In this document: positions 1 through 64,000 of the stretch, piece after piece
How the letters are laid out: each line of letters begins with the position of its first letter
How positions within the stretch are numbered: position 1 is the stretch's first letter
Source of the DNA: Deltaproteobacteria bacterium
Lineage (GTDB): Bacteria; Desulfobacterota; Deferrimicrobia; Deferrimicrobiales; Deferrimicrobiaceae
NCBI GenBank assembly: GCA_021815305.1
Contig: JAKAHC010000010.1
Location: forward strand, 7,997 to 71,996
Length of the DNA stretch: 64,000 bases
Direction of reading: 5' to 3'
Translations under genes and position numbers: made by a program
The notes under the pieces: generated by a model
The model's input: the letters and a program-made list of their open reading frames with translations, nothing else
What the model was told of the DNA's origin: nothing
Databases searched by the model: none

Positions 1-1625
1 CCCGGGTCGGACCCCGAGTAGAAGAGGTAGTAATCGGCCCCCACTTCCTTCGGCGTGGACGGGATGACGTACCACATCGGATCGTCCTCGTGGACCTTCT
101 GGTTCACGGCCTTGACGACGTCCGCAAGGGAAATCGCACCCCCGACCTTCGGCAGGCCCGTAATGAAGCGCTGGTACTTCTCCATGAGCGAGAGGACTTC
201 GGGTTCCCTCAGGACCCCCTTGTCTCCCTGGATCACCACGGACAGGGCGTCGGTGCCGAAGAAGTCCTCGTTGATCTTCTTGGTGTCCTTGTTGTACAGG
301 GAGTCCTCCCAAAGGAGAGGAGAGCCGGGGTGGAGGCTTCCGATGTCCAGGTGGCGCGCATAGTAGACCCCCGCCCCGAACAGGACGACCATGACCCCGA
401 GGACCACCACACGTTCGGTTTTGTTGAAAATCGAGTGGGATATCCTCGTCAGCAGTCTCTCGAACAACCCCCCGACCACGTGCTTGTCCTTATGATCGTC
501 CGCCAGGCGGGGCATGAAGGAGAGAAGGATCGGAAGGGCCAGTATGTCGAGAAGGACCGCGCAGATCATGCCCAGGGAGGCGGTGATGGCGAGTTCCTGG
601 ATGGCGCCGATCGGAATGATCGCGAGAACTCCGAACCCGGCAAGGTTCGTACCCAGGGCGGCGATCCCCGGGATCATGATCTCCCCGAGGGCCTCCTCGG
701 CGGTATGGACTCCCCCGCGGCCCCGCAGGACCGACTTCTCCACGTACCGGATGATCATCTGGTTGGAATGGCTCACCGAGATCACCAGGACCAGGAAAGG
801 CACGATGGTCGTCATGGGGTTCAAGGTGAAGTGAAGGACCTCCATCAGGCCGAGGCCCCAGACCGTCGTGGCCCCGGAGATGGCGATGTGCAGAAGGGGG
901 ATCCTCAGGTTCATGAAGTGCAGGTAGAGGATCCCGAGGACGAGGAGAATCGAGAAACCGAAGAGCCAGAGGATCTTGGGCATCACCTTGATCACTTCTC
1001 CGACCACGATGGGCTCTCCGGAGACGTAGATGGCCGTGTTGGCGTCGATCTCCCGGTCGACGATTTTCCGGATCCCGGAATACACCTGCCGGTAGTTGAC
1101 CCCCTTCTCGTAGACGTCCGCCATGATCAGCGCCGCTTTCCCGTCGATGGAGACGAGAACCCCGAAAACGGCATCGTCGGACATGCAGGCCCGCCGCAGG
1201 GCGGTGATCGCCTCGGGGGTCTTGGGGACTTCCGGCCAGAGGAACGGCGTCTTTTCCATCCCCCATGCGGTGGCCTTCGTCTCCTTGACCTTCTTGGCCC
1301 CGATGGAGATCACCTTGTAACGGTCGATCCCCGGCACGAACTGGATGTCGTCGGTGATCCGGCGGATTTTGGAGAGCGTTTCGTAGTTGAAGATGTCGCC
1401 CTGCTTGGCGGCGACTTCGATGGTGATCAGGTTCGCCCCCCCGAAGACCTCCTGGAACTCCTTGTAGGTTTTCACATACGGATGGCTCCGCGGGAGTAGC
1501 TTCTCGAAATCGTAGGAAAGTTTCAGGTGGGTCGCCCTCCACCCGAAGAATACGGTGAAGAGGGACACCAGCACCAGGAAAGGAACCCTGAGCCTCAAGA
1601 TGACGGATGCGACTTTCTTGTCCAT
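1..1625 (-). CDS. MMPL/RND-family transporter permease (runs off the window at its 3' end)
   Basis: Not in the ORF track; read manually. ATG at 1625 overlaps the upstream stop (TAATG). Frame is MDKKVASVILRLRVPFLVLVSLFTVFFGWRATHLKLSYDFEKLLPRSHPYV... with TM segments and an ALGTNLAGFGVLAIIPIGAIQELAITASLG helix pair, open to position 1. Context is the YCF48/DUF1329/DUF1302 module. Confidence 0.85.
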   Translation of the reverse strand, partial: MDKKVASVILRLRVPFLVLVSLFTVFFGWRATHLKLSYDFEKLLPRSHPYVKTYKEFQEVFGGANLITIEVAAKQGDIFNYETLSKIRRITDDIQFVPGIDRYKVISIGAKKVKETKATAWGMEKTPFLWPEVPKTPEAITALRRACMSDDAVFGVLVSIDGKAALIMADVYEKGVNYRQVYSGIRKIVDREIDANTAIYVSGEPIVVGEVIKVMPKILWLFGFSILLVLGILYLHFMNLRIPLLHIAISGATTVWGLGLMEVLHFTLNPMTTIVPFLVLVISVSHSNQMIIRYVEKSVLRGRGGVHTAEEALGEIMIPGIAALGTNLAGFGVLAIIPIGAIQELAITASLGMICAVLLDILALPILLSFMPRLADDHKDKHVVGGLFERLLTRISHSIFNKTERVVVLGVMVVLFGAGVYYARHLDIGSLHPGSPLLWEDSLYNKDTKKINEDFFGTDALSVVIQGDKGVLREPEVLSLMEKYQRFITGLPKVGGAISLADVVKAVNQKVHEDDPMWYVIPSTPKEVGADYYLFYSGSDP

Positions 1626-2581
1626 TATTTCGCCCTGCCTTTGTCAAGAATGTCCTCGAGGCGCAGAATCGTCCCGTGCGCGCCCACGGCAAACCCTTTC
1701 CCATCGCCCTCCAGCAGGATCCCCGAGAGCCAGTTCAGGGTCTTGGTGTCGATCATGGCCCATCTCCCGCCGGAATTCCGGGCGGTCAAGGCCCCGCGAA
1801 GCCCTATCGCCACGGCGACATGGCCGTTGGAGCGGATCCCGATGAGATGGTCCCTGGTGCCGCTGTCCTCCTTTCGCCATGTCCTTCCGCCGTCGCTTGT
1901 CGCGATGAGGCTCCCATCGATCCCCGCGGCATACCCGGAATTCGAATTGGAAAAATCCACTGCGAAAAGGGTCGTGGTCACCGGCGAGACGGGACGCGAG
2001 AAGGAGGAGCCGCCGTCGACGGTCTTGAAGATCGTCCCGAACTCTCCGACGAGGAAACCCGTCTTCTCGTTGACGAAGCTCATCCCCCGAAGGGCTAAAT
2101 CCTCGCCGACCGATTTGTTCTCCCATGTTTTGCCTCCGTCGGCCGTACGGAGAAAAAGCCCGTAATACCCGCAGGCGAACCCCACCTTCTCCGAAAGGAA
2201 CTGGATTTTGAAGATCGGGTACTTCGTCCCCGTCGCCTGGAGAACCCACGTCGCCCCTCCGTCCTCGGTGTGGAGGATGGTTCCGTTGCCTCCCGAGCAC
2301 CAGCCGCGCCGGGCGTCGGCAAAGCTTACCGAGAAGAGGTTCTCCTTGATGCCGCTGGTCTGGAGAAACCAATTTTTCCCGCCATCGGAGGAACGGAGGA
2401 TCCGGCCGTTGTTCCCGACGATCCATAAAAACTTCGGTGTGGCCGACGCCACATCGTAGAAATTATCGAAGTAATCGTATTTCCATGGGGTTTCCATGGC
2501 TTGGGCGGGCAGGGAAACCATCGCGAGAACGTACCAGAAAAAAAGGATTGCCCACGGAATGAATTGCCCCTTTCTTCGCAT
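1625..2581 (-). CDS. YCF48-like / BNR-repeat beta-propeller periplasmic protein
   Basis: Signal peptide and repeated SxDGGxTW motifs (SSDGGKNW, TEDGGATW, TADGGKTW, TVDGGSSF, TSDGGRTW). Start moved to ATG 2581 with a GAGGTGG RBS. Confidence 0.88.
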   Translation of the reverse strand: MRRKGQFIPWAILFFWYVLAMVSLPAQAMETPWKYDYFDNFYDVASATPKFLWIVGNNGRILRSSDGGKNWFLQTSGIKENLFSVSFADARRGWCSGGNGTILHTEDGGATWVLQATGTKYPIFKIQFLSEKVGFACGYYGLFLRTADGGKTWENKSVGEDLALRGMSFVNEKTGFLVGEFGTIFKTVDGGSSFSRPVSPVTTTLFAVDFSNSNSGYAAGIDGSLIATSDGGRTWRKEDSGTRDHLIGIRSNGHVAVAIGLRGALTARNSGGRWAMIDTKTLNWLSGILLEGDGKGFAVGAHGTILRLEDILDKGRAK

Positions 2582-2624
2582 GTCCCCACCTCTTGCATGG
2601 ATTCGCCCGCCTGTACCCCGGCCC

Positions 2625-2672
2625 ATCATGATCCCGCCCGAGATTCCCAACAATCCCTCTTAAGGACTGTTC
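2625..2672 (-). promoter_or_regulatory. Predicted sigma70-type promoter P3 with upstream activator box
   Basis: Minus strand reads GAACAGTCCTTAAGAGGGA-TTGTTG-17 nt-CATGAT. Same architecture as the sites at 11154-11201 and 17070-17117. Confidence 0.55.
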
Positions 2673-2830
2673 TCGCTCCTCCAAAGGAGAACAACATTTA
2701 TCCTGTGATTACGGTTAGTTATAGATATCCAGGGATGGAGGGGCAGGCCGCGTGATCCCGCTGTCCCGATGCATCTCGGAGCCTTCGCAGACGGTTCCCC
2801 CGGATCGAGCCGACCCGGTTGCCGGCGGAT

Positions 2831-3019
2831 TTATTCCAGCACGATGGCCCTGACGGGGCACACTTCGATGCAGATCTTGCATTCATCGCATCGGTCCCCG
2901 TCGACCTCCGCTTTCCCGCCGGCCAGGCGGATGGCATCGTAAGGGCAGTTGAAGATGCATTCCTGCCGTTCCCGCCCCGCGCATGCATCGCACGCGTCCC
3001 TGTTCACCAATGCCGGCAT
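2831..3019 (-). CDS. 2x[4Fe-4S] ferredoxin (62 aa)
   Basis: C-terminal part of the long track ORF 2831..5902: MPALVNRDACDACAGRERQECIFNCP...CDECKICIEVCP, two Cys clusters. Confidence 0.85.
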   Translation of the reverse strand: MPALVNRDACDACAGRERQECIFNCPYDAIRLAGGKAEVDGDRCDECKICIEVCPVRAIVLE

Positions 3020-3072
3020 CGGTCGACCTTTCGTTGGAAGTATTTCCGGGAGCGCTTCCGCCCGGGTTCCCG

Positions 3073-5079
3073 TCAGATCCTGGCTCCGGCGAGCCTTCCC
3101 CCGTACACGGCGTCCGCCACGGAACGCGGGCTGACGCAATCCCCGATTTCGTGGAGTTCCGCCGGGATCCCCTGGAGTTCGTCGATCAGTCTCCGATTCG
3201 CGGTCCTTCCCAGGGAGAGCACGACCGTATCGGCCCCGACGAGGCTTCTGTTTCCCCCGGCGTCGGAAACCAGCACGCCCGCCTTCTCGATCCGCAAGAC
3301 TTTCGTGGAGAACATCGCTTTCACGTTCCTCTCCTGCAGCATCCCGAAGAGGATGGGGAGCGCCCGGATGGGACCGAGCCGGTTCATGGCGACGGTCTCC
3401 GCTTCCCGGATGACCGTCACGTCCTTCCCCTGGTCGGCCAGGGTGATCGCGGTCTCCACGTCCCAGAACGCCCCGCCGACGACGACGACCCTCTTCCCGG
3501 TCGCAGCCCCTTCGAGCAGGACGTTCTCCTCCGTTATGACGATCGGCTCGTCCGCCCCCTCGATCTCCCGGTTCGGAGAGGATCCGGTCGCCACGATCAC
3601 GGCGTCGGGGGAGATTTCCGCGACCAGTTCCCTCGTGACTTCCGTGTTCAGGCGGACCTTGACTCCGAGTCTCTCGATCTGCCGCGTGTGCCACCGGGTG
3701 AAGGTCCTCCATTCGCGCGTAAGGGGAGCGGCCGCCGCCACGCGCAGCGTGCCCCCCAACCGGTCCTCCTTCTCGCAGAGCGTGACGTCGTGTCCCCGTT
3801 CGCGGGCCACCCGCGCGGCCTCCATGCCTCCCGGCCCCCCGCCGACCACGAGGACCTTCCTCGGCCGGGCGGCGGGCGCGACCTTCGGAAGGATCAGCTC
3901 TCTCGCCGAATCCGCGTTGATCGCGCAATACTTGGTCCAGCCCGATTCCGTCATGCAATATCCGCATGCGACGCACATCCGGACGTCGTCCGGCCTCCCT
4001 TCGATCATCTTCCTCGGCATGAGAGGATCCGCCATGAGGGGCCGGGAAAGAGCGGCGACGTCGCACCGGTCGCTCTCGATCGCCCGCAGGATCATCCGCG
4101 GATCGCAAAGCCGCCCCGCGACGATCACCGGCAATTTCGTCACCTTCTTGACCGCCTCGGAATGGTGCAGCCAGGTTCCCCGCGCGTCGTACATGGGAGG
4201 AATGATCCGGTGCGGGGTATGGTCGAGCACGCCCGCCGACAGGTCGATCGCGTCGACGCCCGCTTCGTCGAGCCGCGGCACCACGTGACGGAGCGTGTCC
4301 TCGAACCGGATCCCGGCCGCCCCCAGCCCCTGGTCGGCGGCGATCCGTACGATCAACGGGTACCCCTTGCCCACCGCCGCCCGGGTCGCCTGCACGATCT
4401 CGCACGGCAGGCGCATGCGGTTCTCCCAGCCGCCGCCGAACGCGTCGGTCCTCACGTTGGTGTACGGGGAGATGAAATCCATGATGAGCGTCACGTTGGC
4501 GAAGTGGAGGTTGACGGCGTCGTACCCTGCCTTCTTGGCCCGCAGGGCCGCCAGCACGTGCATCCGGACCACCTGCTCGATCTCTTCCTGCGAGATCTCC
4601 CGGACCGGAGCGGGCGGCATCGTGTTTGCGGCATGCCACGTCCCATCCTTCCTCGTCAGCTCCCATTTGGGCGCCGCCAGGAAGGGCACCTTGGCCGAGG
4701 CGCCCCACGGGAGCATCCCCGGGTCCGCCTGCGCCCAGTACCGGGCCGCTGCCCTTCCGGGATGGTAGATCTGCTGGCATGCCCTGGCCCCGTGGACCTT
4801 GATCCCCTCCGCGAGCCGTTGCAGCCCGAAAATACATTCGTCGTCCGCGATGGACAGGGCGTTCGGGAACACTTCCCCCGTCGGGCCGGGATCGACGGTC
4901 GCCCCCCCGACGCACACCATGCTCACCCCGCTCCTGGCGTACGTGTCGTTGATGGCGAAGTACGCCTCCGTGGGGTGCCCCCGGTAACACATCTCGTGGA
5001 TCGTCGGGGCCATGACGATCCGGTTGGAAAGCACCATCGACCCGATGGCTACGGGTGTGAACGCCTTCTCTGTTCCCAT
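3073..5079 (-). CDS. NADH:flavin oxidoreductase (OYE / 2,4-dienoyl-CoA reductase-like, FMN-FeS-FAD)
   Basis: LSNRIVMAP and RTDAFGGGWENRMR TIM-barrel motifs, CVACGYC Fe-S motif, VLVVGGGPGGMEAA FAD-binding fold. Confidence 0.9.
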   Translation of the reverse strand: MGTEKAFTPVAIGSMVLSNRIVMAPTIHEMCYRGHPTEAYFAINDTYARSGVSMVCVGGATVDPGPTGEVFPNALSIADDECIFGLQRLAEGIKVHGARACQQIYHPGRAAARYWAQADPGMLPWGASAKVPFLAAPKWELTRKDGTWHAANTMPPAPVREISQEEIEQVVRMHVLAALRAKKAGYDAVNLHFANVTLIMDFISPYTNVRTDAFGGGWENRMRLPCEIVQATRAAVGKGYPLIVRIAADQGLGAAGIRFEDTLRHVVPRLDEAGVDAIDLSAGVLDHTPHRIIPPMYDARGTWLHHSEAVKKVTKLPVIVAGRLCDPRMILRAIESDRCDVAALSRPLMADPLMPRKMIEGRPDDVRMCVACGYCMTESGWTKYCAINADSARELILPKVAPAARPRKVLVVGGGPGGMEAARVARERGHDVTLCEKEDRLGGTLRVAAAAPLTREWRTFTRWHTRQIERLGVKVRLNTEVTRELVAEISPDAVIVATGSSPNREIEGADEPIVITEENVLLEGAATGKRVVVVGGAFWDVETAITLADQGKDVTVIREAETVAMNRLGPIRALPILFGMLQERNVKAMFSTKVLRIEKAGVLVSDAGGNRSLVGADTVVLSLGRTANRRLIDELQGIPAELHEIGDCVSPRSVADAVYGGRLAGARI

Positions 5080-5136
5080 GGACTCTCCCTTTCCCTCGTA
5101 CCGGGGATGCTTCCGGCCCCGCGCGCGCGGCGCGGG

Positions 5137-6510
5137 TCATTTCCCATTGTAGTTCTTCTCGATGAACCGGGTCTTGTTCATGGACCGTTCCAGGGCGCCG
5201 GGAGGAAGCCACTGGATCCGCGGCGTGACCTTCAGCCGGCTCTTCATCCTTTCCTGGATCTCCCGTTCCAGGGCGGGAAGATCGGTTTCCGCGACGTGCT
5301 CTCCGCGCTCGATCTTCAGGCACAGCGGCGGGACGACCCTCGGCGGCGGTTCCGAAAGGACGATCCGGAACTCCCCCGTGACCCGGGGGGTGAAGCCGGA
5401 GATCACTCCGTCGATGGCCGCGGGATAAACGATGATGCCCTTCACTTTCAGCATGTCGTCGCAGCGGCCGATGATCCTGTACCGAAAGCCGGTGGCCCCA
5501 CAGGGGCACGGCTCGGTGAACACCTGGCACACGTCTCCGATGGTTTCGCGGAACCAGAGGAACCCTTCCCCTTCCAGCGTCGTGAAGACCGGCAACCCCC
5601 TGGCGCCGTCCTCGAACCGCACCGGCTCGTAGGTTTCGGGATCCACCAGCTCGAAGAGAACCGTGTCGTCCGCGACGTGGTGCATCCCCTGGTACTCGGG
5701 GTGGTCGCACGAAATCCCGAAGCCCGCCCCGCTGTCGGAAAGCTTCGCGCCGTAAGCGGCCTCGAGGTTGCGGCGCACCTCCGGGATTCCCGCGCCCGGC
5801 TCGCCGCCGCAGAAGAGCCGCTTGATGCCCAGTTCGCCGACGGCGCGGCCGAGATGTTCCGGCGCCTTCGCTGCAAGGTGCTCGGCCAGGGACGGGGTGC
5901 ACGCGAGGACGTTCGCCTTGAAGAGGCTAGCGAACTTCAGGATCTTCTCCGTGCCCCCTTCCGCTCCCACCGGGAAAAGGCAGGCTCCGCTCCTCTGGAA
6001 GAACTGGAGGTACGGAACCCCCGCCAGCCACATGCTCAATCCGAAGGCGTGGACGATCCTGTCCCCGGGGCCGACGCCGATCCGCCACAACATGCGGGCG
6101 AGGTTTTCCGACAGCCAGTCGATGTCGCGCGCGGTCATGGGATACGGAGTCGGTTCCCCGGTGGTCCCCGACGTCGCCGCCATCAGGACGAGGTTCTCCA
6201 TCGGGACGCCGATCGTCGCGTCCACGACGCGGGTCATGTCCATCCCGCACGCCTCCGCGAGTTCCCGGCGCTGGACCTTGTCGAACACGGGCACGCTCCG
6301 GCCGTAATCCTCCAGCGTCCTGATCCGGTCGGGCCGGACGCCGGCTCCTTTCATCCGGTCCCGCCAGAACGGCTTCCCCTCGTAGAGCCGCGCAGCCAGC
6401 TTCCTGAGCTTCTCCAGCTGGAGCGCCCGCATTTCCCGCGTGTTGAGGAGCGGCTCCATCTCCATGTTCCGGTAGGTCCGCCCGGAAAGGTTCGTCGGCA
6501 CGCCGGTCAA
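5137..6510 (-). CDS. Phenylacetate-CoA ligase (PaaK) family acyl/aryl-CoA ligase, copy 1
   Basis: ATSGTTGEP P-loop, GGEPGAG, IIGRCDDMLKVKGIIVYP. TTG start uncertain. Confidence 0.85.
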   Translation of the reverse strand: MTGVPTNLSGRTYRNMEMEPLLNTREMRALQLEKLRKLAARLYEGKPFWRDRMKGAGVRPDRIRTLEDYGRSVPVFDKVQRRELAEACGMDMTRVVDATIGVPMENLVLMAATSGTTGEPTPYPMTARDIDWLSENLARMLWRIGVGPGDRIVHAFGLSMWLAGVPYLQFFQRSGACLFPVGAEGGTEKILKFASLFKANVLACTPSLAEHLAAKAPEHLGRAVGELGIKRLFCGGEPGAGIPEVRRNLEAAYGAKLSDSGAGFGISCDHPEYQGMHHVADDTVLFELVDPETYEPVRFEDGARGLPVFTTLEGEGFLWFRETIGDVCQVFTEPCPCGATGFRYRIIGRCDDMLKVKGIIVYPAAIDGVISGFTPRVTGEFRIVLSEPPPRVVPPLCLKIERGEHVAETDLPALEREIQERMKSRLKVTPRIQWLPPGALERSMNKTRFIEKNYNGK

Positions 6511-6523
6511 CCCCGCCCCATGC

Positions 6524-7687
6524 TCAATTTTTCAGTATGTGGATGAAGCAGCTGGCCGTATCCGTGTGGATGAAGCCGCCGCCGTTGTGCTGGAGGGCCA
6601 CGCGAGCCCCTTCGACCTGCCGCTTCCCCGCCTGCCCGCGAAGCTGGCGGACAAGCTCCACGATCTGCGAGATCCCCGTCGCGCCGATGACGTGCCCCTT
6701 GGAGAGGAGTCCCCCGCTCGTGTTCACCGGCGTCTTCCCGCCGATTCCGGACTGCCCCTCCTCGACGAACCGGCCGCCTTCCCCTTTTCGGCAGAATCCC
6801 AGGTCCTCGTAATGGACGAGTTCCGCGACGCTGAAGCAGTCATGGACCTCGGCGAGATCGATGTCCCCGGGGCCGAGGCCCGCCATCCGGTAGGCCGCCT
6901 CCGCGGCGCGCACGTCGGTGTCGAAAAAGGTGTAGCTGCCCGCGTCGGAGTAGCTCCCGGAGACCTGCACCGAGGCGGCCACGGAAACGGGGGCGGAGTT
7001 GAACCTTCGCGCGATCCCGGCGGCCGAGAGCACCACGGCCGCGGCCCCGTCCCCCCTGGGACAGCATTGGGGCAGGGTCAGGGGGTCGCAGATCATGCGC
7101 GCGTTCAGCACTTCCTCGAGCGTGACGGGGTCGGTCAGCTGGGCTTCGGGGTTGAGCGCTCCGTATCTCCGGTTCTTCACCGCCACCATTGCGATCTGTT
7201 CCCGGGTCGTCCCGAACTCCGCCATGTGCCTTCGGGCCATGAGGGCGAAGAGCCCCGGCGCCGAATTGCCCATGTCCCCGTCCCGTTCCGCGTGCTGCCG
7301 CCCGGTGAACACGTTGAGGATCTTCTCCGAACCCGTAACCGTCATCTGCTCCACGCCGAAGGCCAGCGCGGTATCGCAGGCGCCGGTCGCCACCTTGTAC
7401 CAGGCCTCCCGGAAGGCGCAGGATCCCGTGGCGCAGCCGTTTTCCACGCGGGAGATGGGGATCTTCGTCAGGCCCAGCTCGCGGAGCACGGAATGGCCGA
7501 TCAGGAGCCCCTGGCCCCATTCCCACTGCGCAAGGTTCCCGGCATAGGCGAGCTGGATATCCCTGGGCTTCATGCCGGCGTCCCGGATGGCGTTGATGCA
7601 TGCCTCCTCTCCCAACGCCCGGATCGACCGGTCGGCGTATTTCCCGAACCGCATCCCCCCGACGCCCACGATGGCGACCTCTCTCAC
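6524..7687 (-). CDS. SCP2-type thiolase family protein, copy 1
   Basis: VENGCATGS, EVHDCFS, NTSGGLLSKGHVIGATG and HNGGG motifs. GTG start overlaps the upstream stop (GTGA). Confidence 0.9.
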   Translation of the reverse strand: MREVAIVGVGGMRFGKYADRSIRALGEEACINAIRDAGMKPRDIQLAYAGNLAQWEWGQGLLIGHSVLRELGLTKIPISRVENGCATGSCAFREAWYKVATGACDTALAFGVEQMTVTGSEKILNVFTGRQHAERDGDMGNSAPGLFALMARRHMAEFGTTREQIAMVAVKNRRYGALNPEAQLTDPVTLEEVLNARMICDPLTLPQCCPRGDGAAAVVLSAAGIARRFNSAPVSVAASVQVSGSYSDAGSYTFFDTDVRAAEAAYRMAGLGPGDIDLAEVHDCFSVAELVHYEDLGFCRKGEGGRFVEEGQSGIGGKTPVNTSGGLLSKGHVIGATGISQIVELVRQLRGQAGKRQVEGARVALQHNGGGFIHTDTASCFIHILKN

Positions 7688-8112
7688 GGGTTCCCCTCCG
7701 GGACCGGACGGAACTTGTAGCCGACGATCTCGTTCCCCTCTTCGTCGCGGCGGATCGTCTCGATCACCATTTCCACGTCCATGCCCACCTTGAGCACCTT
7801 GTCCCACGGCTCGCATTGCGTGATGAGCGAGAAAAGCTTGATCCCCTCCGGCAACTCGACGAAACCGATCACGAACGGCGTGGGGATCCCTCCCGGACCC
7901 ATGTGGGAAAGGGCGAACGTGTGAAGCTTCCCTTTCCGGCTCAACGGGACCTTCTTCCTGGCCGGATCGAAGCAGTTCGGGCAGACCGGCTTCTCGGGGA
8001 AAAAGATCCCGCCGCAGGCGAGACACTGCCCCCCCGCGAGGGCCAACCCGTCTCCGAAATCCCGGAACCAGCCCTCTTCGATGAGCTTCCTGTTGTCGCT
8101 GCGCGTCGACAC
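7684..8112 (-). CDS. Zn-ribbon / OB-fold (DUF35-like) thiolase partner protein
   Basis: CLACG..FFPEKPVCPNC zinc ribbon followed by an OB fold (GFVELPEG..VGMDVEM). GTG start at 8112 with GGAGAGGA RBS; coupled to the thiolase. Confidence 0.85.
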   Translation of the reverse strand: MSTRSDNRKLIEEGWFRDFGDGLALAGGQCLACGGIFFPEKPVCPNCFDPARKKVPLSRKGKLHTFALSHMGPGGIPTPFVIGFVELPEGIKLFSLITQCEPWDKVLKVGMDVEMVIETIRRDEEGNEIVGYKFRPVPEGNP

Positions 8113-8345
8113 GCATTCCTCTCCCGGAAGAAGATCCATCGTATCGAACATCCGAAATCCGGCCCCCCTGTTCCCTCTCCTTCCGGCCGATGCCGGTTTT
8201 CCCGATGGCAGGCCGGCGGAGGGATTCGACCCGGAGGAAACGGGAAGGGTCTCGGGGAAAATCCGCTTCCCCTTCCCGCTCCTCTCGGGGAGACGGCACA
8301 CTGCCTCCCAGGAGGGGACCGTAGGAGGCAAGTACCCTCTCCGGG

Positions 8346-9533
8346 CTATCTCGTCAACTCCTGGAGCTTCGTCGTGGAAAAGTCTTCTTCCGTGAGTCCT
8401 ATGTTGGTTTTCAGGATCGCGTTGTACGCCAGGGAGCACCTCTTGGCGATCAGGTCGTACATGTTCTGGTAATAGTTGAACATGACGTGATCTTTTTTCT
8501 TCACGGTCAACCCGGTTTCATTGTATTTCCAGAGCGATCCTCTTTTGTCCCACAGATCGTTGGCGCTTACCGCCCAGCTGTCCGCGTCCACGTAAACCCT
8601 TCTTTTCCCGTACACGTAATCCTTGTCCTTGTTGATTCCCTCGACGATCCATACATTCTTCAATTCATACCTTGCCTTGTCCGGGTCGAGGAACTTTCCG
8701 ATGGTCTTGGGATTGTTGGTCAGGGGATGGTACGCAACGATCATTTCCTTCTTTCCGATCAGTTTCCAGTTGTAGTCCGACACCTTGCCCGAAAATCCCC
8801 GGTAGTCGTCCCACGTGAAGTCCGTCCCCCCGAAGGTATCGCCGCGCTGCGCCACGGAGATGCGGCGGACCCTGCGGATGGTCGGGATGTACATCCACCC
8901 GTCATCCCCTTTTTTCGCATTCTGGTAACGCACGGTGAGCAACGCCAACCCGGCGATGTCCTCGGGGTAAAGGATTCCCGAGATCTCCTTCAGTTCCACG
9001 TGCTCCGAGTTCGGGATGACGGGTTTGGGATTGATCGTCAGCCGCCCCTGGTACGCGAGGCGCTTGTAGTATCCCTTGATCAGCTTGATCTTCCCGGTGC
9101 TGCTGATGCCTTCGATGTCGTACGTCGTCCAGAAGAAATCGTCCCCCGAATATTTGTATTCGTAGTTGTACATGACTTCCGCGCCCGTCTTCGGGTCGGG
9201 GAACGGAAGGCCCGCCGTGTAGTTCTCCAGGCCTCCGTCCTTGTTTACCCTGGCCGTACCCTTGTATTTTTCCGTTGCCTCGACGTATACCTTCGGGAAC
9301 TCGTAATCGTGGACCGTGTCGTACACGTTGGCCTTGTATCCCCAGTCCTTGATGAGCGTGTAAAGCCCCAGAGGCAACCTGTCCTTGTATTTTTCGACAT
9401 TCGCGTGTGTGATCGAATACTTCACCTCCCCGCCGAGGTAGCTCTTGTCCTCCGCGGAATACGCCGGGGAGCGCGGCATCATCAGGAAAGCGGCGACGGC
9501 GATCGCGAAAAGCGCTTGCTGGTATTTCTTCAT
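8346..9533 (-). CDS. DUF1329 family periplasmic protein (lipoprotein-sorting-like fold)
   Basis: Signal peptide, GLPFPDPKTGAEVMYN, WMYIPTIRRVRRI, YNWKLIGKKEM, YVYGKRRVYVDADSW. Confidence 0.85.
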   Translation of the reverse strand: MKKYQQALFAIAVAAFLMMPRSPAYSAEDKSYLGGEVKYSITHANVEKYKDRLPLGLYTLIKDWGYKANVYDTVHDYEFPKVYVEATEKYKGTARVNKDGGLENYTAGLPFPDPKTGAEVMYNYEYKYSGDDFFWTTYDIEGISSTGKIKLIKGYYKRLAYQGRLTINPKPVIPNSEHVELKEISGILYPEDIAGLALLTVRYQNAKKGDDGWMYIPTIRRVRRISVAQRGDTFGGTDFTWDDYRGFSGKVSDYNWKLIGKKEMIVAYHPLTNNPKTIGKFLDPDKARYELKNVWIVEGINKDKDYVYGKRRVYVDADSWAVSANDLWDKRGSLWKYNETGLTVKKKDHVMFNYYQNMYDLIAKRCSLAYNAILKTNIGLTEEDFSTTKLQELTR

Positions 9534-9567
9534 TTTTTCCTCCCTGGGTCGTCTACGGATCCGGAAT

Positions 9568-10950
9568 CTATTGGAACGAATACTTCACATCGATGTACGC
9601 CTCGCTCCGGTCGCTGAACGGGTCGAAATATCCGCGGCCGTCCGCATGGCCCCAGAACTTGTTGTAGGCCAGGGAAACGCTGAGGTTATCCCCATACTTC
9701 AGGTTGAGCAGTGGTCGGGCCCAACCGGAGCCGATGGTGTCATAGAAAACAAAAATAGAAGGTGTGAGGACGGCATTGGGGATGAGGTACACATACGAAG
9801 TCGTGATAAAGCCCGATAACATCGTCTGGGCGGATTTCTGCCCGGGAGCGGCGGAATCCCCGAACATGACGGTTGTCGACTCGGGGTTGAGGACTTTTTT
9901 GTAGAAAACCTGAAAACTCAGCATGGACGACTCGGAGTTGATCGGGAGGTACGTGGGACGGTCCGCCCCGAGCATGAAGGCGATCGTGTTCTGCTTCGCG
10001 ATGAAGTCGGGTTTCGTGAAATCGGTTTGCGGCTCGTTGATGTTGAAAACCGTTTCGCCGCGCAGCACGGTCTTGATGGGATCGACGAACGTGTTGAACG
10101 TTCCGCCGATGGAGTTCACGTACGGATGGGCGAAATCCAGTCCGGCGTCCGTGAGTTCCGCCGAGGGGTTCTCGTTGCGGTGATAATAGTCGTAAAGCGA
10201 AACATCGAACCCGGAACCGATCGTGGTCTTGATCTTCGCACCGACGGAGCCGTTGTTCACGCTCGTGCTGTAATTCTTCTCCGGAAGCCCGCCGATTCCG
10301 GCGCCGGGGAACTCCCAATAGGTGCCCTTCCCCGCCCACTTCGACGGTTTGAAGGTAACCGGGGACCAGACGAATTCGAGGTCCGTCTTGGGGGTCACCC
10401 CGTAGATCGCGCGGACCATCGGAAGCCCCTGGCGAATGTCCTGCCAGTCTTCAAGGAAGTAATGCCACCGGAAGTCCAGCGGGTTGATGATATCGGCCAG
10501 GCGCAACCCGTCCGATTCCCCCCATACGACCTGCTGCTTGCCGAGGCGGAGGAAGAGCGGACCCTTGCGGACATCCACGTACAACTCCCTGACCTCGTTC
10601 TCCTGTCGCTGATCGTCGATGACCGCCCGGGAGAAATTGTCCAGCCCCTTGAAATCGAAGGATGCGTCGTACGATCCGCGCCAGCGGGTGTAGACCTTCA
10701 CGTCGGGGCTGACGGTATAGGTCCCTTCCAGTTGCAGGAACGATTTGGACAGCTCCACTTCCCCCTTCTTGAACTGCTCTCCCCCAAGGCCCTGCTTCGG
10801 ATCTTCCGTTCGCACCGCGGTGATGTCGCGCAGGTAACCTTTGAGCTCCAGGCTTCCATCCAGCAACGTGTACGCGTAACCGCTGGAAGAGCCGATAAGC
10901 ATTGCGGCGACCAGAGACATCCAAAACCATTGTCCCGCCCGTTTCCTCAT
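9568..10950 (-). CDS. DUF1302 family outer-membrane beta-barrel protein
   Basis: Signal peptide, RELYVD..LRLGKQQVVWGESDG..DIINP, C-terminal YSFQ. ATG 10950 with GGAGG RBS. Confidence 0.85.
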   Translation of the reverse strand: MRKRAGQWFWMSLVAAMLIGSSSGYAYTLLDGSLELKGYLRDITAVRTEDPKQGLGGEQFKKGEVELSKSFLQLEGTYTVSPDVKVYTRWRGSYDASFDFKGLDNFSRAVIDDQRQENEVRELYVDVRKGPLFLRLGKQQVVWGESDGLRLADIINPLDFRWHYFLEDWQDIRQGLPMVRAIYGVTPKTDLEFVWSPVTFKPSKWAGKGTYWEFPGAGIGGLPEKNYSTSVNNGSVGAKIKTTIGSGFDVSLYDYYHRNENPSAELTDAGLDFAHPYVNSIGGTFNTFVDPIKTVLRGETVFNINEPQTDFTKPDFIAKQNTIAFMLGADRPTYLPINSESSMLSFQVFYKKVLNPESTTVMFGDSAAPGQKSAQTMLSGFITTSYVYLIPNAVLTPSIFVFYDTIGSGWARPLLNLKYGDNLSVSLAYNKFWGHADGRGYFDPFSDRSEAYIDVKYSFQ

Positions 10951-11080
10951 ACCTCCCTCCCTGTCCCCTTTTCTTTTTTCCCGCTTGCGCTGCTGCAACG
11001 AAACGCTCCCTCGCGCGTAAGAACAACGCTTACGTCTCTATTTTCAGAAATGTTTCTCATACCAACTTTCGCGCGGGTTT

Positions 11081-11132
11081 TTTGTAGCAACGTCCCCTAT
11101 TGTTGTTTTGTAGCAACGTCCCCTATTGTTGT
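11081..11132. repeat. Perfect 26-bp tandem direct repeat, two copies
   Basis: TTTGTAGCAACGTCCCCTATTGTTGT at 11081-11106 and 11107-11132. Confidence 0.95.
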
Positions 11133-11153
11133 TGGGGATACCGTGCGCATCCA

Positions 11154-11201
11154 TGTATAGAACGGGGATTGATTCGCAACAATCCTGCGGACGGATAGAA
11201 A
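11154..11201 (-). promoter_or_regulatory. Predicted promoter P2 with upstream activator box
   Basis: Minus strand reads ATTCTATCCGTCCGCAGGA-TTGTTG-17 nt-TATACA. Confidence 0.55.
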
Positions 11202-11256
11202 TTGCGCCTCGAAGGAGGGGGCGCGAGATCGCCCGTCGGCCGTTCCGGTATTCCCT

Positions 11257-12795
11257 TCATCCCCGTGGAGCGGCCACCGGACGACTGCGCAGTTCATGCT
11301 TCCGGATCCCCGCGATGGACGTCTTCGGCAGTTCCCGGACCAACTCGACATGCCGGGGCACCAGCCGGGAGGCCAACCTTGCGGCGCACCATTCCGTGAT
11401 CTCTCCCGGGGCGAGAGTCTCCCCCGGCCGGGGGACGATGAAGACCCTCACGTCCTCCTCGTCCAGCTCCGAAAGGATCCCCGTCGCCGCCGATTCCTGG
11501 ACCTTGGGGTGGTCGTTCACGATTCTTTCGATCTCGATGCTCGGGAAAATCTCCCCCCGGTTCCGGATACAATCCGCCTTGCGGTCGAGGAAATAGAAAT
11601 TCCCCTCGTCATCGGTGTACCCGCGGTCTCCAGTGTGAAACCATCCGTTCCGCATGTTCTCCGCGGTCCGATCGTGCTCCCGGTAATAACCGAGGAAAAC
11701 CCCCTCCGGGACACTGGGGCGCAGGACGATTTCCCCGGAGATTCCCGTGGGCAGCTCCTCGTCGAATTCATCGACGACCTTTACGTCGTAACCGGGGAGC
11801 GGTTTCCCGATCGCACCCGTTTTCGCGCTTCCGCCGAAGTGCGCGATGCACATCCCCCCGATTTCGGTCAGGCCGAATCCTTCCACGACCCTTACGCCGA
11901 ACCGTTCCTCGAAGTCGTGTTTTGTCCTCGCAGGCAATCCCCCGCCGAAGGCCAGCCGGGCCGGGTTCTCCGCGTCTCCCGGCCGCGGAGCCGTATGCAT
12001 CAGGCAGGCGATCATCGAACCCGTGCAGGCGAAGACCGTCGCCCCGCAACGTCGAAGGTCATCGACAAAGGTCAAAGCGTCAAACCCCTCGCCCAGCACC
12101 AGCGGACATCCGCTGGTCATCGCTCCGACGACCGTGAGCGTCTGTGTGTGGACCCGGGAAAGGGGAAGCGATGTGTAGAACACGTCTCCCGCCGCGGCCC
12201 GGACCACGGAATCGACCCAGATTCTCCCGGAATGGAGATAATTGCGTTGGGACAACATCGCCCCTTTGGGTACACCGGTGGTGCCCGGCGTATAAACGAT
12301 GGACATGACGTCCGACGGCTCCGTCACCGGAGGGCGAGACAACGTCCGGGGGAGGCCGATGATCGTTTCGTGATAATCCAGGAAACCCGGAGGAATTCCG
12401 CCGATACCGCCGATCCATATTTTCCCCCGGATTTTTGGCAAGTTGCGAACGGAGTGTTCCGCCGCGAAAAATGCGGAATCCTCCACCGCGAGAACGGTCG
12501 CATCCGAATGGCCGGCGATATGGGAAACCTCGTATTCTTTCAGGGAAGTGTCCACGGGCACCATGATGGCGCCAAGCTTTGAAATGCCGAACCACAGCTC
12601 GAGGAATTCCGGCCGGTTGGAAATCATCAGGCAGACCTTGTCCCCCCGCCGTACGCCGATCTCCCTCAGCAGGTTGGCCGCCCGGTTGCTTGTTTCCTCC
12701 ATCCGGGCAAAGGATACGGATCGATCCCTGAAACGGAGGAAGGTGGAGTCGCCCCTGGACTCCACCTGTTTCCGGAGAATATCCGGCAATACCAT
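11257..12795 (-). CDS. CaiC-like AMP-binding acyl-CoA ligase homolog with degenerate catalytic motifs
   Basis: Full ANL fold motifs (EGFGLTE, GWFHTGDRG), but the P-loop is YTPGTTG and the A10 region is PKTSIAGIRK. Confidence 0.8.
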   Translation of the reverse strand: MVLPDILRKQVESRGDSTFLRFRDRSVSFARMEETSNRAANLLREIGVRRGDKVCLMISNRPEFLELWFGISKLGAIMVPVDTSLKEYEVSHIAGHSDATVLAVEDSAFFAAEHSVRNLPKIRGKIWIGGIGGIPPGFLDYHETIIGLPRTLSRPPVTEPSDVMSIVYTPGTTGVPKGAMLSQRNYLHSGRIWVDSVVRAAAGDVFYTSLPLSRVHTQTLTVVGAMTSGCPLVLGEGFDALTFVDDLRRCGATVFACTGSMIACLMHTAPRPGDAENPARLAFGGGLPARTKHDFEERFGVRVVEGFGLTEIGGMCIAHFGGSAKTGAIGKPLPGYDVKVVDEFDEELPTGISGEIVLRPSVPEGVFLGYYREHDRTAENMRNGWFHTGDRGYTDDEGNFYFLDRKADCIRNRGEIFPSIEIERIVNDHPKVQESAATGILSELDEEDVRVFIVPRPGETLAPGEITEWCAARLASRLVPRHVELVRELPKTSIAGIRKHELRSRPVAAPRG

Positions 12796-12996
12796 CGGCC
12801 ACCTCTGATTCGAGCAACTCGCGCATCCGGAACCTTATTCCACAAGAGGGGGCGGGTGCCATCCGGCGAAAGAATCGTTCTTCCCGCTCGAAAGGAGGGC
12901 GGAGATGGCGATCGGGGAGAAGAGCGATATCTCCGCGGGTTCCCGACAGGACCCGCCGGTGCAAGGCCGGTGCGGCATCCTGCGGACTTCGCCCCG

Positions 12997-14259
12997 TCAG
13001 CCGGCGCCCTGCCTTCCGTCGCTCCTCGGGTACGTCTCCTTCAGGAAATATCCGGCCATCGCACAAAGCGTGTTGTTCTCCCCGTCCTCGATCGTCAACG
13101 CCCTCGAGTCCCTCCAGAACTTTTCGATGATGTACTCCCTGGTCAGGCCGTTGGCGCCGTGCAACTGTACGGCCTCGTCGATGACTTCCCGGGCCATCTC
13201 GGTGCATATGGCCTTCGCGCTGTAGGAATATTCGGGGAATGGCGGGTACACCTTGACCGCGAGGTTCCATACCGCGCGACTCGTGGCGCGGATGGCTTCG
13301 ACCTTCCCGAACATCCTGGCGATCCGTACCTTGGTGAAGTAATGGTCGATGAGGACCTTGCCGCCCTGCACCCTCTCCTTGCTGTACGCGAGCGCCTCGT
13401 CGAAGGCCGCCCGGGCCAACCCGATGGCGAAGAGGGTCATCGCCGCATTGCCGAACGCGAGGTTGTTCGCGGTCCACGTCGAATATCGATCTGGCCCGAC
13501 GAACATGTACCTCCCGGGAATCCGGACATCGTTGAAGAACAGTTCCCCTTGCGGAAGGTCGCGCTGCCCCACTTTCTCGAGCGCTTTTCCCCGGGAGATG
13601 CCCGGAAGGTCGAGGGGAAGGATGCACACGCCGCCGCCGGACAGCCCCAGCGCCGGATCGGTCTGGACGTTGATCATGCCGTGAGTCGCGATGGGCCCGC
13701 AGGACACCCAGGCGGATTTCTGCCCGTTGATGACCCATTCGTTCCCGTCCCGCCTTGCCTGCACATTGCCGCGCGCTCCCGGGGCGGTAAAGAAGCTCTC
13801 GTTCACGTTGATGGAGTCCGACCCGCGATCCGGTTCCGTGATGGCCCAGCACGCCGTGATGTCCGGCTCGTTCGTCCTGCAGAAAGGAACCACGAACTCG
13901 TCGATGAGGCCCTTGTCGCCGGATTGGAGGACCTTGAAAAAGGGCCACGAGGCGAGCAGGAGGACCCCCGAAAGCCCCAGGCTCCCCCAGATGATTTCCT
14001 CGTTCAGGATATGCCCCTGCAGCGGAGTGAACCCCAGCCCTCCGAGCTCGGCGGGAAACAGCGCCTTGTGATACCCCAGCGCATATGCCTGCCGCAGGAA
14101 TTCCCAGAGGGGCGACTCCTTGCCGGCCGCTTCCTCCGCCGTCATGCGATCGACTTCCCGGGCGATCGGCCGCATGACCTCCCTTGCGAACTTATGCGCC
14201 GTCGCCTTGATCTCCTTGTCTTCCCACGTCAATTCCAGATTCATGTCGAAGTACGGCAT
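12997..14259 (-). CDS. Acyl-CoA dehydrogenase family protein
   Basis: WAITEPDRGSD, WVINGQKSAW, ARAAFDEALAYSKERVQGGK, QLHGANG...EKFWRD. Confidence 0.9.
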   Translation of the reverse strand: MPYFDMNLELTWEDKEIKATAHKFAREVMRPIAREVDRMTAEEAAGKESPLWEFLRQAYALGYHKALFPAELGGLGFTPLQGHILNEEIIWGSLGLSGVLLLASWPFFKVLQSGDKGLIDEFVVPFCRTNEPDITACWAITEPDRGSDSINVNESFFTAPGARGNVQARRDGNEWVINGQKSAWVSCGPIATHGMINVQTDPALGLSGGGVCILPLDLPGISRGKALEKVGQRDLPQGELFFNDVRIPGRYMFVGPDRYSTWTANNLAFGNAAMTLFAIGLARAAFDEALAYSKERVQGGKVLIDHYFTKVRIARMFGKVEAIRATSRAVWNLAVKVYPPFPEYSYSAKAICTEMAREVIDEAVQLHGANGLTREYIIEKFWRDSRALTIEDGENNTLCAMAGYFLKETYPRSDGRQGAG

Positions 14260-14338
14260 TTCCCCGCCCCTCCGCCTCGTTATCCTGCGCCGCCGCTCCC
14301 CGCCGCTCTCCTTGGAAAGCGGTTTCCGCCGCCGTATT

Positions 14339-15559
14339 TCACCGCTTGAAGATGTGAAGGGCCATGGCGGCGGCGTCCGCCCCCAGGATTCCCCCGCCGT
14401 TATGGGTCATTCCCGTGTTTGCGCCCCGCACCTGCCTGCTTCCGGCTCGGCCCTGCAACTGCGCCACGATCTCGTGGATCTGGCCGACCCCCGTCGCTCC
14501 GACGGGGTGCCCCTTGGTCTCCAAGCCGCCCGAAGTGTTGGTCGGCATGCTTCCCGATATCTCCAGGCATCCCTCGTCGATCCATTTGCAGGCATCCTCC
14601 CCCGGACAGATCCCGAGCTGGATCAGCGACATGATCTCCGAGGGAGCGGTCGCGTCGTGGACCTCGATGACGTCGATTTCCTCCGGGCCGATCCCGGCCC
14701 GCCGGAACGTCTCCGGGGCCATCACCTGGGCCACCGCCTCCTCTTCCGCCGACAGGGACCCGCTCCCCACGTTCGAGGCGGCGACCCAGACCGGAGCGGA
14801 CGTGAACCTTGCGGCGAGGGAACGGGAGCAAAGGATGCACGCGGCCGCGCCGTCGCCGATCGGGGCGCACATCATCCGGGTCAGCGGATAGGCCACCTCG
14901 CCCGAGGCGAGCACCTCCTCGAGGGTCACCACCTGTTGATACTGGGCGTGCGGGTTGAGGAAGCCGTTCCTGTGGTTCTTCACCGCGATCCCGGCGAAAT
15001 GCTCCCGCGTCAACCCGTACTTTTCCATGTAGGGCGCGACGTAGAAGGCGTACATGTCCATGAAGATGCTCCGGCGGGTTCCGCTTCCCTCCCGGAGGAT
15101 GTCCGCCTTCCTCCCTTTCCTGGCGGCGAAGTCGCGCAGGAAGGTGCTCCCCGTTTCCACGTCGATGCCGGAGGAAAGGGCACGGAACGACCGGAGCCTG
15201 TCCTCGTCGTACAGCTTCTCGAAACCGACCACCAGGACGCAGTCGTACATCCCCGAAGCCACTCCCGCCCAGCCGAGGTGAAACGCCGTCGAGGAGCTGG
15301 CGCAGGCGTTCTCCACGTTGAAGACGGGGATCCCCTCGATGCCGAGGGGGCTGAGCGTCACCTGGCCCCGGATCATCTCCTGCCCGGTCATGAGCCCCGC
15401 AGCCGCGTTGCCCACGTACGCCGCCCCGATGTCCCCCTTCGGGATTCCCGCATCGTCGATGGCGCCGAGCACCGCCTCGCGCACCAGGTCCTTGATGCTC
15501 TTTCCCGGGAACTTCCCGAACCTTGTCATCGCAATTCCGATCACGGCGACATCCCGCAT
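14339..15559 (-). CDS. SCP2-type thiolase family protein, copy 2
   Basis: VENACASSS, EVHDAT, NTSGGLETKGHPVGATG, HNGGG. Confidence 0.9.
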   Translation of the reverse strand: MRDVAVIGIAMTRFGKFPGKSIKDLVREAVLGAIDDAGIPKGDIGAAYVGNAAAGLMTGQEMIRGQVTLSPLGIEGIPVFNVENACASSSTAFHLGWAGVASGMYDCVLVVGFEKLYDEDRLRSFRALSSGIDVETGSTFLRDFAARKGRKADILREGSGTRRSIFMDMYAFYVAPYMEKYGLTREHFAGIAVKNHRNGFLNPHAQYQQVVTLEEVLASGEVAYPLTRMMCAPIGDGAAACILCSRSLAARFTSAPVWVAASNVGSGSLSAEEEAVAQVMAPETFRRAGIGPEEIDVIEVHDATAPSEIMSLIQLGICPGEDACKWIDEGCLEISGSMPTNTSGGLETKGHPVGATGVGQIHEIVAQLQGRAGSRQVRGANTGMTHNGGGILGADAAAMALHIFKR

Positions 15560-15603
15560 GGACTGCTCCTTCCAGCCACGTATCTATCGGTTTACCGGGT
15601 CGG

Positions 15604-16971
15604 TCACGATTCGTACCGTTTCTCCAGGAGCTGGGTCTTCTTCGAAGCCCGTTCCAGGCTGAACGGCCGGATCCAGGAGATGGAAGGTCGTATGTGGAGC
15701 ACGTGGTGCATCTTCTCCACGATCTCCTTCTCCAGTCCGGGCAACTCCTCTTCGCGCACGCCCTCCCCGTGCTCCACGGTGAGCTTCAGCGGGGGGACGA
15801 CCCTTGGAGGTTTCTCGGTCAGGACGATGCGGAACGTGCCCGTGATCCTGGGAACAAAACCGTTGATCACCCCCTGGATGGCGACGGGATACACCGGCGT
15901 CCCCTTGACCTTCAGCATGTCGTCGGCGCGGCCGACGATCTTGTACCGGAATCCGCTGAACCCGCAGGGACAGGGATCGGTGAAGACCTGGTGGATGTCG
16001 TTCAAGGTGAACCGCAAGTGGTGGAAGAAAAGGCCTGCCTCCGGCGCCAGCGGCGTGAAGCACGCCAACCCGGTGGCGCCGTGCTCCAACGGAAGGGGAC
16101 GCAACGTTTCCGGGTCGACCAGTTCGTACAGGCAATGGTCGTCGGCGACCCAGTGCATCCCCTGGTACTCGGGATGGTCGCACGAAACCCCGTACCCGGC
16201 GCCCACGTCGTGGACCTTCGCCCCGTATTCCTCTTCCAGCCGGCTTCGGATCTCGGGGATCCCCGCCCCAGGTTCCGCCCCGAGGAGAAGCGTCTTGAGC
16301 CCGAGGCTGCGGACCGGCGCGCCGAGCACCTCGGGGGCACGCTCGATGAGGTGGAGCGCCAGCGAGGGAGTGCCGGAAAACATGTTCGCCTTGAAGAGCT
16401 TGATGAACTGGAGGATGCGCTCGGTCCCGGCTTCGGCCCCTATGGGTATCAGCGTGACGCCGCGGTTCCGCTTGAACCAGAACAGATGGGGAGTTCCCGC
16501 GGCGTGCATGCTCAGCCCGAAACATACGGCCAGCTTGTCCCCGGCCCTCATCCCGATCCGCCACCCGATGCGTCCGAACAACTCGCCCATGGTTTCGGTC
16601 GTTTTGTGGAATACCGGGTAGGGCGTCGGGACGCCCGTGGTCCCGGAAGTGGTCGTCAGCAGAAAAAGGTCGTCCATCCGATCCTTGCCGAAGAGGTGCA
16701 TCCATACCTTGTCCATATCGAGGTGGAATTCCTCGTAGACCTGCCGGAATTCCGCCTGTCCCACCGGTTTCAGGGCTCGCTGGAAATCGTCGAGGGAGCG
16801 GATGTCCTGGGGTTTGACACCTTCCTTTTCCATGCGGCGGCGCTCGAAGGGTACGTTCTCGTAGCAGTATCGGATCGCACCCGGAAGCCTTTCCCACTGG
16901 ATGTCGCGCATGCCGCGGGTATTCAGGAGCGGCTCGATCCCCATGTTGAAATATTTGCGAGCCTCTTGCAT
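15604..16971 (-). CDS. Phenylacetate-CoA ligase (PaaK) family ligase, copy 2
   Basis: TTSGTTGVP, GAEPGAG, GRADDMLKVKG; clear paralog of 5137..6510. ATG 16971 with GAGG RBS. Confidence 0.85.
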   Translation of the reverse strand: MQEARKYFNMGIEPLLNTRGMRDIQWERLPGAIRYCYENVPFERRRMEKEGVKPQDIRSLDDFQRALKPVGQAEFRQVYEEFHLDMDKVWMHLFGKDRMDDLFLLTTTSGTTGVPTPYPVFHKTTETMGELFGRIGWRIGMRAGDKLAVCFGLSMHAAGTPHLFWFKRNRGVTLIPIGAEAGTERILQFIKLFKANMFSGTPSLALHLIERAPEVLGAPVRSLGLKTLLLGAEPGAGIPEIRSRLEEEYGAKVHDVGAGYGVSCDHPEYQGMHWVADDHCLYELVDPETLRPLPLEHGATGLACFTPLAPEAGLFFHHLRFTLNDIHQVFTDPCPCGFSGFRYKIVGRADDMLKVKGTPVYPVAIQGVINGFVPRITGTFRIVLTEKPPRVVPPLKLTVEHGEGVREEELPGLEKEIVEKMHHVLHIRPSISWIRPFSLERASKKTQLLEKRYES

Positions 16972-17069
16972 TCCCTCGTCCTCCCGATTTCCTGCAATGA
17001 CCCCGCCCGGGAAACCCCTCTTCCTGAGGAAAGACATGGAGCTCCGGACAGGGAACCGACCGCAGTTTT

Positions 17070-17117
17070 TTTATAAGCCGGCGTAAATCCACGAACAATC
17101 CCGCTTAAGGGTAGAAT
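17070..17117 (-). promoter_or_regulatory. Predicted promoter P1 with upstream activator box
   Basis: Minus strand reads ATTCTACCCTTAAGCGGGA-TTGTTC-17 nt-TATAAA. Confidence 0.6.
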
Positions 17118-17414
17118 CGGGATCTCGAAAGGGAGATGCGATGCCTCCATTCCGGCGGGATCTCCCGGGGATCGCGTGCTCCGACGAGGTCAACCCGGGA
17201 AGGGGCGGGAAAGGGATGTTCCTGTCTTTGGTGATGACGATACGCACATCGACTACCGCATCTCCACAAGTTTCCCGTTGGCGGAGGGAGCGGCTGCCCG
17301 GAAGTTGCTATCGGTCCGGAAAAGGTGGCGGAATGTCCGGTTTCGGGGAAGGGAGAGGTACGCCACCGCGCCGGCGGGCCCGGAACGAGGCAGGCCCGGA
17401 GTTCCCGGCGGGGA

Positions 17415-18095
17415 TTACGCGCCGGGTTTTTGGGAAATCAGGCTGCTGTTCACCGCTTTGTAGACCGCTTCCGAACGCGATCTGGCGCCCAGTTTCCTGA
17501 AAATCGCTTTGACGTGGAATTTCACCGTGTATTCCGAAAGGTGCAACTTCGCTCCGATATCCTTGTTGCTGAGACCTCTGCTGATCAGATCGAGGATCTC
17601 GAATTCCCGGGTCGTCAACTTGTCCTCCACCTGCGGAACCTGTTCCGCCCGGTTTCCCTTCGCCGGTTTCAGCGCCTCCTTGATGATGGTGACCGTGACC
17701 GAAGGGTCCAGGACCGATTTGCCGTCGTGCACCGAGTGCACGATTTTGTGCAACTCCTCCTTTCCGATGTTTTTCAGGAGAAACCCCGCCGCTCCGGCCT
17801 TCAGGCCCTCGATGACGTACTCCTCCTCGTTGAAATTCGTCAACAGGACCACCTTGACCATCGGAAATTTTTCGCTGATGATCCGGGTCGCCTCGATGCC
17901 GTTCATCCCCGGCATCCGTATGTCCATGAAGACGACATCCGGTGGGGACTTCTCGATCGCGTAAATCGCATCGAGCGCCCGGGATGCCTCACCCACGACC
18001 TGGATCTCCTTGTCCAGCTCCAGGATCTGTTTCAACCCGGCCCGGATCACATCATGATCGTCGACCAGATGGATTCGAATCAATCCGTCCTCCAT
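17415..18095 (-). CDS. NarL/LuxR-family response regulator
   Basis: Receiver LVDDH...DVVFMDI...FLLKN and HTH LTTREFEILDLISRGLSNKDIG..LSEYTVKFHV. Confidence 0.93.
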   Translation of the reverse strand: MEDGLIRIHLVDDHDVIRAGLKQILELDKEIQVVGEASRALDAIYAIEKSPPDVVFMDIRMPGMNGIEATRIISEKFPMVKVVLLTNFNEEEYVIEGLKAGAAGFLLKNIGKEELHKIVHSVHDGKSVLDPSVTVTIIKEALKPAKGNRAEQVPQVEDKLTTREFEILDLISRGLSNKDIGAKLHLSEYTVKFHVKAIFRKLGARSRSEAVYKAVNSSLISQKPGA

Positions 18096-18106
18096 GGAGT
18101 ACCGTT

Positions 18107-19792
18107 TTACCGATAGGAAATCGTACCCTGGATGAGAAATCCTCCATCTTTTTTGAAACCGTACTTCAACTTGCCGCCGCACGCTTTCGCCCTTTCCTCC
18201 ATGATGCTCAGCCCGAAATGGCTTTGTCGAATCTCCGCTTTCTTGGGCAGATGCCTTGCTTCCTCGGTCCCGTAATCCTCCACGGAAAAATACATTCTCT
18301 TTTCCGTGCATTTCATGTGGATTCTGGCATCTTTGGAATTGGAATGTTTTTTGATATTTTCCATCGCTTCCTGAAGGATACGAAACATACTTGTCTGTTT
18401 TTCCGAAGACAGCATTGAAAAATCGCCTTTAAAATCAAGATCCACTTTGATCGCAGTATCCAACATGAAATTCTTTATATATTCTTCTATCGTCTTCTGT
18501 GCTCCAAGTTCATCTAACATTAACGGCCTTAAACCATAAACGATTCTTCGCCCCTCTTTGATTGAATCGTTAACATAGTATTTTAACGAATTAAAAAGAT
18601 CAGGGTCTGTATTTTTTATGCCTGGATTTACTTCCTCAAGATACAATAATTTAAACCATATTCCCGTAAGCCTTTGGATAATCGTATCGTGAATTTCAGC
18701 GGAAATCTTTTTACGTTCCTCTTCTTGTGTGTAGATGATCCTGCTTGTTAAATGTTGAAGCCGTTTTTGGCTTTTCCGTAACTCGATAAGATATTGATTC
18801 CTTTCCATGGCCTGCGCGATTTTCAACACCAGCGACAAGATAACGTAGGAATCCGTCCCGAACAACTGGCCGTTAAGTTGCCGGGTATTGATGGAAAGGA
18901 ATCCGTAGAACCGGCTTTCCGTGAAAATCGGAACCGCGAGCCAATAACCACTGGGGATCGTATCGATGCTCTCGGGATTGATCGGGAAATGGTTCCCGCC
19001 ATGATGGTCTATCAAACAGGGAGCGCGCATCTGCACCATTTTTTTCAGGATTTCGCCCATGCTTTCCCGCACGAACAAATCCAGGGCGACTGCGGAACTT
19101 CCTACCTGAATCCCCGGCAGGAAGCGTCGATTCATCTTCCTGTCTATTGTCAGAACGACATGTGTTGCCCCCAAAATGTTGGAGACTTCGTTTATGAACA
19201 TCTGGCTGAACTCGGTGATATTCGAATCTTCATCCAATGTGGTCCGAAGCCGGTACAAACCTTCAATCTGTTTACTACGCTTTTCGATGATTTCATCTCT
19301 TGTCTTGAGATAGGACTCTATTACCGTCTCTTTCACCTTGTCGTACACGAAATTCAATACCGTCACGTCTTCGTGTAGATCTTTCAGGCTCATTTCCGTG
19401 CTGGAATAATCGGAATAATGCTTGATGAATTCCCGTGTAATCGCCTGTTCCATGATCGTATGAACCTTCAACGTATTGTGCAGTGGAACCTTTTGCACAA
19501 GGCGAATATACCCCGTTCGGACTTGATCCTCGATCAGCGGTTTCATATCTCCGCACAGTGCCCTCTGGATCAATCCCACCACCATCGCCGTCCGCCGTTT
19601 CCCTTCTTCCGAATCGGCCATGAGGGTCTTGTATTCGTTCTTCAGATCCGCCTGGCGGATTGTCTGAAACACGGAGGTCAGAATTTGCGATTTGCGTTCC
19701 GAGATGGCGTTCACCAGCAGATGGGGCACCTGGTATCCGGCTTCCAAAATGGCATTTTTCGATGCAGGAGGATTCACGGGATCGACAGCCAT
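18107..19792 (-). CDS. Soluble sensor histidine kinase (helical N-domain, GAF-like, HisKA_3, HATPase_c)
   Basis: QEEERKKISAEIHDTIIQ H-box, FRILQEAMENIKKHS N-box, HFGLSIMEERA. No hydrophobic TM segment seen. Confidence 0.9.
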   Translation of the reverse strand: MAVDPVNPPASKNAILEAGYQVPHLLVNAISERKSQILTSVFQTIRQADLKNEYKTLMADSEEGKRRTAMVVGLIQRALCGDMKPLIEDQVRTGYIRLVQKVPLHNTLKVHTIMEQAITREFIKHYSDYSSTEMSLKDLHEDVTVLNFVYDKVKETVIESYLKTRDEIIEKRSKQIEGLYRLRTTLDEDSNITEFSQMFINEVSNILGATHVVLTIDRKMNRRFLPGIQVGSSAVALDLFVRESMGEILKKMVQMRAPCLIDHHGGNHFPINPESIDTIPSGYWLAVPIFTESRFYGFLSINTRQLNGQLFGTDSYVILSLVLKIAQAMERNQYLIELRKSQKRLQHLTSRIIYTQEEERKKISAEIHDTIIQRLTGIWFKLLYLEEVNPGIKNTDPDLFNSLKYYVNDSIKEGRRIVYGLRPLMLDELGAQKTIEEYIKNFMLDTAIKVDLDFKGDFSMLSSEKQTSMFRILQEAMENIKKHSNSKDARIHMKCTEKRMYFSVEDYGTEEARHLPKKAEIRQSHFGLSIMEERAKACGGKLKYGFKKDGGFLIQGTISYR

Positions 19793-19881
19793 GTCGTCAG
19801 GTCCGCAGTCGCATGGAAGCCCTATTGGATACGATAAGGAGACACCGGATCTCCTAACATTGTTTTATATCATGGGACGGG

Positions 19882-19899
19882 CTTGACATCGCTGTCAAG
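19882..19899. promoter_or_regulatory. Perfect inverted repeat CTTGACA-N4-TGTCAAG upstream of the kinase (probable operator overlapping the -35)
   Basis: Sequence CTTGACATCGCTGTCAAG; on the minus strand TTGACA is followed 18 nt later by CATGAT. Confidence 0.5.
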
Positions 19900-20062
19900 T
19901 CGGCAAGGGCGGAACCAGGGGATCCCGCCCCAAATCCCTATAACGACGTTTAGGCGATACGCTGCGAACACCGGGGATCCGCCCCGCTTGCGGTAAGAGG
20001 TCTCTCCCGGATGATCGCTTTCCGGACCGTGGAAAGAATTCAAGGCGCTGTAACGCCTTGCC

Positions 20063-22915
20063 CTACGGGGATGTGGTGTGTTTCCCGCGCCGAACCAACC
20101 CCGATACGGTCTCGACCGCCAACCTGCCCAGGAGGCGGGGGTGGAACATGCGGGCGAAGACATCGCGGTAGGGAGCGCTTCCGGTAAAGGTGTCCCACAG
20201 CACGCCGCTCATCCTTCGTGGCAACCCCGCTCCCCTTTGCTGCTCCGCCGTGGTCGTCCGCAGAATGGCGGTGCGCACGGGCCGCGCCTTCTGGATCAAC
20301 CGGGTGATCTGGAAAATCGCCTTCCCGATGCCGTTGTCCCATGTCAGCGCCCTGCAGACCGGCAGGAAGTGCCGCCGGAAATCGCGCGCGGACAATCCGC
20401 AATAAACGGCCGTCCTGGCCGCGGCCTTCGCGGTCCGGTAGGCTCCGCCGATCCCGTCCTTGTAGAGCCGGGTAACGCCGCTGTCGCCGAGGAACACGAT
20501 CCGGTCCGCAAACGGCTGGCCCGCGCCACGAACGTTGATCGAGGGGAAGCAGCGGCAGAAATCCTTCGGCACGGTCCAGCCGGGGGGGAAACATCGCCGC
20601 ACTTCGGCGGCGTCGAGAAAGGAGTCCACGAGTTCGTTGTCGATCCCCTCTCCGAGCAGGCAGACCGTCACGTACTCCCCCTTGGGGATGAGCGCCGCGA
20701 ACTCCAGCCGGGGGAGGTTGAGCAGGAAGACGTGCATGGAATTCCCGAAATGGGTGCGCAGCGCCTCGCGCCCGAGAGGGAATTCGCAGATATACGCCCG
20801 GGCCGTCCCGGGAACCCGGTACCCCAGGTCGAGGTTCTCGAACAGCTTGAGCCCCGCGGTGTTGACCCCCATAGCGACCGCGAGGAGGTCGTACGCGCCC
20901 GTGCGGCCCCCTTGGGTTCCAACGACGGGCCGCCCGTTCTCCCGGTGCACGTGCGTCACACGGTCCCGGATCACGGCCGCTCCCCGGCCCTCGGCCAGCC
21001 CCAGGAGGTATCGGTCGAAGTTCTCCCACGTTTTCCCCGCGGCGCCCAGGGGACCGCACCCGCGGTGCACCGCCGCGATCCGTTTCTCCCGCCGCGGGGT
21101 GTCGATGCGCACGCTTCCCACGTCCATGTGCAGCACGTAGGAGTCGATCCCGCGCTGCACAAGCGTCGACGGGAGCTCGATCCCCTCCGTGGCCAGCAAC
21201 TGCACCATGGACTCCGAGACGATCCCGCCGCACATGTTGCAGCCGGGGGGCCCGAGCGTGTCGAAATCCTTCGACTCAAAGATGTCGACGTGCAGGTCGA
21301 TCCGTTCCCTCTGCGCCATCGACAGGAGGAGATAGGTGAAGAAGGAGCCGGCCGGGCCGCCGCCCAGCACGGCGACGCGGGAGCCGGATCCCAGCCGCAT
21401 CGCCGGCGGCGCGCTCCCGGCCTCTCCCGGCCGCGGCCCCGGGACGGGCGCCCGCCCGTCGCCCGCCTGGGCACGCCGGACGATGCCCCGGGCCATGTCG
21501 CGGAAGACGAATGCGTGGAACGGCAACATGGAGTACCAGTACAGCCGCCCCAGCAGCCCCTTCGGGTAATGGTACGCCGTCTGGACGAGCGTGTTCCCCT
21601 CGATGCGGAACTCGAGCCACGCCTTTCCGGCGACCCGCATCTGCGCCTCCAGGAGCAGCCGCCGGTTTTCCCGAAGATCGATCACCTTCCAGACATCGAG
21701 GATATCGCCCACGCGCAGGTCCGACTCGGCGCGCCGCCCGATCGAGGCGCCGTACCCCCCCGCGAGCTTGTCCGCGGCCCCGCGGATCCTCCAGAGCAGG
21801 TCGAACGTGAACCAGCCGCGCTTGCCGCCGATCGACTTGACCGCGCGGAAGATCTCCTCCGGCGCGGTCCCTTCGAAGCTCTCCTTCCGGACATCGCGGA
21901 AGACCGCGCGGGTCATCTCCTCTTCCGCGTCGGTGCGGGGGATCCGGCCGAGACTGTCGGTGAAGCGGCTGAGCACCTGCTCGTGCTCGATCGCGTCGAT
22001 CGCCCGGGCGACGGCCACCTCGAACGGCGCCGGTTCGATATCGGGGAAAAGCTCCTGAGCGGCCGCAAGCGACATCCCGCCCGCCGGGGTCCCCATCGCT
22101 TCGAGGATCCGAAGGAAGGTCGAGGCCATCCGGGCGGAATACGGGGTCAGGACCATCAGGAGGTAGGGCGAGAGCCGCGGCGCGTCGAACGGAAGCGGGA
22201 GGAACGCCCTTTTCAATCCCATGACCCGTGCGGTGGCGGCGACCATGTCGCGGACGCTTTCCGACGGCAGACCGATCTCCACTTCGACGGAACGCTCCAG
22301 AGGGACGCGGATCGCCCGGATGAGGTACTCCAGGACGTCCCGCACGCCGATCACGGTGACCTTCGTCTCCATCCAGCGGGGCGCGGGGAGAAGCGGCAGC
22401 TTCTGGGCGAGATTGCGAAGCGCCTCGAAAAGGAGGCTCCCGGACCCGAGGATGAACCCGGCCCGGAACCACACCACGCGGATGCGGTCGGGAAAGGCGC
22501 CGAGCGTCTCGCCGATCTCCACGTGCTCGGCCAGGTATTCGTTCTTCCCCGGGTCCCGGCCGTAGGCCGAAAGGAAAACGATTCGCCCGACGCCCGCGCG
22601 GATGCAGGCGTCCCGGAACAGCGCGGGGAAGACCTTCCTTCGCTGCCGGAACACCGGGTCCGCATCGATGAAGCGCACGGGGTAGAAGGCGACGTCGATC
22701 CCCTCGGCCGCCCTTCGCAGGACCTCCGGATCCAGCGGGTCTCCCACGACGATTTCCGGGATCTCCTCCGCCGCGTCTCCCAGGTTCCGGCGGTCCGCCA
22801 CGAGAACGCGCAGGCGCACGTCGCCGCGGTCGAGGAGCTTCCGCAGCAGCCGGCGCCCCAGGTAACTCAGGGGGGCCGGCAGAAGGACCTTCGGTTTCGG
22901 GTCGCATTCCGTCAC
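20063..22915 (-). CDS. Fusion protein: atypical SDR/YbjT-like + DUF2867 + geranylgeranyl-reductase-like FAD oxidoreductase
   Basis: One 950-aa ORF. YbjT-like N-domain (FRAGFILGSGS), DUF2867 (VKSIGGKRGW..WRIRGAADKLAGG..AQMRVAGKAWLEF..GRLYWYSMLPFH), then RVAVLGGGPAG, CNMCGG and FLGDSG. Confidence 0.8.
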   Translation of the reverse strand: MTECDPKPKVLLPAPLSYLGRRLLRKLLDRGDVRLRVLVADRRNLGDAAEEIPEIVVGDPLDPEVLRRAAEGIDVAFYPVRFIDADPVFRQRRKVFPALFRDACIRAGVGRIVFLSAYGRDPGKNEYLAEHVEIGETLGAFPDRIRVVWFRAGFILGSGSLLFEALRNLAQKLPLLPAPRWMETKVTVIGVRDVLEYLIRAIRVPLERSVEVEIGLPSESVRDMVAATARVMGLKRAFLPLPFDAPRLSPYLLMVLTPYSARMASTFLRILEAMGTPAGGMSLAAAQELFPDIEPAPFEVAVARAIDAIEHEQVLSRFTDSLGRIPRTDAEEEMTRAVFRDVRKESFEGTAPEEIFRAVKSIGGKRGWFTFDLLWRIRGAADKLAGGYGASIGRRAESDLRVGDILDVWKVIDLRENRRLLLEAQMRVAGKAWLEFRIEGNTLVQTAYHYPKGLLGRLYWYSMLPFHAFVFRDMARGIVRRAQAGDGRAPVPGPRPGEAGSAPPAMRLGSGSRVAVLGGGPAGSFFTYLLLSMAQRERIDLHVDIFESKDFDTLGPPGCNMCGGIVSESMVQLLATEGIELPSTLVQRGIDSYVLHMDVGSVRIDTPRREKRIAAVHRGCGPLGAAGKTWENFDRYLLGLAEGRGAAVIRDRVTHVHRENGRPVVGTQGGRTGAYDLLAVAMGVNTAGLKLFENLDLGYRVPGTARAYICEFPLGREALRTHFGNSMHVFLLNLPRLEFAALIPKGEYVTVCLLGEGIDNELVDSFLDAAEVRRCFPPGWTVPKDFCRCFPSINVRGAGQPFADRIVFLGDSGVTRLYKDGIGGAYRTAKAAARTAVYCGLSARDFRRHFLPVCRALTWDNGIGKAIFQITRLIQKARPVRTAILRTTTAEQQRGAGLPRRMSGVLWDTFTGSAPYRDVFARMFHPRLLGRLAVETVSGLVRRGKHTTSP

Positions 22916-23072
22916 CGAGTCAGTATATCGGTGGCGGCGGGGAATGTGGCGGTCCCGGCGCAGGACAGGTCGACCCCTCCCCCGGAACGCGATCGCAGAG
23001 AGACGTCGTGTTTCCGCACTCCATCTGCGAATCGTGCATGGAGATGGAGCGGGAACACGGGGCCGTCGATCC

Positions 23073-26000
23073 TCAGGTTCCGGCCGCTTCCTCCGGGGGC
23101 GCCCCGGCGGACCGATGCCTTGCGTGGTCGGTCGCGAGGAGCATGTACACCGCGGGCACGACGAAGAGCGTGAAGAGCGTTCCGATGGAAATCCCGGTCA
23201 TGATCACCAGCCCCATGTTGAAGCGCCCCACCGCTCCGGCGCCCGAGGCGATCACCAGCGGCACCACTCCCAGGACCATCGCGGCGGTCGTCATCAGGAT
23301 CGGCCGGAGTCGGATGCCCGCGGCCATCTCCACAGCCTCGCGCTTCCTCCGCCCCTCCCGCTGCAGGTCGTTGGCGAACTGGACGATCAGGATTCCGTGT
23401 TTGCTGATGAGCCCGATCAGCGTCACCAGGCCCACCTCGGTGTAGATGTTCAGGCTCGCGCCGCCCACCCCGAGGCTGATGAAGATCAGGGCCCCGCAGA
23501 TCGACATCGGCACGCTGATGAGGACGATGAAGGGGTCGCGGAAACTCTCGAACAGGGCCGCCAGCGCGAGGAAGATGATGACGAGCGCGAAGAAGAACGT
23601 CACCAGCAGGGCGCTCGACTCCTGGACGTACTGCCGGGACTGGCCGGCGTAGTCGATGCCGTATCCCTGGGGGAGGACCTCCCCGGCAAGGGACTTGAGC
23701 GTGTCCAGCGCCTGGCCCAGGGTGACTCCGGGCGCGGTCACCCCGGAGATCGTGGCCGAGTTGAGCTGCTGGAAATGGTTGATGGATTCCGGAACGACGG
23801 TGGTCTTGAGGCGCACGATCGTGGAAATAGGCACCGACCCCCCGCTCGCGGTGTTGATGTAATAGTCGCGCAACTGCGACGCGTTGAGACGGTCCCGCCG
23901 CATCACCTGCGGGATCACCTTGTACGACCGTCCCGCGAGACCGAAATAGTTCACGTAGCCGCCCCCCACCATGGCGCCAAGCGCCCCGCCGACGTCGCGC
24001 ATCGTGAGTCCCATCTGCGCAGCCCTGTCGCGGTCGATCTCCACGGCGACCTGGGGCTTGTCGAGCTTGAGATCGGTGTCCAGATACGCGAACCTGCCGC
24101 TGGCGTATGCCTTGTCGAGGAGCTCCTGCGAGACCGCGTTCAGCCGCGAATAAGGCTCGGTGGTCCCGATCACGAACTGCACCGGAAGCCCCCTCCCCCC
24201 GCCGGGGAGAGGAGACGGCTGGAACGCCGCGACGCGCGCCCCCGCGATGCCGTAGAGACGCTGCTGCACCAGCGGGTTCAGCTGCATCGACGTGCGATTG
24301 CGCTCGTCCCACGGCTTGAGCACCATCCCCGCGATCCCCGAATTGAGTCCGCCCGCCCCGTCGAGCTGGAAGACGTGGTCCGTCTCCGGGAATCCCTTGT
24401 AGATCTTGAACACCTGCCGGGAGCTCAGCCGGGTCTGCTCCAGCGTCGCGTCGGGGGCGGTGGTGATCAGGGAGACGATGATCCCCTGGTCTTCCTGCGG
24501 GGCAAGCTCGCTCTTCGAGCCGGCGTACAGGAAATAGATGCTCCCGAGGACGATCATGGCGAACACCGCGGTGACGGGCAGGAAATCGAGCGAGCCGTGG
24601 AGAAGGCGCTCGTAGGTTCGGCGGAACCCCTCGAACCGCCGGTCGACGAACGCCACGAACCTCCCCTGCCCGCCGGAAGCCGGCGACTTCAGGAAGCGCG
24701 AGCACATCATGGGCGAGAGCGTGAGGGCAACCACCGCCGACACGGTAACGGCGCCGGCGAGCGTGTAGGCGAACTCGGTGAACAGCGCCCCGGTAAGCCC
24801 CCCCATGAAGCCTATCGGAACGTAGACCGCGATCAGGACCACGGTCATGGCGAGGATCGGGCCGGCCAGTTCCCGAGCCCCCCGGATCGCGGCGGACAGG
24901 GGCTCCATGCCGTCTTCCATGTGGCGATTGGCGTTCTCCACAACGATGATCGCGTCGTCGACGACCAGCCCGATGGCGAGCACCAGGGACAGAAGCGTCA
25001 GCAGGTTGATCGTGTACCCGAGCGCCAGCATGATGAAGAAGGTCCCGACCAGGGACAGCGGCATGGCGACCGTAGGGATGATCACAGACCGGAACGACGC
25101 CAGGAACAGGAAGATGACCACGGTCACGATCGCCAGCGCTTCGACCAGGGTGGTGACCACCTCGTGGATCGAACTGTCGACGTACTTCGTCGCGTCGAAA
25201 ACGACCCGCCCGTGGAGCCCCTCCGGCAGCTGCTGCCGGACCGAGGGGAAGACCTCCCGCACGCCGTTGATCACGGTGAGCAGGTTCGCGGTCGGGGCGA
25301 CCTTGATGCCGATGTAGACGGCGCTCTCCCCGTCGAACGCCACCGCGGTGTTGTAGTCCTCCGCCCCCAGAGTGACGTTGGCCACATCCCCGAGCCGGAC
25401 GATCGCGCCGTTCTGCGCCTTGATCACGAGGTTGCGGAACTGTTCCACCGAGTGCAGGCTCGTGTCGGCGGTGAGATCCACCGTGACCATCTGCCCCTTG
25501 GTGCGCCCCACGGCGGAAAGGAAGTCGTTCGACGCAAGGGCGTCCCTCACGTCCGAGGCCGTCACCTTCAGGGCCGCCATCCGCTGCGGGTCGAGCCACG
25601 CCCTCAGCGCGAACCGGCGCTGCCCGAGGATCTCGGCGGTCTGCACGCCATCGACCGCCTGCAGCTTCGGCTGCACGACCCGTATCAGGTAGTCGGTGAT
25701 GTTGTTGGTCGGGAGCGCCTTGCTGTAGAAACCGATGTACATCGAGTCGAACGGCTCGCCGATGGCGATGGTGATCACCGGCTGAAGCGTCCCCTGCGGA
25801 AGCTGGTTCACCACCGCGTTGACCTTGGTGCTGATCTCGGAGAGCGCCTTGTTCGAATCGTAATTCAGGCGCAGGGTCGCCTGGATCGTGCTCAGGCTCT
25901 GCGTGCTCGTGGACGTGAGGTAGTCGATGCCGTTGGCCTGCGAGATGCTGTTCTCCAGCGGCGTCGTGATGAAGCCCGCCACGAGCGCGGGGTCTGCGCC

Positions 26001-26156
26001 GGTGAACACGGTCGTCACCGTGACGACCGCGTTCTGCGTCACCGGATACTGCCGGACCTTCAGCAGACCGATGGAGCGCAATCCCAGCACCAGGATCAGC
26101 ATGCTGACCACGGTGGCGAGCACGGGCCGGCGGATGAAGATGTCGGTGAATCGCAT
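23073..26156 (-). CDS. RND efflux permease (AcrB/MexW-like)
   Basis: FIRRPVLA, GLVVDDAIIVVEN, GLISKHGILIVQFA, RLRPILMTT. Confidence 0.95.
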   Translation of the reverse strand: MRFTDIFIRRPVLATVVSMLILVLGLRSIGLLKVRQYPVTQNAVVTVTTVFTGADPALVAGFITTPLENSISQANGIDYLTSTSTQSLSTIQATLRLNYDSNKALSEISTKVNAVVNQLPQGTLQPVITIAIGEPFDSMYIGFYSKALPTNNITDYLIRVVQPKLQAVDGVQTAEILGQRRFALRAWLDPQRMAALKVTASDVRDALASNDFLSAVGRTKGQMVTVDLTADTSLHSVEQFRNLVIKAQNGAIVRLGDVANVTLGAEDYNTAVAFDGESAVYIGIKVAPTANLLTVINGVREVFPSVRQQLPEGLHGRVVFDATKYVDSSIHEVVTTLVEALAIVTVVIFLFLASFRSVIIPTVAMPLSLVGTFFIMLALGYTINLLTLLSLVLAIGLVVDDAIIVVENANRHMEDGMEPLSAAIRGARELAGPILAMTVVLIAVYVPIGFMGGLTGALFTEFAYTLAGAVTVSAVVALTLSPMMCSRFLKSPASGGQGRFVAFVDRRFEGFRRTYERLLHGSLDFLPVTAVFAMIVLGSIYFLYAGSKSELAPQEDQGIIVSLITTAPDATLEQTRLSSRQVFKIYKGFPETDHVFQLDGAGGLNSGIAGMVLKPWDERNRTSMQLNPLVQQRLYGIAGARVAAFQPSPLPGGGRGLPVQFVIGTTEPYSRLNAVSQELLDKAYASGRFAYLDTDLKLDKPQVAVEIDRDRAAQMGLTMRDVGGALGAMVGGGYVNYFGLAGRSYKVIPQVMRRDRLNASQLRDYYINTASGGSVPISTIVRLKTTVVPESINHFQQLNSATISGVTAPGVTLGQALDTLKSLAGEVLPQGYGIDYAGQSRQYVQESSALLVTFFFALVIIFLALAALFESFRDPFIVLISVPMSICGALIFISLGVGGASLNIYTEVGLVTLIGLISKHGILIVQFANDLQREGRRKREAVEMAAGIRLRPILMTTAAMVLGVVPLVIASGAGAVGRFNMGLVIMTGISIGTLFTLFVVPAVYMLLATDHARHRSAGAPPEEAAGT

Positions 26157-26250
26157 GCGGTTCCTCAGTGCATCCGTTCGCGGACACTACGACATGTCCG
26201 AACGAAGCGCGGCAGACATCCGTGTTTCGCCGTATCCGTGAAACGCGGCA

Positions 26251-27381
26251 TCACTGATCCTTGATGTCCGGAGCCGCCTCGTTCAGAGGCTGCACCCGGT
26301 TGTCGATGATGACCGGGCTGCCGTTCTTGAGCTTGAGCTGTCCGCTCGTCACCACCAGGTCCCCCTCCTTGATCCCCTTGAGGACCGCGACCTGGTCGCC
26401 GCGGGTGGGGCCGACGGCGACGAAAGTCTGCCGCGCGACGAGGAGCGGCTTGCCGGCCGGCGCCTTGCCGTTTTCCCGAACGACATAGATCGTCTCTCCG
26501 TACGGGTTGTAGGTCACGGCCGTCTGCGGCAGCGTCAGGTAGGACCGCGCAGCGCCGGACCGGACCTCGACCGTTGCGTACATTCCCGGCAGGAGCTTGT
26601 GGCCGGGATTGGCGAGGGTCGCCTCGATCCGGACGTTCCGCGTGGCCGGGTCCACCTTCGGGTCGATGGCGGTCACCCGGCCCGCGAAGACGCGGCCCGG
26701 ATAGGTGTCCGTCGTGGCCACGACCCTCTGCCCCAGGGAGACAATCCCGAGGTCCTGCTGGGGGAGGGAGAAGTCGACATACAGCGAATCGAGCGCCTGA
26801 AGGGTGACGATCTTGTCCCCGGGGTTCAGGTACTGCCCGGGATTGACGGTGGTGATCCCCAGGCGGCCGGAAAACGGCGCCCGGATGGTTTTCCTGTCGA
26901 CGACCGCCGCCTGCTCCGCCACCCGCGCCCTCCGGCTCTTCAGGTCTGCGGCGTCGGCATCGAGCGCGGCCTGGCTCACAGCGTGCGCTTCGAACTGCTT
27001 CGTGTCCCGTTCGTAGACCGTCTTCGCCAGTTCCGCCCCGGCCTGCAGGGAGCGCAGCTGTGCGACATCGGTGTCCGCGTTCAGTTCAACGAGGAGCCGG
27101 CCTTCCTGCACGTCGTCCCCCGAACGGAAATGCAGGGCGCGCACCAGGCCGGCGATCTCCGTGGTCACGTCCACGCCCCGAACCGCGCGCAGGCTCCCCA
27201 CGGCCTTGAGCCGGGGCTGCCAGACCGAGGCTTCCGCCTTCACCGCGGAGACCACCACCGCCGGCGACAGGCCGGCGGCAATGGCCTCCCGCATCCTTTT
27301 CGCCGTGTGGGAACGGTAGAGGAAGATGCCGCCGAAAACGGCGGCGACCGCCAGCAGCATCAGGAACATGCGCCGAATCAT
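26251..27381 (-). CDS. RND efflux periplasmic adaptor (membrane fusion protein)
   Basis: N-terminal TM, GSLRAVRGVDV, IRAPFSGRLG, IDPKVDPATR, LLPGMYA. ATG 27381 with AAGGAGG RBS. Confidence 0.92.
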   Translation of the reverse strand: MIRRMFLMLLAVAAVFGGIFLYRSHTAKRMREAIAAGLSPAVVVSAVKAEASVWQPRLKAVGSLRAVRGVDVTTEIAGLVRALHFRSGDDVQEGRLLVELNADTDVAQLRSLQAGAELAKTVYERDTKQFEAHAVSQAALDADAADLKSRRARVAEQAAVVDRKTIRAPFSGRLGITTVNPGQYLNPGDKIVTLQALDSLYVDFSLPQQDLGIVSLGQRVVATTDTYPGRVFAGRVTAIDPKVDPATRNVRIEATLANPGHKLLPGMYATVEVRSGAARSYLTLPQTAVTYNPYGETIYVVRENGKAPAGKPLLVARQTFVAVGPTRGDQVAVLKGIKEGDLVVTSGQLKLKNGSPVIIDNRVQPLNEAAPDIKDQ

Positions 27382-27418
27382 CGGGGGATCCTCCTTGGGG
27401 TGACCAGGATGCTCTCCA

Positions 27419-28924
27419 TCAACGGTCCCTGGACGCGGAACCGGAAGGCGAGGCTTTGTTCCACCATCCCCCGCCGAGGGCCTGGAAGAGCGCGGCGGTG
27501 TCGGCATACCGCCCCGCCTGCGCCTGGACCAGAAGGATCCGCGCCGTTTGGTATTGCCGCTGGGCGTTGAGCAGCGCGAGATAGCTCACCGCGCCGAGCT
27601 GGAACTGCTTTCGCGCCAGGTCGAGAGTGTCCCTCGCGGCGGTTTCGGCTTCCGCCTGCGCCTGCAGCGTGCGGGCATCGAACTCCAGCGCGCGCAGCAC
27701 GTCGGCAACGTTTTGGAACGCCTGCAGGACCGTCTCGCGGTACTGCGCCGCAGCCTGGTCGTAGGCGGCGACGGCCGCCCGTCGGTCCGCCTCCAGCGCC
27801 CCGCCGTGGAAGACGGGCTGCAACAGGCCGGTCCCAAGGCTCCAGACGGACGCGCCGGCGCCGAACAGGTCGCCGAGACGCGACGCATCCGATCCGTAGC
27901 TGCCGGTCAGCGTGATCCGGGGGTAGAGGTTCGCCGTGGCAACCCCCACCGCCGCGCTCGCCGCGTGCATCAACTCCTCCGCCGAGCGGATGTCGGGGCG
28001 TTGCCGCGCCAGCGACGAGGGCAGGCTCACGGGCAGTTTCGCGGGCAGTTTCAGGTCGTCGAGGTGAAATTCCGGAAGATCCGCCGTGTCGCCCGGGAAC
28101 CTGCCGGCGAGGACCGCCAGCAGGTGGCGGGTCCGGGCGAGCTGCTTTTCCAGCGGCGGCAGGGCCGCCCGGGACTGCGCAAGCTGCGCGCGCTGGGCGA
28201 GCACGTCGGAGCGCGCCACCGCTCCCAGCCGGAACTGGTTCTCAACGACCGATAGCTGCTGCTCCTCGGTCGAAAGGATCTCCTGCGTGGCTCCGATCTG
28301 CCCGCGCAGGGAAGCCTCCTGGACCGCGGTGGTCACGATGTTGGAGGTGAGGGTGAGATAGGCCCCCTCGAGCTGGAACCTCCGGTAGTCGACCTGCGCT
28401 TGCAAGGCTTCCAATTCCCGCCGCGTCCCGCCGAACAGGTCCGGTGCGTACGAGACGTTCACCGAGGCGTTATAGAGGGTGAAAGGGTTGAACTGCCCGT
28501 TCGCCTGCCCGATCGAGGCTCCCGAAATCTTCTGCCGGGCAGCCGAAACGGAGCCGTCCACGCTCGGGAAAAGCGCACCGGATACGGCACGCCGGCTTTC
28601 CTGGGCCTGACGCAGGGTCGCCTCGGCCACGGAGAGCGTCGGGTTGTCCGCAAGCGCCTTGCGGATCCATCGATCCAGCGGCTCGGAACGGAACAGTTCC
28701 CACCATCGTGCCGGGATCTCCATGCCGGACACGAAGCGCTGGGAGTCGCCGCCGTCCACCGGCGCCCCGGTGGTCTCCGCCGGCAGAGGCGTTGCCGTAT
28801 AGGAGGAAGCGCCCGGAGCCTTCGGCCCCCGGAATTCCGGGCCGACCGCGCATCCGGTCCACAAAAGACCGGCGACCGTCGCGACGACGGTTATCCCCCG
28901 AACAGCTGCCACACCGTAACGCAT
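27419..28924 (-). CDS. NodT/OprM-family outer-membrane efflux lipoprotein
   Basis: LLWTGC lipobox, WWELF..ALADNPTL, PSSLARQRPDIRSAE, ALFQALGGGW. Start approximate. Confidence 0.92.
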   Translation of the reverse strand: MRYGVAAVRGITVVATVAGLLWTGCAVGPEFRGPKAPGASSYTATPLPAETTGAPVDGGDSQRFVSGMEIPARWWELFRSEPLDRWIRKALADNPTLSVAEATLRQAQESRRAVSGALFPSVDGSVSAARQKISGASIGQANGQFNPFTLYNASVNVSYAPDLFGGTRRELEALQAQVDYRRFQLEGAYLTLTSNIVTTAVQEASLRGQIGATQEILSTEEQQLSVVENQFRLGAVARSDVLAQRAQLAQSRAALPPLEKQLARTRHLLAVLAGRFPGDTADLPEFHLDDLKLPAKLPVSLPSSLARQRPDIRSAEELMHAASAAVGVATANLYPRITLTGSYGSDASRLGDLFGAGASVWSLGTGLLQPVFHGGALEADRRAAVAAYDQAAAQYRETVLQAFQNVADVLRALEFDARTLQAQAEAETAARDTLDLARKQFQLGAVSYLALLNAQRQYQTARILLVQAQAGRYADTAALFQALGGGWWNKASPSGSASRDR

Positions 28925-29035
28925 CGACAATGGATGCAGTTCCTCGCTTGTCCGGGGTCTTTGCCCCGCCATCCCTCTATCCGGATTCCCTGGGCTTTGT
29001 GCCATTAGATGCAGGTCGACGGGGAGACAGTTCCA

Positions 29036-30313
29036 TCACATGCCGCGGGAGCCGTGGGAACGGCGGGCGAGGGAAACCGCCATGGGACCGAGGATGCCCC
29101 CCAGGGCGAGGAGTCCGAAGGCGACTCCCCACGAGACCGGGTTCGCGCCTCCACCGGCCACGTCCAGGACGACGCCGAAGACCAACGGTCCGAGAAACGC
29201 CCCGAAAAACCCGATCGTGGAATGCACCGCCATCGTGGCCCCGCGGCGCCCGGGATCGGCGGCGTCGACGGCTCCGGCGGTCAGCGTCCCGGAATCGAGC
29301 ATGATGAGGACACCGTAGAGCAGGAGAAGCGGCAAAAGCCACGACGTCGGGCGCGGGGCGAGCAACCCCGCGCCGGCGGCGGCCAACGCCGTCACCGCGG
29401 TCACGCCCGTGACCGTACGACTCCTCCCCCACCGCTCGGCCAACTCGTTGCCGAGGATGCTCGAAGGCACGCCGATGAAGCCGATGACGCTCGCGATCGT
29501 GGTCGCCCTGAGACCCCATCGGTCGGGCAACGCCCGGTTGCGGAAGACCAGGAACGCGACGATCCAACTGCGGAACGTGAAGAGTTCCCAGCAGTGGACC
29601 CCGTAGGCGAGCATGTACGCCATCGCCGTCCGATTCCGGAGCACGGGTTTGAGGTCGGAGATCCTGAAAAGGGGCGCTTTCCCCTTCGCCGCGGAACGGC
29701 CGGCCGGGACGGCCAGCGTCACGAGGATCAGCGCCGCGATGCTCCCCGCTCCCGCCGCGACGAAGGCGGCCCGCCAGCCGCCGCGCGCGAAGATCTCCCC
29801 CGCCGCGAAGTAGGACATCGCCACCCCGATGCCGAAGGTGGACGTATAGAAGGACACCGCCCGGGACAACCTCTCCCCCCGGTAATGATCGGTCAGCGCC
29901 CGCAGCCCGGGCATGTAGGTGCCGGCGAGCCCGGCCCCCGCCAGGGCGCGCAGCGCAAGCGCCGACGGGAACCCCCCGGCGAGGACCGCGAAACCGAGGG
30001 AAGAGACGGTCGCCAGCAGGAGGCCCGCGATCATGATCCGCCGCGGGTCCATGCGGTCGGTGGCCGACACGAGGACCGGGACGCACAGCGTGTATCCGCC
30101 GAAAAAGATCCCGTTGATCCAGCCGGACTGGACGCTCGACAGCGCCCAGAGACGTTCGAGGGGAGGCTGCAGCGCCGAGAAGGTGGAGAACCCCGCCATG
30201 CTGAAGAACTCGGCGAGGCACAGGGCGAAGACGAGGAGGGCGGGGTTGCGGTGTCCGGGGGTCGCCGGCGGGAGCCCGCTCCCCTTCGGGTCTCGATCCG
30301 GCAGGCGGCTCAC
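29036..30313 (-). CDS. MFS transporter
   Basis: Hydrophobic tail of track ORF 29036..32395 (SATDRMDPRR, GNELAERWGR loop motifs). GTG start overlaps the glnS stop. Confidence 0.88.
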   Translation of the reverse strand: MSRLPDRDPKGSGLPPATPGHRNPALLVFALCLAEFFSMAGFSTFSALQPPLERLWALSSVQSGWINGIFFGGYTLCVPVLVSATDRMDPRRIMIAGLLLATVSSLGFAVLAGGFPSALALRALAGAGLAGTYMPGLRALTDHYRGERLSRAVSFYTSTFGIGVAMSYFAAGEIFARGGWRAAFVAAGAGSIAALILVTLAVPAGRSAAKGKAPLFRISDLKPVLRNRTAMAYMLAYGVHCWELFTFRSWIVAFLVFRNRALPDRWGLRATTIASVIGFIGVPSSILGNELAERWGRSRTVTGVTAVTALAAAGAGLLAPRPTSWLLPLLLLYGVLIMLDSGTLTAGAVDAADPGRRGATMAVHSTIGFFGAFLGPLVFGVVLDVAGGGANPVSWGVAFGLLALGGILGPMAVSLARRSHGSRGM

Positions 30314-32682
30314 CCCAGTTTGCGTCGGATCAGGTCCTGCACCGCCTTCGGGTCGGCCTTCCCCCCGGTGGCTTTCATCACCTGCCCGGTGAACATGCCC
30401 AGGAGACTGGTCTTCCCCTCGCGGTACGCGGCCGCCTTGTCCGGCATCGCGGCGACCGCGGCGTCGACCGCCGCCGCAAGGTCCGCATCGGATACCGACC
30501 GGTCCAGCCCCATGCGCCGGATGATCGCGAGCGGCGGCCCCCCGCCTGCCATCATTTCCGCGAAGACGGCTTTCGCCGCGGTAGAGGTGATGGTCCCCGC
30601 CTCCACGGCCCGGACCAGCTCCGCCAGCTCCCCGCCCCGGAACGGCAGTTCGCCGACGGGCCTCCCCTTGAGCTCCCGCAGGACGTCGTTGGCCACCCAG
30701 TTGGCGACGGCTTTCGCGTTGGCGTGCGCCCGGACGGAGGCATCGAAGAAACGCGCCACCTCCGCATCCCCCGTCAGCACGTCGGCCAGTTCGGGGGAAA
30801 GCCCCAGGTCGGCGACGTACTCCTCGTACCGCCGGGCGAGGAAAGGGTTCTCCGCCCTGGCGCGGACCCGCTCGTCGGAGATCGTCCCCCTGGAAGGGCC
30901 GGCATCCCCCTTCGGCGACGCCGTCCTCCGGGCAGGCATCGCCCCCCGGGGTTTCCCACCGCCAGCCGATGCGGTCCTGTCCCCCTTGTAGGTGTCCTTC
31001 AGGCCGATGATGCGGTTGAACACGAGGGCATCCGGTTTCGAGTCGACGGGGTCGGCGATGAAGTAGCCGTGGCGGACGAACTGGAACCGCTCGCCGGGTT
31101 TGGCGCCGGCCAGCACGGGTTCGAGGAGGCACTCGGTAAGGATTTCCACGGAGTCGGGGTTCAGGCAGTCCTTGAACGTCCTGCCCTCTTCCGCCTCCTC
31201 GGGATCGGGCGCGGTGAACAGCCGGTCGTACAGGCGCACCGCGGCGGGCACGGCGTGCCCGGCGGAGACCCACTGGATGGCCGCGGTCCTGCCTCTCCCG
31301 GCGCCGGCCGGTTTCCCCATCGAGTCGGGATCGTACGAGCATCGCAACTCGGCCACTTCCCCGGTCGCCGGGTTCCTGACCGCCTCCTCGCATCGCAGGA
31401 TGCAGGCGTCCCGAAGCCGCACCGCGCCGCCGGGACGAAGCCGCATCCAGCCGGGTGGAGGGTCCTCGCTGAAGTCGGTCCGCTCGATGAACACCTCCCG
31501 GGTCAACGGAACCGCCCTCGTTCCCTCCCGGGGGATGTCGTGAGGCCAGTAGGGGGCTTCGCACCATTCCACCTTCCCCGCCGGCCAGTTTGCGATCGTG
31601 ACCTTCAACGGCCGCAGGACGCCCATGACGCGCGGCGCGCGGGCGTTCAGGTCGTCCCGGATCGCGTCTTCGAGCAACTCCATGCTGACGCGGCTGTTGG
31701 CCTTGTCCACGCCGATGCGCGAGGTGAAGAGACGGATCCCCTCCGGGGTGTACCCGCGCCGGCGCATTCCGGCGAGGGTCGGCATGCGCGGGTCGTCCCA
31801 CCCGGCGACGTCGCCCTCCTCCACGAGCCGGAGCAGCTTGCGCTTGCTCATGACCGTGTAGTCGAGGTTCAGCCGCGCGAACTCGTACTGGCGCGGACGC
31901 GGCTCGGGGAAAAGGCGGTCTACGAGCCAGTCGTAGATCGCCCGGTTGTTCTCGAACTCGAGGGTGCAGATGGAGTGCGTGATGTTCTCGATGGCGTCGG
32001 ACAGGGGGTGGGCGAAATCGTACATCGGGTAGATGCACCAGCGGTCGCCCGTCCGGTAATGCGTCACGTGCCGGATGCGGTAGAGGAGCGGGTCCCGCAT
32101 CTTCATGTTCTTCGCCCCCATGTCGATCTTCGCGCGCAGTACATGCGCCCCGTCGGGGAACTCTCCGGCACGCATCCGGGCGAAAAGGTCCAGGTTTTCC
32201 GCGACGGACCGGTTGCGGTACGGGCTTTCCCGCCCCGGCTCCGTCACCGTCCCCCGGTGCCTGCGGATCTCCTCCTCGTCCAGGCTGTCGACGTATGCAT
32301 TGCCGTCCTCGATCAGGCGGACGGCGAGCCGGTAAAGCCGCTCGTAGTAGTCCGAGGCGAAAAAGAGCTTGTCCTGCCAGTCGAATCCCAGCCACCGGAC
32401 ATCCGCGAGGATCGACTCGACGTATTTCATGTCCTCGGTTTCGGGGTTCGTGTCGTCAAACCGCATGTGGCAGACGCCCCCGAAATCGCGCGCGATGCCG
32501 AAATTGATGCAGATGGACTTGGCGTGACCGATGTGCAGGTATCCGTTCGGTTCCGGCGGGAAACGCGTAACGACCTTCCCGCCGTAACGGCCCGCGGCGG
32601 TGTCCCTCCGGACGATCTCGCGGAGAAAATCGAAGGTTTCCCTGCCTTGAGGCGCCGGCGGTTTGGATGCAGGGTTCGGCAT
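30310..32682 (-). CDS. glnS: Glutamine-tRNA ligase with C-terminal GatB/YqeY-like domain
   Basis: TRFPPEPNGYLHIGHAKS, MSKR, FQFVRHGYF, then a YqeY-like tail (VANWVANDVL...GMFTGQVMKATGGKADP). Confidence 0.95.
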   Translation of the reverse strand: MPNPASKPPAPQGRETFDFLREIVRRDTAAGRYGGKVVTRFPPEPNGYLHIGHAKSICINFGIARDFGGVCHMRFDDTNPETEDMKYVESILADVRWLGFDWQDKLFFASDYYERLYRLAVRLIEDGNAYVDSLDEEEIRRHRGTVTEPGRESPYRNRSVAENLDLFARMRAGEFPDGAHVLRAKIDMGAKNMKMRDPLLYRIRHVTHYRTGDRWCIYPMYDFAHPLSDAIENITHSICTLEFENNRAIYDWLVDRLFPEPRPRQYEFARLNLDYTVMSKRKLLRLVEEGDVAGWDDPRMPTLAGMRRRGYTPEGIRLFTSRIGVDKANSRVSMELLEDAIRDDLNARAPRVMGVLRPLKVTIANWPAGKVEWCEAPYWPHDIPREGTRAVPLTREVFIERTDFSEDPPPGWMRLRPGGAVRLRDACILRCEEAVRNPATGEVAELRCSYDPDSMGKPAGAGRGRTAAIQWVSAGHAVPAAVRLYDRLFTAPDPEEAEEGRTFKDCLNPDSVEILTECLLEPVLAGAKPGERFQFVRHGYFIADPVDSKPDALVFNRIIGLKDTYKGDRTASAGGGKPRGAMPARRTASPKGDAGPSRGTISDERVRARAENPFLARRYEEYVADLGLSPELADVLTGDAEVARFFDASVRAHANAKAVANWVANDVLRELKGRPVGELPFRGGELAELVRAVEAGTITSTAAKAVFAEMMAGGGPPLAIIRRMGLDRSVSDADLAAAVDAAVAAMPDKAAAYREGKTSLLGMFTGQVMKATGGKADPKAVQDLIRRKLG

Positions 32683-32689
32683 GAATGCC

Positions 32690-32718
32690 TATTTAGCATG
32701 CCGCAGGGGCCGTGTCAA
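32690..32718 (-). promoter_or_regulatory. glnS promoter, predicted leaderless
   Basis: Minus strand TTGACA-17 nt-TAAATA with TGn extension, 7 nt before the ATG, no Shine-Dalgarno. Confidence 0.6.
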
Positions 32719-32930
32719 AACCTCGGGGCGCATCGCCGCCCGTCGGAATCCGAAACCGGACAGGGCGAATGATTCCGAATTTTCTGTTTTTCCATGGGAA
32801 GTTAGGTGAGTTGCGCGTGATTGTTTTTCCCTCGCCGCCTATCGGGGGTATACTGTACGCCGTCCGGAGGTTGACGTACCGGATGGAAACGAGCGAAAAT
32901 TAAGTTTTATCATCCCTACCCGGGGACAGG

Positions 32931-33833
32931 ATGCGCAAACCGGTTTACCTCGCCGTAGTGGGGGTTTCCATCGTTGTGTCGGCAGTTTCCCTCGGCGTCG
33001 CGTTGACGCGATACGTGTCCCTGCGCGCCTACGCTCCGAAGGCTCCCCTCCGAACCTCCGCGGCGGCCCCGGTACGGCCCGCCTCCTCCGTTCCCCTCGA
33101 CCAGTGGCGAAACCTCTTCGCCCCGTCGCAGGGGATGAAGATCCCTTCCCGTCTCCCCACCGTGAGCGCGAAGGGGGCACAGCCCGCGGTCCGTTCGAAC
33201 TTCGTCCTCGTCGGCACGATCACCTCCCCCGACCCGTCCTCCCGGCGGGCGGCCCTCTGGACGAACGGCATGAAGGAACCCCGGCTGTTCCGGGAGAACG
33301 AGGAAGTGGAGCCCGGCGCGTTCCTCACCTCCATCGAGCGGGACAAGGTCTGGATCACGAGGGGCGGGGAACGGCAGATGCTGGAGCTCCTCCCCGTCGG
33401 AAGCCGCACCCGGGCGAGCGCCCCTCCCGAGGCGCCGGTTCCCGCAGCCCGCGCGGCGGCCATGCCCGCCGCCGCTCCTTCCCCCGGTCCGCTCCACGTG
33501 ACGCGCCTCGGGGATTCCACTTTCACCATCGACGAGGCGGGGATCGACCAGATCTCGAAGAACATCAACCAGTTCATGACCCAGGTCCGGATCGTTCCCT
33601 ATTTCGAGGGGAACAGGTCCGCGGGGTATCGCATCGCCGCGATTCGTCCGGGCACGGCATTCGAGCAGCTCGGATTCCAGGGAGGCGACGTCCTGCAGCA
33701 GGTCAACGGCGTCGAGCTCTCCTCCCCCGAGAAGATGTACACCATCTTCCAGAACCTCAAGGACGAGAAGACGGTGGCCGTGAACATCCTCCGGCAGGGA
33801 CGTAAAAACACGCTGACATACGAAGTCCGATGA
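32931..33833 (+). CDS. gspC: Type II secretion protein C (with PDZ domain)
   Basis: N-terminal TM, LVGTI HR domain, PDZ (GYRIAAIRPGTAFEQLGFQGGDVLQQVNG); first gene of the gsp operon. Confidence 0.88.
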   Translation: MRKPVYLAVVGVSIVVSAVSLGVALTRYVSLRAYAPKAPLRTSAAAPVRPASSVPLDQWRNLFAPSQGMKIPSRLPTVSAKGAQPAVRSNFVLVGTITSPDPSSRRAALWTNGMKEPRLFRENEEVEPGAFLTSIERDKVWITRGGERQMLELLPVGSRTRASAPPEAPVPAARAAAMPAAAPSPGPLHVTRLGDSTFTIDEAGIDQISKNINQFMTQVRIVPYFEGNRSAGYRIAAIRPGTAFEQLGFQGGDVLQQVNGVELSSPEKMYTIFQNLKDEKTVAVNILRQGRKNTLTYEVR

Positions 33834-36097
33834 CCAGGGAGACCCCGATGCGATTCACGGCCCTATTGACCGCCGCATTCCTTTTCCTGTGCGCCGCCGC
33901 GCATGCCGCCGATCCGCCGACCGTGCCGGAACCCCCGCCCGGAGCGGCGCAACCGGAAAACCTCCAGGCCGCCCCCGCGGTCCCGTCTCTTCCGGCCGTC
34001 CCCCCACCCGCGGCGGTTCCCCCGCCCGGGGCTGCGCCGCCGGAGCAGGCTCCTCCCGCCGCGGCCGCACCGCCGGTCCAGCCCCCTCCCGTCGCCGAAA
34101 CAAGGCCCGCGCCGCCGCCCGCGAAAGCCGCCGGGGCTTCGCCGGAAAAACCAGGCGCCTCCCCGGTCTATCTTTCGATGGACTTCACCGACGTCGAACT
34201 GCCGGTCCTCATCAAGTTCATGAGCGAGCAGACAAGGAAGAACTTCATCTTCGACGAAAGGGTCCAGGGGAAGATCACGATCATCTCCCCGCGGAAGGTG
34301 ACGGTGGACGAGGCGTACAACGTCTTCCTTTCCGTGCTGCAGGTCAAAGGGTTCACCACGGTGGAGCAGGGCAACACGATCAAGATCGTCGCCGCGCGGG
34401 AGGCCCGCCAGGACACGATCCCGACGGGGGAGACCCATGGGATGCCGGGGGCGGAGTTCATCACCCGCCTCATCCCCCTCCAGTACCTCGACAGCGCGGA
34501 GGTGGTTCCGCTGATCACCCCGCTGGTTTCCAAGGACGGCCTGGTGTCGGCGTTCGGTTCCTCCAACACCCTCCTCCTGATCGACTCGCGCTCCAACGTC
34601 GACCGGCTTTTCAAGATCCTCTCCGAGCTCGACGTGGAGGGAACACCGGGGAACCTCAAGGTCTTCCACCTCACGTACGCTTCCGCCGCCGACACGGCGA
34701 AGACGCTGGACAGCCTGTTCCAGGAATCCCCTTCCGCGACCCCGACCCGGGGCAGGCCCCGGGGCATTTCCCGGCGCCGCGGCGTTCAGACGAAATTCAT
34801 CCCCGAGGCGCGCACCAACAGCCTGATCGTGTTCGCCACGGAAGAGGTCCTCGGGGAAGTGGCGAACCTGGTGCAGCAGCTCGACGTCCCCGTCTCCGCC
34901 GGCGCGGGGAAGATCAACGTGTATTATCTGGAGAACGCGGACGCGGAAGAGGTGGCCAAGGTCCTCGCGTCCCTGTCCGAGAAGCGGCCGGGACAGCAGC
35001 CCACCCCCGTCGCGACCCCGGTGATGCCCGGCGCCCGGCAGCCGACCGTGAAAGACGTCCTTTCCGCGGAGCTCGAGGGCGGCGTGAAGGTCACGCCCGA
35101 CAAGGCGACCAACTCCCTCATCATCGTAGCCTCCCCGAACGACTACCAGACGCTCGTCGACGTCGTCAAAAAGCTCGACATCCGCCGCCGGCAGGTGTAC
35201 GTCCAGGCGGTGATCATGGAGGTCACGCTCAACAAGGAGCGGGACCTGGGCGCGGAGTTCCGCGGGGCGGTGCAGACCGGGGGCAGCAACGGCGCGGTCC
35301 TGAGCGGAACGAACTTCGGGTTCACCGGCGGAGTGAACGACCTGTTCACCGCGCTCGCGACCGGGAACCCCCTCGTCCTCTCGGGCACCGGCCTGATCGC
35401 CGGGGGGATCGCCGGGAACGTCACCCTGCCGAACGGGACGAAGATCCCCGCGGTCACCGCGATCCTGCGCGCCGCGCAGACGGCGAGCAACGTGAACATC
35501 CTTTCCTCCCCGCACCTGCTCACCCTCGACAACAAGGAGGCGGAGATCATCGTCGGCCAGAACGTCCCCTTCATCACGAGCCAGTCCAGGGACACCACGA
35601 ACCTCGCCAACGTCATCAACACCGTCGAGCGCAAGGACGTCGGCATCACCCTTCGCCTGACCCCGCACATCCACGAGAGCGACTTCGTGAGTCTCGAGCT
35701 CTACCAGGAGTCGTCCGCCATCGTCGGGGACACCCTCCTGAACACGAGCCAGGTGGGACCGACGACCACGAAACGGTCCGCCAAGACAAGCGTGCTCGTG
35801 AAAAACGGCGACACGGTGGTGTTGGGCGGCATGATGCAGGAGACCTACACGACCACGAACAGCCAGGTCCCGCTCCTTGGGGACATCCCGCTGCTCGGCA
35901 ACCTCTTCAAGTTCAAGTCCGTGCAGCGGCAGAAGACGAACCTGCTCATCCTGCTCACCCCGCAGATCATCCGGGAGCCGGGACAGATGGCGCCGACATC
36001 GCAGGAGCAGCAGAAAAAGATGACCGAAGATTTCAACCGGCAGAAAAAGGAGGTCGAGAGCACGTTCCCCGACCCGAACCCGGAAAGGAAGCCGTGA
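33830..36097 (+). CDS. gspD: Type II secretion secretin D
   Basis: N0 domain (MDFTDVELPVLIK), N domains, DIRRRQVYVQA, LSSPHLLTLDNKEA, PLLGDIPLLGNLFK. Confidence 0.95.
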   Translation: MTRETPMRFTALLTAAFLFLCAAAHAADPPTVPEPPPGAAQPENLQAAPAVPSLPAVPPPAAVPPPGAAPPEQAPPAAAAPPVQPPPVAETRPAPPPAKAAGASPEKPGASPVYLSMDFTDVELPVLIKFMSEQTRKNFIFDERVQGKITIISPRKVTVDEAYNVFLSVLQVKGFTTVEQGNTIKIVAAREARQDTIPTGETHGMPGAEFITRLIPLQYLDSAEVVPLITPLVSKDGLVSAFGSSNTLLLIDSRSNVDRLFKILSELDVEGTPGNLKVFHLTYASAADTAKTLDSLFQESPSATPTRGRPRGISRRRGVQTKFIPEARTNSLIVFATEEVLGEVANLVQQLDVPVSAGAGKINVYYLENADAEEVAKVLASLSEKRPGQQPTPVATPVMPGARQPTVKDVLSAELEGGVKVTPDKATNSLIIVASPNDYQTLVDVVKKLDIRRRQVYVQAVIMEVTLNKERDLGAEFRGAVQTGGSNGAVLSGTNFGFTGGVNDLFTALATGNPLVLSGTGLIAGGIAGNVTLPNGTKIPAVTAILRAAQTASNVNILSSPHLLTLDNKEAEIIVGQNVPFITSQSRDTTNLANVINTVERKDVGITLRLTPHIHESDFVSLELYQESSAIVGDTLLNTSQVGPTTTKRSAKTSVLVKNGDTVVLGGMMQETYTTTNSQVPLLGDIPLLGNLFKFKSVQRQKTNLLILLTPQIIREPGQMAPTSQEQQKKMTEDFNRQKKEVESTFPDPNPERKP

Positions 36098-36129
36098 CCG
36101 GGGCCTCGAAACCCCGGAAAGGGACGGAA

Positions 36130-37623
36130 ATGGCGGAGTTCATCCCGGAAACCTCTCTGGTCGGGAAGATCCCGATCACGTACGCCCGGAAGAACCTGCT
36201 CCTCCCCTGCCGTACGGCGTCCGGGGAACTGGTCCTGGTCTCGGGGAACCCCGGGGCCCGGGAGGCGATCGACGAGATGCGGTTCCTCGCCGGGCCCGCG
36301 CGGGTCGTCCCGGCGGCGGGCGAGGAGATCCTCCCCCTCATCGACGCGGCGTACGAGCGGGTCCAGGCCCCGGAGCGGGAGATCGCCGAGGGACTGTCGG
36401 GCGAGTGGGACATCGACGTGGCGGCCACCATCGAAGAGACCAAGGACCTCCTCGATTCCCCGGACGAGGCGCCGGTCATCCGGTTCGTCCACTCCGTCCT
36501 GTTCCGGGCGATCCGGGAGCGGTCCAGCGACATCCATTTCGAACCGTACGAGAAAGAGCTCGTCGTCCGCAACCGGGTGGACGGAATCCTCTACCCGATG
36601 GTCACCGCCCCCAGGAAGTGGCACGCCCCCGCGGTGTCCCGCGTCAAAGTCATGGCGGGCCTGGACATCGCGGAGCGCCGCCTGCCGCAGGACGGGAGGA
36701 TCCGGATCCGGCTCGGAGGGAAGGAGATCGACATCCGCGTCTCGACGGTCCCCACCTCGTTCGGAGAGCGGGCCGTGCTGCGCATCCTCGACCGCACCCA
36801 CATCCTCCTCGGACTGACCGACCTGGGGCTTGCCGACAGCGACCTGGCCTCCCTCGAGCGCTTTCTCGCCCGCTCGAACGGCATCCTCCTGGTCACGGGC
36901 CCGACGGGGTCCGGGAAGACCACCACCCTGTACGCGGCGCTGCGCCGCCTCGACTCCGGCACCAAGAACATCATCACCATCGAGGACCCGGTGGAGTACC
37001 AGATCCGCGGCATCGGACAGATCCAGGTCAACCCGAAGATCCAGTTGACCTTCGCCGGCGGCCTGCGATCGATCCTGCGGCAGGACCCCGACATCATCAT
37101 GGTGGGGGAAATCCGGGACGCGGAGACCGCCGAGATCGCGATCCAGGCCTCCCTCACCGGGCACCTCGTCCTCTCCACGCTGCACACCAACGACTCCGCA
37201 AGCGCCGTGACCCGGCTGGTCGACATGGGGATCGAACCGTTCCTCGTGGCGTCTTCCCTTTCGGGGGTGATCGCGCAGCGCCTCGTGCGCCGCCTCTGCC
37301 CCGAGTGCAAGGTCCCCTACGAGCCCGGCGCCGGGGAGTCCCGGAGCATCGGGCTCTCAGCCTCCCCATCGGTCCCCTTCTACCGCCCCGCGGGGTGCGC
37401 GAAGTGCCTCAACACGGGGTACGCCGGGCGTACGGGGCTCTACGAGATCCTGCCCGCCGACGAAGCGATCCGGTCGATGATCCTGACCCGCGCCGACGCG
37501 GACGGCATCCGTGCCCTCGCCGTCTCCCGCGGCATGCGGACGATCCTCGCCGCGGGCGCGGAGAAGGTGGCGGAGGGCGTAACCTCGGTGGAGGAGGTCC
37601 TCCGCGTAACGCAGGAGGATTAG
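36130..37623 (+). CDS. gspE: Type II secretion ATPase E
   Basis: GPTGSGKTTT Walker A, LRQDPDIIMVGEIRD, CPEC...CAKC zinc motif. An alternative GTG start exists at 36094. Confidence 0.95.
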   Translation: MAEFIPETSLVGKIPITYARKNLLLPCRTASGELVLVSGNPGAREAIDEMRFLAGPARVVPAAGEEILPLIDAAYERVQAPEREIAEGLSGEWDIDVAATIEETKDLLDSPDEAPVIRFVHSVLFRAIRERSSDIHFEPYEKELVVRNRVDGILYPMVTAPRKWHAPAVSRVKVMAGLDIAERRLPQDGRIRIRLGGKEIDIRVSTVPTSFGERAVLRILDRTHILLGLTDLGLADSDLASLERFLARSNGILLVTGPTGSGKTTTLYAALRRLDSGTKNIITIEDPVEYQIRGIGQIQVNPKIQLTFAGGLRSILRQDPDIIMVGEIRDAETAEIAIQASLTGHLVLSTLHTNDSASAVTRLVDMGIEPFLVASSLSGVIAQRLVRRLCPECKVPYEPGAGESRSIGLSASPSVPFYRPAGCAKCLNTGYAGRTGLYEILPADEAIRSMILTRADADGIRALAVSRGMRTILAAGAEKVAEGVTSVEEVLRVTQED

Positions 37624-37630
37624 GCGCTAC

Positions 37631-38836
37631 GTGCCGGTATATCGCTACAAGGGGATCACGCGGGCGGGCGAAAACCGGAAGGGAGCCCTGGAGGCGGAGA
37701 GCGTCGCCCTGGCCCGGAAGAAGCTCCACGAGGAGGGAGTGTTTCCCGAGACGCTCGTGGAGAGCGCCCGGGAAAGGAAAGGGATCGCCCTTCCCTCCCT
37801 GCTCGGACGAAAGGAGTTTCTCCCCCTCCTCACCCGTCAGCTCGCCACGCTCGTAGGGGCGGGCGTTCCGCTTGTCGGCGCCCTCCAGTCGGTGTCTTCG
37901 CAGGTGGACGACCCGGAGAGCCGCAAGATCCTCCAGAGCATCCAGAACACCGTGCGCGAGGGATCTTCCCTGGCGCGCGCCGTGGAGGCCCATCCCGCAA
38001 CGTTTCCCGACCTTTACGCAAGCATGGTGCGGGCCGGAGAGGAGAGCGGGACGCTTCCGCTGGCGCTTTCCCGGCTGGCGGACCACCTCGAAGAGCAGGC
38101 ACGGACCCGGAACCGGGTCCGTGCCGCGCTGACCTACCCCCTGCTGATGGCCGTGGTCGCATCCCTTGTGGTGGTGTTCCTGCTGACCTTCGTCGTGCCG
38201 AAAATCGTGGGGATCTTCTCCCACCTCGGCGCCGCCCTCCCCCTGCCGACGAGAATCCTCATCGCGGTGACCGACGTCCTCTCCGCGGGCTGGTGGGCGC
38301 TTTTGCTCCTCGCGGGAGCGCTGACGCTTCTGGCGCGGAAATACATAGCCACCGAACGCGGCCGCCGCGCCCGGGACGCCTTCCTGCTCCGCCTGCCCCT
38401 GGCGGGACGGCTTGCGCACCTGTCCGCGCTCTCCCGGTTCGCGCGCACCCTTTCCACGCTGGTCTCGGGAGGGATCCCGGTGGACCGGGCGCTGCGCATC
38501 GTCGCCCCGGTGGTCGGAAACGTGGTGATCGCGGAGGACATCTCCGCGGCCGCGGACCGCATCGTGGAAGGGTCCACCCTCTCGGACGCGCTAAAGCCTC
38601 ACCCCGAGGTTCCCCTCACCCTCGTCCAGATGGTGGCGGTGGGCGAGGAGAGCGGGGCGCTCGGAGAACTGCTGCTCCGGGCGGCCGACGCGATGGACGA
38701 GGAGACGGAGGCCCGCCTCTCCAGGCTTCTCTCCCTCCTCGAACCCATGATCATCCTGGTAATGGGAACGGTGGTCGCCTTCATCGTCGTCTCCGTCCTC
38801 TTGCCGCTGCTCAACATCTCACAGATCGTCCGATAG
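37631..38836 (+). CDS. gspF: Type II secretion platform protein F
   Basis: MVRAGEESGTL, LTYP, MVAVGEESG, LLEPMIIL. Confidence 0.95.
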   Translation: MPVYRYKGITRAGENRKGALEAESVALARKKLHEEGVFPETLVESARERKGIALPSLLGRKEFLPLLTRQLATLVGAGVPLVGALQSVSSQVDDPESRKILQSIQNTVREGSSLARAVEAHPATFPDLYASMVRAGEESGTLPLALSRLADHLEEQARTRNRVRAALTYPLLMAVVASLVVVFLLTFVVPKIVGIFSHLGAALPLPTRILIAVTDVLSAGWWALLLLAGALTLLARKYIATERGRRARDAFLLRLPLAGRLAHLSALSRFARTLSTLVSGGIPVDRALRIVAPVVGNVVIAEDISAAADRIVEGSTLSDALKPHPEVPLTLVQMVAVGEESGALGELLLRAADAMDEETEARLSRLLSLLEPMIILVMGTVVAFIVVSVLLPLLNISQIVR

Positions 38837-38846
38837 GAGGAACGCG

Positions 38847-39299
38847 ATGGATGGGAAAATCCCCGGGAAGAGGCTCCGCGGCAAGGGGGGCTTCACGCTC
38901 ATCGAAATCATGGTCGTCATCGTCATCCTGGGACTGCTCGCCGCGCTGGTGGTGCCCAAGCTGATCGGCCGCACGGAGGAAGCCAAGAAGACCCAGTCGC
39001 GCGTCCAGATCAAGCACCTGCAGCAGGCACTCGAGCTGTTCAAGCTGGACAACGGCTTCTTCCCGACGACCGACCAGGGTCTGGAAGCGCTGGTGCGCGT
39101 TCCCGAGGGGGGACGGGTCCCGAAGAACTACCGGAAGGGAGGCTACCTGGACCGCGTGCCGAAAGACCCGTGGGGAAATGCCTACGTCTACGTCTGCCCC
39201 GGGACGCACGGCGACTATGACATCAGCTCCTACGGCGCGGACAACGCGCCGGGAGGCGAAGGCGAGGATGCGGACATCAACTCGTGGGATGCGCAGTAA
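38847..39299 (+). CDS. gspG: Major pseudopilin G
   Basis: G|FTLIEIMVV cleavage site, FFPTTDQGLEALV, PKDPWGNAY. Confidence 0.96.
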   Translation: MDGKIPGKRLRGKGGFTLIEIMVVIVILGLLAALVVPKLIGRTEEAKKTQSRVQIKHLQQALELFKLDNGFFPTTDQGLEALVRVPEGGRVPKNYRKGGYLDRVPKDPWGNAYVYVCPGTHGDYDISSYGADNAPGGEGEDADINSWDAQ

Positions 39300-39783
39300 C
39301 CGCGGCTTCACGCTGATCGAGCTCGCCGTCGTACTGTTCGTGCTCGGGCTGATTCTCTGGATCGCGATCCCGCGTCTTTCCCGGATCGGCGACCCCGGCC
39401 GTGACGCCGTGTTCCGCGACCTCTCGGCGGAATCCGAGGCCGCGTACGACCTCTCCCTCTTCGAGAAGCGGGAAACCCGGCTGGTCCTCAACCCGGCGGC
39501 GGGAACCTACGAGTTCCGGTTGCCCGACCGCAACGCGGATGCGTCGCACCCGCGCGAGTTCGGCCCGAGGCTCACGGTGACCGGAATCCGCATCGAGGGG
39601 GAAGACCGGCCTCTGGACATCCCGACGGAGATCCGCTACCTCCCCGGCGGGCGGGTTCCCACGGCCTGGATCTACTTCCGGGATGCGGGCGACGAAGCGC
39701 ACCCCACCCGGTGGACCCTCCGGCTCAACCCGTTCAACGGCTCGATGAAGGTCACGGAAGGCACGGTGAGGGACAATGGCTGA
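39289..39783 (+). CDS. gspH: Minor pseudopilin H
   Basis: MRSNRG|FTLIEL prepilin motif; position after gspG. Confidence 0.8.
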   Translation: MRSNRGFTLIELAVVLFVLGLILWIAIPRLSRIGDPGRDAVFRDLSAESEAAYDLSLFEKRETRLVLNPAAGTYEFRLPDRNADASHPREFGPRLTVTGIRIEGEDRPLDIPTEIRYLPGGRVPTAWIYFRDAGDEAHPTRWTLRLNPFNGSMKVTEGTVRDNG

Positions 39784-40162
39784 CGGGGACACCTCGCGCG
39801 GAAATGGGGTGGGCAGGGGCGGGTTCACCCTCATCGAGGTGCTGGTCTCCCTCGCGATCCTGGCGGCCACGCTCCTCCTTGCCTACAGGATCATCGCGGG
39901 CGCGATCGCCGCGGAGGGACGGTCGGAGCACTGGACCGTCTGCTCCTATCTCGCGGAGGCCCTCGTCCGGGAAGCCACCGCCACCTTCCCCGACACCGGA
40001 GAGTCCGAAGGAAAGTTCGCCCCGCCGATGGACGCCTACTCGTGGAAGCGCACCGTCCGGGCGGCGGCGCACTCCGACGCCCGTGAAGTGGACGTCACCG
40101 TCACGTGGGGATCGGACAGCGGGGCGGAGCAGGTCACCCTATACGGGATTGCGGTGAAGTGA
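39776..40162 (+). CDS. gspI: Minor pseudopilin I
   Basis: GG|FTLIEVLVSLAIL; position in the operon. Confidence 0.8.
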   Translation: MADGDTSRGNGVGRGGFTLIEVLVSLAILAATLLLAYRIIAGAIAAEGRSEHWTVCSYLAEALVREATATFPDTGESEGKFAPPMDAYSWKRTVRAAAHSDAREVDVTVTWGSDSGAEQVTLYGIAVK

Positions 40163-40836
40163 TGCGGCCCGCGCGGCGTTACGGAGGGTTCACCCTCATC
40201 GAGATCCTCCTTGCGCTGGCGATCCTTGCGGTCGTCATGCTGCTTCTCCTGTCCGCCTTTACCGGCGCCGTGCGGGCGCGGGACATCCTCTTCGGGCGAT
40301 CCCGCGATTTCCGCCAGATCCGGCTCACGATGGACCGCATCGGCACCGACCTGCAGGACGCCTTCGCATCGTCGGTCCGCCAGGACTCCGGCCTCACCTG
40401 CCGGGAGGACCGGTTCTCGGGAAATCCCGCGGCGACGCTCGTATTCACCGCCTTCCAGCTTCCGGAAACGGACGGCCGCCGTCCCCCCGCGGACGTAGTC
40501 AAGATCAAGTACTACCCGAAGGTCGGCGCCGACGGTACCACGCTGGATCTTTACCGGGAGGAGTCCGACCTCCCCTTCATCGGCAACAAGATCCCCCTGC
40601 GGGAGGCGCTGGTCGCGGAGGGGCTCCGCGGTTTCCGCGTGGAACTGTACGACGGCTCCGCCTGGGTCAAGGAGTGGCCGTCGTCGGGAAAACCGGCAAC
40701 GTCCCTTCCGGCGAAGGCGGCCGTGACGCTTACCGACGGCAGCGGCAACACGTACCGGCGCGAGATCCCCATTCCCCTCTCCGGCCAGGAAGGGGTGCTG
40801 ACGTACTCCGGGCGGCGGCGCCCGTCCGGCCCATGA
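40162..40836 (+). CDS. gspJ: Minor pseudopilin J
   Basis: GG|FTLIEILLALAIL; YDGSAWVKEW near the C-terminus. Confidence 0.82.
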   Translation: MRPARRYGGFTLIEILLALAILAVVMLLLLSAFTGAVRARDILFGRSRDFRQIRLTMDRIGTDLQDAFASSVRQDSGLTCREDRFSGNPAATLVFTAFQLPETDGRRPPADVVKIKYYPKVGADGTTLDLYREESDLPFIGNKIPLREALVAEGLRGFRVELYDGSAWVKEWPSSGKPATSLPAKAAVTLTDGSGNTYRREIPIPLSGQEGVLTYSGRRRPSGP

Positions 40837-41789
40837 AGCGGCTTCGGGGGAACGAAGACGGAATCGCCCTGCTGGTCACCCTGCTCGTCCTCGTGCTGAT
40901 CGTAGCCCTCGCCAACGAGATCTTCCGGATCGGGGCGCGTGCGGCGCAGACCGGCGCCTACGGGCGGGACTCGATCGAATGCGGGCTTCTGGCGGAGGCG
41001 GGGACCGGGGCAGCACGGATCGCCCTCCGGCAGGACGCGCGGGAGAACAGCTACGATACGCTCGACGAGTTCTGGTCCCGGCCAGTGCCTCCCATCGAAC
41101 TGGGGAACGGCGTCATCAACGTCACCGTGGAGGACGAGGAGCGGAAGATCGACCTCAACCTGCTCGTGATGCCGAACGGGATCGCGCCGGACGAGCAGCG
41201 CCTCGCGATCTTCCGCCGCCTTCTCGACATCCTCGGGATCGACGGCGCGGTCGCGGACGCCGTAGTGGACTGGCTGGACGCGGACGACTCTCCGCGCGTC
41301 GGGGGCGCGGAGACCGCCTACTACCAGGGGCTTCCCTACCCCTACAGCGCGAAGAACGACCTGTTCGACACGGTGGACGAACTGCGGCTCGTGAAGGGGG
41401 TCACCGGCGAGGTTTTCGAGAAGCTGCGCCCCTTCGTCACCGTGTTCTCCTCCGCCAAGGTGAACATCAACACCGCGCCGAAGGAGGTCATCATGGCGCT
41501 GTCGGCCGGGTCGATCGCGGGGGCGGGGGAAATCGGTCCGGCCGAGGCGGACCAGCTCATCGCCTACCGGAGGGACCATCCCTTCAGGAGCGTCTCGGAC
41601 ATCAAGAACGTCTCCCCCTTCTTCGCGGACCTCTACGGCAAGACGCTCCTGCAGAATTACATCGACGTCCGCTCCACCGTTTTCCACGTGCGCTCGATCG
41701 GGACCGTCGCCGGGACGGCCCGCACGGTGGATGCCATCGGACTCCGTTCGGGAAATGAGATACAATGGCGTTTTTGGCGCCTGGAGTAG
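40833..41789 (+). CDS. gspK: Minor pseudopilin K
   Basis: DG|IALLVTLL, DEERKIDLN, DAVVDWLDAD, KVNINTAP. Confidence 0.9.
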   Translation: MKRLRGNEDGIALLVTLLVLVLIVALANEIFRIGARAAQTGAYGRDSIECGLLAEAGTGAARIALRQDARENSYDTLDEFWSRPVPPIELGNGVINVTVEDEERKIDLNLLVMPNGIAPDEQRLAIFRRLLDILGIDGAVADAVVDWLDADDSPRVGGAETAYYQGLPYPYSAKNDLFDTVDELRLVKGVTGEVFEKLRPFVTVFSSAKVNINTAPKEVIMALSAGSIAGAGEIGPAEADQLIAYRRDHPFRSVSDIKNVSPFFADLYGKTLLQNYIDVRSTVFHVRSIGTVAGTARTVDAIGLRSGNEIQWRFWRLE

Positions 41790-41817
41790 ACTACCCGCAG
41801 CAACGGGGGGAAACCGC

Positions 41818-43386
41818 ATGAACCTGTTCCGCCGAACCCGTTACCTTCTCGCACTCGCCGCCCTGCTTCTCTCCACGAGCGCGCGGGCCGAGCTAATCTT
41901 TCCCGTGAACGAGAGCGGGACCGGGGCGTTCACCTTCGACCAGCCGACGGGCGTCCTCGACGGGTCCACCGTGCACGTCGCCTTCATCGGGGATGCCGCG
42001 GGCACCGGACAGTTCTCGTTGTACTACGCGGCGATCAACGGCGCTGCCGATCTGACGAACCAGGCCACCACGCGGGCCCAGGTCCTCATCACCCCGGCCG
42101 TCGCCATCGACAACGGAGCCGCGTACACGGACGCGCGGCATCCGCGGGTCCAGCTCCTCGGCCCGGGCCAGGTCGTGATCGTGTTCCAGGCGATCCCGGC
42201 GGGCGCGACCGACTACAAGCTCTTCCTCGCCCTCGTGACGGTGGCAAACAACGCCGTCCAGACGCAGACGGTCCGCGAGATCACGGATCCCGTGACCGGG
42301 CGCATGGCCGGCAGGCTGATCGACCCGTCCTTCGGGCTGGTCGTGCCGGAACGCGCGGCCCGCGTCGCCTACACCGACAACACCGCCGGAAACGTCTACT
42401 GCGCCCGCATCGCGGTGGACAACGCGTCCCTGGTCGGCTCGCCCATCCTCCTCACGCCGACGGCGCAGACCCGGGGGATCACCCCTCTCCCCGGACTGGC
42501 CGTCGACAGCCAGAACCGCACCCACATCGCCTGGGCCGCCAACAACGCCCTGGGAACGCCTTCCGACATCTACTACGCCATGGTGCACGAAGCCGGCGCG
42601 ATCGACAACCTCGCCATCGGCGCCACCAGCATCCTCTACGGCGGTTTCCGGTGGGGATTCCCCAGCGTGCTCCTGCCGGCGAACAACGGCATCCCACGGA
42701 CCAACTCGGTCCTCGTCGTCGCCGCGGACGATCCGCTGGAAACCAGCGGCCTCGCGACGACGGTGGGGGTCGCCATGGTCGCCCCCGACGCGGTCACGCC
42801 GGACGGAAACCCCGTCGGCCCCGGGAACCTCATTTCCGGCCAGACGTTCCTCGTTTCCCCACCGGGAAGTTCGCCGCTGGCGGACACCTTTTCCGCCTAC
42901 CACCCCGGCGCGGCCATCGACAGTTCCAACCGCGTCCACGTTTCCGGCTACGGCTTCCTGGCCCCCGGCAACCTGGGGAGCGCCGGGTCGTACTACACGA
43001 TGGACCTGCTGGGGGTCACCACGGCACCGATCACCGGGTATCCGACGACCGAGGCGGTTCTGAGCTCCCCCCGGGAACCGGTGGGGACGGGCACCCTCGC
43101 TTACGCCACGACCCTCCCCGGCGACTACACCCGAACCGCCTTCGTGCACATGAACACGCGGGCGTTCCTGTTCTGGTCCGCTCAGGACAACGTCGTTTCC
43201 GGGGCGCACAACCTCTATGTCACCAGCGCCCTCTCCTCCACCGATCTGGTCGGCGCCAGCACCGGCTGCTCCACGGTCGCCGGCCCGGGGGAGAGGAACG
43301 GGGAGATCCCCTGGGCGGCCCTGCTGCTCCTTCCCGCGGTCCTGCTCCTGCTGCGGAGAGCCGCAAGGAAGGCCCTTGCCAGGTAG
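41818..43386 (+). CDS. Secreted hypothetical protein (beta-propeller-like) with a C-terminal Gly-Cys/TM/basic sorting tail
   Basis: Signal peptide (SARA|E), repeated HV/IAF/W...YYA motifs, tail STGCS...ALLLLPAVLLLLRRAARK. Confidence 0.8.
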   Translation: MNLFRRTRYLLALAALLLSTSARAELIFPVNESGTGAFTFDQPTGVLDGSTVHVAFIGDAAGTGQFSLYYAAINGAADLTNQATTRAQVLITPAVAIDNGAAYTDARHPRVQLLGPGQVVIVFQAIPAGATDYKLFLALVTVANNAVQTQTVREITDPVTGRMAGRLIDPSFGLVVPERAARVAYTDNTAGNVYCARIAVDNASLVGSPILLTPTAQTRGITPLPGLAVDSQNRTHIAWAANNALGTPSDIYYAMVHEAGAIDNLAIGATSILYGGFRWGFPSVLLPANNGIPRTNSVLVVAADDPLETSGLATTVGVAMVAPDAVTPDGNPVGPGNLISGQTFLVSPPGSSPLADTFSAYHPGAAIDSSNRVHVSGYGFLAPGNLGSAGSYYTMDLLGVTTAPITGYPTTEAVLSSPREPVGTGTLAYATTLPGDYTRTAFVHMNTRAFLFWSAQDNVVSGAHNLYVTSALSSTDLVGASTGCSTVAGPGERNGEIPWAALLLLPAVLLLLRRAARKALAR

Positions 43387-44230
43387 CGGGCGATCCAGGG
43401 GGCGCTTTGCGGGCACGGCGCTGGGCGCGGTTCTCTTCCTGGCCGCGTTCGGCCTTGCGGTGGCGATGACCCTTCCGGACGATTTCGTCCTGTCCATGGT
43501 CCGGCCCATCCTTCGTGCCGGTGGCGTCAACCTCACGGCCCGGAAAAGCCGCATCGCCTTCCCGCTCGGAGTGCGCCTGCAAGGGGTGTCCGTCGCCATC
43601 GCAGGGACCCCTCCGATCCATCTGGACGAGGCAACCGCATCGTGGGAGTGGACCGGGTTGTTCCGGTGGCTCCCGGCGCACCTGACCCTCGTGCGCGGGA
43701 ACGCCACGGCGGACTTCCGGTTTTCTCCCGCCTTCTGGCATCCGAGCCGGGGACGGGCGACCCTCACGGGAGTTTCCTCCAGGGATCTGCCGCTCCCGGT
43801 CTTTTCGGATTCCGGGGCGGGATTCTCGGTTCGGCGGGTCGATGCCCGCTGGAGGATGACCGGGGGAAAACTGGCTGCGGAGGGCTCCGGTACGTTCGAC
43901 TTCCTGCAGTTTCCGGTCCCCTCGCCGGATTCGCCGATCCGGGAAGCGCGCATCGACAACGTGGATCTTTCGTTCCTGGTCCGGGGGGACGCTTTGCACG
44001 TACCCCGCGTCCTGGGAACTTACGAGGGGTCCCGGGTAGACGGCACCGGAGAGATCACGCGGTTCCTCGTACCGCGGCAAGCCCTTGTCACGTTCCACCT
44101 CCGCGTGCAGAATCCCTTCGAGGGCCGGGTCGCCATGCTTTTCGACATGCTGGCGAAAAACGCAAAGAATGCTAATCTGAGGATTGTCGGTTCCCTGGCG
44201 GCGCCCAGGGCCGAATTCCAGTTCTTCTAA
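43376..44230 (+). CDS. gspN: Type II secretion protein N-like
   Basis: N-terminal TM then LPDD, beta-rich body, C-terminal NLRIVGSLAAP. TTG start overlaps the upstream stop. Confidence 0.7.
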   Translation: MPGSGRSRGRFAGTALGAVLFLAAFGLAVAMTLPDDFVLSMVRPILRAGGVNLTARKSRIAFPLGVRLQGVSVAIAGTPPIHLDEATASWEWTGLFRWLPAHLTLVRGNATADFRFSPAFWHPSRGRATLTGVSSRDLPLPVFSDSGAGFSVRRVDARWRMTGGKLAAEGSGTFDFLQFPVPSPDSPIREARIDNVDLSFLVRGDALHVPRVLGTYEGSRVDGTGEITRFLVPRQALVTFHLRVQNPFEGRVAMLFDMLAKNAKNANLRIVGSLAAPRAEFQFF

Positions 44231-44240
44231 GAAGAAGGAC

Positions 44241-45605
44241 ATGCCCACCGTCGGAATCTCCATATCACGGGAAGGATGGCACGCCGTCGTGCTGGACGGC
44301 CCCCCCGCCGCTCCCGTCGTGGCTGCCTCCGCCGCGGTGCCCTGCCGGGAACCGTTCGGGGGCACGGAGGAGGCGACGGCCCTCGCCGCCGAGCTCCGCC
44401 ACGCGTTCCCCGGGAACAACCTCCCCGGGGCGGTGATCACGCTTCCCCCCCCCCTCACCTACCTCCGGCCGGTGACGCTGCCGGTGCACGATCTCGCCAG
44501 GGCGCGCGCCATTCACCTGGCCGAGCTCGAGGGAAACCTCCCCATCGAGGACGACGAGATCCTTTCGGACCTCCTGCCCTCCGCTCCGGGGGCCCCGGGC
44601 ACCTTTCTCGCCGTGGCGGCGCGACGCTCCTTCGTGGAGAAAACCGTCGAGGCGTTCCTTGCTTCCGGCATCCGCGTGGACCGCGTCATCACCGACCACG
44701 TGTCGCTCCTGCTCCTGGCCGAGGGACGAATCCCCGAAGACGCTGTCCTTCTTTCGACATTCTCCGACATCCTCCTGCTGCGCACCTCCGGGGAGGGGGT
44801 GCGGGAGGCGCGGCAATTCCCCTCCGCGATGGCGGAGGACCCCGCCGAACTCCTCTCGGCGGTGCGGGAGGCTTCCCGGGAGAACGGAGACGTGACCGCG
44901 AAGACGTTTTCTTTCGGGTACCTTCCCCCGGCCCTTGCGGGCGGCCTGCCCGATGCCGCGGCCTGTGACCTTCCGGAAGGGTTTCCCCCTGCGCACCTGG
45001 CGGCCTGCGGCGCCGCGCTGGCGCCGCATTTTCCGAAAGTCGCAGGCGGGTTCTCGCTGCGCACCTCGATGGAAGCGGCGGCGGAGAAGGAACGGGAGGG
45101 ACGCAGGCGGTACATCGCGGCGATCGCAGCGGGCGTCGCCGCCCTTCTGGCGCTCGGGACCCTGCAATTCGCAAAATGGACGGAGGGCGAGAAGGTTGCG
45201 CGCGCACGTGCGCTGGTGCGGAAAGAGTTCGCGGAAGCCGCACCGGACATCCGCAACGTCGTGCAGGCGGGAGCCCAGATCCGGGCAAAGCTCGCATCCC
45301 TCCAGCGCCAGCAGAAGGAGTTGGGAACGGACGCGCCGCCGCCCGCCGACCTCCTGATGTGGGCCTCCCAGGCGCTTCCGCAGGGAGAAATCGCCGTGAG
45401 GGAAGTGCAGATCGAGGGGCCGCGCATGCGGCTCGCCGGAGAGACGAAGGACCCCAGGCTGGTGGATACGTATCGCGCCGGGCTGTCGGGAACGCTCGGT
45501 CCGGGATACGCCGTGACCGTCCAGGAGTCCGAAGGGAGCCCCCAGGGAACTTCCGTGCGCTTCACCATCCTCGTCGAACGGAAGGCGGAACCGCGTGTTT
45601 CGTGA
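44241..45605 (+). CDS. gspL: Type II secretion protein L-like (actin-like cytoplasmic domain, TM, periplasmic domain)
   Basis: VGISIS N-terminal strand, TFLAVAARR, a single TM near residue 300, position before gspM. Confidence 0.72.
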   Translation: MPTVGISISREGWHAVVLDGPPAAPVVAASAAVPCREPFGGTEEATALAAELRHAFPGNNLPGAVITLPPPLTYLRPVTLPVHDLARARAIHLAELEGNLPIEDDEILSDLLPSAPGAPGTFLAVAARRSFVEKTVEAFLASGIRVDRVITDHVSLLLLAEGRIPEDAVLLSTFSDILLLRTSGEGVREARQFPSAMAEDPAELLSAVREASRENGDVTAKTFSFGYLPPALAGGLPDAAACDLPEGFPPAHLAACGAALAPHFPKVAGGFSLRTSMEAAAEKEREGRRRYIAAIAAGVAALLALGTLQFAKWTEGEKVARARALVRKEFAEAAPDIRNVVQAGAQIRAKLASLQRQQKELGTDAPPPADLLMWASQALPQGEIAVREVQIEGPRMRLAGETKDPRLVDTYRAGLSGTLGPGYAVTVQESEGSPQGTSVRFTILVERKAEPRVS

Positions 45606-46128
45606 CAGGGAAAAAAGGGTCCTCGTCCTCGGGGGCGCGGCGGCGGCCGTCCTTTTGCTCCTCACGTTCGTGGTGTTCCCCGGCATCGCGCGCCTGAAAT
45701 CCCTCGGCCGCGCTTCGGCTGCAGCGGAAAGCGATCTCGCCGAGGTGCGCAGGGCGAAACCGGAGCTCGAGCGCCTCCAGCGCGACATCCGCCAGCGGGG
45801 AGGCGTCGTACTCGCGGCGGCCAACCGCAAGGAGTCTCCCCTCATCCGCCTCTCCTCCGCCCTGCAGGATGCGGGAATTCCCCAGTCGGCGTTCAGCGTC
45901 AAATCGAGCGGCGCGCGGGACGGCGAGTCGTTCCGCGAGGAGTCGTTCGACGTGAAGTTGGAGAACCTTACCTGTCTCGAAGCCGTCAAGGCGCTCCAAC
46001 AGCTGTCGGGAGGGGCGTTGCCGACCGTCGTCCGCTCCTCGCTCCTCAAGAGCCGCTACGACGACCCCCGGTACCTCGATGTCACCCTCCGTGTCGAATA
46101 CCTTACCCCCAAAACGCCGAAGTCGTAG
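45595..46128 (+). CDS. gspM: Type II secretion protein M-like
   Basis: DREKRVLVLGG followed by a TM and coiled coil; size and position fit. Confidence 0.72.
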   Translation: MFRDREKRVLVLGGAAAAVLLLLTFVVFPGIARLKSLGRASAAAESDLAEVRRAKPELERLQRDIRQRGGVVLAAANRKESPLIRLSSALQDAGIPQSAFSVKSSGARDGESFREESFDVKLENLTCLEAVKALQQLSGGALPTVVRSSLLKSRYDDPRYLDVTLRVEYLTPKTPKS

Positions 46129-46909
46129 GCCGGCGGTCCTTCCCGTCGTCCTTCTCCTCGCGGCGATCCTGAGCGCGACGGGGTGCCCTTCCGGGAGGCT
46201 CCCCCCGCTTCCCCCTGCTGACGAGGCGCTCCTCCGGGCCAAGTCGGACAAACCGGTTCGCGTGGCGGTCCAGGGCGGCGGCGACGAACCGTTCGCGGCG
46301 ATCGCCGTCTTCCGCGACGACGCGTTCCTCCACCATGCGGCAGCGCTCGAACAGGCATCCATCCCGATCCTGGACGAGTTCGGCAAGGCGGCGATCCTCC
46401 TCCTCTCCCCGGGGCGGGTCCTTCCGCTCCTTGGGGACCCTTCCCTCGCGCGGCTCGCCTGGTTCGGCCCCCAGGGGCTGCTGGCGCGCCTCGACCCTGC
46501 CCTGGAGATCGACCTCCTCTCGCGCTACGGGGCGGGATCCGAAGCGGAGAACACGCCGCTGCTCGTGCGCTTCCGGGACGTGCCGGGGAAAGCGGAGGAG
46601 CGGCACGTCGCCGCGTCGGGGTTCCGCATCGTCACGCGGGCCGGGCCGACCTGGGTCGTCTCCGGGCCCGTATCCGGCGTGCCGAAACTGCTTTCGAACG
46701 ACCGAATCGCTTACCTGGAGAAGGCGGAGACGGGGGGCAACGCTTCGCGGGAAGGCCTTACCAAGACCGCACCGGTGCCCCATGCGGAAACCGGCGGCGC
46801 GGCGCATGACAACGCAACGGCCCCCGCTCCCTCCTCCGGTGGGGAGAGGGCGGTTCCCATCGGGAAAAGACCGCCGTACAGGATCCGGACACCCGAGGAT
46901 CCCCGTTGA
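46079..46909 (+). CDS. Hypothetical lipoprotein with two repeats resembling peptidase propeptide (I9-like) domains
   Basis: LSATGC lipobox and an internal repeat around FRD motifs. Start uncertain. Confidence 0.6.
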   Translation: MSPSVSNTLPPKRRSRRPAVLPVVLLLAAILSATGCPSGRLPPLPPADEALLRAKSDKPVRVAVQGGGDEPFAAIAVFRDDAFLHHAAALEQASIPILDEFGKAAILLLSPGRVLPLLGDPSLARLAWFGPQGLLARLDPALEIDLLSRYGAGSEAENTPLLVRFRDVPGKAEERHVAASGFRIVTRAGPTWVVSGPVSGVPKLLSNDRIAYLEKAETGGNASREGLTKTAPVPHAETGGAAHDNATAPAPSSGGERAVPIGKRPPYRIRTPEDPR

Positions 46910-49047
46910 TATCCTGGCCCGCTTCCCGGTGGGTTGTCGCAATGGCCCTCCTGCTCGCCGGTTGCGGCGCCACGAACGCCTTCGCGCAAAGCGGCCCTGC
47001 TAACGCGGAAGGAATCGCGCACCGGGATGCGGTACCTTCCGCGTCGTTCCTCGCCTCTTTCGCGGGCCGCGCCGTCCGATCCCTGTCGCCGCGGACTTCC
47101 GCACCGGTTTCGCCGAGAGTCGTGCCGCTTCTCCGGGGCCCCGCACCCGTGGAGATCCCATCCGTGTTTCCGCAGTTTCCCACGGACGGTTTCGGCCCCA
47201 TTCCCGGCGCATTGCAGGTTTCCCCCTTGCCGCCGGAGCCCCTGGCCCCGACCCCCCGCGCGCCTTCGCTTCTCTCCTCGTTCATCGGGCTGGTGGACGA
47301 CCTGACGGTCGTCCCGCCGGACACGATGGGGGCGGCCGGCCCCAGCCACCTGGTGAGTTTCCTGAACTCGGAGGTCGGCTTTTTCACCAAGACGGGGACG
47401 CTTCTCAACCCAGGGGTTTCCCTTCGCGACTTCTGGCTTCCGCTGATCTCCGCCGGCAACCTTCCCGACAACTCGGTATCGCCGACCGTCTTCGATCCGA
47501 AGGTCCTCTACGACGCGGGGAGCGGCCGGTTCCTCGCGGTCACCCTCGACGGGAGCCTCCCGACGGACAACTCCTGGATCCTGATCGCCGTGTCGCGGTC
47601 CTCCGATCCCACTGCGGGTTGGAATACCTGGGCGATCGCCGCGGATCCCACGGGCGCCACCTGGGCGGATTATCCGGGACTGGGGGTCGACGACAACAAC
47701 GTCTACATCACGGCGAACCTGTTCGGCGCGGACAACGTGTTCCGGCAGGGAAAGATGTTGCGCATCCCGAAGGCGCAGTTGCTCCCCTCGCCGCAGGCGA
47801 CGACGCTTGCGTGGACGGAGTTCACGATCTCGCGTTTCAACCTCCAGCCCGCTTACACGTTCGGAAGCGCATCGCCGGAATATCTCGTCACGGAATCGAA
47901 CACCGTCATCGGCGGCAGCAGGTCCCTCGACGTGTACACGATCGGAGGGACACCGGCCGCGCTGGTACTCCTGGGTTCCGTCAACGTGGCACCGTACCCC
48001 GTCGTACAGTCCCTGCCGGTCGCGCCGCAGACCCGGATCGACACCGGCGATACCCGGATCCTCAACGCGGTCTTCCGGAACGGACACCTGTACGCCACGC
48101 ACACGGTGTCGGACAGCGCCAACACCCGGACCGAGGCGGCATGGTATGAAATCGTTCCCTCGTCCCCTCCCTCCCTGGTGCAGCAGGGAAGGGTATCCGA
48201 CCCGGCGCGGTTCTACTACTACCCCTCGATCGCGGTGAACGCGAACGGCGACATCGCGATCGGTTTCAGCGGGTCCTCCGCCACCGAATTCCCCGGCGGC
48301 TACTACACCGCGCGGTTTGCCTCCGATGCGGCGGGTTTCACCCAACCGGTGGGAGTGCTGAAAAGCGGTGAGGATGCGTACTCGAAACCCCTCCGCGGCA
48401 CCGACAGCCGGTGGGGGGACTTCAGCGCAACGGTGGTGGACCCGTCGGACGACCTCACCTTCTGGTCGATCCAGGAGTACGCCCGGGTCTCCTCTTCCAC
48501 GCCGGATCCGTCCAACCCTGGGCGATGGGGCACGTGGTGGGGGTCGTTCCGCCTCTCCGGCGTCGCCGCACCCGCAAACCTCGTCGCCACGGCGACGGGG
48601 CCTTTCGAAGTGCGGCTTACCTGGGTCCCCCAGTCGACGAACGAGACCGGGTTCCGGGTCGAGAGAAAGACCGGCGCCTCCGGCACGTACGAGGTGATCA
48701 CTTCCCCCCCGCTGCCGCCGGGCACTGCCTCGTACACCGACAATTCGGTGCTCTCCGGAACCACGTATTTCTACCGCGTGCAGTCGTTCAACGCGACCGG
48801 CAACGCTTACTCCGCCGAGGTTTCCGTAACGACCCCTTCTCCCTCTTCCGGAGGGGGCGGAGGATGCAACGCGGCCCCTCCGGACCGCTTTTCCGCCAAG
48901 GCAGGGGACATCGCATCCGCCCTCCTGTTGCCTGCGCTTCTGCTGCTTTTCGCCTCAAGCCGGCGTCACCTCCGATCCGCGAGGAAACCTTACTCCCCGG
49001 CATCCCGCTTGCTAGTCCGAAGGGAAATATCAGGAGGGAAGCCATGA
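46906..49047 (+). CDS. Secreted protein with an FN3 domain and a C-terminal GGGGC/TM/basic sorting tail
   Basis: Signal peptide, [14 protein letters not shown] motif, FN3 ([31 protein letters not shown]), tail SSGGGGGCN...[16 protein letters not shown]. Confidence 0.85.
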
Positions 49048-50429
49048 TCCAGGCCGATCCGGGGGCGAGGTTATCGGTATCCATATCGAACGGCATGAGC
49101 GTGGAAGTGCGCCTCGGGCTGCGCGAGGTCCGGATCGGGCGGAGCCGGGAAGCCGAGCTTCAACTGCCCGACCCTTCCGTCTCGAGGCTCCACGCCCGAA
49201 TCTTCCGGGTCGGAGCGCAATATTTTCTCGCTGATCTGGGCAGCCGCAACGGCACGCACGCAGGCGGGAAACGGGTGACGCAGCTTCCTCTCGAGGACGG
49301 CCAGACGTTTCACGTGGGTCCCTTCCAGATCCACTTCCACCGCGGCGCCCCCCTGCCTCCCTCCGGGGAAGAACCCACCATATCCCCTTCCGCGGGGGAC
49401 GGCGCGCCGTTCCGCACGTCCCGGCAAGAAGTCACCGGATGCGTTGTCCCGGCGCCATCCTCAAAAACCCGGCTTGCGCCGTACGGCCTCGTCGGAGAGA
49501 GCCACCCCATCCGAGGACTGGTCTCCACGATCCGCCGGGTGGCCGCCTCCGACGTCCCGGTCCTCATCGAGGGAGAAACGGGGTGCGGGAAAGAGCTCGT
49601 GGCGCGGGGGATCCACGACGCATCGGACCGCCGGGACCAGCCTTTCATCGTCGTCAACTGCGGGGCGATCTCCCCCGATCTGATCGAAAGCGAGCTGTTC
49701 GGGCATGAAAAGGGGGCGTTTACGGGGGCGACGGCGCAGCGTAAGGGAGCGTTCGAACTCGCACACAGAGGCACGATTTTCCTTGATGAAATCGGCGAGT
49801 TGCCCTTTCTTCTTCAACCGAAACTTTTACGTGTTCTCGAACAGAAGGAGGTCAAGCGGGTCGGGGGGAACGAGACGCTCACGGCGGACGTGCGGATTCT
49901 GGCCGCCACGAACCGGAACCTGAGGGAGGAGATCGGAAGGAAGGCGTTCCGCGAGGATCTCTACTACCGGGTCGGGGCCGTCACCGTCGAGATCCCTCCC
50001 CTGCGCAGCCGCCGCGAGGACATCGCTCCGATTACCCGCCACTTCCTTCGGGAGATGGCGGCACGGTCGCAGCGCCCCCTTCCGGAACTCACCCCGGAGG
50101 CGCTCGAACTTCTCGTCGCCTACGAGTGGCCGGGAAACGTCCGCGAACTGCGCAACGCCGTCCAGCGCGCCGTGGTGATGACGGACGGCGCGCGCTTTTC
50201 GGCGGACGATTTCTCTTTCCTTGTGAAAGACGCACCCGCCGGCCGGGAGCACGATTTCCCCCCGGGGCTCTCCCGGTGGGAACGGGCGGAGCGTGTGAAC
50301 CTCCTCGCCGAGCTCGCCCGTCAAGGGGGGAACAAGACGAGGACGGCCAAAGAGCTCGGGATCGCCAAGTCCACGCTGTTCGAGAAGCTGAAGAAGTACG
50401 CCATCAGCCCGGCTGATCCAGACCGGTAA
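49044..50429 (+). CDS. FHA-domain sigma54-dependent transcriptional activator (FHA-AAA+-Fis HTH)
   Basis: [18 protein letters not shown] (FHA), [46 protein letters not shown] 49044 with GGAGG RBS. Confidence 0.93.
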
Positions 50430-50546
50430 TCGAACCCCCCATCCGATCCTCGGACCCTGCGGCACGCGGCCGTTTTCCCCTTTCCGTCTCCCGTCGTGTA
50501 ACTGCAGATTCTTCCGCGCTATTTCACCCGACCCACACAAGCATCC

Positions 50547-50563
50547 GGGGCACATCGCTTGCG
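50547..50563 (+). promoter_or_regulatory. Sigma54 (-24/-12) promoter of the flp/tad operon
   Basis: GGGCAC-ATCGC-TTGC with exact GG-N10-GC spacing, about 40 bp before the pilin ATG. Confidence 0.8.
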
Positions 50564-50600
50564 TTACCTTCTCCCAACGAATCCACAAGGGGGAGGGCCG

Positions 50601-50846
50601 ATGGAAACGAATCTCCGGAAGAACCGGAAGGGCCAAGGGCTGACGGAATACATCATCATCGTCGCTCTTGTCGCCATCGCGGGGATCGGGATCGTCAACA
50701 TCTTCGGTAACCAGCTTCGAAACCAGTTCCACGCCATCGTCAGGGCGATGGCGGGCAGCGAGACCGGAAAGGTGAAATCGCTCGCGGGCGCCGCGGAAAA
50801 GGAAGCCAACCAGAAAAACCTCTCGACCTATGCCGGCTCGAAGTAA
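50601..50846 (+). CDS. flp: Flp family type IVc pilin
   Basis: KG|QGLTEY (E+5, Y+6) followed by a hydrophobic helix; 81 aa; GGAGG RBS. Confidence 0.88.
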   Translation: METNLRKNRKGQGLTEYIIIVALVAIAGIGIVNIFGNQLRNQFHAIVRAMAGSETGKVKSLAGAAEKEANQKNLSTYAGSK

Positions 50847-51303
50847 CGGGGGAGCCGCCATGATCGAGTTCCTTCTTGCGGGAACGTTGCTTCTCCTGTT
50901 CCTTCTCGCGATTCTCCAGATGTCCCTCCTTTGGGCGGGGAAGGGCGCGGTCGACACGGCCGCGCACTTCGCCGCAAGGGCGTTCGCCCGTTCGGCCCGC
51001 GTCGATTTCCGGAAAGCCCGCGAGACCGCGTTCCTCGAGGCGTTCCGGATCTGCCGGAACCGACCGGGGGGGGCTCTGGGAACAGCCGCCATGACCGCTC
51101 TCGACATCACCTACGACGGCGAACGGGGGGCGAACCGCGCCTCTCCCGGAGATGCGCTGTGCGTGCGCCTCACCCACGGCGTGGAACTGGTCGTTCCCTG
51201 GATCGACCGGATCCTGTACGCGCTTTCTCCCGGGGAAAAGATCCGCGTGGGGGACCATTTCTACCTCATGTTGCATGCCACCCGCTGGGTCACGGTGGAG
51301 TGA
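50830..51303 (+). CDS. TadE-like minor pilin
   Basis: GG|AAMIEF prepilin site and TM helix. Confidence 0.75.
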   Translation: MPARSNGGAAMIEFLLAGTLLLLFLLAILQMSLLWAGKGAVDTAAHFAARAFARSARVDFRKARETAFLEAFRICRNRPGGALGTAAMTALDITYDGERGANRASPGDALCVRLTHGVELVVPWIDRILYALSPGEKIRVGDHFYLMLHATRWVTVE

Positions 51304-51305
51304 AC

Positions 51306-52217
51306 ATGATCGGACATTTCGCACGGCAGTTCCGCCATGCCCGGGCGGGCAACCGCGGGCAGGCGACGGCTCTTTTCCTGGTGACCATCGCGACGGCCGT
51401 CGCGGTCGCCTTCTCGGCGATACAGATACACCACATCGCGGTGTGGAAAGTCGCATCGGCCGCCTCCGCCGATGCGGTCGCCCTGTCCGCCGCCACATGG
51501 GAAGCTCGAAGCCTGAACCTGATCGCCGCCTTGAACGACGGGGCGACGCAATGCTTCCGCATCATCCGATACACCTGCATCGTCTGGGCCTCCCTGGCGA
51601 TCGCCGCAGCCTTCGGCGCCGGGCTTCCCGCGTTCCTGTCCTATACCCGCCAGGCCCGCAGGCTGATTTCGGGATATTGGGAGATCGCGGGGCAACTCGT
51701 CTCCTGGAGCGAAAAGATCCGGAAAGCCGCTCCGTACCTCGTGCTCGCGGAAACCGCCGACCTCATGAGGAAGCGCAACCTTGCCGGGATCCTGTCCCCG
51801 ACAGATCCCCGCGGCCCCCACGACGGGAAAAACACGCTGGAGCTCCACCTGACGCCAGGTCCTCCGGTCCATCTCTCGGAGGCAATGACGCCGATCTCCG
51901 GCGCCCTCAACCGGTTGAAGAAGATCCGTTTTCTCAAAGGGGCCATGAAAACCGTCATTTCGGCGCTGGACTCCGCCGTGGCGGGAATCGCCGGAAGCGC
52001 CGGAGGTCCGATCCGGATGCTGGTTCCCGAGGAGGATTTTCAGGTCCGCCAGCGCGTACACTTCACCGGATTCCAGACGGTCCCAGGGTTGCCGATCCCC
52101 TTCCTGGGGAAGGAAGGACCGCCAAAAATCTTCGCCGAGGCGGACGCCGCGCCTTACGGCGGGGGGGCCTCCGAGATGACCTGGAAATCCCGCCTCGTCG
52201 AAAGTAGTTCCAGGTGA
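51306..52217 (+). CDS. TadG-like pilus assembly protein
   Basis: RG|QATALF leader, AADAVALSAATWEARSLNLIA helix, position among the minor pilins. Confidence 0.65.
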   Translation: MIGHFARQFRHARAGNRGQATALFLVTIATAVAVAFSAIQIHHIAVWKVASAASADAVALSAATWEARSLNLIAALNDGATQCFRIIRYTCIVWASLAIAAAFGAGLPAFLSYTRQARRLISGYWEIAGQLVSWSEKIRKAAPYLVLAETADLMRKRNLAGILSPTDPRGPHDGKNTLELHLTPGPPVHLSEAMTPISGALNRLKKIRFLKGAMKTVISALDSAVAGIAGSAGGPIRMLVPEEDFQVRQRVHFTGFQTVPGLPIPFLGKEGPPKIFAEADAAPYGGGASEMTWKSRLVESSSR

Positions 52218-52690
52218 AGGCGCACCACCGCCTTTGCGGCGGACAATCCCTTCTGGAAACCGTTCTCCTCTTCCCGCTCCTCCTCATCCTGCTGGCGGCT
52301 GGATACTGGTGCTATCGACACCTCTCCCTGTCGTCCGCAGCCGAGTCCGCGACGCACACGCATCTCCTCCGTTCGGGCAGAGGACAACCCGGCATCGAAA
52401 CCCCCTTGTCCCGTACGGTCGCCCCCGAAGCCCGTTCCGTCCTCCTCAGCGCCGGCACGGCACCGCTGATCGGTCGGATCCCGCTGTTCGGCAAGGTGTC
52501 CGGGAGGAGCACCGCGATGACGGAGATTTCCTGTCCCGCTGACCCGGTGGGGGGGTTCCTCGATCCGCCGGATCACCTTTTTCGTATCGAGAGGGACGCC
52601 GCCGTCGATTGTTGGGAGAGGGATTCCTCCTCCGGAAGGTCGGTCCGCCGGACCGTTCAGGGGATTCTCCTGTCGGGAGGGCTCCGTTGA
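52214..52690 (+). CDS. TadE-like minor pilin 2
   Basis: GG|QSLLET..FPLLLILL. Confidence 0.7.
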   Translation: MKAHHRLCGGQSLLETVLLFPLLLILLAAGYWCYRHLSLSSAAESATHTHLLRSGRGQPGIETPLSRTVAPEARSVLLSAGTAPLIGRIPLFGKVSGRSTAMTEISCPADPVGGFLDPPDHLFRIERDAAVDCWERDSSSGRSVRRTVQGILLSGGLR

Positions 52691-53250
52691 CGCGGAAAAC
52701 GATTTTGGGAACCGCGATCGGCATGGTCGCGCTCGTTGCGGTGTGCGCCGCCGGCCGGGGAGACATCCGGCGAAAAGCCGGTCGAGGGACAACGCGCGTG
52801 ACGGTCGACGGGGCATCCTTCGATGCGGACGGCGCGATCGCGCGGGGCGCAACGCACCTTCGATTTGGACCGGGGAAAGCCGGCATCGATCTTCCGGGAG
52901 AACTCTTGCGCCAGGACGATTCCGGAACAGGTCATGCCGTATTCCCGGAACGGCTCGCGGCGGCACCCCCACGGGTTCCCTCTCCGCCGAGGCCGCCTGC
53001 GGGACTGGCCGTGGAACATACGCTTCGCATGGATTCGGAACGGGGCCCGGTAGATCTTGCGACGGGCCGATTCCGGAAAGGGGGACCCGTGCGGTACCGC
53101 CTCCTTGCCTCCGGATGGAAACTTCTGGGGCCGGAGGCTCCCACGGGGAATCCCTCCATCCTTCAATCCACTTGCGGGAAGGAGACGATGATTGTTTGCC
53201 TGGATGAAGCGGAAGGCAAATTCCTTCTTTTCCGCGAATTGGCCCGTTAG
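52687..53250 (+). CDS. Hypothetical exported protein in the tad operon
   Basis: TTG start overlapping the previous stop and an N-terminal hydrophobic segment; no family recognised. Confidence 0.55.
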   Translation: MTRKTILGTAIGMVALVAVCAAGRGDIRRKAGRGTTRVTVDGASFDADGAIARGATHLRFGPGKAGIDLPGELLRQDDSGTGHAVFPERLAAAPPRVPSPPRPPAGLAVEHTLRMDSERGPVDLATGRFRKGGPVRYRLLASGWKLLGPEAPTGNPSILQSTCGKETMIVCLDEAEGKFLLFRELAR

Positions 53251-54016
53251 GGCCAGGCGGCTGCTGCCCCTTGCCGCCGGCGTCATGTTGACCGCCGTCG
53301 CGCTCCTGTCGGCGGGGAGAAGGATCGCCGCGGTGGAGAGGACGATACGGCTGCAGTCGAATCCCGTGGAAATCGTCGTGGCGGCCGTCCCGATCCCGGC
53401 AGGAGCATCCTTCGCAAAAGAAAACCTGGCGAAGAAGTCCATCCCCTCCTCCGGTGTCGGACGGAGGAATGTTCCGGCATCGGAGTTCGAACTCCTTCTC
53501 GACGCCAGGGCGAGGACCGCCATCGAAGCGGGCGAACCGGTATTGTGGACCGATGTGGAAGAACCGTACGATACCGAAACGTTTTCCCACAGGATCCGCC
53601 CCGGGAGAAGGGGTCTTACGCTCGCCGTCGACGGTTCTTCCACCTTTTCGGGATTGATCCATCCCGGAGATCGCGTGGACCTGCTCCTCGACCCCATCGG
53701 TTCCGGCGGCGCCCCTGGAAGATGGATTCCGGACATCCCTGTGCTCGCGGTGGACCGCGACTACGACGGCATCGCACACGCCGCCGCCCCCTCCGATCCG
53801 TCAAACATCACCCTGATGGTCACCCCCAGCGAAGGCGCGCGGATCGCCGGGGCGGCACGTGAAGGGCGACTCCACTGGTTTCTTCGGAATTCCGAAGACA
53901 ACGTCGTTCCCGCCGCCCGTCCCGCAAGGAACGGCGGATCCTCTTTGCGGGTCGAGGTGTGGAAGGGCGGAATCCGGGCCCTGTCCTCATCGGCCGGGAA
54001 GGAGGTCGCGGATTGA
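53192..54016 (+). CDS. cpaB: Flp pilus assembly protein CpaB/RcpC
   Basis: SAF domain (VVAAVPIPAG), IRPGRRGL, GLIHPGDRVDLL, ITLMVTP. Start uncertain. Confidence 0.88.
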   Translation: MFAWMKRKANSFFSANWPVRARRLLPLAAGVMLTAVALLSAGRRIAAVERTIRLQSNPVEIVVAAVPIPAGASFAKENLAKKSIPSSGVGRRNVPASEFELLLDARARTAIEAGEPVLWTDVEEPYDTETFSHRIRPGRRGLTLAVDGSSTFSGLIHPGDRVDLLLDPIGSGGAPGRWIPDIPVLAVDRDYDGIAHAAAPSDPSNITLMVTPSEGARIAGAAREGRLHWFLRNSEDNVVPAARPARNGGSSLRVEVWKGGIRALSSSAGKEVAD

Positions 54017-55209
54017 GGCTCACCCGGGCCTTCCTTGTCGGAACGACAGCCATACTGTGCGCGTCCTGGGGCGAGGGAGCTCTTATGGCGGAAACGATCC
54101 GGGTCCGGCCGGGTTTCCAGCGGATCCTGGAACGGGAAGGCGTATCCCGCCTCTCCATCGGAGATCCGGAGATCGCCGAAGTTCAACCGCTCCCGAAAGG
54201 GGAAGGGATCCTCCTTGTCGGCAAGAAGATCGGAGAAACCGACCTGGTGCTCTGGGAGAAAGGGAAGCGGACGGAGTGGCGCGTCGAGGTGGGATCACGG
54301 AAGCCTCGGCTCGTGGAGGATGCCAGGGAGTTCGCCTCCGCCTTTCCGGGGCTTTCGGTCATTGCGGCCGGGGATTCCGTGATCGTAGGGGGTTCCCTTC
54401 CGACCGCGGGGGACAGGGCGATCTTCGAGGAGTACGCCCGCAGCCACCCCGGCGTTCACCTGCGTCTCGTCCTCCCGGAGGAAAAAAGGACGCTCCTCCT
54501 GTACGACTTGAAGATCCTCGAGATCAACAGGGGAGAAACAGCCCAGCTGGGAATGCGATGGCCGGATACCCTCACGGCCAAGGGAACGGCCGCGGCGGGA
54601 CCGGGAAACGGGAGGGCGATCTCGGTGGGTTCCGATTTCGAGGCCCGCCTGAACCTTCTGATGGCCGGCGGGAAAGCGAGGATCCTCTCCAACCCCCGCC
54701 TGGCATGTGAAAGCGGGGGGGATGCCAACTTCCTTGCCGGCGGGGAAATTCCCATCGTAATCGTGACGCCGGAAACCAGGACGGTGGAGTGGAAGACGTA
54801 CGGGATCGTGCTCCGGATCCATCCCACCATGGACCGGGGGGGCAGAATCCGGACGCAGGTGACCGCGGAGGTCAGCACGGTGGACCACGGCAGCGGCACC
54901 TCGGAAGTACCCGGCTTCCTCACGCGCCGTGTTTCGACGCTGTTCTCCACGTCCCCCGGACAAACCGTCATGTTGTCGGGACTGGTCAAGAACGAAATGG
55001 CGAAAGACGTGGCGAAGGTCCCCCTTCTCGGGCAGATCCCGATCCTGGGGGAGTTGTTCAAGTCGCGAAATTTCCGCGAGAACCTGACGGAGCTGGCGGT
55101 CTTCATCACCCCCAGCGAGGTGACGGAAGGCGCCGCGGAGCAGGCCGGGGATTGGGAGAGGAAATGGCGCATGGAAGAGGACCGGATGCGATTCCGGCTG
55201 ATGGACTGA
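54013..55209 (+). CDS. cpaC: Tad secretin CpaC/RcpA
   Basis: SIGDPEIAEV, LVGKKIGETDL, ILSNPRL..ANFLAGGEIP, KVPLLGQIPILGELFKS. Confidence 0.9.
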   Translation: MRLTRAFLVGTTAILCASWGEGALMAETIRVRPGFQRILEREGVSRLSIGDPEIAEVQPLPKGEGILLVGKKIGETDLVLWEKGKRTEWRVEVGSRKPRLVEDAREFASAFPGLSVIAAGDSVIVGGSLPTAGDRAIFEEYARSHPGVHLRLVLPEEKRTLLLYDLKILEINRGETAQLGMRWPDTLTAKGTAAAGPGNGRAISVGSDFEARLNLLMAGGKARILSNPRLACESGGDANFLAGGEIPIVIVTPETRTVEWKTYGIVLRIHPTMDRGGRIRTQVTAEVSTVDHGSGTSEVPGFLTRRVSTLFSTSPGQTVMLSGLVKNEMAKDVAKVPLLGQIPILGELFKSRNFRENLTELAVFITPSEVTEGAAEQAGDWERKWRMEEDRMRFRLMD

Positions 55210-55222
55210 GGAGGGCTCCAAG

Positions 55223-56446
55223 GTGCACGGCGACATTCGAAGCACGCTCCACCAATCGGTGCTTGAAAAGCTGGACATCCGGAAATCGGGGCTGCCCCTC
55301 GCAGACGGGATCGGAATTTGGAGAAAACGGGCGGAGGATCATCTCCTGGCGGAGATGCGGAGCCTGCGGATGGACGACGATACCACGGGCGACCTGTCCC
55401 GGGAGATCCTGGACGAGATATTCGCCTATGGTCCGATCACGCCGCTTTTCTCCGACCCCTCCGTGTCGGAGATCATGGTCAACGGATTCGAGACGATCTA
55501 CGTGGAGCGCGAGGGGAAAGTGACCCCCTACGGACGGCAGTTCCTCTCCGAGGAGTCGTTGCGCGCGGTCATCGACAGGATCATCTCCCGCGTCAACCGA
55601 CGGTTGGACGAATCTTCCCCATTCGTGGATGCAAGGCTTCCCGACGGTTCCCGTGTCAACGCCACGATCCCCCCGGTCAGTCTCTCGGGCCCTTGCCTTA
55701 CGATCCGGAAGTTCCGCCGGGAACCGTTTTCCACGGAAGAATTGGTGCGCATCGGAACGCTGACCGCGGAAGCGGTCCGATACCTGCGCGATGCCGTCCT
55801 CCACCGACGGAACCTCATCATTTCCGGAGGGACGGGGTCGGGGAAAACCACCCTCCTCAATGCCCTCTCCCGGTTCATCCCGGAAGAGGAAAGGATCATC
55901 ACCATCGAGGACGCCGCGGAGATCCGCCTCGGGAAACCTCACGTGGTTCGACTGGAGGCCCGACCCCCGAACATCGAGGGCAGCGGCGCCGTCACCATCC
56001 GCGACCTCGTCCGGAACTCCCTCCGGATGCGGCCCGACCGCATCATCGTGGGGGAGTGCCGCGGAGGAGAAGCTCTCGACATGCTCCAGGCGATGAATAC
56101 CGGGCATGACGGGTCCATCACCACGGGCCATGCCAATACGGCGAGAGACATGCTCCGGCGCCTTGAAACCATGGTCCTGTATTCCGGTGTGGAGATCCCC
56201 GCACGGGCGATACGCGAACAGATCGCATCGGCCATCGATATCATCGTCCACACCTCCCGGATCGGCGGCGGGGGAAGAGCGGTCACCTCGATCACGGAGC
56301 TGTCGGGGATGAACGATTCGCAGATCCTGCTGCAGGAAATCTACCGGTGGGAGGGCGGCGGCCACGGGAACCCCGGAGGAGGCAGACTGGTTCCCACGGG
56401 CGTCCCTTCCCGGTTCCTCCCGGACGAGGGAAGACCATGGGAATGA
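55223..56446 (+). CDS. cpaF: Tad pilus ATPase CpaF/TadA
   Basis: EIMVNG, SGGTGSGKTT, NSLRMRPDRIIVGECRG, AMNTGHDGS. Confidence 0.95.
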   Translation: MHGDIRSTLHQSVLEKLDIRKSGLPLADGIGIWRKRAEDHLLAEMRSLRMDDDTTGDLSREILDEIFAYGPITPLFSDPSVSEIMVNGFETIYVEREGKVTPYGRQFLSEESLRAVIDRIISRVNRRLDESSPFVDARLPDGSRVNATIPPVSLSGPCLTIRKFRREPFSTEELVRIGTLTAEAVRYLRDAVLHRRNLIISGGTGSGKTTLLNALSRFIPEEERIITIEDAAEIRLGKPHVVRLEARPPNIEGSGAVTIRDLVRNSLRMRPDRIIVGECRGGEALDMLQAMNTGHDGSITTGHANTARDMLRRLETMVLYSGVEIPARAIREQIASAIDIIVHTSRIGGGGRAVTSITELSGMNDSQILLQEIYRWEGGGHGNPGGGRLVPTGVPSRFLPDEGRPWE

Positions 56447-57288
56447 CCGTCCCGGAATCCGCGTCCTTTCTCCTCGGAGCCGCGCTGATCGTCCGGTTCC
56501 TCCTCGGGTCGGCGATACCGGAAGCGCGTCGGTACATTTTGGATACGGCGAATCGCCATTCCGAAAACCTCCGTGAGGAGTTCCTGCGTCTTCCCCCGCT
56601 CCGCATCGTGGGTGCCCTCGTTCTGTCCTGCCTTCTTTGCGGAGCGATCGTTTTGTGGATGACGAAGTCCGGGGGGGTTGCGACCGCGGCGGGAATCCTT
56701 CCGCTGTCCCTGTCGAGTCTGGCCGTCCGCGGTTACCGCTCGCGCCGCAGAAAGGCGATCCTCGAACGTCTCCCCGCCCTCCTGGACCTCCTGGCCGGCC
56801 ATGTGAAGGCAGGGTACAGCCTCCCGGAATCCTTCGCGGAAACCGTCCCCCTCCTTCCCTGTCCGATCCGCGAGGAGATGTCCTGGGTGCTTCAGCAGAA
56901 CCGGCTCGGCGCCCCGCTCACCGAAGCGTTATCCCGCTGGGAGAAACGGATCGCCGCCGATGAAGTGTCGCTGTTCGTGCGCCCCCTGCGCGCCGCCCTC
57001 CCCGGAGGCGGCAACGTGGCGGCTCTCCTGGAGCAGATTCGCGACATCCTCCGGCAACGGGCCCGGGGGGAGGAAAAACTCCGCAGCATGACCGCTCAGG
57101 CCCGGCTGCAAGGAATCGTATTGACTCTTCTCCCTCCCGTATTCGCCCTGATCCTGTCCAGGATCGATCCCGGTTTCCTCCCCGCGCTCATAGGCACCCC
57201 GCACGGAAAAACCGTCGTCTTCGCGGCGGCTCTGCTGCTGGCCCTCGGTTGGCTCACCATCCGCAAAATCCTTTCCGTGCGTCCATGA
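56443..57288 (+). CDS. tadB: TadB platform protein
   Basis: LPALLDLLAGHVKAGYSL, GGNVA..LE, TAQARLQG. Confidence 0.85.
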   Translation: MTVPESASFLLGAALIVRFLLGSAIPEARRYILDTANRHSENLREEFLRLPPLRIVGALVLSCLLCGAIVLWMTKSGGVATAAGILPLSLSSLAVRGYRSRRRKAILERLPALLDLLAGHVKAGYSLPESFAETVPLLPCPIREEMSWVLQQNRLGAPLTEALSRWEKRIAADEVSLFVRPLRAALPGGGNVAALLEQIRDILRQRARGEEKLRSMTAQARLQGIVLTLLPPVFALILSRIDPGFLPALIGTPHGKTVVFAAALLLALGWLTIRKILSVRP

Positions 57289-58103
57289 CGATCCGGGATC
57301 TCCTCCTCATCGGCATTCCCCTTCTTGCCGGTTGGTCGATACTGGGGTACTCCCTTGCGCCCTTTCTTCGGAATCGACCTCGTACCGACGATGTTTCCCT
57401 GTACCGGTCCGCGCACCGGAGGATGGCGGAACGGCTGATCGACGGGAATCTCTTGCCATTCCCGGGAGCGTGCCTTGTGAACTCCCTGCGGCCCTGGATC
57501 GCCGGGGAATCCGCTTTCCTGGCCCTCCTGCTCGCCGGTGTCGGCCTGGACCGAACGGCGTGGGGGTCGGCCCAATGCGTGGTTGCGGGACTCCTCGTCG
57601 GCTCGGCTGTCGCATGGTTCTCCTTCCGCGACGAATCGCGGCGCGCGCTCCTCTCCGTTCAGAGGGACCTCCCCACGGCATCCATTCTCCTTTCCCTCCT
57701 GCTCGAATCCGGAATGGGGGCTTCGTCCGCCCTCCAGGAAGCGACCTCTTCCGTACCGGAGGGACCTCTTGCACGGGAACTTGCCGAACTGGTCCGCGCC
57801 CGATCGATGGGAGTTCCCCGTGCGGAAACGATCGACCGGTCGAAGCGGCGGGTTCCATTGGAAGAGTATCGTCTCTTCCTCAACCACATCCTTCAGGGGG
57901 AACGGCTCGGGATCGGTCTCTCGCGCAGCCTGCGGGAGCTTTCGGGGCGGATGCTGGAGAACCAGGGACACAGGGCGGAAACGATCGCGCAGCAGGCTGG
58001 TGTGAAGATGCTCTTCCCCCTCGTGGTTTTCATCTTCCCGGCCGTTTTCCTCATCATCCTGTCCCCCATCCTTCTGGGGTTGTGGAACCGGGTTTGGGGG
58101 TGA
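57285..58103 (+). CDS. tadC: TadC platform protein
   Basis: DLPTASILL..ESGMG, GERLGIGLS, KMLFPLVVFIFPA. Confidence 0.85.
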   Translation: MTIRDLLLIGIPLLAGWSILGYSLAPFLRNRPRTDDVSLYRSAHRRMAERLIDGNLLPFPGACLVNSLRPWIAGESAFLALLLAGVGLDRTAWGSAQCVVAGLLVGSAVAWFSFRDESRRALLSVQRDLPTASILLSLLLESGMGASSALQEATSSVPEGPLARELAELVRARSMGVPRAETIDRSKRRVPLEEYRLFLNHILQGERLGIGLSRSLRELSGRMLENQGHRAETIAQQAGVKMLFPLVVFIFPAVFLIILSPILLGLWNRVWG

Positions 58104-58107
58104 TCCG

Positions 58108-58416
58108 GTGAATCGCGGGAAGGGATGCGGGATATTTCTCCTCTTGCTGTGCGCGTTTCTTTTTCCCCCGCCCCCGGTTTCCCGAGCGGCGGAGAATCCC
58201 TCCTCGACGGAAACGCATGCCGACCTTGCGGAGGGGAACCGCCTGCTGCTTTCCATGCGCATCGCCCACGCAAAGCGCCACGCGGGCCGGACCTCCTATT
58301 ACAGAAGCCTGACACGACAGTGGAAGACACGAAATCGAAGAAAGGGGAGCGCACGGGCCACAAAAAGGGAGATCCCCCGGATTACCGCAGCCCCGTCTCC
58401 GTCATCGGGACGATGA
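58108..58416 (+). CDS. Small basic hypothetical exported protein
   Basis: Signal-peptide-like N-terminus, directly after tadC, overlapping the convergent kinase gene. Confidence 0.35.
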   Translation: MNRGKGCGIFLLLLCAFLFPPPPVSRAAENPSSTETHADLAEGNRLLLSMRIAHAKRHAGRTSYYRSLTRQWKTRNRRKGSARATKREIPRITAAPSPSSGR

Positions 58417-60157
58417 CCTTGGGGTTGCCTCCCGGCCGAACCACGAGCTTTTCCGTCTTGTCCACGCCGAGCGGTTCGTTCACGAAGCGCAATCGGCGTT
58501 CCCCCACCGGGAGCCGCACCGACCGTAACGGCGTTTCCCCCAGGTACTTCTCCCCCAGATAGACTTTGGCCCACGGGATCGCCTGGATCGCCTCCACCGT
58601 GCCGACCACGGGTTCCAGCTCCGTGCGAAGGGTCGATTCCCGAAAGAGGGCACCGCCGGGGATCGCCATCCGTTCATATCCGTCTCCTTCCAACACGATC
58701 CCCTTTCCTCCCAGGGAAGCGGGATCGATCGAGAGAGGCGTCTTCCCGAGCGTCGCACCGCTCTCCGAAAGCACCGTCGCCCCCGGTGGGTCCGTCTCGA
58801 TCCGTACGGTTCGGGGTTGTGCCTGGGGCATCGCTTCGACGGCAGGGACGGCGGCGCGAACGAAATCCGACGCAGGAGATCGCCTCTCGGACGCGGCAGA
58901 CGCCGGGAGCACGGGGTTCCCGAACCGCGGTACCGACGGTGACGGCTCGGGGTGAGCGCGCTCCACGGCGGGGGTGTCTGCCTCGGCTTTGCCGGGTGCC
59001 GCCGGCACGGCGTTGCCGTCTCCCCGCAGGTCGTGCGGTACAGGATCCTTTGGAGAAAGGGAGAGACCCGGGGCGGGGGGCGCCTGAGGTTCCGCCCCGG
59101 TGTGTTGCCGCACCTCTCTCCAGAGGAAGATCCCGCCGATCGTCATCGCCGCGAACGCCGCGGCGGCTCCCGCCCGGACCTTCCTGGCGCGCATGCCGTA
59201 CCATTCCCGCCGTTCCTGCACCATACCCCCCGGCGGTCCCGGATTCTCCGCCGGAAACCCCGCCGTCTCCTCTTCCGCCGAAGGCGGGAACAGGACGTCC
59301 CAGAAATCCTCCAGCGCGGGGGCGGCCGCCCGGGGAGGGCCGACTTTCGCCAGGTCCTCGAGGAACCGCCCGGCGGACGGGTACCGGTCCTCCGGGGTCC
59401 TCGCGACCGCCCGACGCAACATGTCCGCCGCGCCGGGGGAAACCCCGGGCATTTCCAGGGAGCGCTCGTCGAACCGGAGCACGCGATCCAACGCCTCTTT
59501 CGGCCCGTCGGCATCGAATAGACGGCGCCCCAGAAGAAGCTCCACGGAGATCACCCCCGCGGCGAACCGGTCCGAGGAGTCGGTGGCCTCCTCCCCCCGG
59601 GCCCGTTCGGGGGAAAGATAACCGGACTTCCCCGCACGCAGCCCCGTCGCCCCCCCGTCTTCCCCCATGGCGCGGGACACGCCGAAGTCGGTCAGTTTCA
59701 CCGACCCCGACCTGCCGAGAAGGATGTTTCCGGGGCTCAGATCGCCGTGGACGACATCTTTCCCGTGCAGGTAGGATAGCCCCGCCCACATCCCTTCCAC
59801 CCAGATCCGCCACACGCCCGGAGGGATCGGCGCTCCCTGCTGTCTCGCCTGCATCGCGGCCTGGGCCAGGTTCCACCCTTCCACGTATTCCATCGCGAGA
59901 AAGAGGTCGCTCCCCTCCCTCCCGAAGTCGAAGACCTGGACGACGTTCTGGTGCGAAAGGGACGCGGCGAGGCGAGCTTCCCGGACAAAGAGGTCGCGGA
60001 AGCGGGAGTCCTCCGCGTGGCGGGGATGGATCACCTTCAGTGCGACCCGTTTGCGGAACCCCTCCTCCCCCGTCATGCGGCAGAGGTACACCTCGGCCAT
60101 CCCTCCGGAGGCGATCTTTCGAAGGACACGGTATTTCCCGAAGCGGTCCGGTCCCAT
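58382..60157 (-). CDS. Hanks-type Ser/Thr protein kinase with TM segment and PEGA-like C-terminal domain(s)
   Basis: IASGGMAEVY, VALK, HGDLSPGN, DFG, GYLSPE, TM (AAAAFAAMTIGGIFLW), IETDPPGATV...LGKTPL. Confidence 0.92.
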   Translation of the reverse strand: MGPDRFGKYRVLRKIASGGMAEVYLCRMTGEEGFRKRVALKVIHPRHAEDSRFRDLFVREARLAASLSHQNVVQVFDFGREGSDLFLAMEYVEGWNLAQAAMQARQQGAPIPPGVWRIWVEGMWAGLSYLHGKDVVHGDLSPGNILLGRSGSVKLTDFGVSRAMGEDGGATGLRAGKSGYLSPERARGEEATDSSDRFAAGVISVELLLGRRLFDADGPKEALDRVLRFDERSLEMPGVSPGAADMLRRAVARTPEDRYPSAGRFLEDLAKVGPPRAAAPALEDFWDVLFPPSAEEETAGFPAENPGPPGGMVQERREWYGMRARKVRAGAAAAFAAMTIGGIFLWREVRQHTGAEPQAPPAPGLSLSPKDPVPHDLRGDGNAVPAAPGKAEADTPAVERAHPEPSPSVPRFGNPVLPASAASERRSPASDFVRAAVPAVEAMPQAQPRTVRIETDPPGATVLSESGATLGKTPLSIDPASLGGKGIVLEGDGYERMAIPGGALFRESTLRTELEPVVGTVEAIQAIPWAKVYLGEKYLGETPLRSVRLPVGERRLRFVNEPLGVDKTEKLVVRPGGNPKVIVPMTETGLR

Positions 60158-60164
60158 TCCGCCG

Positions 60165-60409
60165 CTACCGCCTTGGACTTTCCGTCGAGATCCCGAGCAG
60201 TTTCATCTCCCGGTGGATGCGAATGCGGTCCAGCCCCGGCTTCTCCGCCGTGCGGCTGACGTTCCGGTTGTTCTCCCGGAGTTTGCGGCAGGGATACTTC
60301 TTCCCGAAGGCGAGGGGGCCTGCCGGAAATCCCCGATGCCGAACCGCTCCGACTCGAGGAACTTCCCCGGGATGCACGCATCGTCGTAGACCGCAAGGAC
60401 GGTCCGCAC
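60165..60409 (-). pseudogene. Collapsed ntrX-like response regulator remnant
   Basis: MRTVLAVYDD (receiver start), LESERFG (AAA+ ESELFG fragment), DFRQA, a frameshift, then AFGKKY..KLRENNRNVSRTAE..GLDR..IHREMKLLGI (Fis HTH). Lies directly after the ntrY-like kinase. Confidence 0.75.
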
Positions 60410-60418
60410 CGTTTTCCC

Positions 60419-62620
60419 CTACACCTTCCCCTGTCGTCTTGCGGGAAATTCCAGCTCGAAGACGGCCCCGCGCGGCGAGTTGTCCCTCACGCGGACAGTG
60501 CCTCCGTGATCGTTCGCGATCGCGCTGACGATCGCCAGCCCCAGTCCCGTGCCTCCCTCCCTGCGTGAGAAGTACGGCTCGAAGAGGCGGTCCCTGTCCT
60601 CCCTGGGCACTCCGGGCCCGTCGTCCGACACGATCAGCCGCGCCGTCCCTCGGCCCGCATCGTACATGCAGTCGACCTCCACGCTCCCCCGCCCCGCTAC
60701 CGCATGGATGGCGTTCTCCACCAGGTTGGTGACCGCGCGCCGGATCTGCGAGGGGTCGAACCAGACCGGCGGCATCTTCCCTACGCGGAACTCCCACCGG
60801 ATGTCGGGGTGGGCCGCCCGGTAGGTTTCCAGGACCGGCCGCACCTCTTCCGCCAGGTCCCCTTCCGCAAGATGCGGGGTGGGCATCCGGGCGAACCGGG
60901 TGAACTCCTCGACGAGGTGCTTTATCGTGCCGACCTCCGAGAGGATCGCCTGGGTCAGTTCGGCGAACACCGGGTCGTCGCCGTGTTCCGCGGCATATCT
61001 GCGCTGCATGCGCTCGGTGGATAACTGGATGGGCGTCAGGGGGTTCCGGATGTCGTGCGCGATCCGGCGCGCAACCTCCCGCCAGGCAAGGATCCTTTGC
61101 AGGCGCATCGCCTGAGAGAGATCGTCGAATGCGGCGACCAGTCCCATGTACTCCCCCGCCTCGTCCCGGAGGGCGGTGAGGCTCACGCGGAAAGTGATCC
61201 TCTTCCCGGCGACTTCGAGCTCCACCTGGCGTTCGATCTGGCCCCCCGGCGCATCCCCGGCTTGCCGGTAGATCCCGCGGATCGCCTCGTAGTGCTCTTC
61301 CTGGACTACGTCCCGGTACAGGCGGCCGAGGGCATGGTCGGTGGGAATCCCCAGCAGGCGCTCCGCCACCTTGTTGATCATCGCGATGCGGCCGTGGCGG
61401 TCGATGACGATGACCCCCGTGGAGATGTTGTCGAGGATCGTCACGATGAACTGGGTCCTGCGGTGAAGCTCCTCGTAGGTCCGGGTGAGGGACGCGTTCG
61501 TCTCCTCGAGGTTCCGTTTCATCGCCTTGAGGTCGCCGGTCATCCTGTTGAAGGAGGCGACGAGAGTTCCGAACTCGTCCTTGGACTTGTAGTCGAGGGA
61601 GACGTCGAGGTCTCCCTGGGCAACCTTTTCGGTCCCCTCGGCCAGCATCTGGACCGGTACGGTGATCTGCCGGGCCAGGTAGATCCCCATCCAGGAGGCG
61701 GCGAAGACGATGAGGAGCGTGATCAGGATGAGGATCCCTATGTAGCTCGCGCGGATCGGGTCGTCCAGGAGCCGAACCTGGTGGTACTCGTCGTACGCCT
61801 TCGCGATGTTCCGGACCCACTCGACCTCCTCTGGAGGGAGTTCCGTGAGCGCCACCACGTAACCGCCTCCGGTGAGCCGCCGCCACACCGCCGCATACCC
61901 TTCCCCGATGAGGGTCGGGGAGCCGTTCTTCTCCTCCGAATCCTCCATCCCCCTGAGACGGGAAAGGATTTCCGACTCGATCCCCCCGGGGATCTCCCCC
62001 GCCTGCGCGATCGCGGCGCCCCCTTTCACGTACAGCAACGCCGTCGCTTTCGCGCCTTCGGGACGCACCGAAACGAGGATCCGATAGGCGTCGGACTCCC
62101 TCCCGGCCTCCGTAAGCCTCGCCGCGGCATTGTCCGCAAGGGGAAGGAGCGCGACGGCTTCGGCCTCCAGTTGCTTCCTCGCGAGGTCCAGGGCCCCGCT
62201 GAGCGCCTGCCCCACCCGCCCGCCGATCCACGACTTGATGCTCGTAGTCGTGATGTTCGCCGCAGCGATGAACAGCAGGATCGTCGGGATGAGGGAGAAG
62301 GAGATGAAGATCAGAACCAGGCGGGACCGGATCTTGGCGCCCAGGATGTTCCGGCGCCGGTCGAGGATGATCTTGAAGACGTTCCGCGTGACGAGGAAGA
62401 TCAGCAGGACGACGAAGACGACGTTCAGGTTGATCAGGGCGAAGATGACGATGTTGCTCGTGAAGGCGACCGCACCGCCGACGGCCGCCATGTAGGCCTC
62501 GAGGAACGTGAGCAGAACGACGCAGACCGCGACGATGCCGATGGCCCATCGCTCTCTGCGCCTCTTGGTGCGCTCCGCATCCATGCGCGGAGGCGGATTT
62601 TCCCTTGAAGAGGAACTCAT
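60419..62620 (-). CDS. ntrY: NtrY-like sensor histidine kinase (TM, HAMP, PAS, HisKA, HATPase)
   Basis: AWREVARRIAHDIRNPLTPIQLSTER, NLVENA, DDGPG, EPYFSRREGGTGLGLAIV. ATG 62620 overlaps the upstream stop. Confidence 0.88.
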   Translation of the reverse strand: MSSSSRENPPPRMDAERTKRRRERWAIGIVAVCVVLLTFLEAYMAAVGGAVAFTSNIVIFALINLNVVFVVLLIFLVTRNVFKIILDRRRNILGAKIRSRLVLIFISFSLIPTILLFIAAANITTTSIKSWIGGRVGQALSGALDLARKQLEAEAVALLPLADNAAARLTEAGRESDAYRILVSVRPEGAKATALLYVKGGAAIAQAGEIPGGIESEILSRLRGMEDSEEKNGSPTLIGEGYAAVWRRLTGGGYVVALTELPPEEVEWVRNIAKAYDEYHQVRLLDDPIRASYIGILILITLLIVFAASWMGIYLARQITVPVQMLAEGTEKVAQGDLDVSLDYKSKDEFGTLVASFNRMTGDLKAMKRNLEETNASLTRTYEELHRRTQFIVTILDNISTGVIVIDRHGRIAMINKVAERLLGIPTDHALGRLYRDVVQEEHYEAIRGIYRQAGDAPGGQIERQVELEVAGKRITFRVSLTALRDEAGEYMGLVAAFDDLSQAMRLQRILAWREVARRIAHDIRNPLTPIQLSTERMQRRYAAEHGDDPVFAELTQAILSEVGTIKHLVEEFTRFARMPTPHLAEGDLAEEVRPVLETYRAAHPDIRWEFRVGKMPPVWFDPSQIRRAVTNLVENAIHAVAGRGSVEVDCMYDAGRGTARLIVSDDGPGVPREDRDRLFEPYFSRREGGTGLGLAIVSAIANDHGGTVRVRDNSPRGAVFELEFPARRQGKV

Positions 62621-63171
62621 GGCGTCGCCAGGTATCCGCGGGTCCAGTCGGTCTCGACGTCCCACAGCGAGGAGAAGAAGAAGATAGAACGGAGCGGCTC
62701 GGAAAGGCCCACCTTGTCCAGACGGACGCGGACGCGGGCGCGATACGGCTTCCCCTTTTCGACTTCTCCCCGGATGGGGACGCTCACCTCGAAACGGGTC
62801 ATCCGGCCGAGGGCGGCGTGGATGTCCGGCAGGAGTTCGCTGCCGTCGTCGCTGTCCAGCCGGTAGACCCGGGAGAGGGCGTCATACCGTACGGAACGCG
62901 CATACCGGAGTTTCCCCATCGTCTGATTGAACCACCCCCGGTAGACCCGCTCGACCTCGATGGTGATCTTGAAGGTGATCCGGATTCCGCTTTTGAGCGC
63001 TTCGACCATCTCGGGAGGGAACGCGTGGAGGAGTACGAACCGGACCCGCGCTTCCTTGCCCCGGATCGTCCCGGTGATGTCCGTGATCGTTGGGGGTTTC
63101 GGATCGGCGAAAGCACGTCCCGGTGCCGGCAACAGGAGCCACAGCGTGAAAAAAGCCACCAGGACGCGCAC
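62617..63171 (-). CDS. DUF4390 family periplasmic protein
   Basis: Signal peptide, ALKSGIRITF, VRYDALSRVY, FFFSSLWDVETDW. GTG start 63171 with GGAGGT RBS; typical position before ntrY. Confidence 0.8.
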   Translation of the reverse strand: MRVLVAFFTLWLLLPAPGRAFADPKPPTITDITGTIRGKEARVRFVLLHAFPPEMVEALKSGIRITFKITIEVERVYRGWFNQTMGKLRYARSVRYDALSRVYRLDSDDGSELLPDIHAALGRMTRFEVSVPIRGEVEKGKPYRARVRVRLDKVGLSEPLRSIFFFSSLWDVETDWTRGYLATP

Positions 63172-63187
63172 TTCCACCTCCCGGGCC

Positions 63188-63215
63188 ATTATACCCGCAT
63201 GCTGCGGCTACGCAA
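63188..63215 (-). promoter_or_regulatory. Sigma70 promoter of the DUF4390-ntrY operon
   Basis: Minus strand TTGCGT-16 nt-TATAAT. Confidence 0.55.
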
Positions 63216-63242
63216 CAGATGGGGGGGCCGGAGGCCGCAATG

Positions 63243-63458
63243 CTATTTCCGGAACAGCCAAAAAAGAATCGACAGGACGACGCTGAGGACGAGGCTCGTC
63301 ACGATCGGGAAATAGAACGTGAAGTTGTCCCTGCGGATCGTGATGTCGCCGGGGAGCCTCCCCAGCCACGGGACCTTGTCCGCGAACAGGAGCACGACGC
63401 CGATCCCGGCGATCACCAACCCTCCGATGATGAGGAACTTGCCCATCAAGGGGATCAC
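63243..63458 (-). CDS. DUF2905 family small membrane protein
   Basis: LGRLPGDI..FTFYFPIVTSLVLSVVLS signature. Confidence 0.88.
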   Translation of the reverse strand: MIPLMGKFLIIGGLVIAGIGVVLLFADKVPWLGRLPGDITIRRDNFTFYFPIVTSLVLSVVLSILFWLFRK

Positions 63459-63585
63459 GGGGAAGCGTCGGCCTCCTCCGCAAGGAGGCCGGGCGGCACG
63501 GCGCGGCAGGGAAACGCGGCCCGGGTTCCCACGACGAACCGGAAAAGGGACGATGCGGTCCGTCTCATCGAACCCTCCCTTCGGC

Positions 63586-63999
63586 TCACCGGCCCTCTCC
63601 GAACAGATCCTCCTGCCCGGAGCGCGACGGCGGGTTCAGGCCCAGGTGCCGGTAGGCGGCCGGGGTCGCCACCCTCCCCCGGGGAGTCCGCTTGAGGAAA
63701 CCTTGCTGGATAAGGAACGGCTCGTACACGTCCTCGATCGTGTCCCGTTCCTCGCTGACCGAGGCGGAGATCGTCTCCACGCCGACGGGCCCCCCCTGGA
63801 ACTTCTCGAGGATCACGCGCAGGATCTTGCGGTCCATCACGTCGAGCCCCTCGCGGTCCACCTCCATCCGCAGGAGCGCGCTGTCGGCGATTTCGCGGGT
63901 GACGACCCCCTCCCCCAGGACCTGCGCGAAATCACGCACGCGGCGCAGGAGCCGGTTGGCGATCCGGGGCGTCCCCCGCGACCGGCGGGCGATCTCCCG
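63586..63999 (-). CDS. ruvB: Holliday junction branch migration helicase RuvB (C-terminal part; starts beyond the window)
   Basis: [44 protein letters not shown]. Confidence 0.95.
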
Positions 64000-64000
64000 G

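What the first reader, a model, noticed from the sequence alone, without database searches (positions are those of the whole stretch)
2625..17117. Three-promoter regulon with a shared activator box abutting the -35, probably bound by the local NarL/LuxR regulator
Seen, on the minus strand, upstream of three separate transcription units. P1 (17117-17070) ATTCTACCCTTAAGCGGGA TTGTTC-17-TATAAA. P2 (11201-11154) ATTCTATCCGTCCGCAGGA TTGTTG-17-TATACA. P3 (2672-2625) GAACAGTCCTTAAGAGGGA TTGTTG-17-CATGAT. All share YCC-N7-GGA directly before an identical TTGTT -35 and an exact 17-bp spacer. Inference: class II activation by the adjacent response regulator (17415-18095), which would coordinate CoA activation, outer-membrane uptake and the MMPL unit. 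This would be a de novo operator for an uncharacterised regulator.
Basis: partly seen in the sequence, partly recalled or inferred. Interest (0 to 1): 0.68.

Follow-up and report, generated by a model that had tools for sequence, protein, structure and literature searches.

The report
Conserved regulator box on catabolic promoters
A conserved two-part DNA box sits just upstream of the promoters of a fatty/aromatic-acid breakdown and uptake gene island in an uncultured Deferrimicrobiaceae bacterium, and it always travels with one NarL-type two-component regulator, so it is most likely that regulator's activator site: a solid but ordinary kind of regulon.

Summary
The three sites exist as described. 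They are far above chance: 3 found against 0.01 expected in the window. A proximal box (A.TTC.AC.CTT..GC.GGATTG) abuts the -35. A distal element (CCCCTTTCGAG) lies 22 bp upstream, and a -10 follows a fixed 17-bp spacer.

A weight matrix built only from other genomes' sites recovers P1, P2 and P3 in this genome. It also finds a fourth window site (12899-12833, before the AMP-ligase) and three sites on a collinear second cluster copy (contig C192). No other convincing site turned up.

The same module occurs beside every fetched orthologue of the kinase/regulator pair (9 loci, 71-81% identity), in front of differing target genes. Two distant homologues (44-48%) keep the same layout, one with a perfect palindrome. 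The -35 hexamers are weak. The box centre falls near -42 from the predicted start. The regulator's recognition helix resembles NarL's.

The best reading is class II activation by the local response regulator. It is a new member of a known kind, like TdiSR. Interest is moderate.

The parts
17070..17135 (-). P1 module before the PaaK-like CoA ligase: distal CTCCCTTTCGAG (17135-17124), box ATTCTACCCTTAAGCGGGATTG (17117-17096), -35 TTGTTC (17098-17093), 17-bp spacer, -10 TATAAA (17075-17070)
   Evidence: Sequence. External-site PWM score 39.8 bits, against a reversed-genome maximum of 13.7.
12833..12899 (-). P1b, a newly found weaker module before the AMP-binding ligase: distal CCCTCCTTTCGAG (12899-12887), box GAACGATTCTTTCGCCGGATGG (12880-12859), TGGCAC-17-ATAAGG
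   Evidence: 48-nt external PWM score 26.2, against a control maximum of 9.4. Sequence. Lies in the 200-bp ACAD/ligase gap.
11154..11220 (-). P2 module before DUF1302/DUF1329: distal CCCCTCCTTCGAG (11220-11208), box TTTCTATCCGTCCGCAGGATTG (11201-11180), -35 TTGTTG, 17-bp spacer, -10 TATACA (11159-11154)
   Evidence: Sequence. PWM scores 29.6 (24 nt) and 47.7 (48 nt). Orthologous sites in L137, L140 and C192.
2625..2690 (-). P3 module before the BNR/Ycf48-like and MMPL/RND genes: distal TCTCCTTTGGAG (2690-2679), box GAACAGTCCTTAAGAGGGATTG (2672-2651), -35 TTGTTG, 17-bp spacer, -10 CATGAT (2630-2625)
Evidence: Sequence. 48-nt PWM score 26.2 against 9.4 for the control. Counterpart at C192:4071.
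17415..18095 (-). NarL/LuxR-type response regulator (receiver domain plus GerE HTH), the proposed binder
   Evidence: Pfam Response_reg 2e-30 and GerE 4e-19. Best solved relative is NarL 1a04, E 7e-39. Recognition helix TVKFHVK against NarL TVKVHVK. Helix invariant in orthologues.
18107..19792 (-). Soluble HisKA_3 sensor kinase: helical N-domain, GAF-like domain and DesK-type core
   Evidence: Pfam. No hydrophobic segment. AF2 model pLDDT 78, with fold matches to phytochrome and DesK.
19869..19898 (-). The kinase/regulator operon's own promoter, TTGACA-18-CATGAT (also readable as an extended -10, TGATATAAA); carries no box
   Evidence: 10 of 12 consensus positions. Sequence. No PWM hit there.
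11257..17037 (-). Unit 1 targets: PaaK-like ligase 15604-17037, thiolase-like 14339-15559, acyl-CoA dehydrogenase 12997-14259, AMP-binding ligase 11257-12795
   Evidence: Pfam and NCBIfam. No enzyme reaches an equivalog cut-off.
2831..10950 (-). Unit 2 targets: DUF1302 9568-10950 (true ATG at 10950), DUF1329 8346-9533, OB-fold/thiolase 6524-8299, second PaaK-like ligase 5137-6510, FadH/OYE-type Fe-S flavoenzyme 3073-5079, ferredoxin about 2831-3040
3..2581 (-). Unit 3 targets: BNR/Ycf48-like exported protein 1625-2581 and HAE3/MMPL RND transporter 3-1625 (runs off the window)
   Evidence: Start codon and RBS read.

Best explanation
The box is the operator of the adjacent two-component system. 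A soluble HisKA_3 kinase carries a helical N-domain and a GAF-like sensor. It probably detects an intracellular signal tied to the substrate and phosphorylates the NarL-type regulator. Regulator dimers would then occupy two sites on each target promoter: a distal one (CCCC-TTTC-GAG, centre about -64) and a proximal one (TACCC-TTAA-GCGGGAT, centre about -42) whose 3' end merges with a weak TTGnnn -35. From there the regulator would recruit sigma-70 RNA polymerase, which is class II activation. This would switch on four transcription units in the window together: PaaK-like ligase/thiolase/ACAD; AMP-ligase; DUF1302-DUF1329-thiolase-ligase-OYE-ferredoxin; and BNR-RND. The same would apply to the collinear copy on contig C192. 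Shown here: the module is real, specific, conserved and linked to the regulator gene. Inferred: who binds it, that it activates, and where transcription starts.
For: (1) Specificity. A PWM built only from 15 sites in other genomes ranks P1, C192:18086, C192:12491 and P2 first among 5.4 million positions (30-40 bits; reversed-genome maximum 13.7). The 48-nt version adds P3 and the new site at window 12904 (26 bits against 9.4).
(2) Footprint. Across 22 aligned sites, information is high in the distal element, the box and the -10, and about zero in the spacer and flanks. The 17-bp spacing is constant.
(3) Linkage. All nine orthologous kinase/regulator loci fetched (L137-L146, L023) carry the module within about 2.5 kb. 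First target genes differ: OYE, a hypothetical gene, PaaK-like ligase, AMP-ligase, DUF1302, and a divergent ligase. No other regulator gene is shared by these loci.
(4) Distant homologues (44-48% identity) keep the grammar. L153 has the perfect palindrome TTCACCC-ATTA-GGGTGAA, and 23 bp downstream TTCACCCTTTCGGGGCAT abutting TTTACA. L152 has TTCACCCTTCGGGGGGAT-TTTACC-17-TAATAT.
(5) Among 31 related genomes the strict pattern is multi-copy only where the regulator orthologue exists (G000 3 copies, G003 3, G007 1). The other 28 genomes give 6 single hits, close to the chance rate of about 0.24 per genome.
(6) Regulator features. The receiver domain has the phospho-acceptor Asp aligned to NarL. 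The recognition-helix lysines K192 and K196 are invariant and match NarL's helix. Only three GerE-type HTH genes exist in the assembly, and the other two have different helices.
(7) Promoter quality. P1-P3 fail a sigma-70 consensus scan because the -35 matches 3 of 6, whereas the kinase operon has TTGACA.
Against: The -42 position rests on a predicted -10. The regulator, the island and the box are inherited together: DUF1302 is absent from relatives that lack the regulator. So no genome with the cluster but without the regulator was available as a control. The proximal site is only weakly symmetric, since its right half GC.GGAT is not the complement of TACCC. Part of its conservation could therefore serve sigma region 4 or another protein. 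A site overlapping the -35 could also repress. C192 may come from a co-binned relative rather than the same cell, so 'one regulator, two clusters' is uncertain.
Confidence: 0.65

Rival explanations
1. The same regulator binds the box but represses. Sitting on the -35, it blocks polymerase until the signal releases it.
For: The proximal site overlaps the -35 hexamer by about 3 bp. The -10 boxes are good (TATAAA, TATAAG), so some basal activity is plausible.
Against: The -35 hexamers are poor (3 of 6) and vary between orthologues, while the box is fixed. That is the usual mark of activator dependence. The sites lie wholly upstream of the -35 and do not cover the spacer, -10 or start. A second site sits two helical turns further upstream, which is typical of activators.
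Confidence: 0.12
2. A different DNA-binding protein, encoded elsewhere, recognises the box. The two-component system is only a neighbour, or acts on other DNA.
For: No direct link between protein and DNA has been shown. The assembly is 79% complete. The right half of the box is not a clean inverted copy of the left half.
Against: The kinase/regulator pair is the only regulator common to all 11 loci, across 44-100% identity and changing target genes. The half-site TACCC/CACCC resembles the NarL heptamer (TACYYMT, from memory), and the recognition helix matches NarL's at the lysine positions.
Confidence: 0.1
3. The similarity is left over from duplication of promoter DNA (paralogous or orthologous descent) or reflects an alternative sigma-factor promoter, with no dedicated activator.
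For: P1/C192:18086, P2/C192:12491 and P3/C192:4071 are pairs from collinear cluster copies, so some similarity is by descent.
Against: Non-homologous promoters (before OYE, ligases, DUF1302, BNR) share only the box, the distal element and the -10, with zero information between them. The conserved stretch spans about 45 bp upstream of the -35, too long for a sigma factor alone. The -10 is sigma-70-like.
Confidence: 0.05

Closest known systems
TdiSR (TutC1B1) two-component system of anaerobic toluene degraders (Azoarcus sp. CIB, Thauera, Aromatoleum)
   Same: A NarL/FixJ-type regulator encoded next to anaerobic catabolic genes. A palindromic box conserved just upstream of the -35 of more than one catabolic promoter (PbssD, PbbsA) was inferred by comparative genomics (PMC5874301).
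   Different: The TdiR box GGTGTTCGCACC is not enriched here (6 matches at up to 2 mismatches against 8.1 expected). The kinase here lacks TdiS-type PAS sensors and has a helical plus GAF-like sensor. Targets and phylum differ. Orthology to TdiR was not tested.
E. coli NarL and its heptamer sites (TACYYMT, 7-2-7 arrangement; consensus recalled from memory)
   Same: Best solved-structure relative (1a04, E 7e-39). The recognition helix TVK-HVK is shared. The left half-site TACCCTT matches the heptamer in 6 of 7 positions.
   Different: The right half (rc ATCCCGC) matches only 3 of 7, so this is not a 7-2-7 site. The symmetry in distant homologues is CCC-N4-GGG. The signal (nitrate), the membrane kinase NarX and the target genes are unrelated.
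LuxR-type class II activation at the lux box (centre -42.5; from memory)
   Same: A GerE/LuxR HTH dimer site centred about -42 abutting a weak -35, with a sigma-70 -10 at 17 bp.
   Different: LuxR is ligand-activated, not a phosphorylated response regulator. It has a single 20-bp palindrome and no second upstream site.
Pseudomonas putida PP_0767 (LuxR-type) with PP_0763 CoA ligase and PP_0765/PP_0766 (DUF1302/DUF1329)
   Same: Fitness data suggest that a LuxR-family regulator positively controls a CoA ligase and a DUF1302/DUF1329 pair. These co-function with a BNR protein and an RND transporter (bioRxiv 10.1101/2020.07.04.188060). The target gene families are the same as here.
   Different: No operator was described. 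Homology of PP_0767 to this regulator was not tested. That organism is an aerobic gammaproteobacterium.
AmeABCD of Castellaniella defragrans, and AdiRS/EdiSR of Aromatoleum aromaticum
   Same: AmeA is DUF1302, AmeB is DUF1329 and AmeD is an RND inner-membrane transporter, forming an envelope system linked to catabolism of a hydrophobic substrate (PMC6394551). AdiRS is a predicted two-component system beside acetophenone carboxylase genes (PMC4729919). This parallels the regulator orthologues L144-L146, which sit beside acetone-carboxylase-like genes.
   Different: Regulation of ame is not known from the passages read. Operators for AdiR are not described there. No sequence relationship was tested.

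Membership tests
NarL/FixJ (LuxR-HTH) response regulators | N-terminal receiver domain with a conserved phospho-acceptor Asp | tested here: met
   Pfam Response_reg 2.2e-30. D58 in FMDIRMPGMNG aligns to NarL LLDLNMPGMNG. D12, D13, T86 and K108 are invariant.
NarL/FixJ (LuxR-HTH) response regulators | C-terminal GerE/LuxR-type helix-turn-helix | tested here: met
   Pfam GerE 3.7e-19. Full-length alignment to NarL, VraR and DevR.
NarL/FixJ (LuxR-HTH) response regulators | Cognate HisKA_3-type kinase encoded alongside | tested here: met
   HisKA_3 plus HATPase_c gene directly upstream in the window and in all 10 related loci.
Class II activator-dependent sigma-70 promoter | Activator site centred near -41.5/-42.5, abutting or overlapping the -35 | tested here: inconclusive
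   The box centre lies 30 bp upstream of the first base of the predicted -10, which is about -42 if the start is 7 nt after the -10. No start site has been mapped.
Class II activator-dependent sigma-70 promoter | Poor -35 with a usable -10 | tested here: met
   -35 hexamers are TTGTTC, TTGTTG, TTGCCC and TGGTCG (3 of 6 or fewer). P1-P3 are not called by the consensus scan, whereas the kinase promoter (TTGACA) is. The -10 boxes are TATAAA, TATACA and TATAAG.
Class II activator-dependent sigma-70 promoter | Transcription depends on the activator | not testable with these tools
   Needs reporter or in vitro transcription assays.
NarL 7-2-7 operator | Two inverted TACYYMT heptamers separated by 2 bp | tested here: not met
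   The left heptamer TACCCTT matches 6 of 7. The right heptamer (rc of GCGGGAT = ATCCCGC) matches 3 of 7 (sequence; the consensus is from memory).
TdiR-type operator | Palindrome GGTGTTCGCACC upstream of the -35 of target promoters | tested here: not met
   Absent from P1-P3. The window count is at chance level.
Regulon (one motif, several transcription units, motif rare elsewhere) | Motif restricted to upstream regions of a defined gene set and conserved in orthologues | tested here: met
   Marginal hits on C12 and C247 lack the distal element, and the C12 and C247:62743 hits lie inside long open frames.

The most novel reading that the evidence does not exclude
The pair formed by the soluble helical/GAF HisKA_3 kinase and the NarL-type regulator may be a widespread, undescribed family of dedicated sensors. 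It would control CoA-dependent catabolic islands for hydrophobic acids and ketones in Deferrimicrobiaceae, Desulfosarcina and related uncultured anaerobes, including AmeABCD-like DUF1302/DUF1329/BNR/RND envelope machines and acetone-carboxylase-like enzymes. The family would share a fixed two-site promoter grammar (CCC-N4-GGG-type dyads near -64 and -42). An AMP-binding ligase is the first target gene at five of the fetched loci (L144, L145, L146, L152 after a hydrolase, window P1b) and lies in the target operon at the others. It might make or mimic the true inducer, an acyl-adenylate or acyl-CoA read by the kinase.
Probability: 0.12. Interest if true: 0.6.

Novelty: new member of a known kind. 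Interest (0 to 1): 0.4.

Why it matters
The finding gives a specific, testable operator and regulon for an uncharacterised two-component system in an uncultured anaerobe lineage. It also ties the poorly understood DUF1302/DUF1329/BNR/RND envelope system to a CoA-ligase/thiolase/OYE pathway under one switch. That echoes, in a distant phylum, the genetic hint from Pseudomonas putida that a LuxR-type regulator co-controls a CoA ligase and DUF1302/DUF1329. The box could be used to find further members of the regulon in metagenomes. It could also be used to build a reporter for identifying the unknown substrate. The design principle itself (a NarL-family regulator with a box at the -35 of catabolic promoters) is well known.

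Tried and rejected
2. The genome-contig scan with the regulator gave only one true orthologue among 80 loci (L024, the same contig as G003); the rest were generic NarL-type regulators of 36-46% identity.
3. A control of genomes with the cluster but without the regulator could not be had. DUF1302 occurs only where the regulator does (G000, G003), plus one distant hit of 39% identity.
4. Reading the box as a NarL 7-2-7 palindrome was rejected because the right half does not match. The better symmetry is A.CCT-N5-AGG.T, or CCC-N4-GGG by analogy with L153.
5. The looser pattern CC-N7-GGATKGTY is swamped by coding GGATGGTC and was uninformative.
6. Marginal PWM hits at C12:6679, C247:62743 and C247:6448 were rejected. 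They lack the distal element, and the C12 and C247:62743 hits lie inside long open frames. C192:563 (GGGATTGTTGAC before an SDR gene) lacks both the left half and the distal element.
7. The TdiR box is at chance level.
8. Rfam found nothing in 1-21000.
9. The fold search of the kinase model returned only generic phytochrome, LOV-kinase and DesK matches, with no clue to the ligand.
10. NCBIfam gave no equivalog-level names for the enzymes, so the substrate stays unidentified.


Full report
**Observation**

The one exception is that P2 begins TTTCTATCC rather than ATTCTATCC. The composite pattern YCC-N7-GGATTGTTS-N17-YAT occurs three times in the 64-kb window, against 0.01 expected from dinucleotide-preserving shuffles. 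In the whole assembly (2.73 Mb, 317 contigs, 65.5% G+C) CC-N7-GGATTGTT occurs six times. Four of these are followed by a -10-like hexamer at 17 bp: P1, P2, P3 and one site at the end of contig C192.

**Gene context**

Pfam and NCBIfam give this order on the minus strand:
- HisKA_3 kinase (18107-19792) and NarL/LuxR-type response regulator (17415-18095)
- [P1] PaaK-like ligase, thiolase-like protein, acyl-CoA dehydrogenase
- [new site] AMP-binding ligase
- [P2] DUF1302, DUF1329, OB-fold/thiolase, second PaaK-like ligase, FadH/OYE-type Fe-S flavoenzyme, ferredoxin
- [P3] BNR/Ycf48-like protein and an HAE3/MMPL RND transporter

No enzyme reaches an equivalog cut-off, so the substrate is unknown. 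Earlier notes of this scan place the organism in uncultured Deferrimicrobiaceae; I did not test this.

**The element is larger than first described**

I aligned 22 sites from this genome and from nine other contigs. The consensus is c.cCcCtTT.GAG - N5 - A.ttC.Ac.CtT..GC.GGATTGt - spacer - tA.a. The alignment shows:
- A distal element lies 22 bp upstream of the box, measured CCC to CCC.
- The -10 sits at a constant distance, with a 17-bp spacer after TTGnnn.
- Information content is high in these three blocks and about zero in the spacer, in the gap between blocks and in the flanks.
- The 'identical TTGTT' of the window is not conserved elsewhere (TTGCC, TGGTC, TTGTC). The invariant part is GC.GGATTG.

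**Genome-wide scan**

I built a weight matrix from 15 sites taken only from other genomes and scanned all 5.4 million positions of this assembly.
- With the 24-nt box, the top four hits are P1 (39.8 bits), C192:18086 (38.4), C192:12491 (31.5) and P2 (29.6). The reversed-genome control peaks at 13.7. P3 scores 16.2.
- With the 48-nt matrix (distal element plus box), the only hits well above the control (9.4) are C192:12515, P2, P1, P3 (26.2) and a new site at C193:20900. C192:18086 could not be scored with this matrix, because the contig ends 19 bp upstream of its box.
- The new site starts at window 12904, in the 200-bp gap between the dehydrogenase and the AMP-ligase. It scores 26.2, and its sequence is.

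Three marginal 24-nt hits (C12 and two on C247) lack the distal element. The C12 and C247:62743 hits lie inside long open frames, and C247:6448 is intergenic. I rejected all three.

**The second cluster copy**

Contig C192 is a fully collinear copy of the whole cluster, from PaaK-like ligase to RND transporter, at 65-94% amino-acid identity. It carries counterparts of P1, P2 and P3. It ends 19 bp upstream of the P1 counterpart's box, exactly where a kinase/regulator pair would be expected. No second such pair is in the assembly. C192 may be a paralogous cluster or may come from a co-binned relative; I cannot tell which.

**Comparative evidence**

The regulator has about 33 metagenomic orthologues at 65-81% identity. 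I fetched nine contexts. In every one the kinase/regulator pair is next to genes of the same families: AMP-ligase, PaaK-like ligase, thiolase, ACAD, OYE, ETF, DUF1302/DUF1329 and BNR/RND. In L144-L146 the neighbours also include acetone-carboxylase-like hydantoinase genes.

In every one the module is present, but the first downstream gene varies:
- OYE: L140, L143, G007
- a hypothetical gene: L138, L139, G003
- PaaK-like ligase: L137-L140, G003:C305
- DUF1302: L137, L140
- AMP-ligase: L144, L145
- a divergently transcribed ligase: L146

No other regulator gene is common to these loci.

Two distant homologues (48% and 44% identity) keep the same layout with a related sequence. In L153 (Desulfosarcina) the perfect palindrome TTCACCC-ATTA-GGGTGAA lies 23 bp upstream of TTCACCCTTTCGGGGCAT, which abuts TTTACA. 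In L152, TTCACCCTTCGGGGGGAT abuts TTTACC-17-TAATAT and faces a hydrolase/AMP-ligase operon. A perfect palindrome is what a dimeric HTH protein would bind, and the register relative to the -35 is the same as in the window.

Among 31 related genomes the strict pattern ACNCYTNNGCRGGATKG is multi-copy only in genomes with the regulator orthologue (G000 3 copies, G003 3, G007 1). The other 28 genomes give six single hits, which matches the chance rate of about 0.24 per genome.

One limitation applies. DUF1302 is also confined to G000 and G003, so the island, the regulator and the box are inherited together. A genome with the cluster but without the regulator was not available as a control.

**The proteins**

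- Regulator: a canonical NarL-family protein (receiver plus GerE domains). Its best solved relative is NarL 1a04 (E 7e-39). The phospho-acceptor Asp and the recognition helix align to NarL (TVKFHVK against TVKVHVK). T190, K192, H194 and K196 are invariant in all 11 homologues.
- Half-site: TACCCTT resembles the NarL heptamer TACYYMT (consensus from memory). The site is not a 7-2-7 palindrome, because the right half does not match.
- Other HTH genes: only three GerE-type HTH genes exist in the assembly, and the other two have different helices.
- Kinase: it has no hydrophobic segment. The model shows a helical N-domain, a long helix, a GAF-like domain and a DesK-type core (pLDDT 78). It is therefore a cytoplasmic sensor of unknown ligand.
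- Kinase operon promoter: canonical TTGACA, with no box.

**Mechanism**

If transcription starts about 7 nt after the predicted -10, the proximal box is centred near -42 and the distal element near -64. The -35 hexamers match TTGACA in only 3 of 6 positions. A consensus sigma-70 scan therefore misses P1-P3 while finding the kinase promoter. This is the textbook picture of class II activation, with a helper site two helical turns upstream.

I commit to activation by the phosphorylated local regulator, at a confidence of 0.65. The rivals are:
- repression by the same protein (0.12)
- a different binding protein (0.10)
- similarity by descent, or an alternative sigma factor (0.05)

**Comparison with known systems**

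The nearest described analogue is TdiSR of anaerobic toluene degraders. There a palindrome upstream of the -35 of two catabolic promoters was likewise inferred for a NarL/FixJ-type regulator (PMC5874301). The TdiR box itself is not present here.

In Pseudomonas putida, fitness data suggest a LuxR-type regulator (PP_0767) activates a CoA ligase and DUF1302/DUF1329 genes (10.1101/2020.07.04.188060). DUF1302, DUF1329 and an RND transporter correspond to AmeA, AmeB and AmeD of Castellaniella (PMC6394551). The predicted AdiRS system beside acetophenone carboxylase genes (PMC4729919) parallels the orthologues L144-L146.

**Verdict**

The finding is real and well supported by comparative genomics. 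It is a new member of a known kind, not a new mechanism.

Noticed in passing
window 11080-11133 (minus strand, P2 leader): A perfect tandem duplication of a 26-bp unit (CAACAATAGGGGACGTTGCTACAAAA, 2.1 copies, 100% match) lies in the roughly 200-nt 5' leader of DUF1302. It is not present in the orthologous leaders of L140 or C192, so it looks like a recent local duplication.
   Followed up: partly
window 11015-11035: A 7-bp stem hairpin (GCGTAAG-loop-CTTACGT on the plus strand) lies inside the long DUF1302 leader. The leader is about 200 nt long in orthologues too. No Rfam family matches.
   Followed up: partly
window 9568-10998: The mechanical ORF for DUF1302 starts at a TTG (10998). The real start is most likely the ATG at 10950, which has a GGGAGGGAGG RBS and gives MRKRAGQWFWMSLVAAML..., a signal peptide that matches the L140 orthologue.
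   Followed up: yes
G000 contig C192 (L001), 1-18105: A complete collinear second copy of the catabolic/uptake cluster at 65-94% amino-acid identity, with its own boxes at 18086, 12491 and 4071. The contig ends where the kinase/regulator pair would be. It may be a paralogous cluster or a co-binned related strain (MAG contamination 4.7%).
   Followed up: partly
window 19883-19898 and 19961-19972 (minus strand): The -35 of the kinase promoter is part of a palindrome, TTGACAGCGATGTCAA. Sixty-two bp upstream of that -35 lies GGTGTTCGCAGC, one mismatch from the TdiR box of toluene degraders. Neither is conserved in the orthologous upstream regions I read, so both are probably coincidental.
   Followed up: partly
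L144, L145, L146 (regulator orthologues at 71-74% identity): Here the same kinase/regulator pair and box sit beside acetone/acetophenone-carboxylase-like genes (Hydantoinase_A/B, Acetone_carb_G), together with an AMP-ligase and, in L144/L145, DUF1302/DUF1329. This suggests the regulator family serves ketone as well as acid catabolism.
   Followed up: partly
window 11257-12795: An earlier first-reader note (e1-5222140) says this AMP-binding ligase has degenerate catalytic motifs. An AMP-binding ligase is the first gene behind the box at L144, L145, L146 and window P1b, and follows a hydrolase in L152. I did not check the motifs.
   Followed up: no
L137 10720-10745: Between the regulator gene and the PaaK-like promoter of L137 lies a degenerate box-like stretch (CTCCTCCTTTAAGCGGAATCACC). 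It may be a relic of the regulator-proximal promoter seen in L138-L140.
   Followed up: no

Follow-up and report, generated by a model that had tools for sequence, protein, structure and literature searches.

A candidate lineage-specific cysteine-containing sorting signal on proteins encoded in the type II secretion operon of Deferrimicrobiaceae

For MYXO-, JDVT-, Synerg-, and CGP-CTERM, the four described C-terminal sorting signals that contain a cysteine, CPBP-type proteases (Mrt) have been predicted, and each signal is paired with a CPBP enzyme (Haft, bioRxiv 10.1101/2023.06.07.544157). The transmembrane segment of MYXO-CTERM contains no proline or charged residue, and its Cys motif, often GCGC, lies near the helix; a single HMM of this signal performs worse on lineage-specific forms. 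Synerg-CTERM co-distributes with a divergent type II secretion system (T2SS) (Haft, bioRxiv 10.1101/2023.06.07.544157). Moreover, it has been shown experimentally that MrtX cleaves MYXO-CTERM in a Cys-dependent manner and that surface display of MYXO-CTERM proteins requires the T2SS (Guo, Haft and Wall 2025, PMC11980579). The statement in an initial annotation of the DNA analysed here, that processing of such signals is poorly defined, is outdated by these predictions and by the cleavage shown for MrtX.

The MYXO-CTERM/myxosortase system (MrtX, MrtC, MrtP; TIGR03901, NF040914) occurs in Myxococcota and Bradymonadales, whereas the locus described here belongs to an uncultured Deferrimicrobium-type bacterium (Deferrimicrobiaceae; assembly G000), in which a stretch of 64,000 nucleotides was analysed (the window). 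Judged by analogy with the described systems, the tails of two proteins encoded there, a CPBP protease, and the T2SS probably constitute (with a probability of about 0.72) an uncatalogued, lineage-specific variant of the known Cys-CTERM/Mrt protease/T2SS anchoring pathway, to which MYXO-CTERM/myxosortase is closest. It would be a variant of a known mechanism rather than a new anchoring principle, because Mrt/CTERM processing has already been predicted and MrtX cleavage shown. The initial proposal of a lineage-specific Cys sorting signal, with substrates tied to the T2SS and a protease encoded elsewhere, is supported by the family-wide occurrence of the tail, its fixed operon slots, and its co-occurrence with the CPBP protease.

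The T2SS operon and its two cargo genes

The gspC-to-gspM T2SS operon of the window includes both cargo genes:

32931..33833, + strand: gspC-like gene, operon gene 1 (ORF and translation; N-terminal transmembrane segment)
33830..36097, + strand: gspD, secretin (ORF translation)
36153..37623, + strand: gspE, ATPase (TIGR02533, 676.8 bits, cut-off 630)
37631..38836, + strand: gspF, platform protein (TIGR02120, 420.5 bits, cut-off 424; full-length alignment)
38847..39299, + strand: gspG, major pseudopilin (TIGR01710, 187.5 bits, cut-off 88.9)
39310..40836, + strand: gspH, gspI, and gspJ for the minor pseudopilins, each of the three ORFs encoding a prepilin N-terminus of GFTLIE type (boundaries approximate)
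40833..41789, + strand: gspK, minor pseudopilin (NF037980, 196.6 bits, cut-off 130; Pfam T2SSK_1st and T2SSK)
41818..43386, + strand: cargo 1, 522 aa, with a signal peptide, a beta-propeller of ~450 aa, a disordered linker, and a Cys tail
43264..43383, + strand: tail 1, with G483-C484, a spacer, the helix AALLLLPAVLLLL, and RRAARK
43376..44230, + strand: gspN, TTG start (TIGR04411, 32.8 bits, cut-off 50)
44241..45605, + strand: gspL (TIGR01709, weak, 24.4 bits, with most of the length aligned; Pfam GspL_C, weak)
45595..46128, + strand: gspM (Pfam T2SSM, 19.7 bits; NF040576, weak)
46079..46909, + strand: conserved lipoprotein, lipobox ...LSATG-C (translation)
46906..49047, + strand: cargo 2, 713 aa, with a signal or lipoprotein-type N-terminus, a sialidase-like beta-propeller, FN3, and a Cys tail
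48844..49044, + strand: tail 2, with GGGGG-C, a 17-aa spacer, the helix, RRHLRSARK, and a 19-aa cytoplasmic extension

The gspC-like assignment is putative; the C-terminal end of the product resembles a PDZ domain by eye, and a gspC-like gene also precedes gspD in the related genome G136. GspD is 64-67% identical to the products of the syntenic genes in G136, G068, and G103, with which gspL and gspM are likewise syntenic, and the alignment of GspN to TIGR04411 spans model positions 9-278 of 280. The lipoprotein, which matched no family in Pfam and NCBIfam profile searches, has lipobox-bearing orthologues at the same operon position in these three genomes and is possibly a pilotin. The order gspK, cargo 1, gspN, gspL, gspM, lipoprotein, and tail-bearing cargo is kept in all three other genera examined; an operon with two tail-bearing genes at fixed positions is found in four genera when that of the window is included. 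In G068 and G103, the terminal cargo position of the operon is occupied by a subtilase that bears a tail of this kind.

Translation placed both cargo ORFs and both tails where they had initially been reported. The overlap noted between cargo 1 and gspN also stands, at 11 nt, but the cargo 1 stop codon (TAG, 43384-43386) does not lie on the gspN start codon itself (TTG, 43376-43378). Cargo 1 begins with a Sec-type signal peptide (MNLFRRTRYLLALAALLLSTSARA|E) and ends in ...STGCSTVAGPGERNGEIPWAALLLLPAVLLLLRRAARKALAR. Its AlphaFold2 model (mean pLDDT 81.9) retrieved generic GH145, GH43, and sialidase propellers in Foldseek, with TM-scores of 0.45-0.6; for the model of cargo 2 (mean pLDDT 76.8; Pfam fn3, 24.1 bits), the best match was the pseudaminidase 2w38. 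The two bodies, described at first as unrelated, are so at the level of sequence (BLASTP E = 0.75; in hhalign, only a 38-column local match with 62% probability) but not in predicted fold, which AlphaFold2 renders as a sialidase-like beta-propeller for both. In a same-genus comparison, the cargo genes are the fastest-evolving of the operon, with 44-50% identity against 62-83% for the remaining genes and 55% for the lipoprotein. Such fast divergence is typical of surface-exposed proteins.

A conserved, modular tail tied to the T2SS operon

Both tails consist of G-C, a spacer of 9-19 aa, a Leu-rich helix with a conserved proline (LLLPA), and RR. The G-C pair, after which come the helix and the RR cluster, is the same in every orthologue compared, 46 for cargo 1 and 46 for cargo 2. 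In the 46 cargo 1 orthologues, whose bodies are only ~50% identical, G-C, the helix proline, and the arginines of the basic cluster do not vary; the invariant residues are G483, C484, P498, L503, P506, A507, R513, and R517. Among the matches listed, the tail is present on 120 of 120 cargo 1 homologues, always with 29-30 residues between the cysteine and the basic cluster, and on 93 (full-length scan) or 96 (scan of the C-terminal 90 aa) of 120 cargo 2 homologues. The helix proline occurs in all 120 cargo 1 tails and in 82 of the 83 cargo 2 tails parsed; the signal has a single cysteine. Cargo 2-type bodies of other lineages end instead in dockerin, FG-GAP, or PGF-like modules.

A profile built from eight tails, all from other genomes, selected five of the 22,010 stop-to-stop ORFs of the assembly, including both window proteins (E = 2.9e-8 for cargo 1 and 1.8e-3 for cargo 2; 0.92 for the next best, unselected ORF). 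The resemblance between the two window tails is not due to chance. A second profile of 11 tails (A1), which matches tail 2 at 48844-48984 with E = 1.4e-12, was searched against 60 Deferrimicrobiaceae genomes and found the tail in 57 of them and in 12 of 13 genera, at 1-5 copies per genome. At least four kinds of bodies that lack mutual sequence similarity bear it: the cargo 1 type, the cargo 2 type, S8 subtilases (found in G068 and G103), and HAF-repeat proteins, and genes for the tail-bearing subtilases and HAF-repeat proteins also lie away from the T2SS locus. These scans of the proteome and of relatives, which the initial annotation had proposed, demonstrate that the tail is conserved, modular, and tied to the T2SS operon; a tail shared by no other proteins, named there as contrary evidence, was not what was found.

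A candidate sorting protease and its co-occurrence with the tail

As had been noted, the window encodes no sorting protease of the CPBP type; the sole PF02517 match in the whole assembly lies on another contig:

contig C221:5731-6333 (G000), - strand: CPBP protease, ~200 aa (PF02517, 58.9 bits, cut-off 22.4)

Its gene adjoins no tail-bearing gene, and its neighbours are of housekeeping type (a HAD-type phosphatase and DNA ligase, named by eye from translations). The seven strongest NCBIfam matches of the protein are all Mrt models, each below its cut-off: Mrt_core (NF040914; 77.7-78.9 bits, cut-off 100), MrtP (78.5), MrtC (69.4), MrtS (55.4), MrtZ (53.1), MrtX (48.0), and MrtJ (44.5); after these come two CPBP models outside Mrt with much lower scores, 36.0 and 20.7 bits. 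The motifs EExxxR, FxxxH, and HxxxN are invariant (E120, E121, R125, F147, H151, H187, N191). In a search of 1.84 billion proteins, 103 of the 115 nearest full-length cluster representatives matched Mrt_core at E <= 1e-25, and no non-Mrt family turned up among them. Orthologues, which form one supported clade on a long branch, were found in 56 of the 60 Deferrimicrobiaceae genomes; those of G068 and G103 score 78 and 82 bits against Mrt_core. By its sequence, the protein appears to belong to the Mrt family as a diverged branch with intact catalytic motifs and, by analogy with the described Cys-CTERM systems, is probably the sorting protease for the tail.

The initial annotation had suggested looking for a co-distributed glutamic intramembrane protease, and this myxosortase-like CPBP does co-occur with the tail. 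Within the family, however, co-occurrence is confounded by shared ancestry, because both traits are nearly universal there. Among the 147 genomes sampled from the phylum outside the family, the tail (E < 1e-3) was found in three (G033, G076, and G093), all of which are among the 13 with a CPBP homologue (hypergeometric p ~5e-4); in G033 and G093, the CPBP scores above the Mrt_core cut-off, at 123 and 125 bits. All genomes in these counts are MAGs and may be incomplete. In G178, gspK, gspN, and gspL are followed by a regulator, cargo 1 and cargo 2 are absent from the locus, and profile searches found no tail and no CPBP anywhere in the genome, an apparent co-loss. G154 and G159, possibly incomplete MAGs, have tails and no detected CPBP, and four genomes of genus g48 encode Mrt_core-positive CPBPs and have no A1 tail match.

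Relation to described sorting systems

The system resembles MYXO-CTERM in its tripartite tail (invariant Cys, helix, Arg cluster), in a CPBP glutamic intramembrane protease of Mrt lineage, in its link to the T2SS, and in having subtilases and adhesin-like propellers among its clients. It differs in its single cysteine without GCGC, in a spacer of 9-19 aa that is often charged and separates the cysteine from the helix, and in the proline within the helix; moreover, there are only 1-5 clients per genome, some of them built into the T2SS operon, and the short protease lacks an extra N-terminal domain. Matching of the tails to an existing CTERM family, which would have spoken against the initial reading, was seen marginally and for tail 1 only: against the MYXO-CTERM model (TIGR03901.2, curated cut-off 20 bits) it scores 21.3 bits as an isolated tail and 20.1 bits in a six-frame search, whereas the full-length cargo 1 protein gives no match. 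A tail copy on contig C82 reaches 16.8 bits, and tail 2 and the tails on C129 and C205 have no match to this model, so that one of the five tails of the assembly barely attains the cut-off. No curated CTERM model matches tail 2 at its cut-off. The protease has what is expected of the Mrt-type CPBP superfamily, namely the PF02517 fold family, the motifs, and Mrt enzymes as nearest relatives, but Mrt_core does not recognise it at 100 bits as it would a cognate myxosortase.

That the tails are ordinary MYXO-CTERM domains, and the system an unannotated member of that family with nothing distinct about it, is unlikely. The score of tail 1, the rank of Mrt_core and MrtP as best protease matches, and the weakness of a single HMM on lineage-specific forms noted by Haft would fit such membership; the other four tails, the helix proline, the long charged spacer, the lack of GCGC, the protease clade on its long branch, and a taxon outside Myxococcota and Bradymonadales argue against it. 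The fixed slot of cargo 1 between gspK and gspN and its translational coupling to gspN might instead indicate that the tails are uncleaved plain C-terminal anchors and that cargo 1 and the terminal cargo serve the T2SS as accessory proteins of the inner membrane, facing the periplasm, rather than as exported substrates. An invariant Gly-Cys with constant spacing to the helix would be superfluous for a plain anchor, though, the same tail occurs on proteins encoded elsewhere in the genome, G178 retains T2SS genes without cargo 1, and the cargo genes diverge in the manner of surface proteins, all of which makes this explanation very improbable.

Just as improbable is a sorting signal cut by another enzyme (an exosortase, a rhomboid, or an unknown protease), with an unrelated housekeeping role for the CPBP protein. 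The genome does contain a PEP-CTERM/exosortase system, with a PEP-CTERM tail on C69, as well as a rhomboid protease, and the CPBP gene is unlinked to any cargo gene; yet the tails have no PEP motif and no PEP-CTERM or GlyGly-CTERM match at E <= 10, the rhomboid, with its Cys-rich N-terminal extension, has no NCBIfam match at E <= 1e-3, each of the four Cys-CTERM signals described so far has a CPBP enzyme as its partner, and tail matches outside the family are confined to genomes with a CPBP homologue.

[quoted passage not shown] Lipidation, the cleavage site, the CPBP protease as tail-cutter, and T2SS dependence are elements that we infer by analogy with MrtX/TraA of M. xanthus and with Rce1. 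The geometry of cleavage may differ, because the cysteine, at 9-19 residues, sits farther from the helix than in described Cys-CTERM signals.

Other described systems share single features with this one. As in Synerg-CTERM/MrtS (TIGR04564, NF040589), a Gly/Ser-rich run ends in a single cysteine, the Leu-rich helix contains proline, and the T2SS is divergent, with GspL, GspM, and GspN hard to recognise; Synerg-CTERM, however, belongs to another phylum and has no spacer between cysteine and helix, TIGR04564 gives no match at E <= 10, and the MrtS score of 55.4 bits compares with a cut-off of 130. JDVT-CTERM/MrtJ (NF033191, NF033192) likewise combines a single cysteine, a Leu-rich helix, few clients, and a short, minimal CPBP, but it has a DP motif within the helix, nine residues past the cysteine, and a protease gene that adjoins the client, whereas here the protease is on another contig; NF033191 scores tail 2 at 8.4 bits (cut-off 27) and does not match tail 1, and NF033192 gives 44.5 (cut-off 75). 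In GlyGly-CTERM/rhombosortase (Vibrio VesB), surface proteins that depend on the T2SS likewise carry a three-part tag at the C-terminus, and tail 2 has a Gly run, but the signature here is Cys-based and no tail matches TIGR03501 at E <= 10. The only rhomboid type in the genome, whose N-terminal extension looks zinc-ribbon-like by eye, matched no NCBIfam model, rhombosortase included, at that E <= 1e-3. PEP-CTERM/exosortase was set aside, as none of the tails has the PEP motif that immediately precedes the helix in that family or matches TIGR02595 at E <= 10. True PEP-CTERM proteins are encoded elsewhere in the genome, for example on contig C69, where one ends in ...VPEPGTLGLLGLGLVGMSFISRRR.

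The secretion operon and its cargo genes

The type II secretion system (T2SS) genes and two genes for secreted cargo proteins form a single operon, in which neighbouring genes overlap or are separated by gaps of less than 60 nt. The gene order is gspC, D, E, F, G, H, I, J, K, cargo 1, gspN, gspL, gspM, a lipoprotein gene and cargo 2:

32931-49047, + strand: T2SS and cargo operon
41818-43386, + strand: cargo 1
46079-46909, + strand: lipoprotein
46906-49047, + strand: cargo 2
49090-50429: FHA-AAA+-HTH sigma-54 activator

The window corresponds to C193:7997-71996; its metagenome-assembled genome (MAG) measures 2.73 Mb and is 79% complete, with 4.7% contamination. With NCBIfam models, GspE, GspG and GspK score above cut-off and GspF slightly under it; the matches of GspN, GspL and GspM are weak, those of GspN and GspL being full-length. 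Both cargo proteins carry an N-terminal signal sequence, and their translated ORFs end as the initial annotation had described, in a Gly-Cys pair, a spacer, a Leu-rich helix with a proline and an arginine cluster. The reported overlap of cargo 1 with gspN is real and spans 11 nt; the cargo 1 stop codon (43384-86), said to overlap the gspN TTG, in fact lies downstream of it (43376-78). The bodies of the two proteins had been called unrelated, and sequence similarity between them was indeed not found. AlphaFold2 predicts a sialidase-like beta-propeller for both, and cargo 2 has an additional FN3 domain (Pfam fn3). Remote homology of the bodies was considered and set aside, as hhalign shows one blade-like motif only; nor was an enzymatic function assigned from the fold, the Foldseek matches being generic propellers only.

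The order gspK, cargo 1, gspN, gspL, gspM, lipoprotein, tail-bearing cargo, FHA/sigma-54 activator is kept in three genera (genomes G136, G068 and G103). When the window is compared with G136, the two cargo genes diverge most within the operon (50% and 44% identity), the other genes being 62-83% identical except for the lipoprotein at 55%. Such divergence would fit surface exposure of the cargo. The presence of two clients within a secretion operon provides independent genomic evidence tying Cys tags to the T2SS, and the surrounding T2SS probably exports the tail-bearing clients. The lipoprotein, conserved and without a family match, keeps its place after gspM and before the terminal cargo gene in the window and in all three of these genomes; it may serve the T2SS as a pilotin-like accessory protein. 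The activator gene comes immediately after the terminal cargo gene in the window and these genomes alike, and its product may regulate the T2SS/cargo operon and not the downstream pilus locus alone.

A conserved tail on dissimilar proteins

Of the assembly's 22,010 ORFs, five carry the tail, according to both a heuristic scan and a tail HMM. A profile of eight tails taken from other genomes only recovered the same five and nothing else, which bears out the shared tail of the initial annotation; cargo 1 scored at E = 2.9e-8, cargo 2 at E = 1.8e-3 and the next ORF at E = 0.92. The tail-bearing ORFs outside the window lie on three short contigs:

C82: gspK, a cargo 1 copy, gspN
C129: a cargo 2 copy, then an FHA/sigma-54 activator
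C205: another cargo 2 copy

Beside the window's own, the bin contains a second and a third version of the cargo region, both diverged (C82, C129, C205), and a rhomboid gene occurs three times in near-identical form (C65, C148, C298). The likeness of the cargo copies on C82 and C129 to those of G136, a genome of the same genus, and the tripled rhomboid gene indicate that the bin probably mixes related populations; copy numbers from this MAG are therefore unreliable, and it is doubtful that the five tails represent five clients of one organism. Near-identical protease and cargo homologues bear NCBI names such as Candidatus Deferrimicrobium sp. and Candidatus Deferrimicrobiaceae bacterium.

Among 46 cargo 1 orthologues with approx. 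50% body identity, G483, C484, P498, L503, P506, A507, R513 and R517 are invariant. Every one of the 120 listed cargo 1 homologues bears the tail, its Cys lying 29-30 residues ahead of the basic cluster. Among 120 listed cargo 2 homologues, 93 to 96 bear it; the remainder come from other lineages and carry dockerin, FG-GAP or PGF-like ends on the same body. An HMM of 11 tails (A1) matched 57 of 60 Deferrimicrobiaceae genomes (47 of the 48 that are of high quality) in 12 of the 13 genera, at 1-5 matches per genome. In G068 and G103, the cargo 2 position is taken by an S8 subtilase that bears a tail of this kind. HAF-repeat proteins of the ~390 aa class, encoded away from the operon, also carry it. 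The tail is therefore borne by at least four bodies without sequence similarity, a spread typical of a sorting signal.

The exact C-terminal end ...RHP(L/A/P/V)C, a conserved cytoplasmic His-Pro-x-Cys past the RR cluster, occurs in 55 of 120 cargo 2-type proteins; it was noted among homologues of 46906-49047 (P0393-P0510) and on C129 and C205, and is absent from the window cargo 2 and from every cargo 1 protein. The G068 subtilase ends in ...KRHHSC.

A candidate protease and its co-distribution with the tail

The assembly encodes a single CPBP protein, a candidate glutamic intramembrane protease:

C221:5731-6333, - strand: CPBP gene, sole PF02517 match of the assembly

In NCBIfam, the seven models that match it best all describe Mrt (myxosortase-type) proteases, with no score at cut-off (bits/cut-off: Mrt_core 77.7/100, MrtP 78.5/250, MrtC 69.4/195, MrtS 55.4/130, MrtZ 53.1/325, MrtX 48.0/180, MrtJ 44.5/75); next come two CPBP models outside the Mrt group (36.0 and 20.7 bits). 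The catalytic motifs EExxxR, FxxxH and HxxxN are intact and invariant. The clade is narrow, as only 7 proteins among 1.84 billion cluster representatives match at E <= 1e-30. Its relatives place the enzyme within the Mrt family: among the nearest 115 full-length proteins, Mrt_core matches 103 and MrtP 107 at E <= 1e-25, and no family outside Mrt comes up. The Deferrimicrobiaceae enzymes form one supported clade (FastTree), sister to the enzyme of the class's other family; public annotations give them generic names only.

In 151 genomes drawn evenly from the phylum, cargo 1 and a full-length CPBP orthologue (E < 1e-40) are confined to the sample's four Deferrimicrobiaceae genomes, and weaker CPBP homologues occur in 13 others. 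Tail matches at E < 1e-3 outside the family come from G033, G076 and G093, all within these 13, an overlap with a chance probability of p ~5e-4 (hypergeometric, 286/518,665). These tails are similar to those of the family (e.g., GFGCSTFGSGGGISRGTFMVNWVIYLLPLVGLLSRRLLRKKG), and the G033 and G093 enzymes exceed the Mrt_core cut-off with 123 and 125 bits. The tail profile matched none of the four genus g48 genomes, which have Mrt_core-positive CPBPs. Within the family, the tail is present in 57 and CPBP in 56 of 60 genomes; this co-occurrence is uninformative because both traits are almost universal there. G181 was rejected as a tail-less, CPBP-positive counter-example, its contig ending 376 nt past gspK. 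In G178, the operon (L041, G178:C8:29600-40000) reads gspK, gspN, gspL and activator, without cargo genes at the locus, and neither tail nor CPBP was found in this genome; it looks like a natural co-loss of cargo, tail and CPBP, in a MAG that is only 88% complete.

CPBPs of further families within this GTDB phylum (L012, L018 and L019, in G150, G033 and G093) lie above the Mrt_core cut-off at 123-128 bits, and are therefore bona fide myxosortase-family enzymes outside Myxococcota and Bradymonadales. Moreover, two other-family genomes carry Cys tails within long ORFs: GGGGCS...LLPLL...RFRR in a 2900-aa ORF (L023, G093:C51:10100-10500) and GCGC...LLLPLFFLFLRRR in a 1193-aa ORF (L024, G033:C1:1994900-1995300). 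Each is followed, in frame and without a stop, by an apparent new signal peptide. Such tails would be internal sorting tags, for which MXAN_5598 is a precedent (PMC11980579).

Relation to known Cys-CTERM systems

Four Cys-containing tripartite signals have been defined, MYXO-, JDVT-, Synerg- and CGP-CTERM, each with a predicted CPBP "Mrt" protease, and Synerg-CTERM is co-distributed with a divergent T2SS (Haft, bioRxiv 10.1101/2023.06.07.544157). MYXO-CTERM is cleaved by MrtX in a Cys-dependent manner, including in E. coli, and the proposed order is Sec export, Cys lipidation, MrtX cleavage and T2SS transport (Guo, Haft and Wall, PMC11980579). The window system probably resembles these systems in its working, yet fits none of the named families in full. 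Curated CTERM models did not match the full-length cargo proteins, isolated tail 1 alone scoring. The distinctness of the tail, implied by the initial annotation, holds against the JDVT, Synerg, GlyGly and PEP models, which did not match, and is qualified for MYXO-CTERM, whose cut-off tail 1 alone touches. Compared with the described families, the window system has a conserved Pro in the helix, a long charged spacer, a single Cys, a protease sub-threshold for every model and a host beyond the described range. It is Synerg-like in the Pro of its Leu-rich helix and its divergent T2SS, MYXO-like in enzyme lineage and JDVT-like in its low client number. No description of it was found in the searchable literature, and the Ca. 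Deferrimicrobium genome description makes no mention of T2SS or protein sorting.

The initial reading, a Cys-containing sorting signal whose substrates are displayed by the window T2SS, was essentially right: the feature is real, and the system is a new lineage-specific version of the known Cys-tail/CPBP/T2SS pathway. We put at roughly 70% the probability that it operates as a myxosortase-type pathway, in which the conserved Cys would be lipidated, the C221 CPBP would cut the tail, and the surrounding T2SS would serve as exporter. Plain membership in MYXO-CTERM, to which the enzyme lineage and the borderline score of tail 1 point, is unlikely. That the tails are uncleaved anchors of T2SS accessory proteins would suit the cargo genes of the operon and sits poorly with the HAF-repeat proteins encoded elsewhere; we regard it as very improbable. 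Equally improbable is processing by another enzyme, in favour of which the location of the CPBP gene away from the cargo genes would speak: rhombosortase was rejected after inspection of the genome's rhomboids, and CPBP homologues accompany the tail outside the family.

A further, quite speculative reading, which we consider improbable, is that the Deferrimicrobiaceae T2SS is dedicated to surface display. Not just a passenger, cargo 1 would then be a fast-diverging, lipid-anchored beta-propeller, translationally coupled to gspN; encoded between minor pseudopilins and gspN, it would be loaded via the pseudopilus tip, by analogy with PilY1 and minor pilins, and would function at the cell surface as a polymorphic receptor, much like TraA. 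On cargo 2-type tails, the conserved cytoplasmic ending ...RHP(L/A)C would be a second signal, as a recognition or acylation site.

The myxosortase-type reading extends a recently proven pathway of Cys-tagged proteins, CPBP protease and T2SS display to Deferrimicrobiaceae. Since current curated models miss this tail form and protease clade, the proteins are labelled "hypothetical" or named after a generic family or domain, and the tail profile could be used directly to better annotation. Moreover, the system is very small (a ~200-aa protease and two to five clients) and is thus suited to heterologous reconstitution addressing the Cys-lipidating enzyme and T2SS recognition of clients.

A six-frame match to TIGR03901 on C69 proved a false lead: the 239-aa protein (C69:216-935, - strand) has a classical PEP-CTERM tail (VPEPGTLGLLGLGLVGMSFISRRR), so that an exosortase system operates in this organism beside the Cys-tail system.

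Follow-up and report, generated by a model that had tools for sequence, protein, structure and literature searches.

A Tad/Flp pilus operon adjoining a predicted FHA-domain sigma-54 activator and a convergent PEGA-kinase operon in a Deferrimicrobia-type bacterium

The tad operon and the adjacent activator gene

The window, the whole 64,000-nucleotide stretch of DNA that was analysed, carries on its forward strand a compact gene set for a Tad/Flp (type IVc) pilus, preceded by a gene for an enhancer-binding protein. The first pilus gene, flp (50601-50846), encodes a predicted 81-aa Flp-like prepilin with the processing motif KG/QGLTEY (G/XXXXEY type), whose Flp_Fap match (E 2e-5, 24.6 bits) lies under the Pfam cut-off of 32.2 and which has no NCBIfam match; its orthologues are 65-88% identical and occupy the same position in all loci. 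It is followed by genes for a 147-aa TadE-like pseudopilin (50860-51303; TadE 26.4 bits, above cut-off), a 303-aa membrane-anchored protein in the TadG position (51306-52217) that is conserved in all loci and has no Pfam or NCBIfam match, and a second TadE-like protein of 158 aa (52214-52690; TadE 19.9 bits, below cut-off) that is syntenic in relatives. The next gene (52687-53250), whose TTG start overlaps the preceding stop codon (TTGA), encodes a 187-aa protein predicted from its sequence to be lipoprotein-like; it matches no family, NCBIfam included, has counterparts of 187-188 aa in the same place at loci L139 and L140, and could be a pilotin.

The remaining genes encode CpaB/RcpC (53192-54016; RcpC 54 bits, SAF 34 bits), the CpaC/RcpA secretin (53959-55209; Secretin 120 bits, T2SS-T3SS_pil_N 55 bits), a 407-aa CpaF/TadA ATPase without an FHA domain (55223-56446; T2SSE 208 bits, and 333 bits against the TadA-family model TIGR03819, below that model's cut-off), and the platform proteins TadB (56347-57288; T2SSF 46 bits) and TadC (57249-58103; T2SSF 54 bits), with uncertain start codons for cpaB, cpaC and tadB. 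CpaF/TadA, TadB, TadC, CpaB/RcpC and the secretin, pilus N domain included, all score above the Pfam cut-offs, and Pfam found no prepilin peptidase TadV/CpaA, TadZ/CpaE or TadD pilotin encoded within 50601-58103. The operon is tight, with overlapping genes or intergenic gaps of at most 15 nt, and tadC, its last gene, is followed by a weak terminator-like hairpin at 58113-58130.

The gene upstream of flp (49044-50429, forward strand) encodes a 461-aa protein in which Pfam recognizes an FHA domain (aa 29-92, E 2e-16, PF00498), a Sigma54_activat domain (aa 149-315, E 6e-69, PF00158), AAA_lid_14 and a C-terminal HTH_8 (414-452), and no receiver domain. Its Walker A (GETGCGKE), Walker B and GAFTGA motifs are all intact, the last being conserved in 18 orthologues, so that the FHA-AAA+-HTH activator which a sequence-only reading had placed directly 5' of a promoter and flp is indeed found there. 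These motifs, together with the HTH and the putative upstream sites described below, identify the product as a predicted sigma-54 activator. None of the NCBIfam equivalogs (NtrC, NtrX, ZraR, PilR, FleQ etc.) scored above its cut-off, all falling far below, and the sub-threshold matches span the AAA+/HTH part only. The pThr-pocket residues of the FHA domain (IGR, SVSRLH and SRNGT, corresponding to GR / SxxH / NG) are invariant in 18 sequences from two families; the domain thus has the residues of a phospho-threonine reader and is predicted to bind pThr, and the nearest solved structures to it are Mycobacterium tuberculosis FhaA (TB39.8) and GarA. Within the otherwise hypervariable linker between FHA and AAA+, the alignment shows an invariant Thr112 (GEEPT). 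Both families keep flp next to the activator gene without exception; the presence of fn3, and of the kinase operon described below, varies from locus to locus.

Sigma-54-type promoters and enhancer-like palindromes

The predicted flp promoter, P_flp, is the -24/-12 element GGGCAC-ATCGC-TTGC at 50548-50562 on the forward strand, 38 nt 5' of the flp ATG, with a predicted transcription start near 50574. Matches to TGGCAC-N5-TTGC are not enriched in the window (1 at no more than one mismatch, against 2.2 expected), and the count was consequently rejected as evidence in favour of conservation. Across 18 same-genus genomes the spacer differs but GG, AC and TTGC never do, and 12/12 loci from two families preserve GG-N10-GC with TTGC, at protein identities down to ~42%; in the sister family the element stands out even against AT-rich intergenic DNA. 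The distance of GG/TTGC from flp is fixed in all 18 + 12 loci while the flanking bases vary, and the element is retained in genera without NtrX. The exact -24/-12 promoter proposed earlier ahead of flp is therefore taken as real by its position and conservation, not by its count. No sigma-70-like promoter was matched in 48800-63400.

At the genome scale, the strict sigma-54 motif occurs 57 times, 32 of them ahead of a ribosome-binding site and ORF; glnB and a gene for a type IVa pilin are among those so preceded, and the genome encodes at least 21 sigma-54 activator paralogues. Neither Pfam model for RpoN (Sigma54_DBD, Sigma54_CBD) matched in this 79%-complete metagenome-assembled genome (MAG); rpoN is present in 10/12 same-genus genomes and in 18/21 relatives.

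Upstream of P_flp, an unbiased EM search returned as its top motif a 15-bp palindrome with the consensus GTCCGA-N3-TCGGAC. In the window, site 1 (GACCGGTAATCGAAC, 50421-50435) overlaps the activator stop codon and begins at -128 from the GG of P_flp; each of the 12 class loci has the equivalent site between -127 and -133, and the palindrome was also found in 18/18 held-out same-genus loci with scores of 11-21 bits. Site 2 (ATCCGATCCTCGGAC, 50441-50455), 20 bp from site 1 and at -108 from P_flp, is degenerate in the window (less than 9 bits) and was located by the position of the relatives' strong second palindrome, which scores at least 13.4 bits at -107 to -113 in 16 of the 18 same-genus loci. 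Such a palindrome accompanies one of the 49 other sigma-54-like sites of the genome, and a strong copy 110-130 nt 5' of a sigma-54 motif is confined in this genome to flp loci. The tandem palindromes have the layout of an enhancer and constitute a putative binding site for the activator.

A second sigma-54 promoter, P_ebp (GGCAT-CCCGC-TTGC, 48999-49012, forward strand), is predicted 31 nt 5' of the activator ATG, within the 3'-terminal part of the fn3/CTERM ORF that precedes this gene. It is the top -24/-12 site of the window by an ad hoc score, is invariant in 16 same-genus genomes and is present in 12/12 loci of two families. The position weight matrix of the flp palindrome found no match within 450 nt 5' of P_ebp in the 12 loci. 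The sole 8-mer shared by the two promoter regions, TCGGGATC, was considered as a common enhancer and rejected, being coding at both places and also missing from the P_ebp side of the window. Simple autoregulation of the activator was set aside on these two grounds, and a P_ebp without the palindrome suggests that at least one other activator acts in the locus. Ahead of the gsp genes further upstream, no strong sigma-54 site or palindrome was found within the window.

The PEGA kinase and its operon

Convergent to tad, the reverse strand encodes at 58382-60157 a membrane Ser/Thr kinase, characterized here by Pfam and by alignments of 16 orthologues. It comprises a Hanks-type Pkinase domain (aa 9-259, E 2e-39, PF00069), a hydrophobic segment at about aa 330-347 and two PEGA stretches, predicting a cytoplasmic kinase domain, one transmembrane segment and two periplasmic PEGA domains; a juxtamembrane motif, EE(E/D)T, is conserved in the orthologues. 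The VALK lysine, the alpha-C glutamate, H(G/R)D, the catalytic-loop asparagine and DFG are present in all of them. The catalytic loop of the window's protein, HGDLSPGN, is a non-RD form without the usual lysine of HRDLKPxN, a position occupied by Ser or Thr in 16/16 orthologues (H[R/G]D[VLI][ST]PxN), and kinase activity is for this reason putative. Related phosphotransferase families that lack the catalytic-loop lysine are active.

The kinase had been thought to close the tad operon; it is instead the last gene of a separate, convergent reverse-strand operon. This begins with a gene for a DUF4390 protein (62617-63189; Pfam E 8e-30), followed by one for an NtrY-like sensor histidine kinase with HAMP-PAS-HisKA-HATPase architecture in Pfam (60419-62665) and by an ntrX relic of ~245 bp (60165-60409). 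The relic, detected by tblastn with the intact NtrX of genome G013 (58% identity over residues 433-475, E 7e-14), retains the start of the receiver domain and the Fis-type HTH, the AAA+ core having been deleted, so that the window holds an intact NtrY and no intact NtrY/NtrX pair. At the same place ntrX is intact in g16, g17, g18, g21 and f2 and absent in same-genus loci. In every locus examined the kinase ends the DUF4390-ntrY-ntrX-kinase series, whose genes often overlap or nearly abut.

In 27 genomes, spread over 10 genera, a single contig carries both the kinase and the activator gene at a distance of 9-10 kb. Ten genera have the kinase operon facing tad convergently; in two, g16 and g18, the operons are unlinked, with 31 kb separating them in the closed genome of g16. 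The expected co-occurrence of the kinase with tad loci consequently holds for the 27 genomes and fails in g16 and g18, the constant partner of the kinase being ntrY/ntrX. In the sister-family genus g3, the ntrX-linked kinase either has no PEGA tail (G014) or one that is only just recognizable (G015), and the FHA-activator-tad arrangement is retained.

In a Pfam survey of 11 high-quality genomes of the class, 8 had no FHA domain besides the activator's and no Hanks kinase besides the PEGA kinase; three further genomes have a single kinase. Kinase counts across the phylum were too heterogeneous to be informative. Most genomes thus contain no Hanks kinase other than the PEGA kinase, which makes it the likely, though putative, input to the FHA activator. 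The 9-10 kb spacing of the two genes, the invariance of the pThr-pocket residues and of Thr112, and the kinship of the FHA domain to FhaA and GarA also favour a kinase-to-FHA step, which is plausible; the constant tie of the kinase to ntrY/ntrX, the unlinked loci of g16 and g18 and the atypical catalytic loop count against it. A PP2C_2 phosphatase occurs in 4/10 genomes and is never linked, leaving no consistent eraser. The window's MAG also contains a second kinase-PP2C-FHA cluster, on contig C66.

Proposed regulation, alternatives and relation to known systems

The best explanation overall, to which we assign a probability of about 0.6, is that this is a sigma-54-dependent Tad/Flp operon with a dedicated activator, to which the PEGA kinase may signal through the FHA domain. 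Sigma-54 RNA polymerase would occupy P_flp, and the Fis-type HTH of the activator would bind the tandem palindromes (50421-50455), 100-130 bp 5' of it; oligomerization of the activator would then allow its GAFTGA loop, with ATP, to open the promoter, yielding a single transcript of flp, tadE, the 303-aa gene, the second tadE, the lipoprotein gene, cpaB, cpaC, cpaF, tadB and tadC. The activator gene itself would be fired from P_ebp, probably by another activator, in a cascade rather than by simple autoregulation. With less assurance, the activator may be gated by its N-terminal FHA domain reading a phospho-threonine written by the PEGA kinase. One candidate phospho-site is Thr112, which could form a GarA-like cis or trans pThr-FHA switch on oligomerization; another is the juxtamembrane EE(E/D)T of the kinase, which could serve as a docking site. 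Co-transcription of the kinase with DUF4390 and NtrY would couple envelope signals of that module to pilus expression. The originally suggested path from kinase through FHA and sigma-54 to the pilus accordingly divides: control of flp by sigma-54 and the activator is well supported by conservation, by the palindromes and by the lack of a sigma-70-like promoter, while the kinase half is a plausible deduction from genome content. A more ambitious version is rather doubtful: Deferrimicrobia-type bacteria would possess a minimal pThr pathway of one Hanks kinase and one FHA reader whose whole purpose is Tad pilus transcription, the PEGA kinase, co-expressed with NtrY, phosphorylating Thr112 or its own juxtamembrane threonine to switch AAA+ assembly at the palindromic enhancer, and the FHA activator being the only sigma-54 output of the NtrY-kinase module in genera without NtrX.

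Clearly less probable than the FHA-gated reading, though the strongest of its competitors, is that the activator and sigma-54 promoter control tad while the PEGA kinase serves the DUF4390-NtrY-NtrX module, modifying for instance NtrX or NtrY. The convergent neighbourhood would then be inherited synteny, and control of the FHA domain would fall to a kinase of some other type or to a partner that acts independently of phosphorylation. The constant place of the kinase at the end of the ntrY/ntrX operon, the separation of the two operons in g16 and g18 with neither lost, the atypical catalytic loop and the reduced PEGA tail in g3 all favour this view. It would, however, mean that in most genomes of the class no Hanks kinase supplies the canonical, pThr-reading FHA domain, and the kinase is retained where ntrX has been lost (g1, g24), so that NtrX cannot be its sole target.

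It is unlikely that P_flp is instead fired by a different enhancer-binding protein, either one of the ~20 paralogues or, ancestrally, NtrX, with the FHA activator acting mainly elsewhere, for example on the type II secretion and CTERM-cargo genes that lie upstream. The abundance of paralogues, the position of the activator gene at the end of a gsp-p276-(fn3) string in all loci and the palindrome-free P_ebp are compatible with such an arrangement, but the universal activator-flp adjacency, palindromes that abut the activator's own stop codon, the restriction of strong copies ahead of sigma-54 motifs in this genome to flp loci and the lack of comparable sites before the gsp genes of the window speak against it, as does, for NtrX, the persistence of the promoter in genera that lack this protein. 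Least credible of all is a fortuitous -24/-12 match, with flp served by an unrecognized sigma-70-type promoter or by transcripts that run on out of the activator gene; a window count not above chance and the missing rpoN of an incomplete MAG would fit this account, but it conflicts with 18 + 12 loci in which GG/TTGC never changes and stands at a constant distance from flp, with the lack of any sigma-70-like match and with rpoN in congeners.

FHA-domain enhancer-binding proteins were reportedly described in Myxococcus xanthus by Jelsbak, Givskov and Kaiser in 2005 (PNAS 102:3010). The myxobacterial proteins act in the developmental network of the fruiting body, in genomes encoding about a hundred kinases each. 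They share with the protein described here the FHA-AAA+-HTH architecture and a presumed Ser/Thr kinase input, whereas here one FHA protein and usually one kinase per genome are found, and the predicted target is a single adjacent pilus operon. To our knowledge, the switching of FHA-type sigma-54 activators has never been worked out, partly because the known examples sit among so many kinases. GarA/OdhI and FhaA, with PknB/PknG, form the actinobacterial systems holding the closest solved FHA domains. GarA has a flexible segment (ETTS) whose threonine, once phosphorylated, is bound by the FHA domain of the same protein, and this behaviour is the model for Thr112 in GEEPT; GarA controls metabolic enzymes rather than an AAA+ activator, and a cis-binding switch is a conjecture for the present protein. 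The PilS-PilR/sigma-54 systems of Pseudomonas, Geobacter and Myxococcus likewise express a pilin gene from a -24/-12 promoter that has tandem activator sites upstream of it, but they serve type IVa rather than Tad/type IVc pili and receive a two-component input.

The statement that well-studied tad loci are controlled by two-component or CtrA-type regulators had overlooked Desulfovibrio vulgaris, in which DVU2114, an activator encoded alongside, places a Flp/Tad pilin locus under sigma-54 control (Rajeev et al., 2011, PMC3333781). In the Hildenborough strain, as here, the activator gene adjoins a Flp-type pilin gene and cpa/tad genes (PMC3333781; Kazakov et al., 2015, PMC4641369), and DVU2114 is likewise a protein with an intact GAFTGA from a Desulfobacterota-related lineage. 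It differs in being a two-component response regulator with a receiver, whereas the present activator has an FHA input, no receiver and no cognate histidine kinase; DVU2114 binds 5' of the pilin genes, whereas binding here is predicted from sequence, and its motif differs from the palindrome described above, which was derived in silico only. The Kil system of Myxococcus is a Tad-like apparatus associated with FHA domains (Seef et al., 2021, PMC8460266). Both systems combine a Tad-type machine with FHA domains suggestive of pThr control, and TadZ is not encoded in the operon; the Kil FHA domains reside on machine parts, including the KilF ATPase, implying post-translational control there, whereas here the FHA domain is on the transcription activator.

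A literature search found no paper combining FHA, sigma-54 and Tad/Flp. Myxobacterial FHA activators and sigma-54 control of Flp pili in Desulfovibrio are already known; the tandem palindrome, the second promoter P_ebp and the pairing of a single FHA domain with a single Hanks kinase in 8/11 genomes are newly described here. Phospho-threonine would join two-component and cell-cycle regulators as a third type of input controlling Tad pili. The system is very small, with a single kinase, FHA protein, predicted enhancer, promoter and operon, and all of these parts could be reconstructed in a laboratory host. The scheme offers a prediction of when an uncultured, non-flagellated, iron-reducing lineage (PMC9386147), probably Deferrimicrobiaceae, makes adhesive pili. 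When the whole activator served as query, a homologue search brought up chiefly generic AAA+ paralogues from a wide range of phyla; among the 80 loci listed, the FHA part was also matched in three, with a kinase nearby in two of these and flp 7 kb away in one.

The activator and the tad operon

The activator (461 aa; 49044-50429, forward strand) was described in the sequence-only reading as an FHA-AAA+-HTH protein with an intact GAFTGA motif, and this is confirmed by Pfam matches to FHA (residues 29-92), Sigma54_activat (149-315), AAA_lid_14 and HTH_8 (414-452), and by a translation in which neither GAFTGA nor the Walker motifs are disrupted. No fitting equivalog was returned by an NCBIfam search, and no protein combining FHA and AAA+ domains was found among solved structures. 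Directly downstream lies flp (50601-50846), which encodes an 81-aa Flp-like prepilin with a KG/QGLTEY motif and a Flp_Fap match under the Pfam cut-off. It is followed by genes for a TadE-like protein, a 303-aa protein without a family match, a second TadE-like protein, a 187-aa lipoprotein-like protein, CpaB, the secretin, CpaF, TadB, and TadC. Neighboring genes of this tad operon overlap or are at most 15 nt apart, and none of TadV, TadZ, and TadD is encoded within it. The conserved 187-aa gene (52687-53250, forward strand) uses a TTG start codon overlapping the stop codon before it (TTGA), and its product, which has no Pfam or NCBIfam match, could be a candidate pilotin or TadD substitute. 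At locus L126 of a closed genome from genus g16 (G043), the tad operon is seemingly cut after cpaC, and a histidine kinase and an NtrC-like regulator occupy the expected place of cpaF-tadB-tadC.

The flp promoter and its enhancer-like palindromes

The -24/-12 promoter proposed before flp (GGGCAC-ATCGC-TTGC; 50548-50562, 38 nt upstream of the ATG) is not beyond chance by motif count alone, with one match in the window where 2.2 would be expected (up to one mismatch allowed), and is borne out instead by its position and conservation. The activator-flp spacer is alignable in 18 same-genus genomes, in which GG, AC, and TTGC never change but the flanks and the 5-nt spacer do. GG-N10-GC with TTGC also lies at an equal distance from flp in 12 loci of the class, which come from two families and have activator identities down to about 42%. 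This conservation extends to the sister family, where these intergenic regions are AT-rich, and no sigma-70-like promoter was found anywhere in 48800-63400.

An unbiased EM motif search of the 155 nt upstream of this promoter in the 12 loci returned as its top motif a 15-bp palindrome, GTCCGA-N3-TCGGAC, present in all loci as two copies, 20-22 bp apart, with start positions of -127 to -133 and -107 to -113 relative to the promoter GG. When a matrix trained on other genera only was applied to 18 held-out loci of the window's genus, site 1 was recovered in all 18 and site 2 in 16. The window's site 1 (50421-50435) overlaps the stop codon of the activator gene, and its site 2 (50441-50455) is degenerate. 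Of 49 other sigma-54-like sites in the window's metagenome-assembled genome (MAG), just one has the palindrome within 200 nt. In this MAG, a strong copy placed 110-130 nt ahead of a sigma-54 motif is confined to flp loci. NtrC-type upstream activator sites usually have the layout seen in these tandem palindromes, and the predicted enhancer arrangement argues for a regulator dedicated to this single tad operon. The circuit linking activator, enhancer, promoter, and tad operon is well supported in silico and very probably correct.

Jelsbak et al. reportedly described FHA-type activators in Myxococcus in 2005. FHA domains are carried by parts of the machine itself in the Tad-like Kil system of Myxococcus (PMC8460266), whereas in the window the FHA domain is on the activator. 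The Flp/Tad pilin locus of Desulfovibrio vulgaris is under sigma-54 control exerted by an adjacent activator, DVU2114 (PMC3333781, PMC4641369), which is a receiver-domain response regulator; the window's activator bears FHA instead. Candidatus Deferrimicrobium and the Deferrimicrobiaceae are uncultured, non-flagellated, predicted iron reducers, and the published description of the Candidatus Deferrimicrobium genome refers to type IV pili without naming Tad, sigma-54, or FHA (PMC9386147). A literature search found no paper combining FHA, sigma-54, and Tad/Flp.

The membrane kinase and the activator FHA domain

The kinase (58382-60157, reverse strand) contains a Pkinase domain, one hydrophobic segment, and two PEGA stretches (Pfam). 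The earlier claim that a transmembrane PEGA Ser/Thr kinase closes the tad operon holds for its presence and place but not for its operon, as the kinase is the terminal gene of DUF4390-ntrY-ntrX-kinase at all loci examined. Its proposed co-occurrence with the activator and tad genes stands in 27 genomes of 10 genera, where the kinase operon is convergent to tad and kinase and activator are 9-10 kb apart, but fails in g16 and g18: a closed g16 genome has the two loci 31 kb from each other, and another g16 genome, like g18, carries them on different large contigs. Intact ntrX is retained in g16, g17, g18, g21, and the sister family and has been lost in the window's genus and g24, such that NtrY appears to be orphaned in these two genera. 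In the window, a relic of ∼245 bp (60165-60409, reverse strand) lies between intact ntrY and the kinase, its HTH piece showing 58% identity to intact NtrX (E 7e-14), and only 57-70 nt occupy this position in other same-genus loci.

Action of this kinase on the activator FHA domain is supported by the finding that eight of 11 high-quality class genomes contain exactly one Pkinase match, this kinase, and one FHA match, this activator; three further genomes have a single kinase each. The pThr-pocket residues of the FHA domain are invariant, as is Thr112 (GEEPT) within the otherwise hypervariable FHA-AAA+ linker, and a juxtamembrane EE(E/D)T is conserved in the kinase. The closest solved FHA domains are those of FhaA and GarA, the latter a protein whose phosphorylated Thr is bound by its own FHA domain. 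The link is weakened by the kinase catalytic loop (residues 136-143), in which Ser or Thr replaces Lys in 16/16 orthologues; in the window species, unlike the rest of its genus, the HRD Arg is Gly as well, and the resulting HGDLSPGN resembles APH/ABC1-type loops. It is weakened further as no PP2C phosphatase was found as a consistent partner among the genomes checked, and as contig C66 of the MAG clusters two Hanks kinases, a two-FHA protein, and a PP2C phosphatase at about 5.7-15 kb, a cluster that the other checked genomes of the genus lack. The kinase-to-FHA step is plausible, with the odds about even, and the combined model, in which this step feeds the sigma-54 tad circuit, is modestly favored (probability about 0.6). 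A kinase-kinase-FHA cluster was also found in the sister-family genus g3, with no PP2C detected (G014).

Predicted sigma-54 control elsewhere in the genome

The MAG is 79% complete in 317 contigs; rpoN was not found in it, although 10 of 12 congeners have the gene. The strict -24/-12 motif has 57 matches in 2.73 Mb, 32 of them directly before a ribosome-binding site and ORF, including glnB, a type IVa pilin gene, and several activator genes. The sigma-54 regulon is large for a 2.7-Mb genome, and these well-placed motifs, together with at least 21 activator paralogues, suggest activator cascades. Parts of the gsp-fn3-activator-flp-tad locus recur in the MAG as two additional, diverged copies, on contigs C129 and C93 and on C205 and C82 (72% activator and 88% flp identity); since high-quality relatives have one copy each, the probable source is co-binning of related populations, not paralogy.

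A second sigma-54 promoter (GGCAT-CCCGC-TTGC; 48999-49012), 31 nt upstream of the activator ATG, is invariant in 16 congeners and found in 12/12 class loci. No copy of the flp palindrome lies in the 450 nt preceding it, and the activator gene is for this reason probably driven by another activator, as a cascade. This promoter falls inside the last codons of an ORF (46906-49047, forward strand) for a secreted 713-aa fn3 protein that combines a Gly/Cys-rich stretch with a hydrophobic helix and an Arg-rich tail, resembling a CTERM sorting signal. The fn3 gene, present in the window's genus and g21, is flanked by the gsp genes and the activator gene, a position without a gene in the distant loci L139 and L140 and in the sister family.
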